Below, in pieces: positions 1-61,891 of a DNA stretch of 61,891 nt. Under the pieces are notes generated by a model. It saw nothing but the letters and a program-made list of their open reading frames with translations, was not told where the DNA came from and made no database searches. Origin of the DNA: Streptosporangiaceae bacterium (lineage in GTDB: Bacteria; Actinomycetota; Actinomycetes; Streptosporangiales; Streptosporangiaceae); NCBI GenBank assembly GCA_050012355.1, contig JBEKHI010000001.1, positions 1 through 61,891 of the forward strand. Direction: 5' to 3'. Each line of letters opens with the position of its first letter. Position 1 is the stretch's first letter. Made by a program: the position numbers and the translations under genes.

Positions 1-8421: not shown

Positions 8422-11271
8422 CTAACCGCTCGCGACGGCGGCCAGGTGGACGGCGAGCTGTGTCCGCGACCGGACACCCAGTTTGCGGTAGGCCCGGCTC
8501 AGGTGCGCTTCGATGGTTTTCTCACTGAGGAACAGGCGCTCGGCGATCTGGCGGTTGGTCAGGCCGATGGCGGCCAGCTGGGCGACCTGCCGCTCCGACG
8601 GGGTGAACGCGCGGACTCCGGTGGGAGCCGGGGGCAGGCGTCCGCCGCTTCCGACGAGCAGCGCCCGCAAGCGCTCGACCATCACGGACGCATGGCTTTC
8701 CGCGGCCAGCTCGGCCGAACGCCGGACGGCGTCCAAGCCCGCCTTGCGGTTTCCGCCGTCGAGCAGCGCCTGGCCCAGTCGTTCGAGTGTCCGGGCCAGT
8801 TCGAGCCGGGCGGGGGAGTCCTGGAGCAGGTCGATGGCCTCATGCAGCAGCCGGGTGGTCTCTTCGGCTGTTCCTGCGAGGGTCGCGGCGGTGCGCAGGG
8901 CGATGGCTATATGCCGGGGTACCCCGAACGCGCGGGCCAGCCGCAGATGTTCGGCGGTCAGGGCGGCGGCCCGATGGTGATCATCCAGCCGGCGATAGGC
9001 GTCGGCGGCCTGGAGACGCCAGGGCACATCCAGCATGCAGTCGGCGCCCCAGCGCTGGTACGACCGTTCGCAGGTCATCGCGTCCGCGAGCGCCGCGGTG
9101 GCATTACCCTGTGCCGCATGAAGGCGGGCGCGGGCGCCCAGCAGCCACAGCTGCCAGACGGTGTCCGGCTCCCGGTCGCCCGACAGTGGACCGCCCCGCA
9201 CGATGGCATCGGCCTCCGCCAGCCTGCCGTCTTCCACCAGCAGATCGACCTGCGTCGCCTGCAGCACCGGCAGCGCCCCATTGGGCGCGAACACCCCTTC
9301 GCTGCCGGCCTCGAGATGTTCCCTGGCCTGGACCAGATCGCCGCGCAGGTACGCGAGCCTGGCGGAGTAGCTTCTGACCAGCGCCGTGGGGAACATCAGC
9401 CCTCTCTGCCGGACTGTGTCCAGCGCCTCGTTCAGGCTGCTCTCGGCCTCATCGAGCCGGTCCGCCACCATGAGAGTGTGAATCGCCGCCCAGATCGCCG
9501 ACCTGTCCGGGGGAAGCCGGCCGGCCAGTGCCCTCAGCGCCAGCGTGGCAACAGTGCCGGCCGGCTCGCCGCCGAACATCGCCTCCACCGATAGCTGAGC
9601 GTTGGCGACCGCCGCTGGCGCGTCCGGCCTGCGCCGGAAAGAATCCAGGTGAGCGAGCAGGTCGGCGCGCCGTCCCAGATCGGCGCGGGCGACGCCGATG
9701 AGTTCCGCCTCGAGCTCCGCCGACAGGTCGGCGCCCTGAGCAGTTCCCGGATCTCCGCTGAGATCGGCGGGCAGATCCCTCATGGCCTGGGCCAGCAGGT
9801 CGACCGCCGCACCCGGCACGCCGGAGGCGCTGCGGAACCGGGCCAGGCTGTAGGCGCACAGCGCCCGCTGCGCGGGCGAGTCAGCCAAGGCCAGGGCTTC
9901 CAGCAGGTGCCGCTCCGCGTCGGCCAAAGCCAAGTGGTGCGCCTGGCAGTTGCCCAGCAGCCTGCTCACTTCGGAACGCAGCTGGGGCGGCGGCGGTTCG
10001 TTGCGCGCCCGCAGCAGGTATACAGCGGCGCCGCCGGGTGAACCCCGCTTCCTCGCCTGATCGGCGGCCGCGAGCAGCGTAGCGATGCGGTCTGGGTTCG
10101 CGGCCGGGGTGGTGCGCAGCAGGTGAGAGGCGGCGCGGGCAACCGGCTGCCCCGCTTCCTGCAGCACCCCTGCCGCCCGCTCGTGCTGGGCGCTGCGGTC
10201 GGCGTGCGGAATGAGGGAGTACACGACGTCGCGGACGACGGCGTGTACGAACGCCGGGGGATCGGCGCGCTCGAACATCCCGTCGCGGGCGAGCTGCTCC
10301 GTCGCCGCCGCGGTTGCCGGCAGCGGCAGATCGCATTGGCGCGCGGCCAGTGCGAGATCCGTGTCATCGCCTAGCACCGCGACGGCCCGGGCGACGCTTC
10401 GCACACTCTCCGGCCAGCGCCGCAGCCGGGCGATGACATGGCGGCGTACGGCATCCGGTCCCGACGCCCGGGCGGAGGCGGCGGCCGCGGCCTCGGGACG
10501 GGTGCCGTCGCCGGCCAGGATCCGCAGCAGTTCCCGGAGGAACAGCGGATTTCCCGCTGTGGCGGAGTGGCAGGCCATGCAGAACTCGTCGTCCCCGTCC
10601 TGACCGAACGTGCGCCGGACCAGATCTGCGACCGCCGACTTGCTCAGGCCCTTCGGCTCGAGCAGCGTCACGTCGCCGGCCGTCAGGATCTCGTCGAGTG
10701 ATTCATCGTGCCGGCGGCTGCTCGCCCTGCTGCTCACGATGATGGTGACCGCGACGGAGTCCACCCGGCGGGCCAGGAATCCCAGGAACCGCGCCGACGG
10801 CGGGTCGACCCATTGCATGTCGTCGACAAGCACGACCGCGGACGCCTTTTCGGCCAGGTTGACCAGCAGCCAGTACAGGCCGTTCAGCAGGATGTGGAGG
10901 GAGCCGGACCCCCCAGGGGTGCCCGGTCCGTCTGCCGCGAACAGGGTCTGCGTCGCCTTCGCGGCGCCCGTGAACAGCCTGTCCCGCTCCGGGCCATGCC
11001 TGGGAAGCACCGACTCGAATAGCTGTCTGACCACTCCGAAGGTGAAGTCCGTCTCCAGCTCGGCGCCACGGGCCGACAATACTCCGAACCCCCGTGCTAG
11101 CGCGCGGCCGCGCGCATAGCGGATCAGCGCTGTTTTGCCCAGGCCAGCAGTAGCCTCCAGCACGACGACGCCTCCGCGCCCACACCCGAGATCGGTGAGT
11201 GCGGACTCCAAAGCGCGCACCTCGAACTCGCGCTCTAGCAAGACATCCCGCACGAAACTGCTCCCAGCCAC
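8422..11271 (-). CDS. LAL-type (large ATP-binding LuxR family) transcriptional regulator
   Basis: 949 aa. It has an N-terminal P-loop (EATAGLGKTALI), a long TPR-like helical middle and a C-terminal LuxR HTH (FTPSERQVAQLAAIGLTNRQIAERLFLSEKTIEAHLSRAYRKLGV). Confidence 0.85.
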   Translation of the reverse strand: MAGSSFVRDVLLEREFEVRALESALTDLGCGRGGVVVLEATAGLGKTALIRYARGRALARGFGVLSARGAELETDFTFGVVRQLFESVLPRHGPERDRLFTGAAKATQTLFAADGPGTPGGSGSLHILLNGLYWLLVNLAEKASAVVLVDDMQWVDPPSARFLGFLARRVDSVAVTIIVSSRASSRRHDESLDEILTAGDVTLLEPKGLSKSAVADLVRRTFGQDGDDEFCMACHSATAGNPLFLRELLRILAGDGTRPEAAAAASARASGPDAVRRHVIARLRRWPESVRSVARAVAVLGDDTDLALAARQCDLPLPATAAATEQLARDGMFERADPPAFVHAVVRDVVYSLIPHADRSAQHERAAGVLQEAGQPVARAASHLLRTTPAANPDRIATLLAAADQARKRGSPGGAAVYLLRARNEPPPPQLRSEVSRLLGNCQAHHLALADAERHLLEALALADSPAQRALCAYSLARFRSASGVPGAAVDLLAQAMRDLPADLSGDPGTAQGADLSAELEAELIGVARADLGRRADLLAHLDSFRRRPDAPAAVANAQLSVEAMFGGEPAGTVATLALRALAGRLPPDRSAIWAAIHTLMVADRLDEAESSLNEALDTVRQRGLMFPTALVRSYSARLAYLRGDLVQAREHLEAGSEGVFAPNGALPVLQATQVDLLVEDGRLAEADAIVRGGPLSGDREPDTVWQLWLLGARARLHAAQGNATAALADAMTCERSYQRWGADCMLDVPWRLQAADAYRRLDDHHRAAALTAEHLRLARAFGVPRHIAIALRTAATLAGTAEETTRLLHEAIDLLQDSPARLELARTLERLGQALLDGGNRKAGLDAVRRSAELAAESHASVMVERLRALLVGSGGRLPPAPTGVRAFTPSERQVAQLAAIGLTNRQIAERLFLSEKTIEAHLSRAYRKLGVRSRTQLAVHLAAVASG

Positions 11272-11499
11272 CGGATCAGTGCGTCCAACCGGGGCCGGTC
11301 AGCCGACCCGAATCCAACGGCACCGTAAGCTTATCTATCGATCGGGTCCGCGTCGATGGTGCGGATTGGCGGGCACCAGTGCCATCCCGAGTAATGCCGC
11401 TGACCCTTGTACCGGCGGAACTCCTTCACATCGGGCAGCAGCAGGCCGAGGGCTTGCCGCGACGGCCCGTCTGGGCAGGTGGTTTGGACCTCGTTCGTA

Positions 11500-11576
11500 C
11501 TTTGGATCTCTTCGGTACGGTCTTGCGGCTAAAAAAGCCTTTCCTTGGCCGGGAAATGTACCGAAGAGATCCAAAG
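11500..11576. repeat. 19-bp perfect inverted repeat with 39-nt spacer
   Basis: CTTTGGATCTCTTCGGTAC (11500-11518) and GTACCGAAGAGATCCAAAG (11558-11576). The spacer holds the small hairpin GGCTAAAAAAGCC. It lies about 85 nt upstream of the lipoprotein gene. Confidence 0.8.
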
Positions 11577-11661
11577 CTGAAAGCGAGGGCCCTAGGGCAT
11601 CGCACCGCGGACGGAACCGGTGCGGTAGGTTCGGCGTCCAAGGTTGGTCAGGGAGGAGATC

Positions 11662-12186
11662 ATGGTGAAGAGCCCGCTCGCGGCGGTTGTGATCCTCTGC
11701 GGCCTGCTGGTGACAACGGCGTGCGCGAGCACGTCCGCCGGGTCGACGTCCGCCAGCGGATCGAGCACGCCCAGCACGTCGAGCACGCCCAGTGCTTCGC
11801 CGACGGCGAGCGGCGGAGCTCCCGTCGCGTCCGCCTGCGGCGGCGCCACCCCGGTGGCGGGCAGCACGGTGAGCCTGACCTACAGCGATAACGGCAAGAA
11901 CCTGTGCGTGGATCTGGGCACCACGGTGACGGTGGCGCTGCAGGGGACTCCGGTCAACAAGTGGCAGTCGGTGCACAGCAGCTCCGAGCTTATCCTCGCC
12001 CCTCGGCTCGACCCCGGTTTCACCCTGGCAGCTGGCTGGACCGGGGACGCCTACGAGGCGATCCGCCCGGGGACCGCGTACGTCAGCGCTTCCCGGTACC
12101 CCTGCGGGACAGCCACCAAGGGCAGAAGCTCAATGCAGTGCGGGGTAATCGTCGGCTACCGCGTCAACATCACCGTAGCCAGCTAA
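11662..12186 (+). CDS. secreted lipoprotein, unknown function
   Basis: ATG lies 4 nt after GGAGGA. Signal peptide plus lipobox MVKSPLAAVVILCGLLVTTAC, then a Ser/Thr/Pro-rich linker and a beta-rich domain. Confidence 0.65.
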   Translation: MVKSPLAAVVILCGLLVTTACASTSAGSTSASGSSTPSTSSTPSASPTASGGAPVASACGGATPVAGSTVSLTYSDNGKNLCVDLGTTVTVALQGTPVNKWQSVHSSSELILAPRLDPGFTLAAGWTGDAYEAIRPGTAYVSASRYPCGTATKGRSSMQCGVIVGYRVNITVAS

Positions 12187-12302
12187 TCCGGACCTCTCGC
12201 CCCCACCCACCCACGAGGAATCCCCAGCCGCCCACACCCACCCCCAGCCGCCCGCGAGGCGTCCGCTGGACAAAAGCCGCATGCCGGTCATCCGCGTGGA
12301 AC

Positions 12303-12368
12303 GGCGACCCCAGCGCTGGGCCATCGAAGGCGCCATAGGCCCAGCGCTGGGCCATCGCTGGGGTCGCC
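12303..12368. repeat. nested palindromic (REP-like) element / candidate bidirectional terminator
   Basis: Outer 13-bp arms are GGCGACCCCAGCG (12303-12315) and CGCTGGGGTCGCC (12356-12368). They enclose two copies of the 18-nt CCCAGCGCTGGGCCATCG (12309-12326 and 12340-12357), each starting with the self-complementary CCCAGCGCTGGG. The element lies between convergent genes. Confidence 0.6.
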
Positions 12369-12380
12369 GGTGGCGGGTCG

Positions 12381-13715
12381 CTACGCGGCGGGGAGGGTTA
12401 GGCGCATCAGGGCGCCGCCGCCGGGAACGTGCTCGGCCGCCACGGAGCCGCCGTGGGCGTGCGCTACCTGGCGGACGATGGCCAGGCCGAGCCCGGAGCC
12501 GGGGACCGACCGGTCGGCGGTGGCACGGTAGAACCGGTCGAAAACCCGGCCTAGATCCTCCGCTGGTATCCCAGGGCCGTGATCGCGAACCGTTAGCACG
12601 CCGTGGGAAAGCTCTACCTCCACCGGTCCGCCCGGCGGGCCGAACTTGGCCGCGTTGTCCAGCAGGTTCCGTATCGCCACCCGGAGCCGCTCGGCGCTGC
12701 CGATCACCACGCAGGGTTCCAGCCTCGCCTTGAATGACACCGACGGCCAGTCCCGCTTGGCCGCCTCCAGCGCGGCGGCCGCGACGTCGTTCAGCTTGAT
12801 CTCCTGGAAGGCATCCGAGGGCGTCTCGCCGCGGGCAAGCTCGGTGATGCTGGATACCAGTCCGGACAGCTCGTTGACCTGGTGCGCTACCCGGTCGATT
12901 ATCTCTTCGCGTTCGTCGGCTGGCAGGTCAGGCTCGGCCGCGAGCAGATCCACGTTGACCCGCAGACTTGTGAGCGGCGTTCTGAGCTCATGGCTTGCAT
13001 CACTGACAAGCTGTCGCTGCGCCGCGGTCGAGCGCCGGAGTGCGGCGAGCATCGTATTGAACGACGACGCCAGCCTGCCGAGCTCGTCGGGCCGGTGTAC
13101 ATCGACCCCCAGTTCCAGGTCGCCGGTGACCGCCACCTGCTCGGTGACGGCGGCGAGCCGTGACACCGGGGCCAGCCCGCCGCGGGCCACGCCCCAGCCG
13201 ACCAGCGCGGCGAGCCCGACACCGAGCACGCTGATCAGGATGAGGGTCGCTCCGATGCTGGCCAGCTCGCTGTCCACGGTGTCCAGCGGCTCGGCGACCT
13301 CAACGGCCAGGCCGTGACGGATCTGCATGACCAGGACCAGGGCATGCACACCGCCAATGGAGGTGTCGTAGTAGTACGACTGGCGGGTTCCGTCGGCGAC
13401 AGCTTGGGCGGCGGCGGTGGACCGCAGCAGCCCCTCATACCCGGCTGGCGCCCAGACCTCGCCGCTGGAGGTGACGATCTGCGTATAAGGCGTGGAGTCG
13501 CCGAACCGGTCCGAGTGCGGCGGGAGCCACCCGTTCGGGATCTTGTGGTGCGCGTTCGCCTCGTGCTCCACCGAGATGGCCCGGGTGAAGAGCTGCTGCT
13601 GCACCTGGTCCCGCAGGTCGGCGCGGATCGCCAGGTAGGCCACTGCCGCGACCGCCAGCGTGACGACCGCTACCGCTGCCGCGACGGCGATGGTGAACCT
13701 GGTACGCAGTTTCAT
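12381..13715 (-). CDS. sensor histidine kinase (HAMP-HisKA-HATPase)
   Basis: H-box SHELRTPLTSL and a C-terminal HATPase (GPGIPAEDLGRVFDRFYR, GSGLGLAIV). I chose the MKLRTRF start because it forms an ATGA overlap with the response-regulator stop (13712-13715). Confidence 0.85.
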   Translation of the reverse strand: MKLRTRFTIAVAAAVAVVTLAVAAVAYLAIRADLRDQVQQQLFTRAISVEHEANAHHKIPNGWLPPHSDRFGDSTPYTQIVTSSGEVWAPAGYEGLLRSTAAAQAVADGTRQSYYYDTSIGGVHALVLVMQIRHGLAVEVAEPLDTVDSELASIGATLILISVLGVGLAALVGWGVARGGLAPVSRLAAVTEQVAVTGDLELGVDVHRPDELGRLASSFNTMLAALRRSTAAQRQLVSDASHELRTPLTSLRVNVDLLAAEPDLPADEREEIIDRVAHQVNELSGLVSSITELARGETPSDAFQEIKLNDVAAAALEAAKRDWPSVSFKARLEPCVVIGSAERLRVAIRNLLDNAAKFGPPGGPVEVELSHGVLTVRDHGPGIPAEDLGRVFDRFYRATADRSVPGSGLGLAIVRQVAHAHGGSVAAEHVPGGGALMRLTLPAA

Positions 13716-14404
13716 GGCGAGGCCCGCAGCACGTACCCGACGCCACGGATGTTGTGCACCAGCCGGGTCTTGCCGTCGTCCTCCAGCTTGCGCCGCAGCA
13801 TGCTGACGAAAACCTGAAGAGCGTTGGATTCCGGTGATGAGCCGTAACCCCACACCCGGTCCCTGATGACCTCGTAGCTGAGCACCTGTTCAGCGTTGCG
13901 CAGGAGCAGCTCCAGCAGGTCGAACTCGATCTTGGTGAGGTCGATCACGGTGTCGCCGCGGGTCACCCGGCGGGCCGACACGTCGATGGTCAGGTCGGCG
14001 TAGCCGAGTACGTCCCGGTTGAGCTGGCTGCGCCGCAGCAGGGCCGCCACCCGGGCCAGCAGCTCGCGCAGCGCGAACGGCTTGACCAGGTAGTCGTCGG
14101 CTCCGGCCGCCAGGCCGAGCACCCGGTCGTCGATGCTGTCCCGGGCGGTCAGCGCCAGCACCGGCGTGGAATCTCCCCGGCTCCGCAGCATCCGGCACAC
14201 CGCCAGCCCGTCCATCGCGGGCATCAGGATGTCAAGCACGATCAGGTCGACGGGTGACCTGGACACCGCGTCGATCGCGTCCGCGCCGTTGGACGCCGTG
14301 GTGACGGAGTAGCCAGCACGGCCCAGGGCACGGCGCAACGAGTCCCGCACGTCGCGATCGTCGTCCGCCACCAGCAGCCTGCTACCGGGAGACTCCAGTT
14401 CCAC
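13712..14404 (-). CDS. OmpR/PhoB-family response regulator
   Basis: Receiver domain (LLVADDDRDVRDSL, ILDILMPAMDG, LALTAR) plus a winged-helix output (LTKIEFDLLELLL, RGVGYVL). Confidence 0.9.
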   Translation of the reverse strand: MELESPGSRLLVADDDRDVRDSLRRALGRAGYSVTTASNGADAIDAVSRSPVDLIVLDILMPAMDGLAVCRMLRSRGDSTPVLALTARDSIDDRVLGLAAGADDYLVKPFALRELLARVAALLRRSQLNRDVLGYADLTIDVSARRVTRGDTVIDLTKIEFDLLELLLRNAEQVLSYEVIRDRVWGYGSSPESNALQVFVSMLRRKLEDDGKTRLVHNIRGVGYVLRASP

Positions 14405-14504
14405 GACTCTATGTAATCAGGGTTAGCTGAGTAAATGCTCCAAGGTTTCCGTGTAACGCCGGAATTTAAGCACCGTTTAACAATCAGCCAGCAACCTCCT
14501 TCCC

Positions 14505-15140
14505 ATGGTGAACAGCACGCTGGCTACCCGAACGGTCTGGCTGGTACGGCATGGCGAGAGCACCTGGAACAGGCTTGGCCGGTGCCAGGGGCATAACGAC
14601 GAGGCCGAACTGACCGACCGGGGACAGCAGCATGCGCACGACGTCGCAGTAACACTCCGTGACAAATCGGTCGGCGCTATTTACGTCAGCGACCTGCGCC
14701 GGGCGGTGCAGACCGCCACCCCCCTGGCCGCGAAACACGGTCTCCCGATGCAGGCAGACGTCCGGCTTCGGGAGCGGTGCCTTGGGGTCAAGGAGGGCGG
14801 GCCGCTGACCGAGGTCGGTCCGGATGTCACCGGAGTTGATGGCGGCGTGGTTGTCGACCCGGACGCGAGGCCCGACGGCGGTGAGTCCCTGCGGGACTTC
14901 TACGGCCGGGCCGCCGACTTCAGCGCGGACCTCGCGGCCAAGATCGAGCGCGACGGTATGCCGCCCGGCGACGTCGTGATCGTCGCGCATGGCGGAACGC
15001 TCCGCGTGCTGCAAGCCTGCCTTACCGGCCTTCCGGTCGAGCGCATGGGCTGGATGCCAGTCCCGAACGGGACCATCCTGCGCGTCGCCCTTACCCCGGA
15101 CGGCGATCGTCGCGATTCCGCGAGGAGGGATCACCCATGA
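14505..15140 (+). CDS. histidine phosphatase (phosphoglycerate-mutase-like) family protein
   Basis: RHG motif VWLVRHGESTWN..GR.QG. Its stop overlaps the comA start (ATGA at 15137-15140). Confidence 0.8.
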   Translation: MVNSTLATRTVWLVRHGESTWNRLGRCQGHNDEAELTDRGQQHAHDVAVTLRDKSVGAIYVSDLRRAVQTATPLAAKHGLPMQADVRLRERCLGVKEGGPLTEVGPDVTGVDGGVVVDPDARPDGGESLRDFYGRAADFSADLAAKIERDGMPPGDVVIVAHGGTLRVLQACLTGLPVERMGWMPVPNGTILRVALTPDGDRRDSARRDHP

Positions 15141-15931
15141 TCAGTACAACTCTCAGGCTGCCCGAACGGACGGCCAAGCCACGCCGTTCCGGGCTCACGA
15201 TGGTGATCGACACCGGCATTCCGCTGGCCGCGTTCACCGACATGATCGAGTTCTCCGCGGACTACATCGACTACGTGAAGTTCGGCTGGGGAACGGCGGT
15301 CGTCACCAGCAGTCTGCGACAGAAGATCGACGTGCTGAGCGCCCACGACGTGAGGTTCTACTTCGGCGGCACGCTCTTCGAGAAGTATGTGCTGCAAGAC
15401 AGGTTCGACGACTTCCGCAGGCTTTGCCTGGACTACGGCGCCAGCCACGTGGAGGTCTCCAACGGGACCATCGCGATGTCCAACCACGAGAAGGCCAGCT
15501 ACATCCGTAAGCTCGCCGGCGACTTCGAGATCGTGTCCGAGGTCGGTTTCAAGGACCAGCAGCGCAGCGAGCTGCTTCCGCCGAGCGCCTGGATCGAGTA
15601 CATCAACGAAGACCTCGAGGCGGGCGCGGGCCTCGTCACCCTGGAGGCCAGGGAGAGCGGCAAGTCCGGGATCTGCCGTCCCGACGGAGAGCTGCGCTTC
15701 GGGCTGATCGAGGACGTGCTGAGGGCCGGGATCGGTAAGGAGCGCTTGCTCTTCGAGGCGCCGAGCACCGAGCTGCAGGCGCACTTCATCACCAGGATCG
15801 GGTCGGACGTGAACCTGGGCAACATCCCGGCGTCGGCGGTCATCTCGGTGGAGACGCTCCGGCTGGGCCTGCGGGGCGACACCCTGGCCACTTTCGAGGA
15901 CAAGGACAATCCGCATGCGTACCACTCATGA
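15137..15931 (+). CDS. comA: (2R)-phospho-3-sulfolactate synthase
   Basis: Motifs line up along the whole length with archaeal/Bacillus ComA as I remember it: YIDYVKFGWGTAVV, FGGTLFE, VEVSNGTI, LEARESGKSGI, FEAP, VETLRLGLRGDT. Confidence 0.85.
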   Translation: MISTTLRLPERTAKPRRSGLTMVIDTGIPLAAFTDMIEFSADYIDYVKFGWGTAVVTSSLRQKIDVLSAHDVRFYFGGTLFEKYVLQDRFDDFRRLCLDYGASHVEVSNGTIAMSNHEKASYIRKLAGDFEIVSEVGFKDQQRSELLPPSAWIEYINEDLEAGAGLVTLEARESGKSGICRPDGELRFGLIEDVLRAGIGKERLLFEAPSTELQAHFITRIGSDVNLGNIPASAVISVETLRLGLRGDTLATFEDKDNPHAYHS

Positions 15932-16316
15932 CGTATTCCACCTGGCCATCCCCACGCACGATCTGGACGTGGCGCAGCACTTCTACGTGACTCTGCTGGG
16001 TGCCAAGCTCGCGCGGCGGTACGACGACCGGATCACGCTGGACTTCTTCGGTGACCAAGTGGTGTGCCACCTCACCGAGGACCCGGCGGTGGAGCCATCC
16101 AGCTTGTACCCGCGGCATTTTGGCGTGACGTTCAGCGAATCGACGGATTTCGAGAACCTGTACGCGTGCGCGGTGACCCGCAAGATCCCGTTCTTTCACG
16201 AGATGTCGCTGCGATTCGAGGGGCTACACGAGGAGCACCGCACCTTCGTGCTCAAGGACCCCTCCGGCAACCTCCTGGAGTTCAAGCAGTACCGCGACCC
16301 GCGAATGATGTACTGA
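15915..16316 (+). CDS. VOC (glyoxalase/dioxygenase-fold) family protein
   Basis: 133 aa. FHLAIPTHDLDVAQHFYVTLLGAKL and a C-terminal DPSGNLLEF. Overlaps comA by 17 nt. Confidence 0.7.
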   Translation: MRTTHDVFHLAIPTHDLDVAQHFYVTLLGAKLARRYDDRITLDFFGDQVVCHLTEDPAVEPSSLYPRHFGVTFSESTDFENLYACAVTRKIPFFHEMSLRFEGLHEEHRTFVLKDPSGNLLEFKQYRDPRMMY

Positions 16317-16317
16317 C

Positions 16318-17790
16318 ATGATCACTGAATGGATTCAGCGGGCGGCGCTCCGGCGCGGTGATGCCGTCTATCTTGAGGACGCGAGAGGATCGCGGACTCT
16401 CAGCTACGCCCAGCTCCGCACGCGGGCTAATGACTGGGCGACGTTCCTGGACCGGGAGGGCGTGCCGGCTGGCGGCCGGGTAGCGATCCGGCTGCCGGAT
16501 CCACTGGACTACGCCGAGGCGCTAATCAGCGTCATCGCAGCGGGCCGCGTAGCCGTCCCGCTGGACCCCGGTGCCCCGACCGCGGAACTAACCCGCGTGT
16601 TGCGGGTCGCCCACCCCCGCCTGGTTCTCTCCGAGCCGGTGCCGGCGCCGGTGGCGGTGCCGGTGCCCGTGCCGGTGCCGGTGGCGGTGCCGGTCGATGT
16701 GACATCGACCGGCATAGAGCGCGGTCGATGTCACATCGACCGTCCTGGGACCGGCGGGATCTTCCTGTGTACTAGCGGGACGACCGGGACGCCTAAGGGG
16801 ATACTTCTCGAGGATGGCCAGCTGGCGCATGTGGCGGCGTGCGTGGTGGCGCATCACCGGCTGACCGCGAAGGACCGTGGCTACTGCTCGCTGCCGTTGT
16901 TCCACGTGAACGCCGAAGTCGTCGGGCTGCTCGCGACGCTCGCCGCGCAGAGCAGGCTCGCGCTCGACCGCCGGTTCTCCCGCCAGGGATTCTGGGATGT
17001 CATCCGGCAGCGAAAGATCACCTGGATCAACGCCGTGCCCGCCATCATCACGCTGCTAGCTCAGGAACCGCCAGAGAAGACCCCCGCGACCGTCCGGTTC
17101 GTCAGATCCGCATCGGCGCCGTTGCCCGCGGCGGTGCTGCGGCGGTTCGAGAAAACGACAGGCATCCCGGTCGTGGAGACGTACGGGATGACCGAGGCGG
17201 CTTCGATGATCACCGCGAACCCGCTGGCCGAGGACGGGCCGCGCAAGCCGGGCTCGGCTGGCCGGGCAGCAGGAACCGAGGTCCGAGTGACAAGGGACGG
17301 GCTGCCCTGCCCGGCCGAGACCGTGGGGAATGTGCAGATCCGCGGCCGGGGAGTGATCTCCAAGTACGCCGAGGGTGGCCGCCGCGGCGCGATCGATGCC
17401 GAAGGCTGGCTGGACACCGGCGACCTCGGGTACCTCGACGAGGACGGGTACCTGTTCCTCGCTGGGCGGTCCGACGACGTGATCAACCGTGGTGGCGAGA
17501 AGATTTACCCACGGGAAATCGAGGAGATCCTGCTCGCGCAGCCGGGTGTCCTGTCCGCGGTCGTGGTCGGCAGTCCCGACGAGGTGCTGGGCGCGCGTCC
17601 GGTCGCCTACGTGATACCCGCGCCCGGCTATGGCGGTGACATCGAGACGGTACTGCGGGTTGCCTGCGATGCGAGCCTGCCTAAGTACAAACGGCCGAGT
17701 ACCTACTACTTGGTAGAGCAGATGCCCCTTGGGCCCACCGGCAAGGTCCAGCGGCGACGGTTGGTTGAACTTGCCACCTCGGCCCAGTGA
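16318..17790 (+). CDS. adenylate-forming acyl-CoA synthetase/ligase family protein
   Basis: Motifs FLCTSGTTGTPKG, YGMTEA, GWLDTGDLGYLDEDGYLFLAGRSDDVINRGGEKI and PTGKV. It starts 1 nt after the VOC stop. Confidence 0.85.
   Translation: MITEWIQRAALRRGDAVYLEDARGSRTLSYAQLRTRANDWATFLDREGVPAGGRVAIRLPDPLDYAEALISVIAAGRVAVPLDPGAPTAELTRVLRVAHPRLVLSEPVPAPVAVPVPVPVPVAVPVDVTSTGIERGRCHIDRPGTGGIFLCTSGTTGTPKGILLEDGQLAHVAACVVAHHRLTAKDRGYCSLPLFHVNAEVVGLLATLAAQSRLALDRRFSRQGFWDVIRQRKITWINAVPAIITLLAQEPPEKTPATVRFVRSASAPLPAAVLRRFEKTTGIPVVETYGMTEAASMITANPLAEDGPRKPGSAGRAAGTEVRVTRDGLPCPAETVGNVQIRGRGVISKYAEGGRRGAIDAEGWLDTGDLGYLDEDGYLFLAGRSDDVINRGGEKIYPREIEEILLAQPGVLSAVVVGSPDEVLGARPVAYVIPAPGYGGDIETVLRVACDASLPKYKRPSTYYLVEQMPLGPTGKVQRRRLVELATSAQ
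16636..16741. repeat. intragenic (GTGCCG/GTGGCG)n tract followed by twin 19-nt palindromes
   Basis: The hexamer-like tract encodes PVPAPVAVPVPVPVPVAVPV. It is followed by GGTCGATGTGACATCGACC (16692-16710), a 12-nt spacer and the exact reverse complement GGTCGATGTCACATCGACC (16723-16741). Everything is in frame, just upstream of the P-loop. Confidence 0.85.
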
Positions 17791-19886
17791 GCCCGGGCGG
17801 TCGGCCGGGGCTCGTTGACGCGACGGCGGGCGGGGCCGCGGCTGAAACCGTGCCGGGTGCTACCGCGCCCATCCGCCGTCCGCATGTTGTCGCGCTGAAC
17901 TTGATCAGGATGCTCATCATCGTGCTGGTGGTGGGCGTCCACACGCTGTCCGACGTCGGCGGGACGGTGACCCCGCTGCTCGGCGCGGTCACCACCGTTT
18001 TCCACACCAGCAGGGAACTGTTCTTCCTGCTCACGGCGTTCGTGCTCGTCTACAACTACGGGAAGCGCCCGAAGATCAAGTGGCCGTCGTTCTGGTGGCG
18101 GCGCTATAAGTTCGTCGTCCCGGCGTACGTCGCCTGGTCGGTCATCTATTTCCTCGCGGACGGCACCCGGTGGGACAACTGGCACGTCTTGCTGCATGAA
18201 CTGGAAACCGGCACCGCGCGCTACCACATGTACTTCCTGCTGGTCACCATGCAGGTCTACCTGCTATTTCCGGTGGTGCGCTGGCTGCTACGCGTGACGC
18301 AGCGCTATCACTGGGCGCTGTTCGGCGTGGTGTGCGCGTTCCAGGTCGTCTTTAGCTACGCGGTACACGAGGGGTGGAACGCGCCAGGGTTCATCGGCGC
18401 CTGGCTGCACGACCCGACGATGTGGGCGCCGAGCTACACGCTTTATGTGATCGGCGGGGCCCTCGTCGGCTGGCACTTCGAGGAAATCGCCGCGTTCACC
18501 CGGCGGCACATGCGGATGGCAGGCCTGGTGACGCTCGCCGGGCTGTGCGTCGGCATCGGCGTGTACTGCTTCGAGTGGCTGGTGGTCCACCAGACGCCTG
18601 CCGCGGCAAGCGCGGTGTTCCAGCCCATCGTGGTCATCGAGGCGCTGGCCTATGGCTGGGGGCTGCTGGCCCTCGGGCTGCACTGGTCAGACAAGGGCAC
18701 GCCGGGCCGGAAGCTGGCGGCCGCCGGAGCGGACTGCTCGTTCGGCATCTACCTCGCGCATCCGCTGCTGCTTCAGGGACTGGTGCTGGAGACCAGCCAC
18801 TACGGCGTGCTGTCCTGGATACGCAAGTCGCCGCCAGTGGTAGAGCTGCTCATCATGCTGCTAATCATCGTCCCGATCGTGTACCTCGGGGCGTGGGCGG
18901 TGACCTGGGTGCTGCGCAGGACGCCACTGAGCCTGCTGCTAACCGGGCGGTCCATGATCAAGCCCTGGCGCGGACGGCTATCAAGAATGCCGCGCGGGTC
19001 GAAACCGGTGCTCGCCGGGGCGGCACTGATGTGCGTAGCGATCCTCGGCGTCGGACTGTGGGCCGCGCGTGGCGCAAGCGGGACGACGTTCACCGCGACC
19101 CCGGCGGTCAAGATCAGCACGACGGTGCAGCAGTCAGGCTCGGTGAAGCTGGACAGAAGCGTCTACAAGATCAAGGTCGACGGGGTCACGCGGGAGTGGG
19201 TGCAGCTCACCCCGAGCACCGGAGTGAGCTCGTCAACGCCGATCATCATCGTGCTCCAGGGCGTGAACGCGACAACGAACTTGGAGATCAACCGCGACCA
19301 CCTGACCGGTTACGACGCCGAGTTGGTGTACCCGGTCCCGCTGTATGAGTCCTGGAACGCGGGCGGCTGCTGCGGCGAGTCGGCAACCAAGGATGTAAAC
19401 GACGTCGCGTTCATCGAGGCGCTGGTCGCCGCCGTCAACCCGGGGAACTCCCACGCGGTGACACTCGCCGGGTACAGCAACGGCGGACGGCTTACCTACC
19501 AGATCGCCTGCACCGATCCGACGCTGGTGGACAACTACGCGGTGGTCAAGGCCATGCCCGACGGATGCGTGGTCAGCAAGCGCATCACCATCCTGCAGAT
19601 CGACTCCACCGACGACACGAAGGTGCCGCTCAAACCCGGCGACAAGGGCTCGGAATCCCCGGCGGCGACAGTGGAGGTGTCCCGGCTGCGACAAGTCGAC
19701 GGGGCGACCGGCTCGGCCAAGGTGACAAACAAGGGCGCGCTGAACTTGTCGGTGTGGCAAGGCACCGACGGGAGCAAGGTGGAGTTCGCGGTGTACACCG
19801 GCGGCGGCCACAGCTTCCCGCAACCGACCGCGACTACCCCCTCAGCCGGCGCCCTGATCTACCAGCTCGCGTCTGGTTCCAGTTGA
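17787..19886 (+). CDS. membrane acyltransferase-3 domain fused to C-terminal alpha/beta esterase (PHB-depolymerase/LpqC-like)
   Basis: The N-terminal ~380 aa are polytopic and acyltransferase_3-like. The C-terminal part is extracytoplasmic with a GYSNGG nucleophile elbow. The GTGA start overlaps the ligase stop; the exact start is uncertain. Confidence 0.7.
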   Translation: MSPGGRPGLVDATAGGAAAETVPGATAPIRRPHVVALNLIRMLIIVLVVGVHTLSDVGGTVTPLLGAVTTVFHTSRELFFLLTAFVLVYNYGKRPKIKWPSFWWRRYKFVVPAYVAWSVIYFLADGTRWDNWHVLLHELETGTARYHMYFLLVTMQVYLLFPVVRWLLRVTQRYHWALFGVVCAFQVVFSYAVHEGWNAPGFIGAWLHDPTMWAPSYTLYVIGGALVGWHFEEIAAFTRRHMRMAGLVTLAGLCVGIGVYCFEWLVVHQTPAAASAVFQPIVVIEALAYGWGLLALGLHWSDKGTPGRKLAAAGADCSFGIYLAHPLLLQGLVLETSHYGVLSWIRKSPPVVELLIMLLIIVPIVYLGAWAVTWVLRRTPLSLLLTGRSMIKPWRGRLSRMPRGSKPVLAGAALMCVAILGVGLWAARGASGTTFTATPAVKISTTVQQSGSVKLDRSVYKIKVDGVTREWVQLTPSTGVSSSTPIIIVLQGVNATTNLEINRDHLTGYDAELVYPVPLYESWNAGGCCGESATKDVNDVAFIEALVAAVNPGNSHAVTLAGYSNGGRLTYQIACTDPTLVDNYAVVKAMPDGCVVSKRITILQIDSTDDTKVPLKPGDKGSESPAATVEVSRLRQVDGATGSAKVTNKGALNLSVWQGTDGSKVEFAVYTGGGHSFPQPTATTPSAGALIYQLASGSS

Positions 19887-20011
19887 CGCGGCGGGCCCAT
19901 AGAGCGGACCGCTCCATAGATTCGCCGCTTAGCGTGAAAACACAGGCGTTGCTGGCCGTTACGGCGCGCGTCAGGATCGGCACACCTTAGGTTCACGAAA
20001 TCTTGCCTCGG

Positions 20012-20034
20012 ATGAGGTAGCGTTTCATGAGGTA
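20012..20034 (+). promoter_or_regulatory. direct repeat ATGAGGTA-N7-ATGAGGTA immediately upstream of the islet's first gene (candidate operator)
   Basis: The copies are at 20012-20019 and 20027-20034. The second abuts the AAGGGGG ribosome-binding site of the GTG at 20046. Confidence 0.25.
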
Positions 20035-20045
20035 AGGGGGTTGCC

Positions 20046-20669
20046 GTGAGCGCACAGGTATTCATCCAGGAACGGGCCGCCGACCGGCTCGCCGAGCTGG
20101 ATCTGGCTGTGGAAATCTTGGAGCGCGTCATCCGGCGTGCCGACGCGGAAGCACAGATGTGCACGGCGTTCGACCCGCCGTTGCTCGAAGGACTGACCCG
20201 GTGGGGACGTGCGACGCGTTACCTGCGTGAAGAACTTGTCCCGCTTGGGTGGACCTACGACAACCCGCGCAACTTCGCCCGCACGATCCATCCTGATGGC
20301 GAGTTCGCGATCGTCGTTACGACTGGCGATGGCATGACTGGCCTGCCAGGCATGGTCCCCGGGACGAAGAACCCGAAGGGCCTAGCGACCATGCTCGCCG
20401 TGGACGCCAACGCGCAGCTGACGTTTGACTTCGGTCCGCAGTTCCTCCCGGCTGGTATGGACAAGGTCACCTGGTTCCTGCTGTTCTACGCCGATGGATT
20501 CGAGTACCGGGCGGAGCTCTCGCTGCCGGGTGGCTATTCAGACGGGATGATCACGCACTGGGACGAGCGGATCATCCTCCCGCCGTTCCAGCGCTACGAC
20601 CGACCAGCCGTTCCCTCCGATACGGAACCGCATCCGGATGTCGTTTTCGAGGTCGCGCCACGATCATGA
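20046..20669 (+). CDS. hypothetical protein (toxin position of a RosmerTA-like pair)
   Basis: 207 aa. GTG follows AAGGGGG. No family recognised. The stop overlaps the next start (ATGA at 20666-20669). Confidence 0.6.
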   Translation: MSAQVFIQERAADRLAELDLAVEILERVIRRADAEAQMCTAFDPPLLEGLTRWGRATRYLREELVPLGWTYDNPRNFARTIHPDGEFAIVVTTGDGMTGLPGMVPGTKNPKGLATMLAVDANAQLTFDFGPQFLPAGMDKVTWFLLFYADGFEYRAELSLPGGYSDGMITHWDERIILPPFQRYDRPAVPSDTEPHPDVVFEVAPRS

Positions 20670-21697
20670 TGACGCCGTCGCGGCTGACCCTGGCGCGGAA
20701 ACGGAGTGGCCTGACGCTCGCCAGGCTTGGCGAACTCGCGGAGCTGTCGGCCCGCAGCGTGTCCCTGTACGAGAACGGGCACAGCAGACCGTCCCCCGCC
20801 ACGCTTGCTCGGCTCGCCGAGGTGCTTGATGTACCGGAGAGCTTTCTCACCGGTGCCGACGTCGAGGACATCCCGGTTGGGGCGGTGAGTTTCCGCGCGG
20901 TCAGCAAGATGACAGCGCAGCAGCGCGATCAAGCGTTGTCCGCTGGCCGGGTAGCGCTGCTCATCGACGAATGGTTCGAGTCGCGCTTCATACTGCCCGA
21001 GCCGGACGTCCCGTCGCTGACCGGCTACGACCCGGAATCCGCGGCCGAGGTGGTCCGTGCCCGCTGGGGTATGGGTACCCGCCCGGTGCCGAACACGCTG
21101 CACCTCGCGGAGGCACACGGAACACGGATCTACTCGCTGACCCCGGAGAACGTCGCGCTCGACGCGTTCTCGCTGTACTGGGAGGGGCGGCCGTTCGTGT
21201 TCCTGTCGACCGGCAAGTCCGGCGAACGCGGTCGGTTCGACGTCGCGCACGAGCTTGGCCACCTGGTCCTGCACGGCGAGCACCAGCCGCTGCACCGGCC
21301 CGACGCGGAGGTCGAGGCGAACCGGTTCGCCGCGGCGTTCTTGATGCCGCGATCCAGCGTGCTCTCGGCCGGGCTACGCCACGCTGACGTCGACACGATC
21401 CTCGCGGCGAAGGCCACCTGGAAAGTATCCGCGCTCGCGCTCACTCACCGGCTCGCCGAGCTCGACCTGCTCACCGAATGGGGTTACCGCACCGCCTGCG
21501 TGAACCTGGCAAGGCTCGGCTACAAATCCGCTGAGCCGGGCGGTATCCCTCGTGAGTCCTCTCAGTTGCTGGCCAAGGTGTTCAAGGCGCTGCGCGATGG
21601 CGGCGAGACGCTTTCCTCGGTCGCCGCTGCCATAGGCATCAGCGCCGACGAACTGCGCGCCCACGTCTTCGGCCTCACCCTGATGTCCGTCGCCTAG
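20666..21697 (+). CDS. XRE-family HTH fused to ImmA/IrrE (M78, COG2856) zinc metallopeptidase
   Basis: N-terminal HTH (LTLARKRSGLTLARLGELAELSARSVSLYENGHSRPS) and a HEXXH motif (DVAHELGHLVLH) followed by EVEANRFAAAFLMP. Confidence 0.85.
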   Translation: MMTPSRLTLARKRSGLTLARLGELAELSARSVSLYENGHSRPSPATLARLAEVLDVPESFLTGADVEDIPVGAVSFRAVSKMTAQQRDQALSAGRVALLIDEWFESRFILPEPDVPSLTGYDPESAAEVVRARWGMGTRPVPNTLHLAEAHGTRIYSLTPENVALDAFSLYWEGRPFVFLSTGKSGERGRFDVAHELGHLVLHGEHQPLHRPDAEVEANRFAAAFLMPRSSVLSAGLRHADVDTILAAKATWKVSALALTHRLAELDLLTEWGYRTACVNLARLGYKSAEPGGIPRESSQLLAKVFKALRDGGETLSSVAAAIGISADELRAHVFGLTLMSVA

Positions 21698-21928
21698 CCC
21701 TCGGTCTGGTGCTGGCCCCCGTCTGAGCCGCCGTGCCAGATGCTGACCGAGCACTTCTCCCGGCTTAGCGCACTTTTCGTGACTGGTTTGCCCTCATTTA
21801 GGCCCCCGGTTAGGTACACGAACCCGGGATAAGTGGGCGCGGAAATGGGTGAGATGGCGCTTAAGAACGCCGAGTGGTTACTCTTATACGTAACGTAGTT
21901 GGCAACGTGGCGTGAGCGGGGATCACGG

Positions 21929-23014
21929 ATGCCGGTCGAGGGCTTGGAAGAGTATGACAGTCCCGAGGTTCTCGACGCGCGACTTGACCACCAGCAGGTC
22001 ATCGACCGGCGCTCCTCGGACACTGATCGGCGGGCTGAGAACCGTGAGGTCGACTCTGCGGATACCCCAGAGAAGGATCCCGACGGTGGCTGGCGCTGGA
22101 AGAGCCTTGAGCTCTCACCCCAGGCCAACCGAGTTGCCGAAGCGGGACTCGCCCTACGCCGCCAGGCCGAAGGACGCGATGCCGATGGCAACTACACGGA
22201 CCGTGGCATCACCCCCGCGATGCGGCGCATCGAAGGAGACCTCGAACAAGGAAGCTTGGTCCCCGATACCGAGAAGTTCGCTCTCAAGTCCCCCGATCGC
22301 TTCAAAGAAAAGCTCGCGAAGATGGTGACGTTGGAGCCGGATGCATCAGTGGAGGAACTGGCCAGCAAAGTCCATGACGGCATCCGTTACACGTTCATAT
22401 TCGAGACGGCACGTTATGTGGAGGGTGTAGAGCGTGCGTGTGAGCTACTCGAAGGTAACGACTGTCAGCTTGTGGCATTCAAGCCAAGCTGGGATAGGGA
22501 AGAGTACAAGGGTGTGAACAGTCAGTGGCGCGATCGTGCAAGCGGAATTCTCTTTGAAGTGCAGTTTCACACCCCTGAGAGCTGGGTTGCCAAGCAGGCT
22601 ACTCACGACGCATACGAGATGATCGAGTCGCCGCTAACTACGACTGAGGAAAGGGTCCGTTTGCGTACATATCAGCGCGAAGTGTGCGAATCGGTTCCAG
22701 TTCCTCAGGGTGCCTTGGAACTCGAACCGTTCAGAGAGGAGCGAAAGTTAGCGATGTCAGATGCTGTGAATTACTACGCGGTAGTCGGGTTGGGGCGTAC
22801 GGCGGACAATCCTTCAGGGCTTGTCCGTCGTAGGCAAACGGCGGATGGTCCAGTGGATGAGTCCGTAAGCCGTGACCTGACGTGGGTATTCACCGATGCC
22901 ATTTACCAGTGGGAGCGGGGCGAGAACTTCGGTCCGGAACTCGTCGAGATTAGTGCGGGGGAGGCGGATGAGTTGATCGCTCGGTTCCGGGAGCGGTGGA
23001 GTCACGACGGTTGA
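21929..23014 (+). CDS. RelA/SpoT-homologue (small alarmone synthetase / toxSAS-like) fold protein with extra C-terminal domain
   Basis: Five ordered motifs sit at RSH-like spacing: LKSPDRFKEKL, HDGIRY, YKGVN, FEVQFHT, HDAYE. About 85 extra residues follow at the C-terminus. Third codon positions are visibly AT-richer than in neighbours. The start could be TTG 21899 or ATG 21929. Confidence 0.65.
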   Translation: MPVEGLEEYDSPEVLDARLDHQQVIDRRSSDTDRRAENREVDSADTPEKDPDGGWRWKSLELSPQANRVAEAGLALRRQAEGRDADGNYTDRGITPAMRRIEGDLEQGSLVPDTEKFALKSPDRFKEKLAKMVTLEPDASVEELASKVHDGIRYTFIFETARYVEGVERACELLEGNDCQLVAFKPSWDREEYKGVNSQWRDRASGILFEVQFHTPESWVAKQATHDAYEMIESPLTTTEERVRLRTYQREVCESVPVPQGALELEPFREERKLAMSDAVNYYAVVGLGRTADNPSGLVRRRQTADGPVDESVSRDLTWVFTDAIYQWERGENFGPELVEISAGEADELIARFRERWSHDG

Positions 23015-26000
23015 GCGAAGTGTGGCGGCGACTGGAGGGTGTGGACGCGTACCGGATCACTGAGATCCCGCGTCATGCCGCTCTCACATCTCCCACCGAT
23101 GATTCACGTGAATCATGGGGAGGAACCGACACCAACGATCATGGATGGGGGCAGCGCGTCGCCGCGCTCGCCGCTGCTTACCACGCTGGGGTGGCCGCTG
23201 GGGATGGCGTGATCGGGTTCGGCTGGATACGGCCTCAGCCGGCTGGTCCGGTGAACGTCGTGGCGGCCGGGAGGGCGCTCGCGGGATCCACGATCAACAG
23301 CGGCGAGATCATGCTCGCCCTTCCTGGCGGAGCGCGGGGACGTCCGCTGGCCGACCTTACCGAACTACTCGCGAGCCTGCCCGCCTGGCGGGAGATCGCC
23401 GGGATCAGCGACGGGCTACTGAACGAGGAGCCCCGCAGGACGCGGCTCGCCACCAGCTTGGATGACGTACTGCTTGGGAGCTGGGTCGCGCCGTTCGGGT
23501 GGATGGTGATCGCCGAGCCGGTACCACCACCGGAGCTGCGAGCGCTGGCCGACGATACAGCGGCCAGGCTGCATCTGACTGAGAGCACCGCCGACCGGTT
23601 CCCCGGGCGCGCGTTGGACGCGCGGCGGCTCAAGCACCGGCTGGTCGAGCTGCGGCGCGCGTTTTCCACAGGGCTGTGGAAAGTGCGACTTCTGGCCGGC
23701 GGGACGGACGAGGCGGCCGCGGCACGGGTGGCGGGGCTGTTTTGCGCCTCGGTGGATCTGGGGGATCTGCCGTATGCGATCGCGCCCGCGTCTCCCGTTC
23801 CCGCTGGAACGTCGGACGCGGCCCGAGACGGCGCGGCGCCGGAACCGACCGCACCATTCTGTGCCGCCACCGAGTTCGTCGCGGCGGTCGCGGCGCCGCC
23901 TCGCGCTGAGATACCGGGTATCCGGCTCGTTCTGCGGCCCGAATTCGACACGACGCCAGAAGCGTCCACAGCCGGGATCCTGCTCGGTGAGATCCGGGAT
24001 CGGAACATGATGCCCGCGGGGGTCTTCCGTATCGGGCACGACTCGCTGAACCGCCATGTCTTCGTGACCGGGGCGACCGGCGCGGGTAAGTCGCAGACGA
24101 TCCGCGGCCTGCTTGAGCGATCCGCTGTCCCGTGGCTGGTGATCGAGCCCGCCAAGGCCGAGTATCGCTACCTGGCGAACCGCCTGGAGCAAGACGTTAT
24201 CCGCATCCGTCCCGGCGAGCCCGACGCTATCCCCGCTGGCCTCAACCCGCTCGAGCCCGCCCCCGGCTTCCCGCTCCAGACCCACGCCGATTTCACCAGA
24301 GCGCTGTTCGTGGCCGCCTTCCGTTCAGAGGAGCCTTTTCCACAGGTACTGTCGGCCGCGCTCACCCGCGCTTACACCCAGGCGGGATGGGACTTGGCGC
24401 TGGGCGAGCCCGCCAGCGACGGAGCACGCTACCCCACACTGGCCGACCTGCAACGAGCGGCTGAGCTCGTCGTGGCGGAGATCGGTTACAGCCAGCGGGT
24501 CACCGACGACGTACTCGGCTTCATGAAGGTCCGCCTGGCCAGCCTCCGGCACGGGACGACGGGGCGGTTTCTCGCGGGCGGGCACCCGATCGACTTCGAG
24601 AAGCTGTTGACAAGCAACGTCGTGCTGGAGATCGAGGACGTCGGAGACGATCGCGATAAAGCCTTTCTGATGGGGACCGTGCTGATCAGGCTGGCCGAGC
24701 ACCTGCGGGTACGAGGCCAGCAGGACGGCCTGCGGCACCTGACGATCGTCGAGGAGGCGCATCGGCTGCTGCGCAAGTCCCGTGACGACGGCGCCGCCGC
24801 GCACGCGGTGGAGATGTTCGCGAGCCTGCTGTCGGAACTGCGCGCCTATGGTGAAGGGCTGATCATCGCCGATCAGATCCCGGCCCGGCTGGTACCCGAT
24901 GTCATCAAGAACACCGCGGTGAAGATCGCGCACCGGCTGCCCGCCTCGGACGACCGCGACGCGGTGGGCGCCACCATGAACCTCAGCGCCGCGCAATCAC
25001 GGTATCTCGTCACCTTGGCGCCGGGGGAGGCCGCTGTGTTCACGGATGGGATGGACAACCCGCTGCTGGTGAAAATGCAAGATCACGCAGAACGAGAGCG
25101 GGCGCGTCCCCCGGTCACCGCGTCGGCCGCCGCGATAGTCAGCCGCCGTGGTCCCGTTTGCGGCGCGGACTGCGTGGCACGTCCGTGCACGCTCCGCGAC
25201 ATGAGTAACGCCGGGCGCGGGCTGGAAACAAGACCGGCCGTCCGGTTGTGGACAGAACTAACGGTGCTGGCCCACCTGGCGGGCTGGCCGATGCCGGTTC
25301 CGCGGATGGCGATCTTGGAGGATCTTCGCGCGCTGCCGCCCCGGTTGCGGGACTGCCTGATCTCGCACGCGGTGGATGAGGCGATCAGCTCGCGGGCCGG
25401 GATTCCGGATGCGACGGGGCTAGTCGTGCACGTTGGCACCGCGATCAGATGCCGGGTCACCCGGGACATGTGGCTCTGCCAGGCCGACGAACCAAGGTGG
25501 CACCGAGAAGCTGTGGATAACGTCGCGTCGTTTGGCATAGCTAAGCCGTCGGTGGTGGAGCGGACCGTCGGCGCGCTACGGACGGACGCGACGTACGGCC
25601 AGCGGCTGGCCGACGCGCTTGAGGACTTCGCCGACTGCCGCTGGCCGCTGGATTACCTGTCGTTACGACGACTTACTGAAGTGGATCCGGCCATCCTTGA
25701 TGGCGGTTGTGTCCTGGACGCGCGTGGCGGTTACCTTCGAGCCGCTGACCTGCGCCTCCACCATGACGCTATCGCCGGACTTGACCGACCCGATGCCTGC
25801 CGTTTTCGTGTCGACGGTGATGGAACTGCTCACCGCGTAGGTCGCGGTGTAGCCATCGGCGCTCTTGATCGTCAGCGAGGAGGAGCTGACCGCCGTGACG
25901 GTGCCCTGCTGCACATCGACAGTCTCGTAGGTGCCATTCTTCTCACGGATGGTCACCTGGCCATGCACCACCCCGCCGAGGCCGAACCCGCCCCCGAAGC

Positions 26001-26070
26001 CGTGACCGCGGGAGTGTCGGCCGTGGTGCTTGCCAGTCGGGGCGGAAGCCGATGCGCTGGGAGTAGCTGA
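22996..26070 (+). CDS. HerA/FtsK-superfamily (DUF87-like) ATPase with large N- and C-terminal extensions
   Basis: Walker A HVFVTGATGAGKSQT (about 24070-24093), LVIEPAKAEY, Walker B LTIVEEAHRLL (about 24745-24762) and GEGLIIADQIPARL...NTAVKIAHRL. The GTG start overlaps the previous gene by 19 nt. The last ~135 codons run antisense through the convergent gene, so the true C-terminus is uncertain. Confidence 0.75.
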   Translation: MESRRLSEVWRRLEGVDAYRITEIPRHAALTSPTDDSRESWGGTDTNDHGWGQRVAALAAAYHAGVAAGDGVIGFGWIRPQPAGPVNVVAAGRALAGSTINSGEIMLALPGGARGRPLADLTELLASLPAWREIAGISDGLLNEEPRRTRLATSLDDVLLGSWVAPFGWMVIAEPVPPPELRALADDTAARLHLTESTADRFPGRALDARRLKHRLVELRRAFSTGLWKVRLLAGGTDEAAAARVAGLFCASVDLGDLPYAIAPASPVPAGTSDAARDGAAPEPTAPFCAATEFVAAVAAPPRAEIPGIRLVLRPEFDTTPEASTAGILLGEIRDRNMMPAGVFRIGHDSLNRHVFVTGATGAGKSQTIRGLLERSAVPWLVIEPAKAEYRYLANRLEQDVIRIRPGEPDAIPAGLNPLEPAPGFPLQTHADFTRALFVAAFRSEEPFPQVLSAALTRAYTQAGWDLALGEPASDGARYPTLADLQRAAELVVAEIGYSQRVTDDVLGFMKVRLASLRHGTTGRFLAGGHPIDFEKLLTSNVVLEIEDVGDDRDKAFLMGTVLIRLAEHLRVRGQQDGLRHLTIVEEAHRLLRKSRDDGAAAHAVEMFASLLSELRAYGEGLIIADQIPARLVPDVIKNTAVKIAHRLPASDDRDAVGATMNLSAAQSRYLVTLAPGEAAVFTDGMDNPLLVKMQDHAERERARPPVTASAAAIVSRRGPVCGADCVARPCTLRDMSNAGRGLETRPAVRLWTELTVLAHLAGWPMPVPRMAILEDLRALPPRLRDCLISHAVDEAISSRAGIPDATGLVVHVGTAIRCRVTRDMWLCQADEPRWHREAVDNVASFGIAKPSVVERTVGALRTDATYGQRLADALEDFADCRWPLDYLSLRRLTEVDPAILDGGCVLDARGGYLRAADLRLHHDAIAGLDRPDACRFRVDGDGTAHRVGRGVAIGALDRQRGGADRRDGALLHIDSLVGAILLTDGHLAMHHPAEAEPAPEAVTAGVSAVVLASRGGSRCAGSS

Positions 26071-26247
26071 GGCGGACAACGACGATGTCGTGGTCGCTGC
26101 TGGCGCTGGGTGGTTCGTGGCCGCAAAGGCGACTCCGGTACCGGCGACTACCGCGACGAGCGCGACGCCACCTACCACCATGGGTCGGGTGCGGCGGTGG
26201 CCGCGGCGACCGGAAAGCTCGATCTGATCGGTTTCCTGTTCATCCAT
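25663..26247 (-). CDS. membrane-anchored secreted protein, unknown function
   Basis: An N-terminal TM segment (MVVGGVALVAVVAGTGVAFA), a Ser/Thr/Ala linker, a His/Gly-rich stretch and then a beta-rich domain (VTIREKNGTYETVDVQQGTVTAVSSSSLTIKSADGYTATY). The start could be ATG 26247 or TTG 26268. Confidence 0.65.
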   Translation of the reverse strand: MDEQETDQIELSGRRGHRRTRPMVVGGVALVAVVAGTGVAFAATNHPAPAATTTSSLSASATPSASASAPTGKHHGRHSRGHGFGGGFGLGGVVHGQVTIREKNGTYETVDVQQGTVTAVSSSSLTIKSADGYTATYAVSSSITVDTKTAGIGSVKSGDSVMVEAQVSGSKVTATRVQDTTAIKDGRIHFSKSS

Positions 26248-26368
26248 GCGTACAAGGTCGGGGCCCAAGTTAAGGGGAATCTGCGGGTTAGTGAAGAATT
26301 CCCTCTGATATCTTGATCTGCGAAGAAAGTGCTGGTAGAGGCGATCTCATTAACAAGATGTTACGCAG

Positions 26369-26445
26369 TAATCCACAGCCTGTTGAAAAATAGTTATCCA
26401 CAAGGCACATCCACAGCGTTGTGCACAGGTAAAGTCTGTGGATAA
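26369..26445. promoter_or_regulatory. cluster of five DnaA-box-like 9-mers in an AT-rich spacer
   Basis: TAATCCACA 26369-26377; TTATCCACA 26394-26402 (perfect); ACATCCACA 26407-26415; TTGTGCACA 26419-26427; TGTGGATAA 26437-26445 (perfect, inverted). By hand count, 26341-26400 is 38% G+C. Confidence 0.55.
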
Positions 26446-26456
26446 CTTAGCGGTGC

Positions 26457-27995
26457 TCACTTGAGAGGTTGCAGCTCAGGCGCGGTGGCCGACGTCTCCG
26501 AGGTGCTTGACCGCCATCCCCAGCGCCCGGTTATGCACAGCCACACGAGCGCGATGACCGCGATGAGCCGCGCGACGGACGTTATCCACTCTCCCTCGAC
26601 GTGCTGGAGCTGCGCGAGGTGGGTGTGGCCCGGGATGTTAACCGCGTCCATGTAGGTGATGCCCGCGAAACCAAGCCGGCCGAGAACCACCCAGTCCAGA
26701 CGCGACGCCGGATACAGCGCCAGCAGCCCGATGATCATCACGTCGTACCAGGGCCGCTGGAATGGCCACAGGAAAATCCAGGCCAGGCTTAGCGACAGCG
26801 CCAGCGGCACCGCGGGCCAGCGCGGGCTCCGTTGTGGCAAGCGCATTATGAGCAAAACGGCGAGAGCTACTGTCAGCACGGCCGCGATATCGGTCAGGCG
26901 GTTCGGCTCGTAAGTGGCGTTCAGGTTGAACGGCCGCCAGAACACCTGGTACAGGTTGTCCCAGGTCACGCCGTTCCCTCGCTTGAAGTACACGGTGACG
27001 GCGCCTGTCCCGGCCACCGCGAAGCTCGGGACTGCCACGATGAGGCAACCGGCCGCCGCGGCCGCGAATGCCGCGAGCTGGCGGCGTAGCATCCAGGCGG
27101 CCCCGATCGCGTAGACGGCGAAGGGCAGCTTCACGCAGATCGCTACGCCGATGAGCACACCCGCGATGGCGGCCCGTGCCAGGCCAACGGACTCGGCGGG
27201 CGCACTGTCCGGCGTACCAGGCCGCTTTGTCCAAAGCAGACCGATGCCGGCTAGGCCGAAGGCAACGGCCAGCCCGTCGATGTGACCGGCGGCCACAATC
27301 TCCCAGATCAGCAACGGGTTCAGCGACCACAGCAGGTGAGCGCGCCGCCGCATCACGGCGTCCGCGCGCAGCAGCCAGTCGAGGAGCAAGACAACCGCGC
27401 CGAAGGACAGACCTGCCCACAGCTTCAGCCAGAAGGTCATCGTCGCCAGCTGTCCGCCGCTGAGCTTGACGGCCAGCCACTCCGACGCGGTGGCCAGCGG
27501 CCCGTAGTCGGACAGGGACTGCCGCCAGGTGGGCGAGGAGTACTGCGCGATCGTGCCGCCGACCTTCAAGAACTGGTCCGGCGTCATCACGTACGGGTTG
27601 TGGCCCGCGACCACCATAGACCCGTCAATCGCGTATGAAATGGCGTCGGTCGACCCAGCGGGCAACAGCACGGTGAATATCGCCGTCGCGCCGAGGGAGA
27701 CGCCGATCATCAGCTTGATGCTCGGCCTGGCGCCCCTGGCGACGGCGACCAGCCCGAAGATCACCCCCGCGGTGGCGATGACCGCGGCCGCCCACAGCGA
27801 CAGCAAGATCAAGGTATCCCGCAGGTGCAGCGGGTGCCACCACGGCGGGCCAGAGCCCGCGTGCTTCAGCGCCTCGGCGATCACTGACGGGCCGTTCAAC
27901 GCCATCACGAACATGATCAGCAGCGACAGGCCGATGCACGCCGCGGCCGCCCAGCAGAGGGCACGAGTGCTCCTCGCGGGAGCGTCGCTTGTCAT
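26457..27995 (-). CDS. polytopic membrane protein, GT-C-type glycosyl/mannosyltransferase-like (DUF2029/GT87-like, tentative)
   Basis: 512 aa with at least 10 hydrophobic helices. The architecture resembles actinobacterial polyprenol-phosphate-sugar-dependent transferases. No catalytic motif was verified. Confidence 0.45.
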   Translation of the reverse strand: MTSDAPARSTRALCWAAAACIGLSLLIMFVMALNGPSVIAEALKHAGSGPPWWHPLHLRDTLILLSLWAAAVIATAGVIFGLVAVARGARPSIKLMIGVSLGATAIFTVLLPAGSTDAISYAIDGSMVVAGHNPYVMTPDQFLKVGGTIAQYSSPTWRQSLSDYGPLATASEWLAVKLSGGQLATMTFWLKLWAGLSFGAVVLLLDWLLRADAVMRRRAHLLWSLNPLLIWEIVAAGHIDGLAVAFGLAGIGLLWTKRPGTPDSAPAESVGLARAAIAGVLIGVAICVKLPFAVYAIGAAWMLRRQLAAFAAAAAGCLIVAVPSFAVAGTGAVTVYFKRGNGVTWDNLYQVFWRPFNLNATYEPNRLTDIAAVLTVALAVLLIMRLPQRSPRWPAVPLALSLSLAWIFLWPFQRPWYDVMIIGLLALYPASRLDWVVLGRLGFAGITYMDAVNIPGHTHLAQLQHVEGEWITSVARLIAVIALVWLCITGRWGWRSSTSETSATAPELQPLK

Positions 27996-28094
27996 GGGTA
28001 CGAAGGTACCGTCAATCGGGCGCTTCCCGGGCGAGCGCGAACTTGTTATCGTTAATTGAGTTGGCGCCCGGACCCGCGCGGACGCGCACCACTA

Positions 28095-28667
28095 ATGGGG
28101 GGTGCTATGTCCACGAGGGTTGCCGGACGCGTCAAGTGGCGCAGGTTCGCGGTTGCCATTCTGCCTGCACTCGCCGTCGCCGGGTTGCTGATGGGGCTGA
28201 CCGCCGAGGGGGCGATAGCCGCCAGCATCTCGGTCTCCGGCCAGGAGTTCATGGTGACCGCTGCCCAGCTCACCGGCTCTGGTTTCCAGCAATACCCAGG
28301 CCAGGTGACCGTGGACGGAGCCGACGGCTCGAAGACCACGGTGCCGGTGATCGTGTCCATTATCCACAGTGCCACGCTGACGAATATGTGCCAGAGCGTG
28401 ACCGTCGCCGGGGTCACGCTGCGACTGACCGCCGGCGGGGGCGCCGCCCCGGTCTCGGCTAGCGACCTCATCGTCGACGCCGCCAAGCTGAACGGCAACA
28501 GCGCCAGCTTTCAGAACGTCGTGATCGGGGCCGACGCAGGTGGCGGCACTTTCGGCGAGCAGGCCGACGACGTCATTATCGCCAACCTGCGGCAAGATAC
28601 CTGGCTGACCACCGCTGGCACCTTTACCCTGCCGGACCTGTCGCTGGGCTTCGGCTCCGGTTGTTAA
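28095..28667 (+). CDS. secreted/TM-anchored hypothetical protein (DUF6230-like, tentative)
   Basis: N-terminal anchor (WRRFAVAILPALAVAGLLMGL) followed by a beta-rich domain. The start is ATG 28095 or 28107. Confidence 0.5.
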   Translation: MGGAMSTRVAGRVKWRRFAVAILPALAVAGLLMGLTAEGAIAASISVSGQEFMVTAAQLTGSGFQQYPGQVTVDGADGSKTTVPVIVSIIHSATLTNMCQSVTVAGVTLRLTAGGGAAPVSASDLIVDAAKLNGNSASFQNVVIGADAGGGTFGEQADDVIIANLRQDTWLTTAGTFTLPDLSLGFGSGC

Positions 28668-29155
28668 GCCAGGTGGGCCTTGCTGCCCTGTCGGCGAAAA
28701 CCGTTGACATCCTGCGCCTCGCCAGTCGCCTGCGCGGGCACCGCTGCCTGATCGTCCGTGCTGGACTTCTCCGCCTCAGCGGTGGCGTCGGAGTAGCGCT
28801 TGCGGACGGCGAAGCCAGCGGCGGCGCCAGCCGCGCCGAGAGCCACCACGACGGCTGCTAGAACCCGCCAGTTCATGAGGCCACGCATTCGCGACTGCTG
28901 CTCGGGGCGGACGACCTCGGCGCCATGGCGCAGGGTCGAAGTCAGCCGTGGCGTGATCGAGGTCTCCACCACATCGGCGAAGCCCTCGAGCCGCGGCGCG
29001 CTCCACCGGCGAGCGTGATGCACGCCGCGCTGGACCTGATTAGCCGCTGCCGCCCCGGCACGCTGCCCGGCCGGTACGGCCACGACGACGGCGCCACGAG
29101 CGCGGCCGGCGATGCCACCATTCTGAAGTGCACGCTTTGCCTTGCTTTGGGACAC
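28664..29155 (-). CDS. membrane protein with C-proximal TM helix (positional equivalent of mycobacterial CwsA, divergent from ppiA)
   Basis: 163 aa with one TM segment (WRVLAAVVVALGAAGAAAGFAV). It is divergent from ppiA, as Rv0008c is from Rv0009. Sequence similarity was not verified. Confidence 0.45.
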   Translation of the reverse strand: MSQSKAKRALQNGGIAGRARGAVVVAVPAGQRAGAAAANQVQRGVHHARRWSAPRLEGFADVVETSITPRLTSTLRHGAEVVRPEQQSRMRGLMNWRVLAAVVVALGAAGAAAGFAVRKRYSDATAEAEKSSTDDQAAVPAQATGEAQDVNGFRRQGSKAHLA

Positions 29156-29277
29156 GGTTTACCTCCCGTTCTTGATCCCGCTCACCACAGACTTCCCGAT
29201 GCGGAGCCGTTCAACCATCTTCCGTCGCGCTACGGGTACCGTGGGTGGGCAACGACACTTACCTGAGGAGTCATGGC

Positions 29278-29796
29278 ATGACGGAGACGCTGACCGCGAC
29301 GCTCGCGACGACGCAGGGCGCGATCAAGGTCCGGCTTTTCCCCGACCACGCCCCGAAGACGGTTCGTAACTTCACCGATCTCGCCGAGGGCAAGCGGGAG
29401 TGGACCCACCCGCGGACACGGGCTACCAGCAGTGACAAGCTTTACGACGGAACCGTTTTTCACCGGGTCATCGACGGCTTCATGCTCCAGGGCGGCGACC
29501 CGCTGGGCACCGGAACCGGGGGGCCGGGCTACCAGTTCGGCGACGAGATTCACCCTGACCTGCAGTTCGACCGGCCTTACCTGCTCGCGATGGCGAACGC
29601 CGGCCCCGGCACGAACGGGTCGCAGTTCTTTATTACGGTGGCGCCCACGCCCTGGCTGAACGGGCGGCACACGATCTTCGGTGAGGTCATCGAAGGATCG
29701 GACGTGGTAGACGCCATCGGCAAGACGAAGACCGGCCCCGGCGACCGCCCGGTTCAGGACGTCGTCCTGCAATCGGTGACAATCGCTCGCGAATAA
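29278..29796 (+). CDS. ppiA: cyclophilin-type peptidyl-prolyl cis-trans isomerase
   Basis: FHRVIDGFMLQGGDPLGTGTGGPGY, MANAGPGTNGSQFFIT and HTIFGEV. GAGGAG lies 7 nt upstream of the ATG. Confidence 0.9.
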   Translation: MTETLTATLATTQGAIKVRLFPDHAPKTVRNFTDLAEGKREWTHPRTRATSSDKLYDGTVFHRVIDGFMLQGGDPLGTGTGGPGYQFGDEIHPDLQFDRPYLLAMANAGPGTNGSQFFITVAPTPWLNGRHTIFGEVIEGSDVVDAIGKTKTGPGDRPVQDVVLQSVTIARE

Positions 29797-29813
29797 GCCG
29801 GATACTTAGTTAC

Positions 29814-30686
29814 ATGTCCGAACCCCTCGCGGAACCGGTCCCGACCTGCTACCGCCACCCAGGCCGCGAAACCTACGTCTCATGCACCCGCTGTGGCCGT
29901 CACGCCTGCCCTGACTGCATGCGCAGCGCCTCGGTAGGCCAGCAGTGCGTGGAGTGTGTCCGCGAGGGGAGCCGGTCATCCCGGGCCGCGCGTACCGCGT
30001 TCGGCGGGCGTCCGGTGTCGGGCGCCGTGGTCACCTGGGTCCTGGTGGGGCTCAACGTCTTGGTCCTGCTGATCTCGCTGGCGAACTCCAACGTCATCGT
30101 CGACCTGGAGATGTTCGGCTATGCGGCGGTCGCCCCCGGCGGCGCGATGCAGGGGGTCGCCGCTGGCCAGTGGTACCGGCTAGTCACCTCGGCCTTCACC
30201 ACGCCAGGCGTGTCCGGGATCGGGTTCATGGACATCCTGTTCAACATGTGGGCGCTGATCTTCGTCGGCCCCTCGCTGGAAAAGATGCTCGGCCGGAGCC
30301 GCTATCTATCGCTGTACTTGCTGAGCGCGATCGGCGGGTCCGTCCTGTACTACTGGATGGTCGCGGGCAACCAGCCGGCCGCCGGGGCGTCGGGCGCCAT
30401 CTTCGGTCTGTTCGGGGCCTGGTTTGTGGTGTCCAAGCGGCTGCGGCTTGACTCCCGCGGCATCGTCTTGCTGATCGTCATCAACCTGGCGTTCAGCTTT
30501 ATCTACCACAGCACAATCGCCTGGCAGGACCACATCGGCGGCCTGGTGACCGGTGCCCTGGTCACCGCCGCGTTCGTCTACGCGCCGCGAAAGAACCGGA
30601 CCGCTATCCAGATAGCGGCGGGCGTCGCCATGCTGGCGATCCTTGTCATCGCGACGGTGCTCAGGTCACACCAACTGACAAGCTGA
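29814..30686 (+). CDS. rhomboid-family intramembrane serine protease with N-terminal zinc-ribbon
   Basis: CYRHPGRETYVSCTRCGRHACPDC, the catalytic GASGAIFGLFG and a downstream His (WQDHIGGLVTG). Confidence 0.85.
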   Translation: MSEPLAEPVPTCYRHPGRETYVSCTRCGRHACPDCMRSASVGQQCVECVREGSRSSRAARTAFGGRPVSGAVVTWVLVGLNVLVLLISLANSNVIVDLEMFGYAAVAPGGAMQGVAAGQWYRLVTSAFTTPGVSGIGFMDILFNMWALIFVGPSLEKMLGRSRYLSLYLLSAIGGSVLYYWMVAGNQPAAGASGAIFGLFGAWFVVSKRLRLDSRGIVLLIVINLAFSFIYHSTIAWQDHIGGLVTGALVTAAFVYAPRKNRTAIQIAAGVAMLAILVIATVLRSHQLTS

Positions 30687-30943
30687 CCGGATAAGCGCCA
30701 CTGGGTCGCTAGCACCACGCTGGCGATGATCAATGCGAATCCGCCCACCAGATTCCACGCGCCAAGCGTGGACAGCACCGGCATGTCGGCCTGCGTGACG
30801 TAGTACAGGACGATCCACACCAGCCCCAAGAGAAGGCAGCCCACCATTGTGGGGGCTATCCACGGCGCGCTGACCTTGCGCTTCGCCGCTTTCGTCGGCG
30901 GCGGCGTGTAAACAGGCTTCTTCCTGACGCGGGACTTCGGCAC
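30578..30943 (-). CDS. crgA: cell-division membrane protein CrgA (C-terminally extended reading frame)
   Basis: GTG start giving (M)PKSRVRKKPVYTPPP, two TM helices and ...ATQWR. The frame has no stop there. It continues for 38 more codons and overlaps the rhomboid 3' end by 109 nt. Confidence 0.75.
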   Translation of the reverse strand: MPKSRVRKKPVYTPPPTKAAKRKVSAPWIAPTMVGCLLLGLVWIVLYYVTQADMPVLSTLGAWNLVGGFALIIASVVLATQWRLSGQLVSWCDLSTVAMTRIASMATPAAIWIAVRFFRGA

Positions 30944-31050
30944 CGGGTACCTCGCTAGAGTTTGCGGAATCTTCGGGGCATAAGCGTAGCGGGTCGGTCC
31001 GTGCATATCATCCACGCCGTCAGTTACTTAGCGATATCATTCAGTTACTC

Positions 31051-31713
31051 ATGCGACCTATCCTTCGTTTCTGTGGTGAGATGTGCCTGACGGCGGGCGT
31101 CATCGGCCTGCTGTTCGTCGGCTACCTGGTGTGGGGGACGAGTACGCACACGGCGGCTGTCCAGCGTCGGTTCGCCGCCGAACTCAATCACCAATGGCAT
31201 GCCGCGTCACCGGCCTCCAGTTGCTCGTCGTCCGGCGCAGACGCTCGCGTGCCCGCTGACCCCATCCATCTGGTGTCCTCGCAGCCCTTCGCGTTCATCA
31301 GGATCCCCGCGTTCGGTTCGAATTGGCGATTCACGGTCATCCAGGGGACTTCGCTGACACAGCTCGATACGTCCCCTGGGCACGTGCCAGGCACGCAACT
31401 GCCTGGGCAGGTGGGTAACTTCGTGGTCGCCGCGCACCGGGTCACCGCAGGAAACCCGTTCTGGTCACTGCCCTCGCTGCGAGCCGGAGACGTGGTGTGC
31501 ATCGACACCGAGTACAACACCTACGTCTACCGGGTCACTGGGGCGCCGGTGCTGGTTTCCCCCAGCGACGTGGCCGTCCTCGCCCCGGTCCCCGGTGACC
31601 CCGATGCGCGCCCGACGCGACCGCTGATCACGCTGATCACCTGCGACCCGCCCTGGACCGGCACTCACCGGGTCATCGTGACCGGTCAACTCGTGGAGGT
31701 GAAACCTCGCTGA
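31051..31713 (+). CDS. class E sortase
   Basis: N-terminal TM segment, VVAAHRVT and the TLITC active-site motif (LITLITCDP). Confidence 0.85.
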   Translation: MRPILRFCGEMCLTAGVIGLLFVGYLVWGTSTHTAAVQRRFAAELNHQWHAASPASSCSSSGADARVPADPIHLVSSQPFAFIRIPAFGSNWRFTVIQGTSLTQLDTSPGHVPGTQLPGQVGNFVVAAHRVTAGNPFWSLPSLRAGDVVCIDTEYNTYVYRVTGAPVLVSPSDVAVLAPVPGDPDARPTRPLITLITCDPPWTGTHRVIVTGQLVEVKPR

Positions 31714-31871
31714 TGTACGCCTGGATCTGGCGGACGCTGCCCGGCCCGCTACCAGCCCGCGTCCTGCTGGCCACGGCCCTAGCCGTGGCCTCGGCCATCA
31801 TCCTGTGGTTGTGGCTGTTCCCCTGGCTCTACATCCACATCCCGCTGAACGACGTGGGCTTCGCCGGCTAA
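31713..31871 (+). CDS. small (52 aa) Trp-rich membrane protein
   Basis: Not in the ORF track (under 60 aa). The ATG overlaps the sortase stop (TGATG). It encodes MYAWIWRTLPGPLPARVLLATALAVASAIILWLWLFPWLYIHIPLNDVGFAG, with GC-rich third codon positions. Confidence 0.5.
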   Translation: MYAWIWRTLPGPLPARVLLATALAVASAIILWLWLFPWLYIHIPLNDVGFAG

Positions 31872-31895
31872 CCGGCGAAGCCCGCAAGTGAACTA

Positions 31896-33707
31896 CTAGC
31901 CGTTCGGGTTCGCGGTCGCGCTAGACGAGACCGACGGCGACGGCGACGTGCTGGCGCTCGGGCTTGTCGACGCGCTGGGGGACGACGTGGCCTGCGCAGG
32001 CTGGACGTAGATGATGACCGTGGACCCCGCGGCCTCCGTGGTCTGCGACGTCGGAAGCTGCTGCCATACGATCCCGGGCGTCGGATTTCCGGCGGCACCG
32101 GTGTCAGCCTGGATGAGCTCCTTGTACTTGAAGCCCTGCTCCTGGAGCGTCGCGATGGCGTTCGCCGCGGTGAAGCCCACCACGTTCGGCACGGTAGACC
32201 CGCCACCGGAGATGGTGAGCGTCACCGTCGAGCCCGGGTTCACCGACGTGCCGCTGTTCGGATTCACGCTCAGCACGGTGCCCGCGGCCTGTGTCGAGGA
32301 GTTGTTCGTCTTGGTCTGCGGGCTCAGGCCGAGCGCGGACAACTGGCCCTCCGCCTTGGTGACGTTCTCGCCGACCATGCCGGTCGGGATGGTTACCTTG
32401 CCGGCGCCGGTGGAAACGTAGAGCGTGACCGACTGGCCCTTGCTGATGGAGCTACCATCGGTCGGATTAGCCTTGATCACATAGTTCTTGGCGACCGTGG
32501 ACGAGGACTGGTCGGTGACGGTGTAACTCAGGCCGGCCTTGGTGATCTGCGCCTCAGCTTTGGAGGCGAGTTCTCCTGACACCTGTGGTACGAACGTACC
32601 GCCACCACTGTTGCCGCCGCTGAGCAGGACGTAGGCGGCGGCAATGGCGGCGCCAAGGACGAGAACCAGGCCGATGACCCAGGGGATCCAGCGACGACGA
32701 CGGCCTCCGGATGAGTCATCGTAACCGTATTGGTCGTAATCCCCCTCGTAGGGCGGGATCGTCGTCGTCTGACCGCCCATCATCGCGGTCTGGTCCGCCC
32801 GGGTCGGATTCCCGTAGTAGTCCATCCGGGTGGGCGGCGGCGGCATCGCCGCGACCTGCATGCCGGACGCGGCGCGCTGGACGTCGGCCAGCATCTCGGC
32901 GGCCGACTGGTACCGGTCGGCCGGGCTCTTGGCCATCGCCTTGAGCACGATAGCGTCCGCCCAGCGCGGGACCTCCGGGTCCACCTGGGACGGCGGGACC
33001 GGGTTCTCCCGTACATGCTGGTACGCGATCGCGACCGGGGAATCGCCCGTGAACGGCGGACGGCCAGTCAGCAGCTCATAGAGCAGGCAACCGGTGGAGT
33101 AGAGGTCGCTTCGGGCATCCACCCGCTCACCGCGGGCTTGCTCAGGCGACAGGTACTGCGCGGTGCCGATCACCTGGGCGGTCTGCGTCATGGTGGCCTG
33201 GGCATCGCCCATCGCACGAGCGATGCCGAAGTCCATGACCTTGATGTCACCATTGCGGGTGACCATGACGTTGCCGGGCTTGATGTCCCGGTGGATGATG
33301 CCAGCCTGGTGGCTGTATTCCAGAGCGCGAAGTACGCCACTGGTAATTTCGAGCGCGCGTTCAGGCAGCAGTCGATGGCCCTCAATCAGCAGGTCTCGCA
33401 CCGTGCGGCCATCCACGTACTCCATCACGATGTACGGGATGGGGACACCGGTGGCCATATCCTCGCCGGTGTCATATACCGCGACGATCGTAGGGTTGTT
33501 CAGTGAGGCAGCCGATTGGGCCTCGCGGCGGAACCGGGCCTGGAAGGTCTGGTCCCTGGCCAGGTCCGCACGCAGCGTCTTGATCGCCACGATGCGGTCC
33601 AGGCGGATGTCACGTGCTCGGTAGACCTCGGCCATACCGCCGCGGCCCACGACGCCCTCGAGCTCGTAGCGATCACCGAGCAACCGGGGTTGAGTCATAT
33701 CTCGCAC
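31896..33707 (-). CDS. pknB: Ser/Thr protein kinase PknB with extracellular PASTA repeats
   Basis: Kinase motifs GRGGMAEVY, HRDIKPGN and DFGIA, one TM segment, then repeated PASTA-like units (VPQVSG..., IPTGMVG..., VPNVVG...). The locus is syntenic. Confidence 0.9.
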   Translation of the reverse strand: MRDMTQPRLLGDRYELEGVVGRGGMAEVYRARDIRLDRIVAIKTLRADLARDQTFQARFRREAQSAASLNNPTIVAVYDTGEDMATGVPIPYIVMEYVDGRTVRDLLIEGHRLLPERALEITSGVLRALEYSHQAGIIHRDIKPGNVMVTRNGDIKVMDFGIARAMGDAQATMTQTAQVIGTAQYLSPEQARGERVDARSDLYSTGCLLYELLTGRPPFTGDSPVAIAYQHVRENPVPPSQVDPEVPRWADAIVLKAMAKSPADRYQSAAEMLADVQRAASGMQVAAMPPPPTRMDYYGNPTRADQTAMMGGQTTTIPPYEGDYDQYGYDDSSGGRRRRWIPWVIGLVLVLGAAIAAAYVLLSGGNSGGGTFVPQVSGELASKAEAQITKAGLSYTVTDQSSSTVAKNYVIKANPTDGSSISKGQSVTLYVSTGAGKVTIPTGMVGENVTKAEGQLSALGLSPQTKTNNSSTQAAGTVLSVNPNSGTSVNPGSTVTLTISGGGSTVPNVVGFTAANAIATLQEQGFKYKELIQADTGAAGNPTPGIVWQQLPTSQTTEAAGSTVIIYVQPAQATSSPSASTSPSASTSPSPSVSSSATANPNG

Positions 33708-33732
33708 TGCGCCAAACCACCAATACTCGATC

Positions 33733-35154
33733 TCATCTGTTGCTCGCCGCCGAATTCTGCGGGCCCGCCGACGGGCTCGTTGACGGGCCCGTTGACGTGC
33801 CCGTGGCCGGAGTTGTGGAGTTCGTGACGCTCGGCGATGGGGAGGCCGATTGGCTCTCCTTAGGCGAAGCGTTCGCTGGTGCCGTGGTGGTGCTGCTACC
33901 CGCAGTCGGCTGGTTTACCGCCCGCTGTGTATTCTCTGGCACCGTTCCAAGACTACTCGCTGTGGACGAACTAGGGCTTTCCGTCGGTGCCACCGACGCC
34001 GTGACCGGCGCCGAGGCCGTCGGAGAGGATTTAGCCGTCGTGCTGGTCATCGCCACCGGGTGGGGTGACGTCATCAAGAGCACCGCTACGACGATCCCGA
34101 CGCCGAACACCGCCACGGTGGTCGCCGCCGCCAGACGGCGCCGATTGTTCAGCAGACGTCCCCAGCCCCGTCCTGCTTCGACAGGGTAGTCATAGTCGTC
34201 GTCGGCCGGGTAGTCGTAATCGCCGCCCTCCGCCATCAAGGCGGTGCCATCTCGGTCCAGCCGCGTTTCGTCCCCGACCGGTCCCGAGCCGAACGTCGTG
34301 AGGCTAGCGGTCGCCGGCCCGCCGAAAGACAACGCGTCCCGGAGGACCCCGCACCGGTCCGCGACGTGCTGGGCGGTCTCCGGGCGGTCCTGCGGGCTCT
34401 TCTCCAGCATGGCGAATACGAGGTCCTGGACCGCCTCAGGGACGTCCCCAGGCAGCGGCGGAACCGGGTCGTGCTTGTGCGAGATCGCGATCGCCAAGGG
34501 CTGGTCACCGGTGAACGGCGGCGTTCCGGCCAGGCACTCGTAGGCGACGATGCCGAGGGAGTAGATGTCCGAGGACGCCGTGACCGTGGCGCCGGTCGCC
34601 TGCTCGGGCGACACGTACATCGCGGTGCCCATCACGATCCCGGTCTGGGTCAGATGGGCGGCCTGGGAGGCGCGGACCGCCGTCGCGATGCCGAAGTCGG
34701 TGATCTTCGCGGTGCCGTCCGGGGTGACCAGGATGTTGCCTGGCTTCATGTCCCGGTGCACGATGCCCGCCTGGTGGGCGACCTGCAGCGCCGCCGCGCA
34801 CTGACCGACGATATCCACGGTGGCCGCCGCGGAGACCCGGTGCTCGCGGTCCAGGATGGCGGACAGCGGCTCGCCCTCCACGAGCTCCATGATCAGGTAG
34901 GCGCGGCCGAGGTCGCTGGTCTCGCCGTAGTCCCACACCCGGGCGATGCCGGGGTGGGACAGCGAGGCGGCATAGCGGGCCTCGGCGCGGAATCTGGCCT
35001 TGAAGTTCGGATCGGCGGCATGCTCGGCGGCCAGCAGCTTGACGGCGACCGTGCGGTTCAGCATCCGGTCGACGCCACGCCAGACTTCGCCCATGCCGCC
35101 GGACGCGATGCGTTCGGTCAGCGCGTAGCGGCCGTCGAGGATGTAATCGGTCAC
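33733..35154 (-). CDS. Ser/Thr protein kinase (PknA-like position)
   Basis: Motifs GSGGMGEVW, HRDMKPGN and DFGIA, a TM segment and a Ser/Thr/Pro-rich tail. The stop overlaps the pbpA region upstream. Confidence 0.85.
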   Translation of the reverse strand: MTDYILDGRYALTERIASGGMGEVWRGVDRMLNRTVAVKLLAAEHAADPNFKARFRAEARYAASLSHPGIARVWDYGETSDLGRAYLIMELVEGEPLSAILDREHRVSAAATVDIVGQCAAALQVAHQAGIVHRDMKPGNILVTPDGTAKITDFGIATAVRASQAAHLTQTGIVMGTAMYVSPEQATGATVTASSDIYSLGIVAYECLAGTPPFTGDQPLAIAISHKHDPVPPLPGDVPEAVQDLVFAMLEKSPQDRPETAQHVADRCGVLRDALSFGGPATASLTTFGSGPVGDETRLDRDGTALMAEGGDYDYPADDDYDYPVEAGRGWGRLLNNRRRLAAATTVAVFGVGIVVAVLLMTSPHPVAMTSTTAKSSPTASAPVTASVAPTESPSSSTASSLGTVPENTQRAVNQPTAGSSTTTAPANASPKESQSASPSPSVTNSTTPATGTSTGPSTSPSAGPQNSAASNR

Positions 35155-36644
35155 TTGCTTCCCAGGTAGGCCTTGAGAACGTCGACCGCGACAGGCGCGG
35201 CAGCGGCGGCACCGAAACCGCCTCCTTCGACTATGACGCCGACCGCGATCGGATCGTTGGCGTTAGTTGAGAAACAAGTGAACACCGCGTCGTTGAGTCC
35301 GGTGGAGTTCACCCCGTTCTGCGCGGTACCCGTCTTGGCCGCGATCTGGACACCCAGGTCGTGAATGCCCGTTACCCCATTGGCGGTGCCGTCGGTGTCA
35401 TTTACCACGCCTTCCATCATCGTTTCCACATTTGAGGCAACGGATGAGGAGACGGCCTGGCTCAATACCGACGATGACGCCGAGTACACGTTGGACAGGT
35501 CCGAGGCCTGCACGGACTGGACCAGGTACGGCTTCATCAGGGTGCCGCCGTTCGCGATGGCCGCGGACATCATGGCCTCCTGCAGCGCGCTCGCGGTGTC
35601 ATCGAACTGGCCGATGGCGGTCATCGCGGTCTCCGCCTCGCTGGCCGTCATCGTGTACTGGCTCGCGGCCGTCGACACGCCGGACAGCGACAGGGTGGAG
35701 TTGAACCCGAACTTCTCCGCCTGGGTGTTCAGCGCGCCCGTCCCGACATCCATCCCCAGCTGGGCGAACGTGGTGTCGCAGGACTCGGCGAATGCCTGCG
35801 CGATCGTGGTCGTGCCGCTACCTGACCCGCATACGGTGTCGTCGTCGTTGTGCAGCACGTGCTCGGTCTGCGGCAGCGACAGCGTGGTCGGCGAGTTGAC
35901 GGTGGTCTGCGGGGTGCGGGTTGAGTCCTGGGTGAACCAGGTCGAACTGGTGACGACCTTGAACGTGGAGCCCGGTGGGAACGTCGAATCGGTCGCGTTA
36001 TTCAGCAGCGGGCTCGGGTTCTCCTTGAGCAGCTGCGAGTCGTAGCTGTTGACCTCGTCGCCGTTGAGGCTGGCCAGCTTGTTCGGGTCGTAGCTGGGGT
36101 AAGAGGCCATTGCCAGGATCGCGCCGGTCTGGTAGTTGATCGCGACGACCCCGCCGACCCGGTCGCTGCCGGACAGGACCGACTGGAGACCGTCGTAGGC
36201 GGCTTCCTGGGCCTTGGAGTTAATCGTGGTGACGACCGTGGCGCCCTTTTGGGTCTTGTTCGTGATCTCGTCGATGATGTTGCGGAACGCCAGCGACGAG
36301 GACTGACCGGATAGGTAGCTGTTCCAGGCGCTCTCCAGCCCGGTCTGCGTCCCGGCTGTGATCGAGTAGTAGCCGGTGACCGGGGCGTATACCTCGCCCT
36401 GCGGGTAAGCCCGCTGATACGGGATCTCACCGTTGCCGGTCGCCTTGGAGTCGGCGATCACGGTCCCGTCGGCGGTCTCGATTTCGCCGCGCTGGTACTT
36501 GTTATCCGCTGCCAGCGTCCGGCTGTTGAAAGGCTCATTCGCCAGCGAGGTCGTCTCGAACCCCTGAACGTAATTCAAGTTGATCATCAGGAGCAGGAAC
36601 ATCACCAGAGCCGCGATGGAGATCCTCTTAAGTGCCCGGTTCAC
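35151..36644 (-). CDS. pbpA: penicillin-binding protein A (class B transpeptidase)
   Basis: SxxK (GSTFKV) and KTG (AAKTGTAQ). ATGA-type coupling to neighbours; the locus is syntenic. Confidence 0.85.
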   Translation of the reverse strand: MNRALKRISIAALVMFLLLMINLNYVQGFETTSLANEPFNSRTLAADNKYQRGEIETADGTVIADSKATGNGEIPYQRAYPQGEVYAPVTGYYSITAGTQTGLESAWNSYLSGQSSSLAFRNIIDEITNKTQKGATVVTTINSKAQEAAYDGLQSVLSGSDRVGGVVAINYQTGAILAMASYPSYDPNKLASLNGDEVNSYDSQLLKENPSPLLNNATDSTFPPGSTFKVVTSSTWFTQDSTRTPQTTVNSPTTLSLPQTEHVLHNDDDTVCGSGSGTTTIAQAFAESCDTTFAQLGMDVGTGALNTQAEKFGFNSTLSLSGVSTAASQYTMTASEAETAMTAIGQFDDTASALQEAMMSAAIANGGTLMKPYLVQSVQASDLSNVYSASSSVLSQAVSSSVASNVETMMEGVVNDTDGTANGVTGIHDLGVQIAAKTGTAQNGVNSTGLNDAVFTCFSTNANDPIAVGVIVEGGGFGAAAAAPVAVDVLKAYLGSK

Positions 36645-38101
36645 TGCAGGTTCACCACCTGTGTCAGTCCCTCTTCCTGGATCGGCCGTGGTGCTGGCCG
36701 TCGTGCGGTGTCACTGAGTCTCGCGAACAACCCGATGATGATCCAGCTGCCGATGAGAGACGACCCGCCTTGCGAGAGGAAGGGAGTGGTGATGCCGGTC
36801 AGCGGGATCAGCTTGGAGACACCGCCGACGATCACGAATAGCTGCAACGCGATCATGAAGGCCAGGCCGCCGGCGAGCAGCTTCGAGAACGGATCCTTGA
36901 TCGTCAGCGCGATCCGCAGCCCGCGCTGCACGATCAGCCCGTAGATCAAGAGCATGGCCATCAGGCCGGCCAGGCCGAGTTCCTCGCCGAACGCGGTGAC
37001 GATCATGTCGCTCTGCGCCAGTGAGGTGAGGTACGGCATGCCGCCGCCGAGCCCGCGACCGAGAATGCCGCCGTAGCCGAGCCCCTCTAGACCCTGGGCG
37101 GTCTGGTAGCCGATGCCCTGGATGATGGGAGTGCCGTTGTAGAGGGACTCGCTGAACGGGTGCAGCCAGACGATGAACCGCGCGTCGACGTGCGAGAAGA
37201 GCTTGGCCGCGGTGAATGCGCCCGCGATGAACAGCACAAAGCCGATCAGCAGCCACGAGGTCCGCGACGTGGCGAGGTACAGCATCGCCACGAACAGCCC
37301 CATGAACAGCGAGGACGTGCCGATGTCGCTCTCGAAGACCAGCAGCAGCAGGGCGACGGCCCAGATCACCAGGATCGGGCCCAGGTCCCGGCCACGCGGC
37401 AGATCGATGCCGAGCACCCGCCGTCCGGTCAGCTTGAGCGCGTCCCGCTTGTTGACCAGGTATCCGGCGAAGAAGACGGCCAGCAGAATCTTGCCGAACT
37501 CTTCGGGCTGGACGGTGAACCCGGCGAACGAGATCTGGATCTTCGCGCCATTGACCTCGCTGATGCTGTCCGGCAAGATGGCCGGCAGCCCGATCAGCAC
37601 CATGCCCGCGATGCCGAACGTGTAGATGTATCGCTGCAGGACCCGGGCTTCCTTGATGATGAACAGGACGGCTATGAACGCGCCCACCCCGACGATCGTC
37701 CAGATCATCTGGACGAAGGTGGCCGAGGTAGTCAGCGTGCTGATCGTGAAGCCGGGGTTGCCGTTGCGACCGGATTCCTGTAGCCGGTACAGCATGACGA
37801 GGCCGAGCCCGTTGAGCAGCGCCGCCAGCGGCAGCAGCAGCGGGTCGGCGTAGGGCGTCAGCCACCGGATCGCGACATGGGCCGCCAGCATGGAGATCGC
37901 GTAGAAGAACAGGTAGCTGAAGATGCCCGCCGGCACGCTGCCCTTGAAGCTGAAACCGACGTTGAGGAACGCGAAGATCACCAGGCCGAACGCGAACAGC
38001 AACATGAGCAGCTCGGTCCGTCTGCGCTGGCCGGCGACCTCGTCGTCGGTTGTCGCGGCCGGCCCTGGCACCGCGGATGACTCGGCGGTGATGCTGCTCA
38101 C
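36641..38101 (-). CDS. rodA: FtsW/RodA/SpoVE-family peptidoglycan polymerase
   Basis: Polytopic protein with the C-terminal motif GITTPFLSQGGSSL. The locus is syntenic. Confidence 0.85.
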   Translation of the reverse strand: MSSITAESSAVPGPAATTDDEVAGQRRRTELLMLLFAFGLVIFAFLNVGFSFKGSVPAGIFSYLFFYAISMLAAHVAIRWLTPYADPLLLPLAALLNGLGLVMLYRLQESGRNGNPGFTISTLTTSATFVQMIWTIVGVGAFIAVLFIIKEARVLQRYIYTFGIAGMVLIGLPAILPDSISEVNGAKIQISFAGFTVQPEEFGKILLAVFFAGYLVNKRDALKLTGRRVLGIDLPRGRDLGPILVIWAVALLLLVFESDIGTSSLFMGLFVAMLYLATSRTSWLLIGFVLFIAGAFTAAKLFSHVDARFIVWLHPFSESLYNGTPIIQGIGYQTAQGLEGLGYGGILGRGLGGGMPYLTSLAQSDMIVTAFGEELGLAGLMAMLLIYGLIVQRGLRIALTIKDPFSKLLAGGLAFMIALQLFVIVGGVSKLIPLTGITTPFLSQGGSSLIGSWIIIGLFARLSDTARRPAPRPIQEEGLTQVVNLQ

Positions 38102-38114
38102 ACGCTCCTCCTCG

Positions 38115-39725
38115 TCACTTAGTCGAAGACGGCTTCGGGGACGAACTGGACTTCGTGCTGGCCGATGGCGAAGCGGATGCGCTCGCCGACGGTGCGGCAG
38201 ATGACTGACTGCTGGGAAGGTCAGCCGCGGCGATGCCGAAGGCGGTGGAAGCCGCGCACTCCGAGCCAGGCGTTGGCGGCTGTGTGCCCGGGTTAACGGG
38301 GAGGGGCCTCTTCGTCTTCGTGTGCGCCTTGTTGTAGGCGACGACGGTCGTGTACGCGTTCTCCTGCGTCTGCCAGGTCTCCAGTGCCTGCCATTCGGCT
38401 TGGCAGTCCTGCACGGACGCGCGGATGCTTGTCACGGTCTGCTGGGCCTGAGCCAGGTTGTCCGCGGAGATAGTGGACGATATTTGCGTCATGTCGGCAC
38501 CGGAGACCTGAGTCAGCTCGATGCCGCTGTGGGCGTACACACTGGACAAGCTGATCCCGGCGATGCTGTCGTTGACGCCACGGAAGATCGTCACCTGCCC
38601 GGCATCGGCGCCCACGTAGTACTGGCTCTGGATGTATCGCCAGCCGAAGATCCCGCCGCCGATGAGTACCAAGACGAAGATCACCAGGACCGAGGTCACG
38701 ATCGGCAACCGCCTCCGGCGATGCGGTTCCCCGTCGCCGAAGTCGTCATCGTCGTCGTCATCCCGCCCGCGCCGCCGGTGCCCGCCGCCGCCCCGCGGCC
38801 CCGTTCCGTTCCCCTCGGGTCCGCTGCCGTTGGCATGCCAGGACCCAGGCTCGTCGGGCGCCACCGGCTGGGGCTTGGTGGTGGTGAGCTGGGCCCGGCC
38901 CGCGGGGGAGTTCTGCCGGGCGATCTCGCGGAGCTCCTGGGGCGTGCCGGTGGCCGCCGCGCCCGCGGTGACCGACTGGGTGGTCGGCGGCACGGGGGAG
39001 ACCATCGGATCGATCGCGTCGGCCACGATGCAGGTGATGTTGTCCGGGCCACCGCCGCGGATCGCCAGGTCAACGAGTTGCATGGTGACCTGATCGGGAT
39101 CGGCGAACATGCCGAGCGCGTGCTGGATGGTCTCCTCGGTCACCACACCGGACAGCCCGTCAGAACACAGCAGGTACCGGTCGCCGGCCAGCGCCTCCAG
39201 CGTGGAAAGGTCTGGTTCCGCGATCGTCCGGCCGTCCAGCGCCCGCAGCAGCAGGGACCGCTGGGGGTGGGTGGCCACGTCGTCCTCGGTGATCCGGCCC
39301 TCATCGACCAGCGACTGGACCAGCGTGTGGTCGTGAGTGATCTGGTAAAGCCGGCCGTCGCGCAGCAAGTAGGCGCGCGAGTCACCAATGTGACAAATGG
39401 CCGCGTGAGCGCCTGACCACAGCATGGCAGTGAGCGTGGTGCCCATGCCCTCGGTCGACGGGTCGGAGTAGATCATCTCCTGCAGCCGCATGTTGGCATT
39501 AACCACGGCGTCAGCCAGGGCCTGCACCAGGTCAGCCTGCGAGTAATCGGTGTCGAGCCGGGACATCGTAGCGATAGCGGCAGAGCTCGCGACCTCACCG
39601 GCGGCATGGCCACCCATGCCGTCGGCGACCGCGAGCAGGTGCGGCCCAGCGTATGCCGAGTCTTCGTTCCCCTCCCGGAGGAGGCCGACGTCGGAACGTA
39701 CCGCGTAGCGGAGTGCTAGTGTCAT
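38115..39725 (-). CDS. pstP: PP2C-family Ser/Thr phosphatase PstP
   Basis: RSDVGLLREGNEDS and LAVADGMGGHAAGEVAS, one TM segment and an extracellular tail. Confidence 0.9.
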   Translation of the reverse strand: MTLALRYAVRSDVGLLREGNEDSAYAGPHLLAVADGMGGHAAGEVASSAAIATMSRLDTDYSQADLVQALADAVVNANMRLQEMIYSDPSTEGMGTTLTAMLWSGAHAAICHIGDSRAYLLRDGRLYQITHDHTLVQSLVDEGRITEDDVATHPQRSLLLRALDGRTIAEPDLSTLEALAGDRYLLCSDGLSGVVTEETIQHALGMFADPDQVTMQLVDLAIRGGGPDNITCIVADAIDPMVSPVPPTTQSVTAGAAATGTPQELREIARQNSPAGRAQLTTTKPQPVAPDEPGSWHANGSGPEGNGTGPRGGGGHRRRGRDDDDDDDFGDGEPHRRRRLPIVTSVLVIFVLVLIGGGIFGWRYIQSQYYVGADAGQVTIFRGVNDSIAGISLSSVYAHSGIELTQVSGADMTQISSTISADNLAQAQQTVTSIRASVQDCQAEWQALETWQTQENAYTTVVAYNKAHTKTKRPLPVNPGTQPPTPGSECAASTAFGIAAADLPSSQSSAAPSASASASPSASTKSSSSPKPSSTK

Positions 39726-40213
39726 CTGCGCAGTTCCAGAACGGTCTTGCCTATCCGCACCGGAACTCCCACGGGCACCGGCATAGGCCGGGTCACCTTC
39801 TGCCGGTCCAGGTAGGTACCGTTGGTCGAACCGAGGTCCTCAACGATCCACTGACCGTCCTGTGGAAATATCCGGGCATGTCGGCTTGAAGCGTAGTCGT
39901 CGTTGATGACGAGCGTGGCGTCATTGGCTCGTCCCAGCAGTATTTGCTGCTCGGCGAGGGTGATGCTCGCCCCCTTTAGCGGACCTTCCGTAACCACAAG
40001 GAAACGGGGAGTGCCGCGGCCAGGCTTCGCGGGTCGCCCGGGCTTGGGCTGGCGCTGCTGCGGAGCCCGCTGTGGCCTGGAGGCCTTGGGTTGGCGTGCG
40101 CGCTTGGTAGAGCCAAATAGGTCAGTGCGCACGACACCGATAGCCGCGATGACGAACAACCACAACACGGCCAGGAAGGCCACCCTGATGAGGGTGAGGG
40201 TGAGCGCGTTCAT
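39722..40213 (-). CDS. fhaB: FHA-domain protein FhaB/FipA
   Basis: N-terminal TM segment and a C-terminal FHA domain (LLGRANDATLVINDDYASSRHARI, DLGSTNGTYL). Confidence 0.85.
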   Translation of the reverse strand: MNALTLTLIRVAFLAVLWLFVIAAIGVVRTDLFGSTKRARQPKASRPQRAPQQRQPKPGRPAKPGRGTPRFLVVTEGPLKGASITLAEQQILLGRANDATLVINDDYASSRHARIFPQDGQWIVEDLGSTNGTYLDRQKVTRPMPVPVGVPVRIGKTVLELRR

Positions 40214-40225
40214 GTCCTCGGTGTT

Positions 40226-40996
40226 CTAGTAGCCGGCGTTTTGGTAACCGCCATCTTGCCGGAAGATCAAAGTGGTTCGTCCCAGTGTGACGTGTGTTCC
40301 GTCGGTGAGCACGAAGCGCCGCACCGGCTGACCGTTGACAAACGTACCGTTCGTTGAGCCAAGGTCGACCAAGACGACCTGTCCGTCCTCGACCCGCAAC
40401 TCGGCATGGTGCCGGGAAACCCCCGCGTCGACCAGCCGAAGGTCACAGTCCGTGCCACGGCCGAGCAAAGTCACCGGGGTCACCAAGTCGTAAGTACGCT
40501 CGCCCTGCCCGGGGGGAGCCCCCGCCGTGGCTACCAGCAGCCTCGGATGGCCATTGAACTGGCCGGCCGGCGCCCTTGGCAGGTCGCTGGCGGGCTGGCG
40601 TACCTCGCCGCCCTCCACCGTCGAACCGCGGATCACGCCCGACCGGATACGGAACGTGCCGGTAGTCAGGTCGGGGACGCCCTCGAACCGCATCCGTACC
40701 GGGCCGACGAACGAGTAGCCCTGCTCCCTGGCGTAATCCCTGGCTAGGTTGGCCAGTTCTACGCCAAGAGACTCGGCGTAGACGTTCAGCCGATCGCGGT
40801 CGTTCTCCGCGACCTCGACAACAAAATCGTTAGGAACGAGTGTGCGGCCAGCGGCGACGATCGCCGCGCGGTCGTCCATCTCGCGCTGGATCGCGCTGGC
40901 GACCTCAACCGGCTGCAGCTCAGACTTGAAGGCACGGGCGAAGGCGCCCTCAACCATGCCCTCGAGTCGGCGCTCGAAGCGTTGCAGAACTCCCAT
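40226..40996 (-). CDS. fhaA: FHA-domain protein FhaA (DUF3662 + FHA)
   Basis: MGVLQRFERRLEGMVEGAFARAF... N-domain and a C-terminal FHA domain (LLGRGTDCDLRLVDAGVSRHHAEL, DLGSTNGTFVNG). Confidence 0.9.
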   Translation of the reverse strand: MGVLQRFERRLEGMVEGAFARAFKSELQPVEVASAIQREMDDRAAIVAAGRTLVPNDFVVEVAENDRDRLNVYAESLGVELANLARDYAREQGYSFVGPVRMRFEGVPDLTTGTFRIRSGVIRGSTVEGGEVRQPASDLPRAPAGQFNGHPRLLVATAGAPPGQGERTYDLVTPVTLLGRGTDCDLRLVDAGVSRHHAELRVEDGQVVLVDLGSTNGTFVNGQPVRRFVLTDGTHVTLGRTTLIFRQDGGYQNAGY

Positions 40997-41108
40997 AGAT
41001 GCGCCTCCTTCCCCAACCCTGTAGTTCCCGATGGTATCCGGGGTCCGGGAGCACCCGAGGTCGTGCTAACCTATCTTCTCGCGCCCAGGGAATCTCCCTG
41101 GCTCACCC

Positions 41109-41191
41109 GGGCGGGTGGCGGAACGGCAGACGCGCACGGTTCAGGTCCGTGTGTCCGAAAGGATGTGAGGGTTCAAATCCCTCCTCGCCCA
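41109..41191 (+). tRNA. tRNA-Leu (anticodon CAG)
   Basis: Manual fold: acceptor GGGCGGG/CTCGCCC (one G-U pair), D arm GCGG..CGC, anticodon stem CACGG/CCGTG with loop TTCAGGT, a long variable arm, T arm GAGGG-TTCAAAT-CCCTC and discriminator A. CCA is not encoded. Confidence 0.9.
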
Positions 41192-41199
41192 CTGTACCG

Positions 41200-41240
41200 A
41201 TGGCTGGCCAACGAAACCGTTGGTCAGCCATTTCGCTTTT
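41200..41240 (+). terminator. intrinsic terminator downstream of tRNA-Leu
   Basis: A 14-bp stem, ATGGCTGGCCAACG-AAAC-CGTTGGTCAGCCAT (one G-U pair), followed by TTTCGCTTTT. Confidence 0.6.
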
Positions 41241-42502
41241 CAGAGCGACTCGATCAGGTCGGCGGCCTGCCGCAGCCCGTCACGAGACCGGATATCCGCC
41301 CCGGCCTTGTCCAGCCGGTCGCGCAGCGAGGCATCGCCGAGCAGCCGGTCGATAGCTTCCGTGAGCTCAGAGTCAGCGAAGCCATAGGTGTCCAGCCGGA
41401 TGCCGAAGCCGAGCTCGGCTATCCGCTGAGCATTGTCATACTGATCCCAGAACAGCGGGAGCAAGATCATCGGCTTGCCGAAGTGCAGCGCCTCGGTCGT
41501 CGTGTTGTTACCGCCATGAGTGATCACCAGGTCGACTTGCGGCAGGACGGATGTCTGCGGCACGAACTCGGCGCCCCACATGTTCGGCGCCAGATCGATG
41601 TCGGCATGCAGCGGTCCTTTGGACACGATGTACCGGTGCGGGGTGCCGGCCAGGATCCCGATTACCCGCCGCATCAGCTCCACGTCGGCTGAGCCCAGCG
41701 AACCGAGCGAGAAGTAGATCAGTGCCCCGCCACCGGGGATCTCGGGCACCACGAACGACTCTTCGGTCTCCCGGACCGAAGAGTCAAGCCGGTGCCAGCT
41801 CGGGCCTAGCGGCCGGGCAGCCGTGTAGTCGGCGATCTCGGGGTACACGTAGAAGTTCAGCGCGCCCTCGTGGATGAACTCCAGATCGGGGAGCGCCGGC
41901 GCCCCCTGCGCCACGACCCATTCATTGAACGAGTCCCACAGCGGCCGGTGCGTCCGGTCGTACTCGGCACGGAACGCCGCCCATTGCGCGGGATCGTCCG
42001 CCGGATATCCGGAAAAGACCGGCGCGATCCCCGGACCCTTTATCTCCAGCGGGTTGCAGGACACGATCCGGACGAACGGCACGCCCGCGGTCAGCAACGC
42101 GGGAAAGGAGAGCACGTTGTCCTCGACGATGATGTCCGGCCGCACCCGGTCGATGATCGCCTTCAGCTGCGGTTCGCAGTACTTGGCCCCAACGATCAGC
42201 TCCTCCCAGACCGGCTTCACCCAGGTGTCCAGCTGCTCTATCGTCGGCTTACGGAACTCGGGGGCGGTATCGGCGATGAAGTCCTTCCAGAACTGCCCCG
42301 CGTCCTGCTCCCCGTCCGACGGCGGCGCCAGATCAACCAGGTCCTCCTCGAAGCCAAGCGCCGTCAGCTTTCCCTTCCACGAAGCCTCGGCGGCGAACAC
42401 CACCCGATGCCCGCGGCGGCGGAGCACGTCGCCGATCCCGACACAGTTATTTGTCGGCCCATAGGCGCTTTCTGGCATGAACAGGATCGTCCGAGCGGTC
42501 AA
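41240..42502 (-). CDS. GT1-family (MGT/UDP-glycosyltransferase-like) glycosyltransferase
   Basis: The C-terminal donor-binding signature is VPQTSVLPQVDLVITHGGNNTTTEALHFGKPMILLPLFWDQYDNA. I set the start at TTG 42502, 4 nt after GGAGGA. The 698-aa ORF-track version is an upstream antisense extension. Confidence 0.8.
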   Translation of the reverse strand: MTARTILFMPESAYGPTNNCVGIGDVLRRRGHRVVFAAEASWKGKLTALGFEEDLVDLAPPSDGEQDAGQFWKDFIADTAPEFRKPTIEQLDTWVKPVWEELIVGAKYCEPQLKAIIDRVRPDIIVEDNVLSFPALLTAGVPFVRIVSCNPLEIKGPGIAPVFSGYPADDPAQWAAFRAEYDRTHRPLWDSFNEWVVAQGAPALPDLEFIHEGALNFYVYPEIADYTAARPLGPSWHRLDSSVRETEESFVVPEIPGGGALIYFSLGSLGSADVELMRRVIGILAGTPHRYIVSKGPLHADIDLAPNMWGAEFVPQTSVLPQVDLVITHGGNNTTTEALHFGKPMILLPLFWDQYDNAQRIAELGFGIRLDTYGFADSELTEAIDRLLGDASLRDRLDKAGADIRSRDGLRQAADLIESL

Positions 42503-42527
42503 CGTTCCTCCACATTTATGGGTTAAC

Positions 42528-43547
42528 GTGGACAATGTTCGCATATATCTCGATAGCACCGTGAGGTCTTCCTCGTTGGTCGCGGCCCTGCTGCCAGACC
42601 TCGGATCGCTGCCAGAACGCCCCGTCACCGTCGACCAGACCCACGAGTCTGTCGTAGTGGGCGAGCGTTTCGTGGTCAAGTGGCTGCGCGAGCCGGTGCC
42701 GGACCACCCGGCGCCCGTGATCCTCGCGCACCTTACCCAGGTCGGCTTCGCCGGTACCGCCGCGCTGGCCGGGGTGCTGTCGGACGCGGCGGGCTTGCGC
42801 GCCCTGGTGACGGAGTACCTGCCCGGGGCACGCGACGGCTGGGAATGGTGCGTCGAAGACCTGCTGGCCGGGGACCTGGCGTTCCCCGCGAGGCTCGGCG
42901 CGCTCGCCGCCGCCCTGCACGCCGCGCTCGCCACCCCATCCGCCGTGCTCCCAGAACCCATCGCGCAAGCGGGCCGCACGTGGTCCTCGGGCGCGCTCGA
43001 GCTGCTCTCCGTCGTGTTGTCAGAAACAGGCGGCCATAACGGCGCATGGCTAGCCTCCAGAGAGCCCGAACTCCGCGCCGCGCTCGAACTACCCGCCGGG
43101 CTGACCGGCACCCCGCTGATCCGGGTACACGGCGACCTGCACGTCGGCCAGATCCTGCGCTGGGACGGGGGCCTCGCGGTGATCGACTTCGACGGGAACC
43201 CGGCCGTCCGCGCCGAGCCCCTGCAGCCCGCCGCCCGCGACGTAGCGCAACTCCTGATGAGCCTGGAGCACGTAGCCGCCATCGCCACCCGGCAGCGGCT
43301 AGGCGTGGAACCTGCGCCTGACCTAGTCGTGGACATCGGCCCCGGCCTACCTGCCGCCCGCGCGCTGTGTCTGGACGCCTACCGGGCGACGCTAGCCGAC
43401 CGCGACCTGCGGCATCTTCTCGACGAGCGCCTGCTACCCGCCTTCGAGATCGAGCAGGAGCTGCGGGAGCTTCACTACGCCAACCGCTTCCTCCCACGCT
43501 GGCGATACGCCCCCATCGCGGCCCTGCGCCGCCGGTTCCCAGCCTGA
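42528..43547 (+). CDS. aminoglycoside-phosphotransferase-fold kinase (maltokinase-like)
   Basis: Catalytic loop LIRVHGDLHVGQILRWDGGLAVIDFDGNP. GTG 42528 is the first in-frame start that clears the divergent GT1 start. Confidence 0.55.
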   Translation: MDNVRIYLDSTVRSSSLVAALLPDLGSLPERPVTVDQTHESVVVGERFVVKWLREPVPDHPAPVILAHLTQVGFAGTAALAGVLSDAAGLRALVTEYLPGARDGWEWCVEDLLAGDLAFPARLGALAAALHAALATPSAVLPEPIAQAGRTWSSGALELLSVVLSETGGHNGAWLASREPELRAALELPAGLTGTPLIRVHGDLHVGQILRWDGGLAVIDFDGNPAVRAEPLQPAARDVAQLLMSLEHVAAIATRQRLGVEPAPDLVVDIGPGLPAARALCLDAYRATLADRDLRHLLDERLLPAFEIEQELRELHYANRFLPRWRYAPIAALRRRFPA

Positions 43548-43757
43548 CCCTGGGGCGTAGCCGCCTGGGGGGCTAGCGAGCCGCCGGTTCCCAGCCTGAC
43601 CCGGCAGGCAAAGCCGACCGCACGTGTGGCATGCCAGCTTGGCACCCAGACACCGGCGTTATGGTCATGTCTCAAGCACTTCTCCCGGGTTCATGCCCAT
43701 CGGCCACCCGAAATATCGGGTTATGTCGGGTCGCGTAGGTGCTCTAACCCGGGAGAA

Positions 43758-44753
43758 GTGATCCGGGAGACTAGCGTTCTCGGTGTGGACGTCGAGGAGT
43801 GGCTGCGCGGGCGGCGGTACCTGAAGGAACACCGGTATGGGCTGGGGGTGGCCGCCGCGGCGGAATATCCCGCGGATCGGCGGGTGGCGGGGACGCCGCT
43901 GCTGGCGGCGCCGCGCTGGCGGCCGGTGACGCCCATCCCGCTGGCCGAGGTCGCGTGCGCGTTTCACCCGGGTGGCGTGACTCGGTCGCTGCCCCCGGGA
44001 CCGGTGCCTGATGGGTACAGCACATACGCTGCGGCGGTGGCGGCGCTGGACGCGCCGGCCGTGTTCGAGGACCGGCCTACCTTCCGGCTGCTGGATGCCG
44101 ATCTGGTCGGCAAGAAGCTGACGTTCGGCACCGGCAGCTACTTCGATGGGCTGAATACTGGCGAGGCGGCGGCCCATGAGTTCGGCGCGGGCGACTCGGG
44201 GGTGCTTCGCCAAGCCGTCGGCGATCCGACCGACCTGTCCCGCCGCCCGGCCAACCTGGCGATCAGCACGCTGACGTTGCGAAACGACGGGGGTGACCTC
44301 ACCTTCCCGCTGCACTGGCGCGACCCGGCGAAGGTCGGCCATGCCGGCGGACTGCACATGGTGGTTCCGGTCGGCATCTTCCAACCGGGGACGCCAGACG
44401 AACGTCCCGATCTATGGCGAGCCATGCTCCGCGAGTTCGCTGAGGAACTCGGTGGCTACCCCGAACATTACGAACGCCCGGTTGACCCGGTGTTCGCGGA
44501 CGCGATGAGCGGTGCACGGGCCTGGGTGCTGGGGCTCGGGACCGACCCGCTCACCTACGCCACCGACCTGCTCACCGCGGTCGTCATCGAGGCGGATGTC
44601 TACGACGAATTGTTCGGCGCCGCCGCCGGCAATGACGAGGGCATGATCACGCAGTTCCACAGCTTCGGCCATGTCCCGGAGGCCATGCAGGCGGCGGGAG
44701 CCGCGCTGCTAGCTCTCGCCGCGGCACACGCGGGACTACTGGCTACCCATTGA
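43758..44753 (+). CDS. hypothetical protein with degenerate Nudix-box-like segment
   Basis: Codon bias is coherent. The ...LWRAMLREFAEELGG segment resembles REUxEExG, but the upstream Gx5E spacing does not fit. The start is uncertain (GTG 43758 or 43785). Confidence 0.45.
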   Translation: MIRETSVLGVDVEEWLRGRRYLKEHRYGLGVAAAAEYPADRRVAGTPLLAAPRWRPVTPIPLAEVACAFHPGGVTRSLPPGPVPDGYSTYAAAVAALDAPAVFEDRPTFRLLDADLVGKKLTFGTGSYFDGLNTGEAAAHEFGAGDSGVLRQAVGDPTDLSRRPANLAISTLTLRNDGGDLTFPLHWRDPAKVGHAGGLHMVVPVGIFQPGTPDERPDLWRAMLREFAEELGGYPEHYERPVDPVFADAMSGARAWVLGLGTDPLTYATDLLTAVVIEADVYDELFGAAAGNDEGMITQFHSFGHVPEAMQAAGAALLALAAAHAGLLATH

Positions 44754-45022
44754 GAGTTCGGGCGATGCGGCGTTGCTCAGATTCATAGGCCGCTGCCATG
44801 CGATCGATGTCTTGCCGGGGAAGGCCGAACCAGGCTGCTTCTTGCCGCCACCCAGCGGTTGCATGTTCGACCGAACGAACGATGGATCGCGCGTCGGTAG
44901 CGGTAAGCCTGAAGTACTCGGCGACGGAGAGCTCTTGCTGGACGCTGAGAAGCGGCGCGGCATGCGGGATCCAATTACGTTCGGGAAACCACCGCGCAGG
45001 CCAGCGGTGTTTTTGCCGCGGA
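44743..45022 (-). pseudogene. remnant of a HipA-family toxin C-terminus (no start, no kinase core)
   Basis: A third minus-strand frame, absent from the ORF track, reads ...WFPERNWIPHAAPLLSVQQELSVAEYFRLTATDARSIVRSVEHATAGWRQEAAWFGLPRQDIDRMAAAYESEQRRIARTLNG*. This follows the typical HipA tail pattern (A..fgL....A..I...V......W...A...GL....I..M). Confidence 0.4.
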
Positions 45023-45649
45023 TCAGGGGACGACGATTACCGGGCAGCGGGCGTGGCGGGCGAGCCAGCCGGGAACCGAGCCGGCGATCTGGTGCCAGAA
45101 TCTAGTGGGCGCACCGACGACCAGGGCGTCGGCCGACAGGCTGCTCGCGACGTTGGCCAGCTCGCGGGCCGGGCTGCCGCGTCGGGTGCGGATGTGCACG
45201 TCGAGGCCGTCCCGGTCGGCCACCTGGTCAAGTTCCGACAGCAGCCAGCGCTCCAGCGCATCGTTATCCCTAGGCAGACCGACCACCTGGCCGGTCAGCG
45301 GCTCGCAGTAGACACCAGAGTTGGCCACGTACACCACCAGCAGTGAGCGACCGAGCCGCCGGGCCAGCCCAGCCGCGTAGGCGAGGGCGTGCTTGGCTGA
45401 GGCCGAACCGTCATAGCCCACGATCACCGGATGCTCAAGCGGCCACTCCGCCTCGATGGCAGGCTCAAGGACCGGCTCTTCCCGCCGCGTCGGCTCATGC
45501 CGTGCTGGCCCGTGCTGGGCTTGCTCGCGCTGGGGCGCCGGTCGATCCCGGGGATCGAGGGGACCGCGTTCTGGTTCAGCCTGTTCCATTGATCCGCACC
45601 CTTGCGGAACGCCGTGTATTTCAGCATTTATTACCCGCTGACACGGCAC
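45023..45649 (-). CDS. universal stress protein (UspA family)
   Basis: VIVGYDGSASAKHALAYA..., GSPARELANV and ADALVVGAP...GSV...HARCPVIVVP. The N-terminal start is uncertain. Confidence 0.8.
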   Translation of the reverse strand: MPCQRVINAEIHGVPQGCGSMEQAEPERGPLDPRDRPAPQREQAQHGPARHEPTRREEPVLEPAIEAEWPLEHPVIVGYDGSASAKHALAYAAGLARRLGRSLLVVYVANSGVYCEPLTGQVVGLPRDNDALERWLLSELDQVADRDGLDVHIRTRRGSPARELANVASSLSADALVVGAPTRFWHQIAGSVPGWLARHARCPVIVVP

Positions 45650-45813
45650 CGAAGCGTCGTGCCTGCAAGCATCAGCACTATAGACGCGATAGTTGCGTCA
45701 CGGAAGCACCTCGGCGCAGCCTGGTAAAGCGGCGGGGCCGGGGTGACCTTGGTCACACAGCCCGCGACCGGGTCGGCGGATTAAGGGCCGCGCGGACCAC
45801 GGTCCGCGTCGTT

Positions 45814-47745
45814 ATGCGGACAACCGCTGACCACGGGCGGTTTCAATGGCACGATGGTGCTGTGGTGCCAGGACATGCCGAGGTGGCGAACGCGGTGCTC
45901 GAGAGCGCCGCCGACGCGATCGTAGCGTTTGGTGCCGACCGGAACGTGGTGCTGTGGAATCCCGCCGCCGAGCGGATGTTCGGCTGGGTGGCGAGCGAGG
46001 TGCTCGGTACCGACCCGCCGATCATCCCGGAGGAACTGAAGGCGGAGCATAACGCCGTGCTTGAGCGCGTCCGCGGCGGCGGGCAGATCTCGTTCGCGAC
46101 GCGGCGGATCCGCAAGGACGGCTCACTGCTTGACCTGCGCATCGACACCAGCCCGCTGACCGGCGCCGACGGCGAGGTCACCGGCTGGGTGAGCGTCTGC
46201 CACCAGACCGGTGAGGACGACGTCGCGCGGCACTATATGGCGGAACGGGCCCGGGTGGTCCGCAGGCTCGGCGACGTCGTCGCGGACATGAACGGTCAGC
46301 GGGACCTGGAATCCGTGCTTGACCGGATCGCGGGCAGTCTGCGCGAGCTCACCGGGGCGGACGCCGGCGGTTTCGTGCTTATCGAGGACGACTCACTGCG
46401 GCTGGTCAGCACGGCCGGACTGCCCGCGCGGCTGCGTGGCCGGGTCGCCGCGCTCGGCACTAGCCTGGTCGGCGAACTGCTCCGGTCGGGCAAGACGGTC
46501 ATGATGGCCACCGGGGAAAGCGGCGGGTTCGACGACCTGATCTGGTCCGCGTTGCCGGGACTGCACACCATCGCGCTGTCACTGTCGCATGTGGGTGACA
46601 AGCCCTACGGCGCGCTGTACGCGCTGTACAGCCGGCGGTCGCTGTCGCACGTCGAGCTCGAGCTGCTTGAGCTGCTCGCCGGGCACGCGGGGGTCGCGCT
46701 GACCAACGCGATGGCATTCGAGGAAGTCGTCAGGCAGCGTGCCCATGAGCGGGCGATCATCGACGGCAGCGCTGACGGCATCGCGGTGCTGAACGCGTCC
46801 GGCCGGGTGCAGCAGTGGAACCCGGCGGCGCACCGGATCACCGGCCTGGGGGCCCAGGACGTGATCGGCAAGGAGCCGCCGTTCCCGCTGCCGTCGCCGG
46901 GCGAGCGCGGGACGCACAAGCTGGAAAGCGGCCGGTGGCTGGACGTGCTGTGCACGTCGCTGGAGTCGAGCCAAGAGCTGGTTGTCGACTTCCGTGACGT
47001 GACCGCCGCCAAGGAACTGGAGGAGGCCAAGGACCTGTTCCTGGCCACCACTAGCCACGAGCTGCGTACGCCGATCACGGTGGTGCAGGGCTTCGCGTCC
47101 ACGCTGTCCTCCCGCTGGGATCAGCTGCAGGACTCCGACCGGCGGCTGGCGGTCCGCACCATCGCTGAGCGGGCGGGCTCGCTCGGACGGCTGGTGGAGC
47201 AGCTGCTGCTGGGCGCGCGAGCCGGCGCTGATCAGCTCCCGGTGCACAACGAGCCATTCGATCTCACCGGCCTGCTCCGTGCGGCGGTGGTGTCGTTCAA
47301 GCCGCTGTCGGACAAGCACGAGGTGGTCGCGGAGATCCCGGAGGAGCTGCCGACCGCGTTCGGCGACTCGATGGCGACCGACATCATCGTCGGGCAGTTG
47401 CTGGAGAACGCGTTCAAGTACTCGCCGTCCGGCGGCGCGGTGGTGGTGCGCGCCCGGCCAGCGGGCGCGTGGATCGAGGTCACGGTCGAGGACGAGGGCA
47501 TCGGGATCGCGCCCGCGGACACCGAGCGGGTCTTCGAGCGGTTCGTCCAGGGCGAGACGGGCGACCGGCGACGGTTCGGCGGGGTGGGGATCGGGCTCTA
47601 CATCGTGCGACGGCTCGCCGTGGCGCAGGACGCCTCGGTGGAGGCCAGGCCACGCCCGGGGGGCGGGACCATCATGCGGCTCTGTCTGCGTCGCGCCCCT
47701 GGCGGGGAAAGTCCCGGCCAAGAAAATGGGACAGTTTCTATCTGA
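45814..47745 (+). CDS. PAS-GAF-PAS sensor histidine kinase
   Basis: PAS domain (SAADAIVAFGADRNVVLWNPAAERMFGW), a GAF-like middle, a second PAS domain, the H-box TTSHELRTPITVVQGF and an HATPase (GIGIAPADTERVFERF, GVGIGLYIV). ATG 45814 avoids the antisense overlap with usp. Confidence 0.8.
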   Translation: MRTTADHGRFQWHDGAVVPGHAEVANAVLESAADAIVAFGADRNVVLWNPAAERMFGWVASEVLGTDPPIIPEELKAEHNAVLERVRGGGQISFATRRIRKDGSLLDLRIDTSPLTGADGEVTGWVSVCHQTGEDDVARHYMAERARVVRRLGDVVADMNGQRDLESVLDRIAGSLRELTGADAGGFVLIEDDSLRLVSTAGLPARLRGRVAALGTSLVGELLRSGKTVMMATGESGGFDDLIWSALPGLHTIALSLSHVGDKPYGALYALYSRRSLSHVELELLELLAGHAGVALTNAMAFEEVVRQRAHERAIIDGSADGIAVLNASGRVQQWNPAAHRITGLGAQDVIGKEPPFPLPSPGERGTHKLESGRWLDVLCTSLESSQELVVDFRDVTAAKELEEAKDLFLATTSHELRTPITVVQGFASTLSSRWDQLQDSDRRLAVRTIAERAGSLGRLVEQLLLGARAGADQLPVHNEPFDLTGLLRAAVVSFKPLSDKHEVVAEIPEELPTAFGDSMATDIIVGQLLENAFKYSPSGGAVVVRARPAGAWIEVTVEDEGIGIAPADTERVFERFVQGETGDRRRFGGVGIGLYIVRRLAVAQDASVEARPRPGGGTIMRLCLRRAPGGESPGQENGTVSI

Positions 47746-47876
47746 TCACGACATGTCGGCTTTGCGGGGAAAGCTGATATAACCCTGGATGTAGGTTCGG
47801 CATGCGTTTCGCATGTTTTCTGATTCCCGCCGGCGCCCCCGCTGCTCCCGCTCACCCGGGGGCGGTGCCATGAGCA

Positions 47877-50306
47877 ATGGAGCTAACCTCCCACATGTCT
47901 CCCCATCCTTTGTGGTCCCGTGCCGGATTTGCGGCCGGGGCCAGTCTTGTTGCTTTGTGTACCAGCCTTATCACCAGTGGTGCCGCGAGCGCGTCGACGA
48001 CGACAACCACGCCGGCCGCGTCTACCGTGGCTAAGACCGCTCTTAAGGGAGTCTGCGCCGCTCCGACCACGATCAACCAGGAGCAGTGCCAGGTTTTCCT
48101 GCAGAGCCGGGCCAAGAAGGCGAGCGGTCTCAGCGCCGCCGACACGTCTCCGGTGGCGGGTGCTTACTCGTCAGCGGACCTGCAATCCGCCTACGACCTG
48201 GCCAGCGACGCGGCCGCGGACGGCGCGGGCACGACGGTTTCGATCGTGGACGCTTACCGCGACCCGAACGTCGTGTCTGACCTAGCCGCGTACCGATCCC
48301 AGGCCGACAACGACCTCCCGGCCTGCAGCACGACGACCGGTGACGGCTGCGTCACGGCTTACAACGAGACCGGTGGCAGCGCGTCCAGCGTGCCCGTCGA
48401 CCCGACCGGCGGCTGGGAGGTTGAGGAATCGCTCGACGTCGACATGGTGTCGGCGGTCTGCCCGCTGTGCAAGATCCACCTGTATGAGGCCAACTCCACG
48501 TCGTTGACGGACCTCGGCACCGCGGAGAACACCGCCGCGAAGGCCAGCAAGTTCGTGTCCAACAGCTGGGGCGGCGAGGACTATCCGGGTGAGTCGGCCT
48601 ACGACACTCTCTACTTCAACCACCCTGGCGTGGTGACCGCGTTCGCCTCCGGCGACTACGGTTACGGCGCGGGATACCCCGCCTCGTCGCAACTTGTCAC
48701 CTCCGTCGGCGGCACTGACCTGACCGGCTCCGCCGGGGACTGGTCCCAGACGGTCTGGAACAATGATGACGGCGCGACCGAGTCCGGCTGCTCCTCCGGA
48801 GAGCCGAAGCCGGCCTGGCAGACCGATTCCGAGTGCGCGAACCGCACCGAGAACGACGTGTCCGCGGTGGCTGACGGTCCCGACGGCATCTCGATCTACG
48901 ACTCGTACGACTCCTCGACCACGTGCGGTGGCTGGTGCGCGGTCGGCGGAACGAGCGCGGCCACCCCGATCATCACCTCGGTCTACGCGCTGGCAGGCAC
49001 CCCGACGGCGGACACCTACCCGTCGTCGTACCTGTACCAGAACGAGGGTGCCGGGCTGACCAGGATCACCAGTGGCAACGATTCGGTCACCGCGGACGGC
49101 TCGACCTACACCTGCGAGTCGGACCGCCAGTACCTGTGCGACGCGGCGGACTCGCTGCCGGACGGCTACAACGGCCCGACCGGCTGGGGCACGCCGGACG
49201 GCGCGGACCTCAGCGCGTTCACGAACACCTCGACAGACGTGGTCTCGGCCATCAACCCGGGCACCTACGACCTGCAGGCTGGGGTCAGCTACGCGCTCCC
49301 CGCGATCAAGGCGTACGACTCTGACGGTAACGCGGTCACCTACTCAGCGACCGGGCTCCCGAGCGGACTGACGATCAACTCGAGCACCGGGGCCATTTCC
49401 GGGAAGCTGTCGTCGACCCCGGCCACCAGCGCGGTCACAGTGACCGTCAGCGATGGCAGTGCCGCGTCGAACATCTCCTTCGACATCGTGAGCATCGCCT
49501 CGCTGGATACCGACTACCACGCCGTCGCCGGGGCCGTGCACCTTGACCTGGACGGCAAGTGCATGGACGACACCAACAACAGCTCCGCGAACCTGAACAA
49601 GGTCCAGATCTACACCTGCAACGGTGAGGCCAGCCAGAACTGGACCTACGAGCCGGACACCGAGCCGGGCGCCGCCGGGGTCGTGGAGCACAACGGCAAG
49701 TGCCTGGACGTGCATCGCGGTGGGACGACCAACGGAACGCTGCTGGACTTGTACAGCTGCAACGGAAGCGGCAGCCAGCAGTGGTACCTCACCGGTGACG
49801 GGGGCGAGCTCTACAACCCGCAGTCCGGCAAGTGCGCCGAGGATCCGTACAGCAGCACGGTCAATGGCCGTCAGCTCGATATCTGGACCTGCAACGGCGG
49901 AGACAACCAGGCCTGGACGGTGCCGGCCAGCCCGGTACAGTCCGGGGTCACCGGCAAGTGCCTGGACGACAAGGGTGCCAGCAGCGCCAATGGAAACGTG
50001 ATCGATTCCTACGCCTGCAACGGCCAGGCCTCGCAGAAGTGGACGCTGGGGCTCGACGAGACCCTGGAGGTCGAGGGCAAGTGCCTGGACGCCACCGGCC
50101 TCGGAACCACCGACGGCACCCTGGCGCAGCTCTGGAGCTGCAACGACGGCGTCAACCAGCTCTGGTACCTCACGGGCACCGGCGAGATCGAGAACCTGAA
50201 TTCCGAGAAGTGCCTCGCCAATCCGGGTAACTCGACCACCAACGACACCCGCCTGGAGCTGGAGGACTGCACCGGCCAGGCCGGGGAAATCTGGGCTCAG
50301 TCATAG
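47877..50306 (+). CDS. secreted S53 (sedolisin-like) peptidase with Ig-like and two ricin-B lectin domains
   Basis: Signal peptide. S53-like blocks: TVSIVDAYRDP, WEVEESLDVDMV, FVSNSWGG, FASGDYGYG, VTSVGGTDL, VGGTSAATPI. A TGLPSGLTINSSTGAISG Ig-like repeat and six QxW-type repeats (SQNWTY, SQQWYL, NQAWTV, SQKWTL, NQLWYL, GEIWAQ). Confidence 0.8.
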   Translation: MELTSHMSPHPLWSRAGFAAGASLVALCTSLITSGAASASTTTTTPAASTVAKTALKGVCAAPTTINQEQCQVFLQSRAKKASGLSAADTSPVAGAYSSADLQSAYDLASDAAADGAGTTVSIVDAYRDPNVVSDLAAYRSQADNDLPACSTTTGDGCVTAYNETGGSASSVPVDPTGGWEVEESLDVDMVSAVCPLCKIHLYEANSTSLTDLGTAENTAAKASKFVSNSWGGEDYPGESAYDTLYFNHPGVVTAFASGDYGYGAGYPASSQLVTSVGGTDLTGSAGDWSQTVWNNDDGATESGCSSGEPKPAWQTDSECANRTENDVSAVADGPDGISIYDSYDSSTTCGGWCAVGGTSAATPIITSVYALAGTPTADTYPSSYLYQNEGAGLTRITSGNDSVTADGSTYTCESDRQYLCDAADSLPDGYNGPTGWGTPDGADLSAFTNTSTDVVSAINPGTYDLQAGVSYALPAIKAYDSDGNAVTYSATGLPSGLTINSSTGAISGKLSSTPATSAVTVTVSDGSAASNISFDIVSIASLDTDYHAVAGAVHLDLDGKCMDDTNNSSANLNKVQIYTCNGEASQNWTYEPDTEPGAAGVVEHNGKCLDVHRGGTTNGTLLDLYSCNGSGSQQWYLTGDGGELYNPQSGKCAEDPYSSTVNGRQLDIWTCNGGDNQAWTVPASPVQSGVTGKCLDDKGASSANGNVIDSYACNGQASQKWTLGLDETLEVEGKCLDATGLGTTDGTLAQLWSCNDGVNQLWYLTGTGEIENLNSEKCLANPGNSTTNDTRLELEDCTGQAGEIWAQS

Positions 50307-50323
50307 GCAATTTACGCAAAACG

Positions 50324-50355
50324 GGCGGGCGGGACTCTTCTGGGTCCCGCCCGCC
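50324..50355 (+). terminator. GC-rich hairpin downstream of the peptidase gene
   Basis: A 12-bp perfect stem, GGCGGGCGGGAC / GTCCCGCCCGCC, with an 8-nt loop and no T-tract. Confidence 0.5.
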
Positions 50356-50373
50356 GCCATGAACGGGTAACGT

Positions 50374-51162
50374 ATGCGCGTGCCAGAACCAACCGTTGTT
50401 GTCGATAACCTGCACGTGGTTTACCGCGTGTACGGCGCTGGCGGGGACAAGGGGACGGCCGCCACGGCTCTCATGCGTGTGGTGCGCCGCCAGAAGCGCC
50501 AGTCCATCCGTGAAGTTCACGCGATCCGCGGCGTCTCCTTCGTGGTCAACCACGGCGACGTGATCGGCATCATTGGCCGCAATGGGTCGGGTAAGTCCAC
50601 CCTGCTACGGGCCATTGCCGGACTACTGCCCGCGGAGCAGGGCGCTGTTTATACGACGGGTGAAGCCGCGCTGCTCGGCGTGAACGCCGCACTCCTCGAT
50701 GACCTCACCGGCGAGCGGAACGTGGTCCTTGGCTGCCTCGCCATGGGCATGCCTCCCCAGGAGGTCAAGGCCCGGTACCAGAGCATCGTGGACTTCTCTG
50801 GGGTCGGTCAGTTCGTCAACCTGCCGATGCGGGCCTACTCCACTGGTATGGCGCAGCGGCTGCGCTTCGCGATCGCGGCGGCCAAGAGCCACGAGATCCT
50901 GATGATCGACGAGGCCCTGGCGACCGGGGACGCGTCGTTCCGCACAAAAAGCCACAGCCGGATCAAGGAACTGCGTGAGCAAGCGGGCACGGTGTTCCTC
51001 GTCGCGCACAACCTCGGTGAGATCGAGCAGAGCTGCACCCGGGTGATCTGGATGGAGAAGGGGCTGATCCTGCGGGACAGCACCGACGTGCCGGGCGTCA
51101 TTGACGAGTACCTCGAAGCCACCGGCGGGGAGCCCCGGCAGCGAGAGCAAGCCCGGCTCTAA
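50374..51162 (+). CDS. ABC transporter ATP-binding protein (polysaccharide/teichoic-acid exporter TagH/RfbE-like)
   Basis: Walker A GRNGSGKSTLLR, signature YSTGMAQRL and Walker B ILMIDEAL. Confidence 0.8.
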   Translation: MRVPEPTVVVDNLHVVYRVYGAGGDKGTAATALMRVVRRQKRQSIREVHAIRGVSFVVNHGDVIGIIGRNGSGKSTLLRAIAGLLPAEQGAVYTTGEAALLGVNAALLDDLTGERNVVLGCLAMGMPPQEVKARYQSIVDFSGVGQFVNLPMRAYSTGMAQRLRFAIAAAKSHEILMIDEALATGDASFRTKSHSRIKELREQAGTVFLVAHNLGEIEQSCTRVIWMEKGLILRDSTDVPGVIDEYLEATGGEPRQREQARL

Positions 51163-51340
51163 AGCAGGCCCGTCTCTGGAGGGCTGCGACCAAGATCACG
51201 TGCAGAAACACGTGCAAATGCCTCCGCATGCGGTTTCACCCGGCGCATACGGGGCATGTCCGCTGTTGCCGGTTCGTTAAACAGGCCCCGGAACCCCGGG
51301 GCGCGGACATACAGGGGCGCGATGGCCGGGGTGGCAGGAG

Positions 51341-51781
51341 GTGTCTAGGTCGAGGGTGGTTCTCCTCCCATACACCGCCGCTAGCGTCGGCGCGGCCCGT
51401 CGGCGCGTTGTTACGGACCTCATATCTTCGGGGATCTTCGAGTCGGTGGCGGCCGATGCCGCGATCGTGATCAGTGAGCTGATGAGCAACGCGCTTCGGC
51501 ACGCGAACCCGTTGCCAGGCGCCGTGATCCGGGTGGGCTGGCTGCTCGCCTCCGACCACGTGGAGCTTGAGGTGAGCGACGGCGGCGGCCCCACTGTCCC
51601 GGTCGCCGGGGCCGATCCTGGGCAGTCTGCCACTAGCGGCCGAGGACTTGGCATCGTCGAGAAGCTATCCCGTCGCTGGGGAGTCCGGCAGAACGACGGG
51701 GAAATGACCGTATGGGCAGAAGTGCCGGTTCCTGTCTCCCGGCACGACCAGCAGCTAACCCACGCCGCCAGCGATGCGTAA
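51341..51781 (+). CDS. anti-sigma regulatory factor (RsbW/SpoIIAB-like Ser kinase, HATPase fold)
   Basis: ISELMSNALRHA, LEVSDGG and GRGLGIVEKLSRRWGV. Confidence 0.75.
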   Translation: MSRSRVVLLPYTAASVGAARRRVVTDLISSGIFESVAADAAIVISELMSNALRHANPLPGAVIRVGWLLASDHVELEVSDGGGPTVPVAGADPGQSATSGRGLGIVEKLSRRWGVRQNDGEMTVWAEVPVPVSRHDQQLTHAASDA

Positions 51782-51859
51782 TAATGCCCTGAACTGGTGA
51801 TACTCCGTTAGGGACCCACTACGGGTAGCCATCGGGGCAAGTCACGCCGGGGGAAAGCA

Positions 51860-53134
51860 ATGGTGCGGTGCCGGGGGGTTGACAGCGAAGTCGGGAGGCT
51901 ACGCACCGTTCTGGTGCACCGGCCGGGCGCGGAGCTGCGGAGGGTCACGCCGCGGATGGCTGACCGGCTGATGTTCGGCACCCTGCCATGGGCCGAACGC
52001 GCTCAGCAAGAGCACGATGCCTTCGCCACTGTCCTGCGCGAGCACGGGGTCGAGGTGCTCTACCTCACCGAGCTGCTGCAAGACGTCCTAGAGTACGCGC
52101 CCGCCAGGGAGCAGATCATCGCGGCGGTGCTGGGGGATCCCAAGCTCGGCGGGGAGTTGCGCGGCCAGCTCGCCAGGCACATCGCCTTTCTCGCACCCGA
52201 GGCGTTCGCCGAGCTGCTCGTCACCGGGCTGTCACCGGCAGAGTTCACCGCGGGCAGCGGGCCGGTCTTCGGCCTGCTCGATCCGCACGAGTACATCATC
52301 GATCCGTTGCCCAACCTGGTTTTCGCCAGGGACTGGAGCGTCTGGATCGGCGACAGCGTCGCCGTCACCGCCCCTGACCACCGCCGTAACGAGGCCGAGC
52401 TGGCGGCGGCCGTCTTCGCGCACCACCCGCTATTTGCCGGGACGAAGCGGCTGTATGACCCTGGTGACGAGCAGCTCTCTGGCGGCGATGTCCTGCTGCT
52501 CGCCCCAGGGGTGGTGGCCATCGGCGTCGGCGCGCACACCTCGCCGGCCGGGATGGAGCGGCTGGCTCGCAAGGTGATCGACGCGGGCTTCGCGCACACG
52601 GTGCTAGCGGTCCCGCATCCGGGCGCCGGGCATTTCGGCCGCGCGCACCCGTCGGCTGACCACTGCCTGGACACCATGTGCACCGTGGCTGGGCCCGGCA
52701 CCTTGGTGATGCCGCCGGCGCTGGCCTACTCGCTGATGGCCAGGGCGATCAGCCCGCGCGGCGAGGGGCTGCGGATCTCGCACCCGAAGCCGTTCCTTGA
52801 GGCGGCGGCGCAGGCGATGGGCGTGCCGCGGCTGAACGTGATCGAGACCGGGCTGTCCCCGTCACCGGGCGGGCGGCCGCAGTGGGATGACGCGTGCAAC
52901 CTGCTGGTGATCGAGCCCGGCACCGTGTTGTCGTATGAGCGGAACACGCTGACCAACGCCCGGTTGAAGGCGGCGGGCGTCACGGTGGTCGAGGTACCCG
53001 GCAGCGAGCTTGCCGGGCTGCGCGGCGGACCTCGGGCATTGTGCTGCCCGGTGACCAGGGACCCCGCGGTCACACCGGATGACAGCTCCAACTACTTGAA
53101 CGATTTGTACAAGTATGAGGGTGTTTTGGTGTAA
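51860..53134 (+). CDS. arcA: arginine deiminase
   Basis: SEVGRLRTVLVHRPGAEL, the FARD motif region (NLVFARDWSV) and a C-terminal catalytic Cys context (RGGPRALCCPVTRD). Confidence 0.8.
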   Translation: MVRCRGVDSEVGRLRTVLVHRPGAELRRVTPRMADRLMFGTLPWAERAQQEHDAFATVLREHGVEVLYLTELLQDVLEYAPAREQIIAAVLGDPKLGGELRGQLARHIAFLAPEAFAELLVTGLSPAEFTAGSGPVFGLLDPHEYIIDPLPNLVFARDWSVWIGDSVAVTAPDHRRNEAELAAAVFAHHPLFAGTKRLYDPGDEQLSGGDVLLLAPGVVAIGVGAHTSPAGMERLARKVIDAGFAHTVLAVPHPGAGHFGRAHPSADHCLDTMCTVAGPGTLVMPPALAYSLMARAISPRGEGLRISHPKPFLEAAAQAMGVPRLNVIETGLSPSPGGRPQWDDACNLLVIEPGTVLSYERNTLTNARLKAAGVTVVEVPGSELAGLRGGPRALCCPVTRDPAVTPDDSSNYLNDLYKYEGVLV

Positions 53135-53207
53135 CCCATGAGTAAAAAGTCTGGCGCACAGTGTTGCTACCTGGCTTCTTGGCGGCATTGACGGTAAGGT
53201 TCCGACC

Positions 53208-53546
53208 GTGGAGCTCAATGTCTCGAGTCGGTCTCATGACGATCACGCAGTTGTGATCGCATCGGGAGAAATCGACCTATATACCGCTCCCCGGTTGCAC
53301 AGCGAGCTAGCCGCGGTCATCGCCGACCGGGCGCCGTCCCGGGTTGTCGTCGACATGTCGGGCGTGGAGTTTTGCGACTCCACCGGCATGAACGTGCTGT
53401 TGTCCTGTCTGCGGCAGGCTCGCGAGCTCGGTGGGGAGCTGGAACTCGCCGCCCCGCGGCCAGCCGTGCGGAAAATACTCCAGGTCACCGGGCTTGACTC
53501 GGTGTTCACTATCGTCACTGACGCTGCCGCTGTCCCCGGCAACTAG
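53208..53546 (+). CDS. STAS-domain anti-sigma-factor antagonist
   Basis: GEIDLYTAPRL, VVVDMSGVEFCDSTGMNVLL and ILQVTGLDSVF. Confidence 0.8.
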   Translation: MELNVSSRSHDDHAVVIASGEIDLYTAPRLHSELAAVIADRAPSRVVVDMSGVEFCDSTGMNVLLSCLRQARELGGELELAAPRPAVRKILQVTGLDSVFTIVTDAAAVPGN

Positions 53547-54208
53547 TGCTCACGGTCGTCATCCCGGCCTTCGACGAGGAGAGCCGGGTCGGCGACACGG
53601 TCCGTGCCGCCGTTACGCTGCCTGACGTGACGCGGGTGGTCGTGGTGGACGACGGTTCGCGTGACGCCACCGCCGCCGCGGCATCAGACGCGGGCGCGAC
53701 CGTCTGGCGTCATCCGCGCAACCAGGGCAAGGCCGCCGCGATGGAGACCGGCGCGCGTGCCGCCGGATCAGGGACGCTGCTTTTCCTTGATGCCGACCTC
53801 GGTGCGACCGCCGCGAACGCGGAGCCGCTGATCGCGCCGGTTGTGGCCGGCGAGGCGGACATGACGATAGCGGCGTTCCGTTCCATCGTGAAGCTCGGCG
53901 GCCACGGGATCGTGGTCGCCGCCGCGCGCTGGGGTATCCACCGGGCAACCGGGTGGACGCCGACCCAGCCGCTTAATGGCCAGCGCTGCTTGACCTGGGA
54001 CGCGTTTACGGCGGCCCGCCCGCTGGCTCGCGGGTTCGGCGTCGAGACCGGGATGACGATCGATCTGCTGCGCCGCGGCCTGCGCGTGCGGGAGGTCGAG
54101 GTGGATATGTCGCACCGGGCCACTGGCGGGGATCTCAGTTCGCAACTGCACCGGGCTCGCCAGTTGCTCGATGTGACTCGCGCGCTGGCCACCCGTGTGT
54201 TGACCTGA
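53546..54208 (+). CDS. GT2-family glycosyltransferase
   Basis: VVIPAFDEE, VVVVDDGSRDAT, NQGKAAAMETG and LFLDADL. Confidence 0.8.
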   Translation: MLTVVIPAFDEESRVGDTVRAAVTLPDVTRVVVVDDGSRDATAAAASDAGATVWRHPRNQGKAAAMETGARAAGSGTLLFLDADLGATAANAEPLIAPVVAGEADMTIAAFRSIVKLGGHGIVVAAARWGIHRATGWTPTQPLNGQRCLTWDAFTAARPLARGFGVETGMTIDLLRRGLRVREVEVDMSHRATGGDLSSQLHRARQLLDVTRALATRVLT

Positions 54209-54221
54209 AGTAACCGGTATA

Positions 54222-54707
54222 TTGCGTCAGGTGACTTCTCATGCGTTGGCTGTAGTAGGGGTAATAGGCGGAATCGGCGGGATTTGCTTCGGGATCGTCG
54301 CCTATATTCAGTCGGTGCGTGCGGTCCGCGAATGCAGTTCGCTGGTGCAGGGCAGTGTCGGCTCGCACGGCACGGTGGACCCTAGGGCACTGCGTGACGT
54401 GGCCGTGGTGCGCTACGACGCGCTGAACGAGATGTCCGGCCAGTTGTCGTTCTCAATGGCGCTGCTGAACGCGCTGGGCGACGGGATCGTGCTCAGCTCC
54501 ATCAACGGACGCCGCGAGACGAGGACCTACGCCAAGGTGGTGCTGGCGGGGAAGGGCGCCCACGACCTATCGCCCGAGGAGGAACAGGCGATCAAGGCGG
54601 CGCGCCTCGGACAAGCCCTGCCGAACCGGGAGAAGCCCTCGATGGTGACCGCGCGGCTGGCGGCGGCCAGGGACGTGGTGCCCATGCCGCAACCGAACGC
54701 TGATTAA
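54222..54707 (+). CDS. DUF4446-family membrane protein
   Basis: N-terminal TM segment and VVRYDALNEMSGQLSFSMALLNALGDGIVLSSINGRRETRTYAKVV...LSPEEEQAI. The start may be GTG about 54231. Confidence 0.65.
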   Translation: MRQVTSHALAVVGVIGGIGGICFGIVAYIQSVRAVRECSSLVQGSVGSHGTVDPRALRDVAVVRYDALNEMSGQLSFSMALLNALGDGIVLSSINGRRETRTYAKVVLAGKGAHDLSPEEEQAIKAARLGQALPNREKPSMVTARLAAARDVVPMPQPNAD

Positions 54708-54725
54708 CACTGGCATCATGGACCC

Positions 54726-61891: not shown

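Follow-up and report, generated by a model that had tools for sequence, protein, structure and literature searches.

A predicted alarmone synthetase toxin, its presumed small protective partner and a VirB4/HerA-type ATPase in an actinobacterial locus

Sequence comparisons revealed that the locus under study encodes a predicted alarmone synthetase toxin, a presumed small protective partner and a VirB4/HerA-type ATPase, and that the unit is made up of three parts, not two. The relatives of these genes suggest an uncharacterised actinobacterial toxin-trafficking system, not an established phage-defence pair. The explanation that we favour, and hold with roughly even confidence, is that the locus is the toxin-immunity cassette of a polymorphic toxin system in which a VirB4/TrwK-like ATPase is the conserved core. 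The original prediction had located ORF A at 21899/21929..23014 and ORF B at 22996..26070 on the forward strand with a 19-nt overlap, which was borne out. The following features were found in the window (the whole stretch of 61,891 nucleotides that was analysed).

21929..21958, forward strand: N-terminal toxin leader (M-P-V-E-G-L-E-E-Y-D), with an acidic stretch of low conservation after it
21929..22753, forward strand: predicted alarmone-synthetase (SYNTH) toxin of the Apk1/Tas1-SaEAS branch, assigned by homology
~22274-22750, forward strand: catalytic core of the synthetase, with D150 at 22376-22378 and E210 at 22556-22558
22737..22753, forward strand: fusion junction, from the alignment of the relatives' DNA and sequence reading
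22754..23014, forward strand: 86-aa small protein, predicted immunity protein or antitoxin, forming the C-terminal domain of the fused ORF
22996..25662, forward strand: VirB4/TrwK-like P-loop ATPase of the DUF8350 family, from profiles, Foldseek and motifs
22996-23985, forward strand: N-terminal domain of the ATPase
23986-25095, forward strand: ATPase core, with Walker A at 24070-24099 and Walker B at 24745-24762
~25108-25662, forward strand: Cys-containing C-terminal domain of the ATPase
25663..26070, forward strand: 3' end of the 1024-aa ORF, unlikely to be functional ATPase coding sequence

Residues 128-275 of gene A matched the sequence of the SaEAS crystal structure (PDB 8vx3) with an E-value of 8.7e-24, residues 85-276 matched the C-terminus of the XopAD effector (5.9e-24), and a MuF-toxin PHROG also matched the synthetase (3.9e-11). 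The RSH-type motifs first noticed in gene A are real and far beyond chance; the Pfam RelA_SpoT family (PF04607), proposed as the search model, gave no match to gene A. Upon alignment, D121, R124, N169, E182 and Q184 of SaEAS corresponded to D150, R153, N197, E210 and Q212 of gene A, and five of the six named catalytic residues were strictly conserved. The substitutions that had been taken as unusual (A-L-K, N for H, ExQxHT) are present but are features of the clade: the N and FEVQFHT are common to gene A and SaEAS, and ALK does not vary among 35 relatives. Between the two possible starts of the 361-371-aa protein, ATG 21929 is likely and the other less so, because the relatives open with the same M-P-V-E/D-G motif. 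By homology, gene A is an Apk1/SaEAS-type alarmone synthetase, a toxic-SAS-type enzyme with 1198 homologues. We infer that it is toxic because of this homology and its intact catalytic residues; residues 1-275 would act as a pyrophosphokinase and poison the cell through uncontrolled production of (p)ppApp and/or (p)ppGpp.

The exported alarmone synthetases, including Apk1/Tas1 and SaEAS, belong to the same SYNTH-fold branch and share the catalytic residues and FEVQFHT with gene A, and in apk1-tis1 the synthetase is followed by a small gene, as in the relatives of the window. In contrast, the window toxin lacks a Sec signal peptide and any WXG/LXG, PAAR/Rhs, MuF or DUF4157 domain, carries a short M-x-V-D/E-G/R leader instead, and is fused to the small protein. 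Ahmad et al. 2025 found that Streptomyces synthetase homologues adjoin TrwB/TrwK/TrwI-like genes, with the TrwK-like neighbour given in one sentence, and that the Streptomyces 'cluster A' lacks signal peptides (PMC12691689); the same-clade protein A0A3D5DQS5 is present in their data set. The combination, not known to the original prediction as a described system, is not entirely undescribed; the ATPase family, the leader and the presumed cognate 86-aa protein lay outside the analysis of that paper.

The ~85 C-terminal residues of gene A, previously regarded as an extension, are present but correspond to a separate gene of 84-86 aa in relatives. An alignment with the DNA of four relatives that retain the stop codon mapped a 1-nt insertion, which fuses the small gene to the synthetase here and shifts the ancestral stop TAG (22749-22751) into another frame; direct reading of the sequence revealed AGGAG at 22737-22741, 12 nt ahead of an internal ATG at 22754. 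The identical fusion was found, with no further damage, in the independent metagenome protein P0001 (96% identity). Since the small gene lies 3' of the synthetase in all 64 of the 64 related loci with room, its product probably serves as the cognate immunity protein or antitoxin, and the small gene is kept at four loci whose synthetase has a frameshift or has lost its core (L010, L019, L052 and L064). The small-protein family is narrow (106 matches, without annotation), and the fold was confidently predicted as a β-sheet with a C-terminal helix. The invariable linkage, the retention upon toxin decay and the natural fusion argue that the 86-aa protein would bind and neutralise the synthetase toxin, and support the reading of the C-terminal appendage as a neutraliser-like module.

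In the window and one close relative, the insertion has tethered the presumed immunity protein to the toxin, and the window copy may be self-neutralised or work as a fused toxin-antitoxin. Two points here count against a polymorphic toxin system: a covalently tethered toxin would be a poor weapon if exported, and no interface could be read from the structure model of the fused protein, which was of poor quality. It is unlikely that the window genome carries only a decaying relic, in which the toxin is neutralised for good by the frameshift fusion and retained immunity is the sole function. The insertion as the origin of the fusion, the relatives with a damaged synthetase and a kept small gene, and the reading on of the ATPase ORF into a convergent gene are consistent with decay; however, the catalytic residues and the invariant ATPase positions are intact, the fusion recurs undamaged in P0001, and an internal ribosome-binding site with its ATG is still present.

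Modules of a toxic alarmone synthetase and an antitoxin have an established role in abortive infection (PMC7229694, PMC9712102). The toxSAS modules (FaRel, PhRel, CapRel; PMC7229694) likewise combine an SAS toxin with an adjacent neutralising gene product, CapRel-SJ46 (PMC9712102) has toxin and neutraliser on one polypeptide like the fused ORF, and one related locus encodes an HD-domain hydrolase, which recalls SAH-type antitoxins. Unlike toxSAS, the window synthetase belongs to the Apk1/SaEAS-like branch, the small protein does not detectably resemble known antitoxin domains, and window-type loci contain a third conserved gene, that of the ATPase. The window fusion also differs from CapRel-SJ46 in that it arose recently through an accidental 1-nt change and is not typical of the family.

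Walker A (G359-T368) and Walker B (I584-H589) of the ATPase were invariant in 49 relatives, and all invariant positions are intact here. The motifs reported earlier thus stand, but the full 1024-aa coding length does not: from ~25650 the codon-position GC signal shifts to a convergent minus-strand ORF, the majority of relatives stop close to residue 889, and approximately 889 of the 1024 residues look coding, the remaining tail probably not being functional coding sequence. PADLOC HerA and mad8 and NCBIfam CedD/HerA gave partial matches near 1e-15, the HerA models covering only the C-terminal half of the core, and Foldseek ranked TrwK/VirB4 first (3e-9), with SIR2-HerA at 1e-5 and DndH also among the structural matches. 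From these profiles and models, the ATPase is a soluble P-loop protein that is closest to VirB4/TrwK with HerA ranked lower, and its earlier description as HerA-like is only partly retained. The family (Pfam DUF8350) is large, with 2522 representative clusters at E<=1e-30, and relatives carry the PF27615 annotation. The ATPase showed no hydrophobic segment, which counts against export.

The ATPases of this clade that serve defence systems, such as DndH and SIR2-HerA, also count against a polymorphic toxin system and fit a possible, though doubtful, alternative of anti-phage abortive infection, the idea of the original prediction. Here the ATPase would sense infection or remodel the toxin-antitoxin complex, freeing the synthetase toxin, or others with the same docking leader, and arresting the infected cell, and the fused C-terminal domain would be an autoinhibitor comparable to that of CapRel-SJ46. 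The partial HerA and mad8 matches and the fused ORF in two independent sequences agree with this, as do the Rosmer defence system directly upstream of the cassette (PADLOC) and the type II methylase or 'ABC-three component system' gene near related loci, which weigh against the favoured reading. On the other hand, Rosmer adjacency is limited to this window and the relative nearest to it, neither the synthetase nor the small protein is matched by a PADLOC model, the synthetase lies in the exported Apk1/SaEAS branch, and a single distant ATPase homologue was found among viral contigs. SIR2-HerA and DUF4297-HerA share the ATPase superfamily, the partial HerA profile matches, the 1e-5 structural likeness and an adjacent enzymatic effector with the window, but in window-type loci the ATPase and effector are not obligate neighbours, the effectors have immunity genes, and VirB4 is structurally closer to the ATPase.

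The neighbourhood census that had been proposed showed that the linkage of cassette and ATPase is conserved. The ATPase is directly downstream of the cassette in 35 of the 44 loci with room and upstream in one further contig (sampled twice), and the synthetase and small gene occur without it in 8 of the 44. Conversely, only 21 of 80 ATPase loci contain the cassette, and in ~70% no synthetase accompanies the ATPase, which often occupies a syntenic chromosomal site beside crgA, pknB and a GT87 gene. This argues against the anti-phage alternative and, with the toxins having their own small genes, against the two-gene HerA-plus-effector pair of the SIR2-HerA kind that was originally predicted. It also bears on an improbable reading, in which an autonomous type II toxin-antitoxin (addiction) cassette inserted into a hotspot upstream of an unrelated housekeeping ATPase, without a functional link. 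Loci with only the pair or only the ATPase are in line with such a cassette, as is its foreign codon composition relative to the ATPase gene (the synthetase has low GC3), and Rosmer or a methylase in the region suggests an insertion hotspot. In contrast, the start and stop overlap at ATPase-linked loci, and the tight linkage (overlap or 3 nt) recurs in different genera and on either side of the ATPase gene.

Further evidence against an independent addiction cassette, and for a polymorphic toxin system, comes from the N-termini. The motif M-x-[VAT]-[DE]-[GR]-x(1-3)-[DE], scanned across the genes of ATPase loci, was present in 12 of 16 synthetase genes and 6 of 8 zeta-toxin genes and in only 6 of ~740 other genes of >=100 aa, five of which encode further leader-bearing, toxin-like proteins at the same loci. 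A second match in the window, at 9471 on the reverse strand, was dismissed because it is not acid-rich, leaving 21929 as the only credible one. Leader type correlated perfectly with ATPase linkage (Fisher exact p ~1e-6, hand-computed): 26 loci had the M-x-V-D leader and the ATPase, six had an HPSSP-type N-terminus without it, and none was mixed; five further loci had an N-terminus of neither type (four with the ATPase, one without).

Five different toxin families adjoin the same ATPase, each toxin with its own downstream small gene or genes. A zeta toxin with a 100-aa ORF begins 3 nt past the ATPase stop at five loci, and in three Actinoallomurus loci a zeta toxin lies upstream with a PHP gene between. 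An ADP-ribosyltransferase with a 134-aa ORF was found on S. clavuligerus pSCL4, a RelA_SpoT-type toxin with a 94-aa ORF and an HD_4 hydrolase in S. antimycoticus, and a lipase-like toxin with an ankyrin protein in Nocardia; these three toxins also carry the leader beside homologous ATPases. Unrelated toxins with one leader and their own small genes at the same ATPase are the hallmark of a polymorphic toxin system. Variable effectors with a constant ATPase are known in defence systems too, but a dedicated small gene for every toxin, including the ankyrin protein, and disordered linkers of 100-450 residues on unrelated leader-bearing toxins speak against an anti-phage role. Long disordered linkers are typical of trafficked toxins. 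We infer that the leader (M-x-V/A/T-D/E-G/R) and acidic linker would label the toxin as a client for the ATPase encoded downstream, which would spend ATP passing leader-bearing toxins into an export or delivery pathway that serves competition between bacteria.

The polymorphic toxin reading has counterparts in the T7SS LXG toxins with EssC/YueA (PMC3482391) and the bacteria-killing X-T4SS with VirB4/VirD4 (PMC6759196), where a constant N-terminal trafficking element is joined to variable C-terminal toxins, the immunity gene comes immediately after the toxin, a pumping ATPase of the FtsK/HerA superfamily, to which the window ATPase also belongs, is linked in the genome, and orphan or decayed copies occur. 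The window differs from both: the toxin lacks both a WXG/LXG domain and a C-terminal XVIPCD signal, and the ATPase, which contains a single P-loop domain, lacks a TM segment and carries a novel DUF8350 domain at its C-terminus. Genes resembling VirB3, VirB6, VirB8, VirB10 or EssA/EssB, or other T4SS parts, were not found in any locus examined, and at most one 2-TM membrane partner (F13) was present. The F13 profile had no match near the ATPase in the window or in Trebonia-type loci, where no channel or membrane component was found. In Streptomyces, Nocardia, Nonomuraea and a Pseudonocardiaceae MAG, F13 shares the strand of the ATPase gene and lies 5' of it; in Actinomadura, Spirillospora and Actinoallomurus, F13 is a neighbour encoded on the opposite strand. 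An M48 peptidase is also sometimes encoded at ATPase loci.

The two open reading frames were found at the positions predicted for them, on the plus strand with a 19-nt overlap, and all of the motifs quoted in the original prediction were present. The features of the operon are as follows.

21899 (TTG) or 21929 (ATG) to 23014, plus strand: ORF A (gene A), a predicted alarmone-synthetase toxin fused to an 86-aa small protein
22737-22741, plus strand: intact AGGAG ahead of the small gene, from the sequence
22749-22751, plus strand: ancestral TAG stop, now out of frame, from the sequence and alignment
22754, plus strand: intact ATG of the small gene, from the sequence
22996 (GTG) to 26070, plus strand: ORF B (gene B), an ATPase
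25663-26268, minus strand: convergent 201-aa ORF with a weak DUF5666 match (E 1.8e-4); a homologue lies downstream of the ATPase in one related locus (L007)

Because relatives of gene A begin at an equal M-P-V-E/D-G motif, ATG 21929 was taken as its start and TTG 21899 was rejected; gene A residue numbers are counted from this Met.

Gene A had been assigned to the RelA/SpoT-homologue fold from its motifs. A Pfam search at E<=0.01 returned no match, PF04607 RelA_SpoT included, but PDB and NCBIfam matches upheld the assignment. Residues 128-275 matched the crystallised SaEAS sequence (PDB 8vx3, deposited under the name 'SaSAS'; E 8.7e-24), residues 85-276 matched the C-terminus of the XopAD type III effector (NCBIfam, E 5.9e-24), and a PHROG of MuF-fused phage toxins was also matched (3.9e-11). 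SaEAS, which Streptomyces albidoflavus exports, is an alarmone synthetase that produces (p)ppGpp and (p)ppApp and is highly toxic when retained in the cytoplasm; its named active-site residues are D121, R124, K154, N169, E182 and Q184 (Ahmad et al. 2025, PMC12691689). In the alignment, D121, R124, N169, E182 and Q184 corresponded to D150, R153, N197, E210 and Q212 of gene A, and for the sixth residue, K154, the gene A Lys was shifted by two positions (K185). The motif residues were invariant among 35 relatives, including A-L-K in place of R-x-K, so the substitutions pointed out in the original prediction are characters of the clade and not signs of decay. Judged from its sequence, gene A is a small alarmone synthetase of the Apk1/SaEAS branch with the RelA/SpoT-homologue SYNTH fold. 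Homology and the catalytic residues predict a pyrophosphokinase, with (p)ppApp, (p)ppGpp or pyrophosphorylated tRNA as candidate products. Gene A differs from the exported alarmone synthetases of Ahmad et al. 2025 in having no Sec signal or targeting domain: a search for a hydrophobic segment found none, and thus no Sec signal peptide, and Pfam revealed no recognised secretion-targeting domain over residues 1-127. Only a short shared leader was present at the N-terminus.

The operon had been described as a two-part unit, and comparison with relatives revealed three parts, with the C-terminal 86 residues of gene A forming a separate gene. Three genes were present both in the closest relative, a soil MAG contig syntenic with the window, and in one more distant relative, encoding a synthetase of 271-273 aa, a small ORF of 85-86 aa and an ATPase of 1002-1008 aa. 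Alignment of the junction DNA showed that the window carries a 1-nt insertion approximately 10 nt ahead of the ancestral stop. The same 361-aa fusion was found in an independent metagenome protein (P0001, 96% identity) and is therefore a real allele rather than a sequencing error. In both, the toxin and its putative neutralising domain make up one polypeptide.

The small-protein family was narrow (106 hits, all of approximately 84-86 aa and unannotated), and nothing was matched in Pfam, NCBIfam, PADLOC or PHROGs. AlphaFold2 predicted a β-sheet with a C-terminal helix, confidently for this domain (pLDDT 85-97). The model of fused gene A, built on a mixed alignment in which MAFFT misaligned the two families, was poor outside the small domain (pTM 0.35, synthetase core pLDDT <50), and Foldseek with this model found no structural neighbor below E 0.2. 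We predict from the sequence data that the 86-aa protein is the cognate immunity protein, or neutraliser, of the toxin. The window holds a natural 'Rosetta-stone' fusion between a toxin and its predicted neutraliser, which is direct genetic evidence for their interaction and a snapshot of a possible origin of fused toxin-antitoxin proteins such as CapRel-SJ46. As in CapRel-type proteins, toxin and neutraliser share a single polypeptide, but here it is derived by a 1-nt insertion, and an indirect comparison through Pfam, NCBIfam, PADLOC, PHROG and Foldseek revealed no homology of the small domain to the CapRel antitoxin/sensor domain.

A synthetase-anchored metagenome scan returned 80 loci. The small ORF was present in all 64 with at least 300 nt downstream of the synthetase. 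Among the 44 with 700 nt or more downstream, the ATPase followed the small ORF directly in 35; another contig, which was sampled twice, carried the ATPase upstream (36/44 overall). The predicted neighborhood association was frequent when viewed from the cassette (synthetase plus small gene) and infrequent when viewed from the ATPase. The ATPase-anchored search matched 215 GTDB species, from which 80 loci were kept (Trebonia and other Streptosporangiales, Actinoallomurus, Actinomadura, Nonomuraea, Spirillospora, Amycolatopsis and Pseudonocardiaceae); the cassette occurred in only 21 of these 80, 71 of which had enough upstream sequence to be informative. Many Trebonia-type genomes carried a lone ATPase among conserved genes for a GT87 glycosyltransferase, a PPIase, a rhomboid protein, CrgA and PknA/B.

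Some copies of the cassette were decayed. The synthetase matches were split over three frames in L010, L019 and L052, where the small ORF had 83 of its 86 residues matched in L019, and is thus essentially intact there, but was only partly matched in L010 (64) and L052 (37), and in an Actinoallomurus locus (L064:4460-5944) the synthetase catalytic core was deleted and its remnant fused in frame to an intact small protein. Such retention of the small ORF in decayed cassettes is typical of an immunity gene. Third-codon-position GC was 0.58-0.73 in the cassette (21929-23014) and 0.80-0.87 in the ATPase (23200-25600), and the cassette is thus compositionally foreign to the ATPase gene, which suggests that it was gained separately and recently. 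A search around the operon revealed no flanking repeats that would mark a mobile cassette, and a promoter and terminator scan of the same region gave nothing above shuffled expectation.

Gene B had been presented as a 1024-aa HerA-like ATPase. The ATPase motifs were confirmed, with Walker A (G359-T368), Walker B (I584-H589) and many positions of both the 330-residue N-terminal domain and the C-terminal domain invariant among 49 relatives; the C-terminal domain has conserved cysteines (C722, C726, C731, C787, C828 and C881). The HerA matches (PADLOC, NCBIfam) were restricted to residues ~543-700 rather than the full length, Pfam DUF87 and HerA_C fell below threshold for gene B itself, and its relatives matched PF27615 (DUF8350) together with weak DUF87/HerA_C matches. 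The best whole-core match was VirB4 (4ag5; phmmer, E 7e-7, residues 326-685), whereas HerA proteins aligned over residues ~570-700 only. An AlphaFold2 model of residues 1-889 (pLDDT 72) had TrwK/VirB4 of plasmid R388 (7o43_B, 3e-9) as its top Foldseek match and 4ag5 next (TM 0.63, normalised to the target), followed by DndH-C, Cag-beta, SIR2-HerA (1e-5) and TrwB (1e-4). As modeled, the ATPase is VirB4-like in fold rather than a typical HerA. No hydrophobic segment was found in it. The length of 1024 aa appears to be overstated: from approximately nt 25650, the codon-position GC signal moves to the frame of the convergent minus-strand ORF, which overlaps the ATPase ORF by ~400 nt, and the relatives mostly end near residue 889, so the last ~135 residues are probably not functional. 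The family comprised 2522 representative clusters at E<=1e-30 (50% identity clusters), and a literature search for DUF8350 found no paper that mentions it. Viral contigs yielded one distant (32%) ATPase relative and nothing else.

Other toxins were found beside homologous ATPases. In five loci, a protein of 450-560 aa ending in a zeta-toxin domain started 3 nt past the ATPase stop and, where the sequence continued, was followed by an ORF of ~100 aa; in three Actinoallomurus loci, a zeta and small ORF pair lay upstream of the ATPase with a PHP-family gene between them. Three annotated plasmids had an equivalent layout.

S. clavuligerus pSCL4: 2-TM protein, then ATPase, ADP-ribosyltransferase (PF03496, 2e-24) and a 134-aa ORF, with overlaps among these three genes
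S. antimycoticus plasmid: 2-TM protein, then ATPase, a 664-aa protein ending in a RelA_SpoT domain, a 94-aa ORF and an HD_4 hydrolase
Nocardia plasmid: 2-TM protein, then ATPase, a 725-aa protein whose C-terminus is lipase-like (GHSLG) and a protein with ankyrin repeats

The downstream partner thus varied with the toxin (ORFs of 86, 100 and 134 aa, a 94-aa ORF with HD_4, or an ankyrin protein), and the HD_4 hydrolase probably provides immunity as a small alarmone hydrolase. At this S. antimycoticus locus (NZ_CP108859.1, L166:8958-11829), the 664-aa protein is a second, canonical-type RelA_SpoT toxin with a disordered linker of ~450 residues. A gene annotated as 'zeta toxin family protein' at a plasmid end of Streptomyces sp. 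NBC_00708 (L168:5680-7221) was found to be a chimera of a zeta-toxin N-terminal domain and the C-terminal third of a DUF8350-type ATPase, probably a product of rearrangement near the plasmid terminus.

These toxins share a short N-terminal leader, M-x-[VAT]-[DE]-[GR], which is common to synthetase, zeta, ADP-ribosyltransferase, RelA_SpoT-type, lipase-like and unknown domains.

MPVEGLEE: gene A in the window
MSVDRLDDDD and MATDRPARAD: synthetases
MSVDRVTDPRDD: zeta toxin
MSTDRETI: ADP-ribosyltransferase
MSIDFTKRLD: lipase-like toxin

In each toxin, the leader was followed by 50-450 disordered residues that were acidic or proline-rich. A longer common N-terminus, '...RRPPPDxPG...PSRA[DE]SRAGAAAAN', was present on a synthetase, zeta toxins and an unknown toxin of Actinoallomurus and Actinomadura. 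The regular expression for the leader matched 12 of the 16 synthetase genes and 6 of the 8 zeta genes. Of the ~740 remaining genes of 100 aa or more in the ATPase loci it matched only 6, five of which encode further leader-bearing toxin-like proteins. Gene A was the only credible match in the window; a second match at 9471 (minus strand) was dismissed, as it is not acid-rich. In 6 of 8 synthetase loci without the ATPase, a different, longer N-terminal extension with the motif 'RLERLPPGHPSSPY' was found. The type of N-terminus followed ATPase linkage, with Fisher's exact p ~1e-6 for the two defined classes (computed by hand).

N-terminal type and ATPase linkage, counted in loci with a complete N-terminus and at least 700 nt downstream
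M-x-V-D leader: 26 with the ATPase, 0 without
HPSSP-type extension: 0 with the ATPase, 6 without
Neither pattern: 4 with the ATPase, 1 without

In the metagenome loci L123, L141, L142, L143, L151 and L163, which lack the ATPase, the motif reads 'RLERLPPGHPSSPY.DDGSRKP'. This extension had no match in Pfam and may be a second trafficking or regulatory element.

The 2-TM protein family, referred to here as F13 (570-800 aa), adjoins the ATPase in Streptomyces, Nocardia, Nonomuraea and a Pseudonocardiaceae MAG, where it lies ahead of the ATPase on the same strand, and in Actinomadura, Spirillospora and Actinoallomurus, where it lies on the opposite strand. Examples are as follows.

L165:7026-8822: F13
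L166:3832-5544: F13
L167:3623-5542: F13
L061:844-3225, minus strand: F13

Each has two TM helices at the N-terminus, then a globular middle region, a stretch rich in Ser, Thr and Gly, and finally a C-terminal domain that is conserved. A profile search found no F13 in the window or in Trebonia-type loci. By sequence or profile, F13 had no match of any function in Pfam, NCBIfam, PADLOC or PDB and no detectable homology to VirD4/TrwB. A weak similarity to anthrax protective antigen, in its Ser/Thr-rich pore loop (E 0.5-1), was dismissed as compositional and not significant. An M48-family (HtpX-like) peptidase gene was found beside F13 and the ATPase in L063, L076, L081 and L083, which derive from Pseudonocardiaceae, Spirillospora and an uncultured Actinomycetota MAG (L076). 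The peptidase might process the leader-bearing toxins, or its gene might simply be a neighbor.

The combination had been thought undescribed, although a one-line observation that some alarmone synthetases adjoin TrwK-like genes has been published (Ahmad et al. 2025, PMC12691689), with a data set that includes a member of the gene A clade (A0A3D5DQS5). Beyond that paper, the present analysis defines the family to which the ATPase belongs, the leader, the small cognate protein and the broader set of toxins. Neither Zhang 2012 nor Kaur 2020 describes this ATPase-toxin system. Four traits together mark a polymorphic toxin system (Zhang et al. 2012, PMC3482391): a constant N-terminal element, a variable C-terminal toxin, a toxin-specific downstream gene and genomic association with an FtsK/HerA/VirB4-superfamily ATPase. 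As these four traits occur together here, with the toxin-specific gene directly downstream, we regard the locus as a polymorphic toxin system with an uncharacterised trafficking core, of which the secretion step is what we infer. We favor as the best explanation a toxin-immunity cassette in which the VirB4-like ATPase would have the toxin as its client, probably for export or delivery. Against export stand the lack of a channel component in the window, where a VirB4/TrwK-like ATPase directly downstream of the synthetase is the only secretion component seen, and the lack of canonical T4SS genes in any locus: no VirB3/6/8/10, VirD4 or relaxase gene was found within +/-6-10 kb of the ATPase in the 80 genome loci and the plasmids. 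The operon therefore shares with type IV secretion the VirB4-like ATPase fold and not the accompanying genes. The fused allele would also be a poor weapon if exported.

In a more far-reaching reading, which we consider somewhat doubtful, the DUF8350 ATPase, with F13 in many genera, would be the motor of a hitherto uncharacterised pathway of toxin export or delivery in mycelial Actinobacteria. It would recognise the short N-terminal M-x-V/A/T-D/E-G/R leader, and its cargo would comprise alarmone synthetases, zeta kinases, ADP-ribosyltransferases and lipases for interbacterial antagonism. Such a pathway would be a new secretion route apart from Sec, Tat, T7SS and canonical T4SS. If the coupling is functional, it points to unstudied toxin trafficking by soil actinomycetes, with a core ATPase family of ~2,500 representative clusters (50% identity) that has no literature, a toxin repertoire like those of T6SS and T7SS, and a simple, testable client signal through which this possible actinobacterial pathway can be examined directly.

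The surroundings of the operon bear on the immune role first proposed for the pair.

14505-19886, plus strand: cluster of genes in the same direction, some of them overlapping, that the closest relative also has
20046-20669, plus strand: RmrT of a Rosmer system (PADLOC E 5.8e-54)
20666-21697, plus strand: RmrA of the Rosmer system, an HTH and M78 peptidase protein (PADLOC E 3.1e-137)
26457-34900: downstream neighborhood with GT87/MptA-like glycosyltransferase, PPIase, rhomboid, CrgA, sortase and PknA/B-like kinases

With a complete Rosmer system directly upstream of the toxin gene, the operon might act in abortive infection. This reading is a live rival: a methylase or 'ABC-three component' gene lies near some related loci, ATPases of the same clade also serve defense, as the Foldseek neighbors show, and the fused toxin-neutraliser resembles CapRel-SJ46. 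The coupling of the two genes is real, but the immune role is not the best supported one, since the ATPase is usually found by itself at a syntenic site, every toxin is followed by a small gene or genes of its own, the toxin linkers are long and disordered, the synthetase belongs to an exported branch, and PADLOC models matched neither the toxin nor the small protein, nor the zeta and unknown toxins. Compared with SIR2-HerA and DUF4297-HerA, gene B has no full-length HerA-model match, and ATPase and effector do not co-occur obligately (synthetase in 21/80). Were the defense reading true, the loci would represent a new family of abortive-infection systems in which an ATPase controls exchangeable effectors. 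The Rosmer genes adjoin the operon only in the window and its closest relative (L001/L004), and Rosmer and operon as one larger system was rejected, as relatives such as L003 have the operon without Rosmer.

The downstream neighborhood was conserved in many ATPase loci. In Actinobacteria, the crgA-pknB region belongs to the core genome and lies near the origin, which places the operon in a core part of the chromosome rather than on an obvious mobile element. The cluster at 14505-19886 encodes a histidine phosphatase, a phosphosulfolactate synthase (ComA), a glyoxalase-fold protein, an AMP-binding enzyme and a 699-aa acyltransferase_3 membrane protein.
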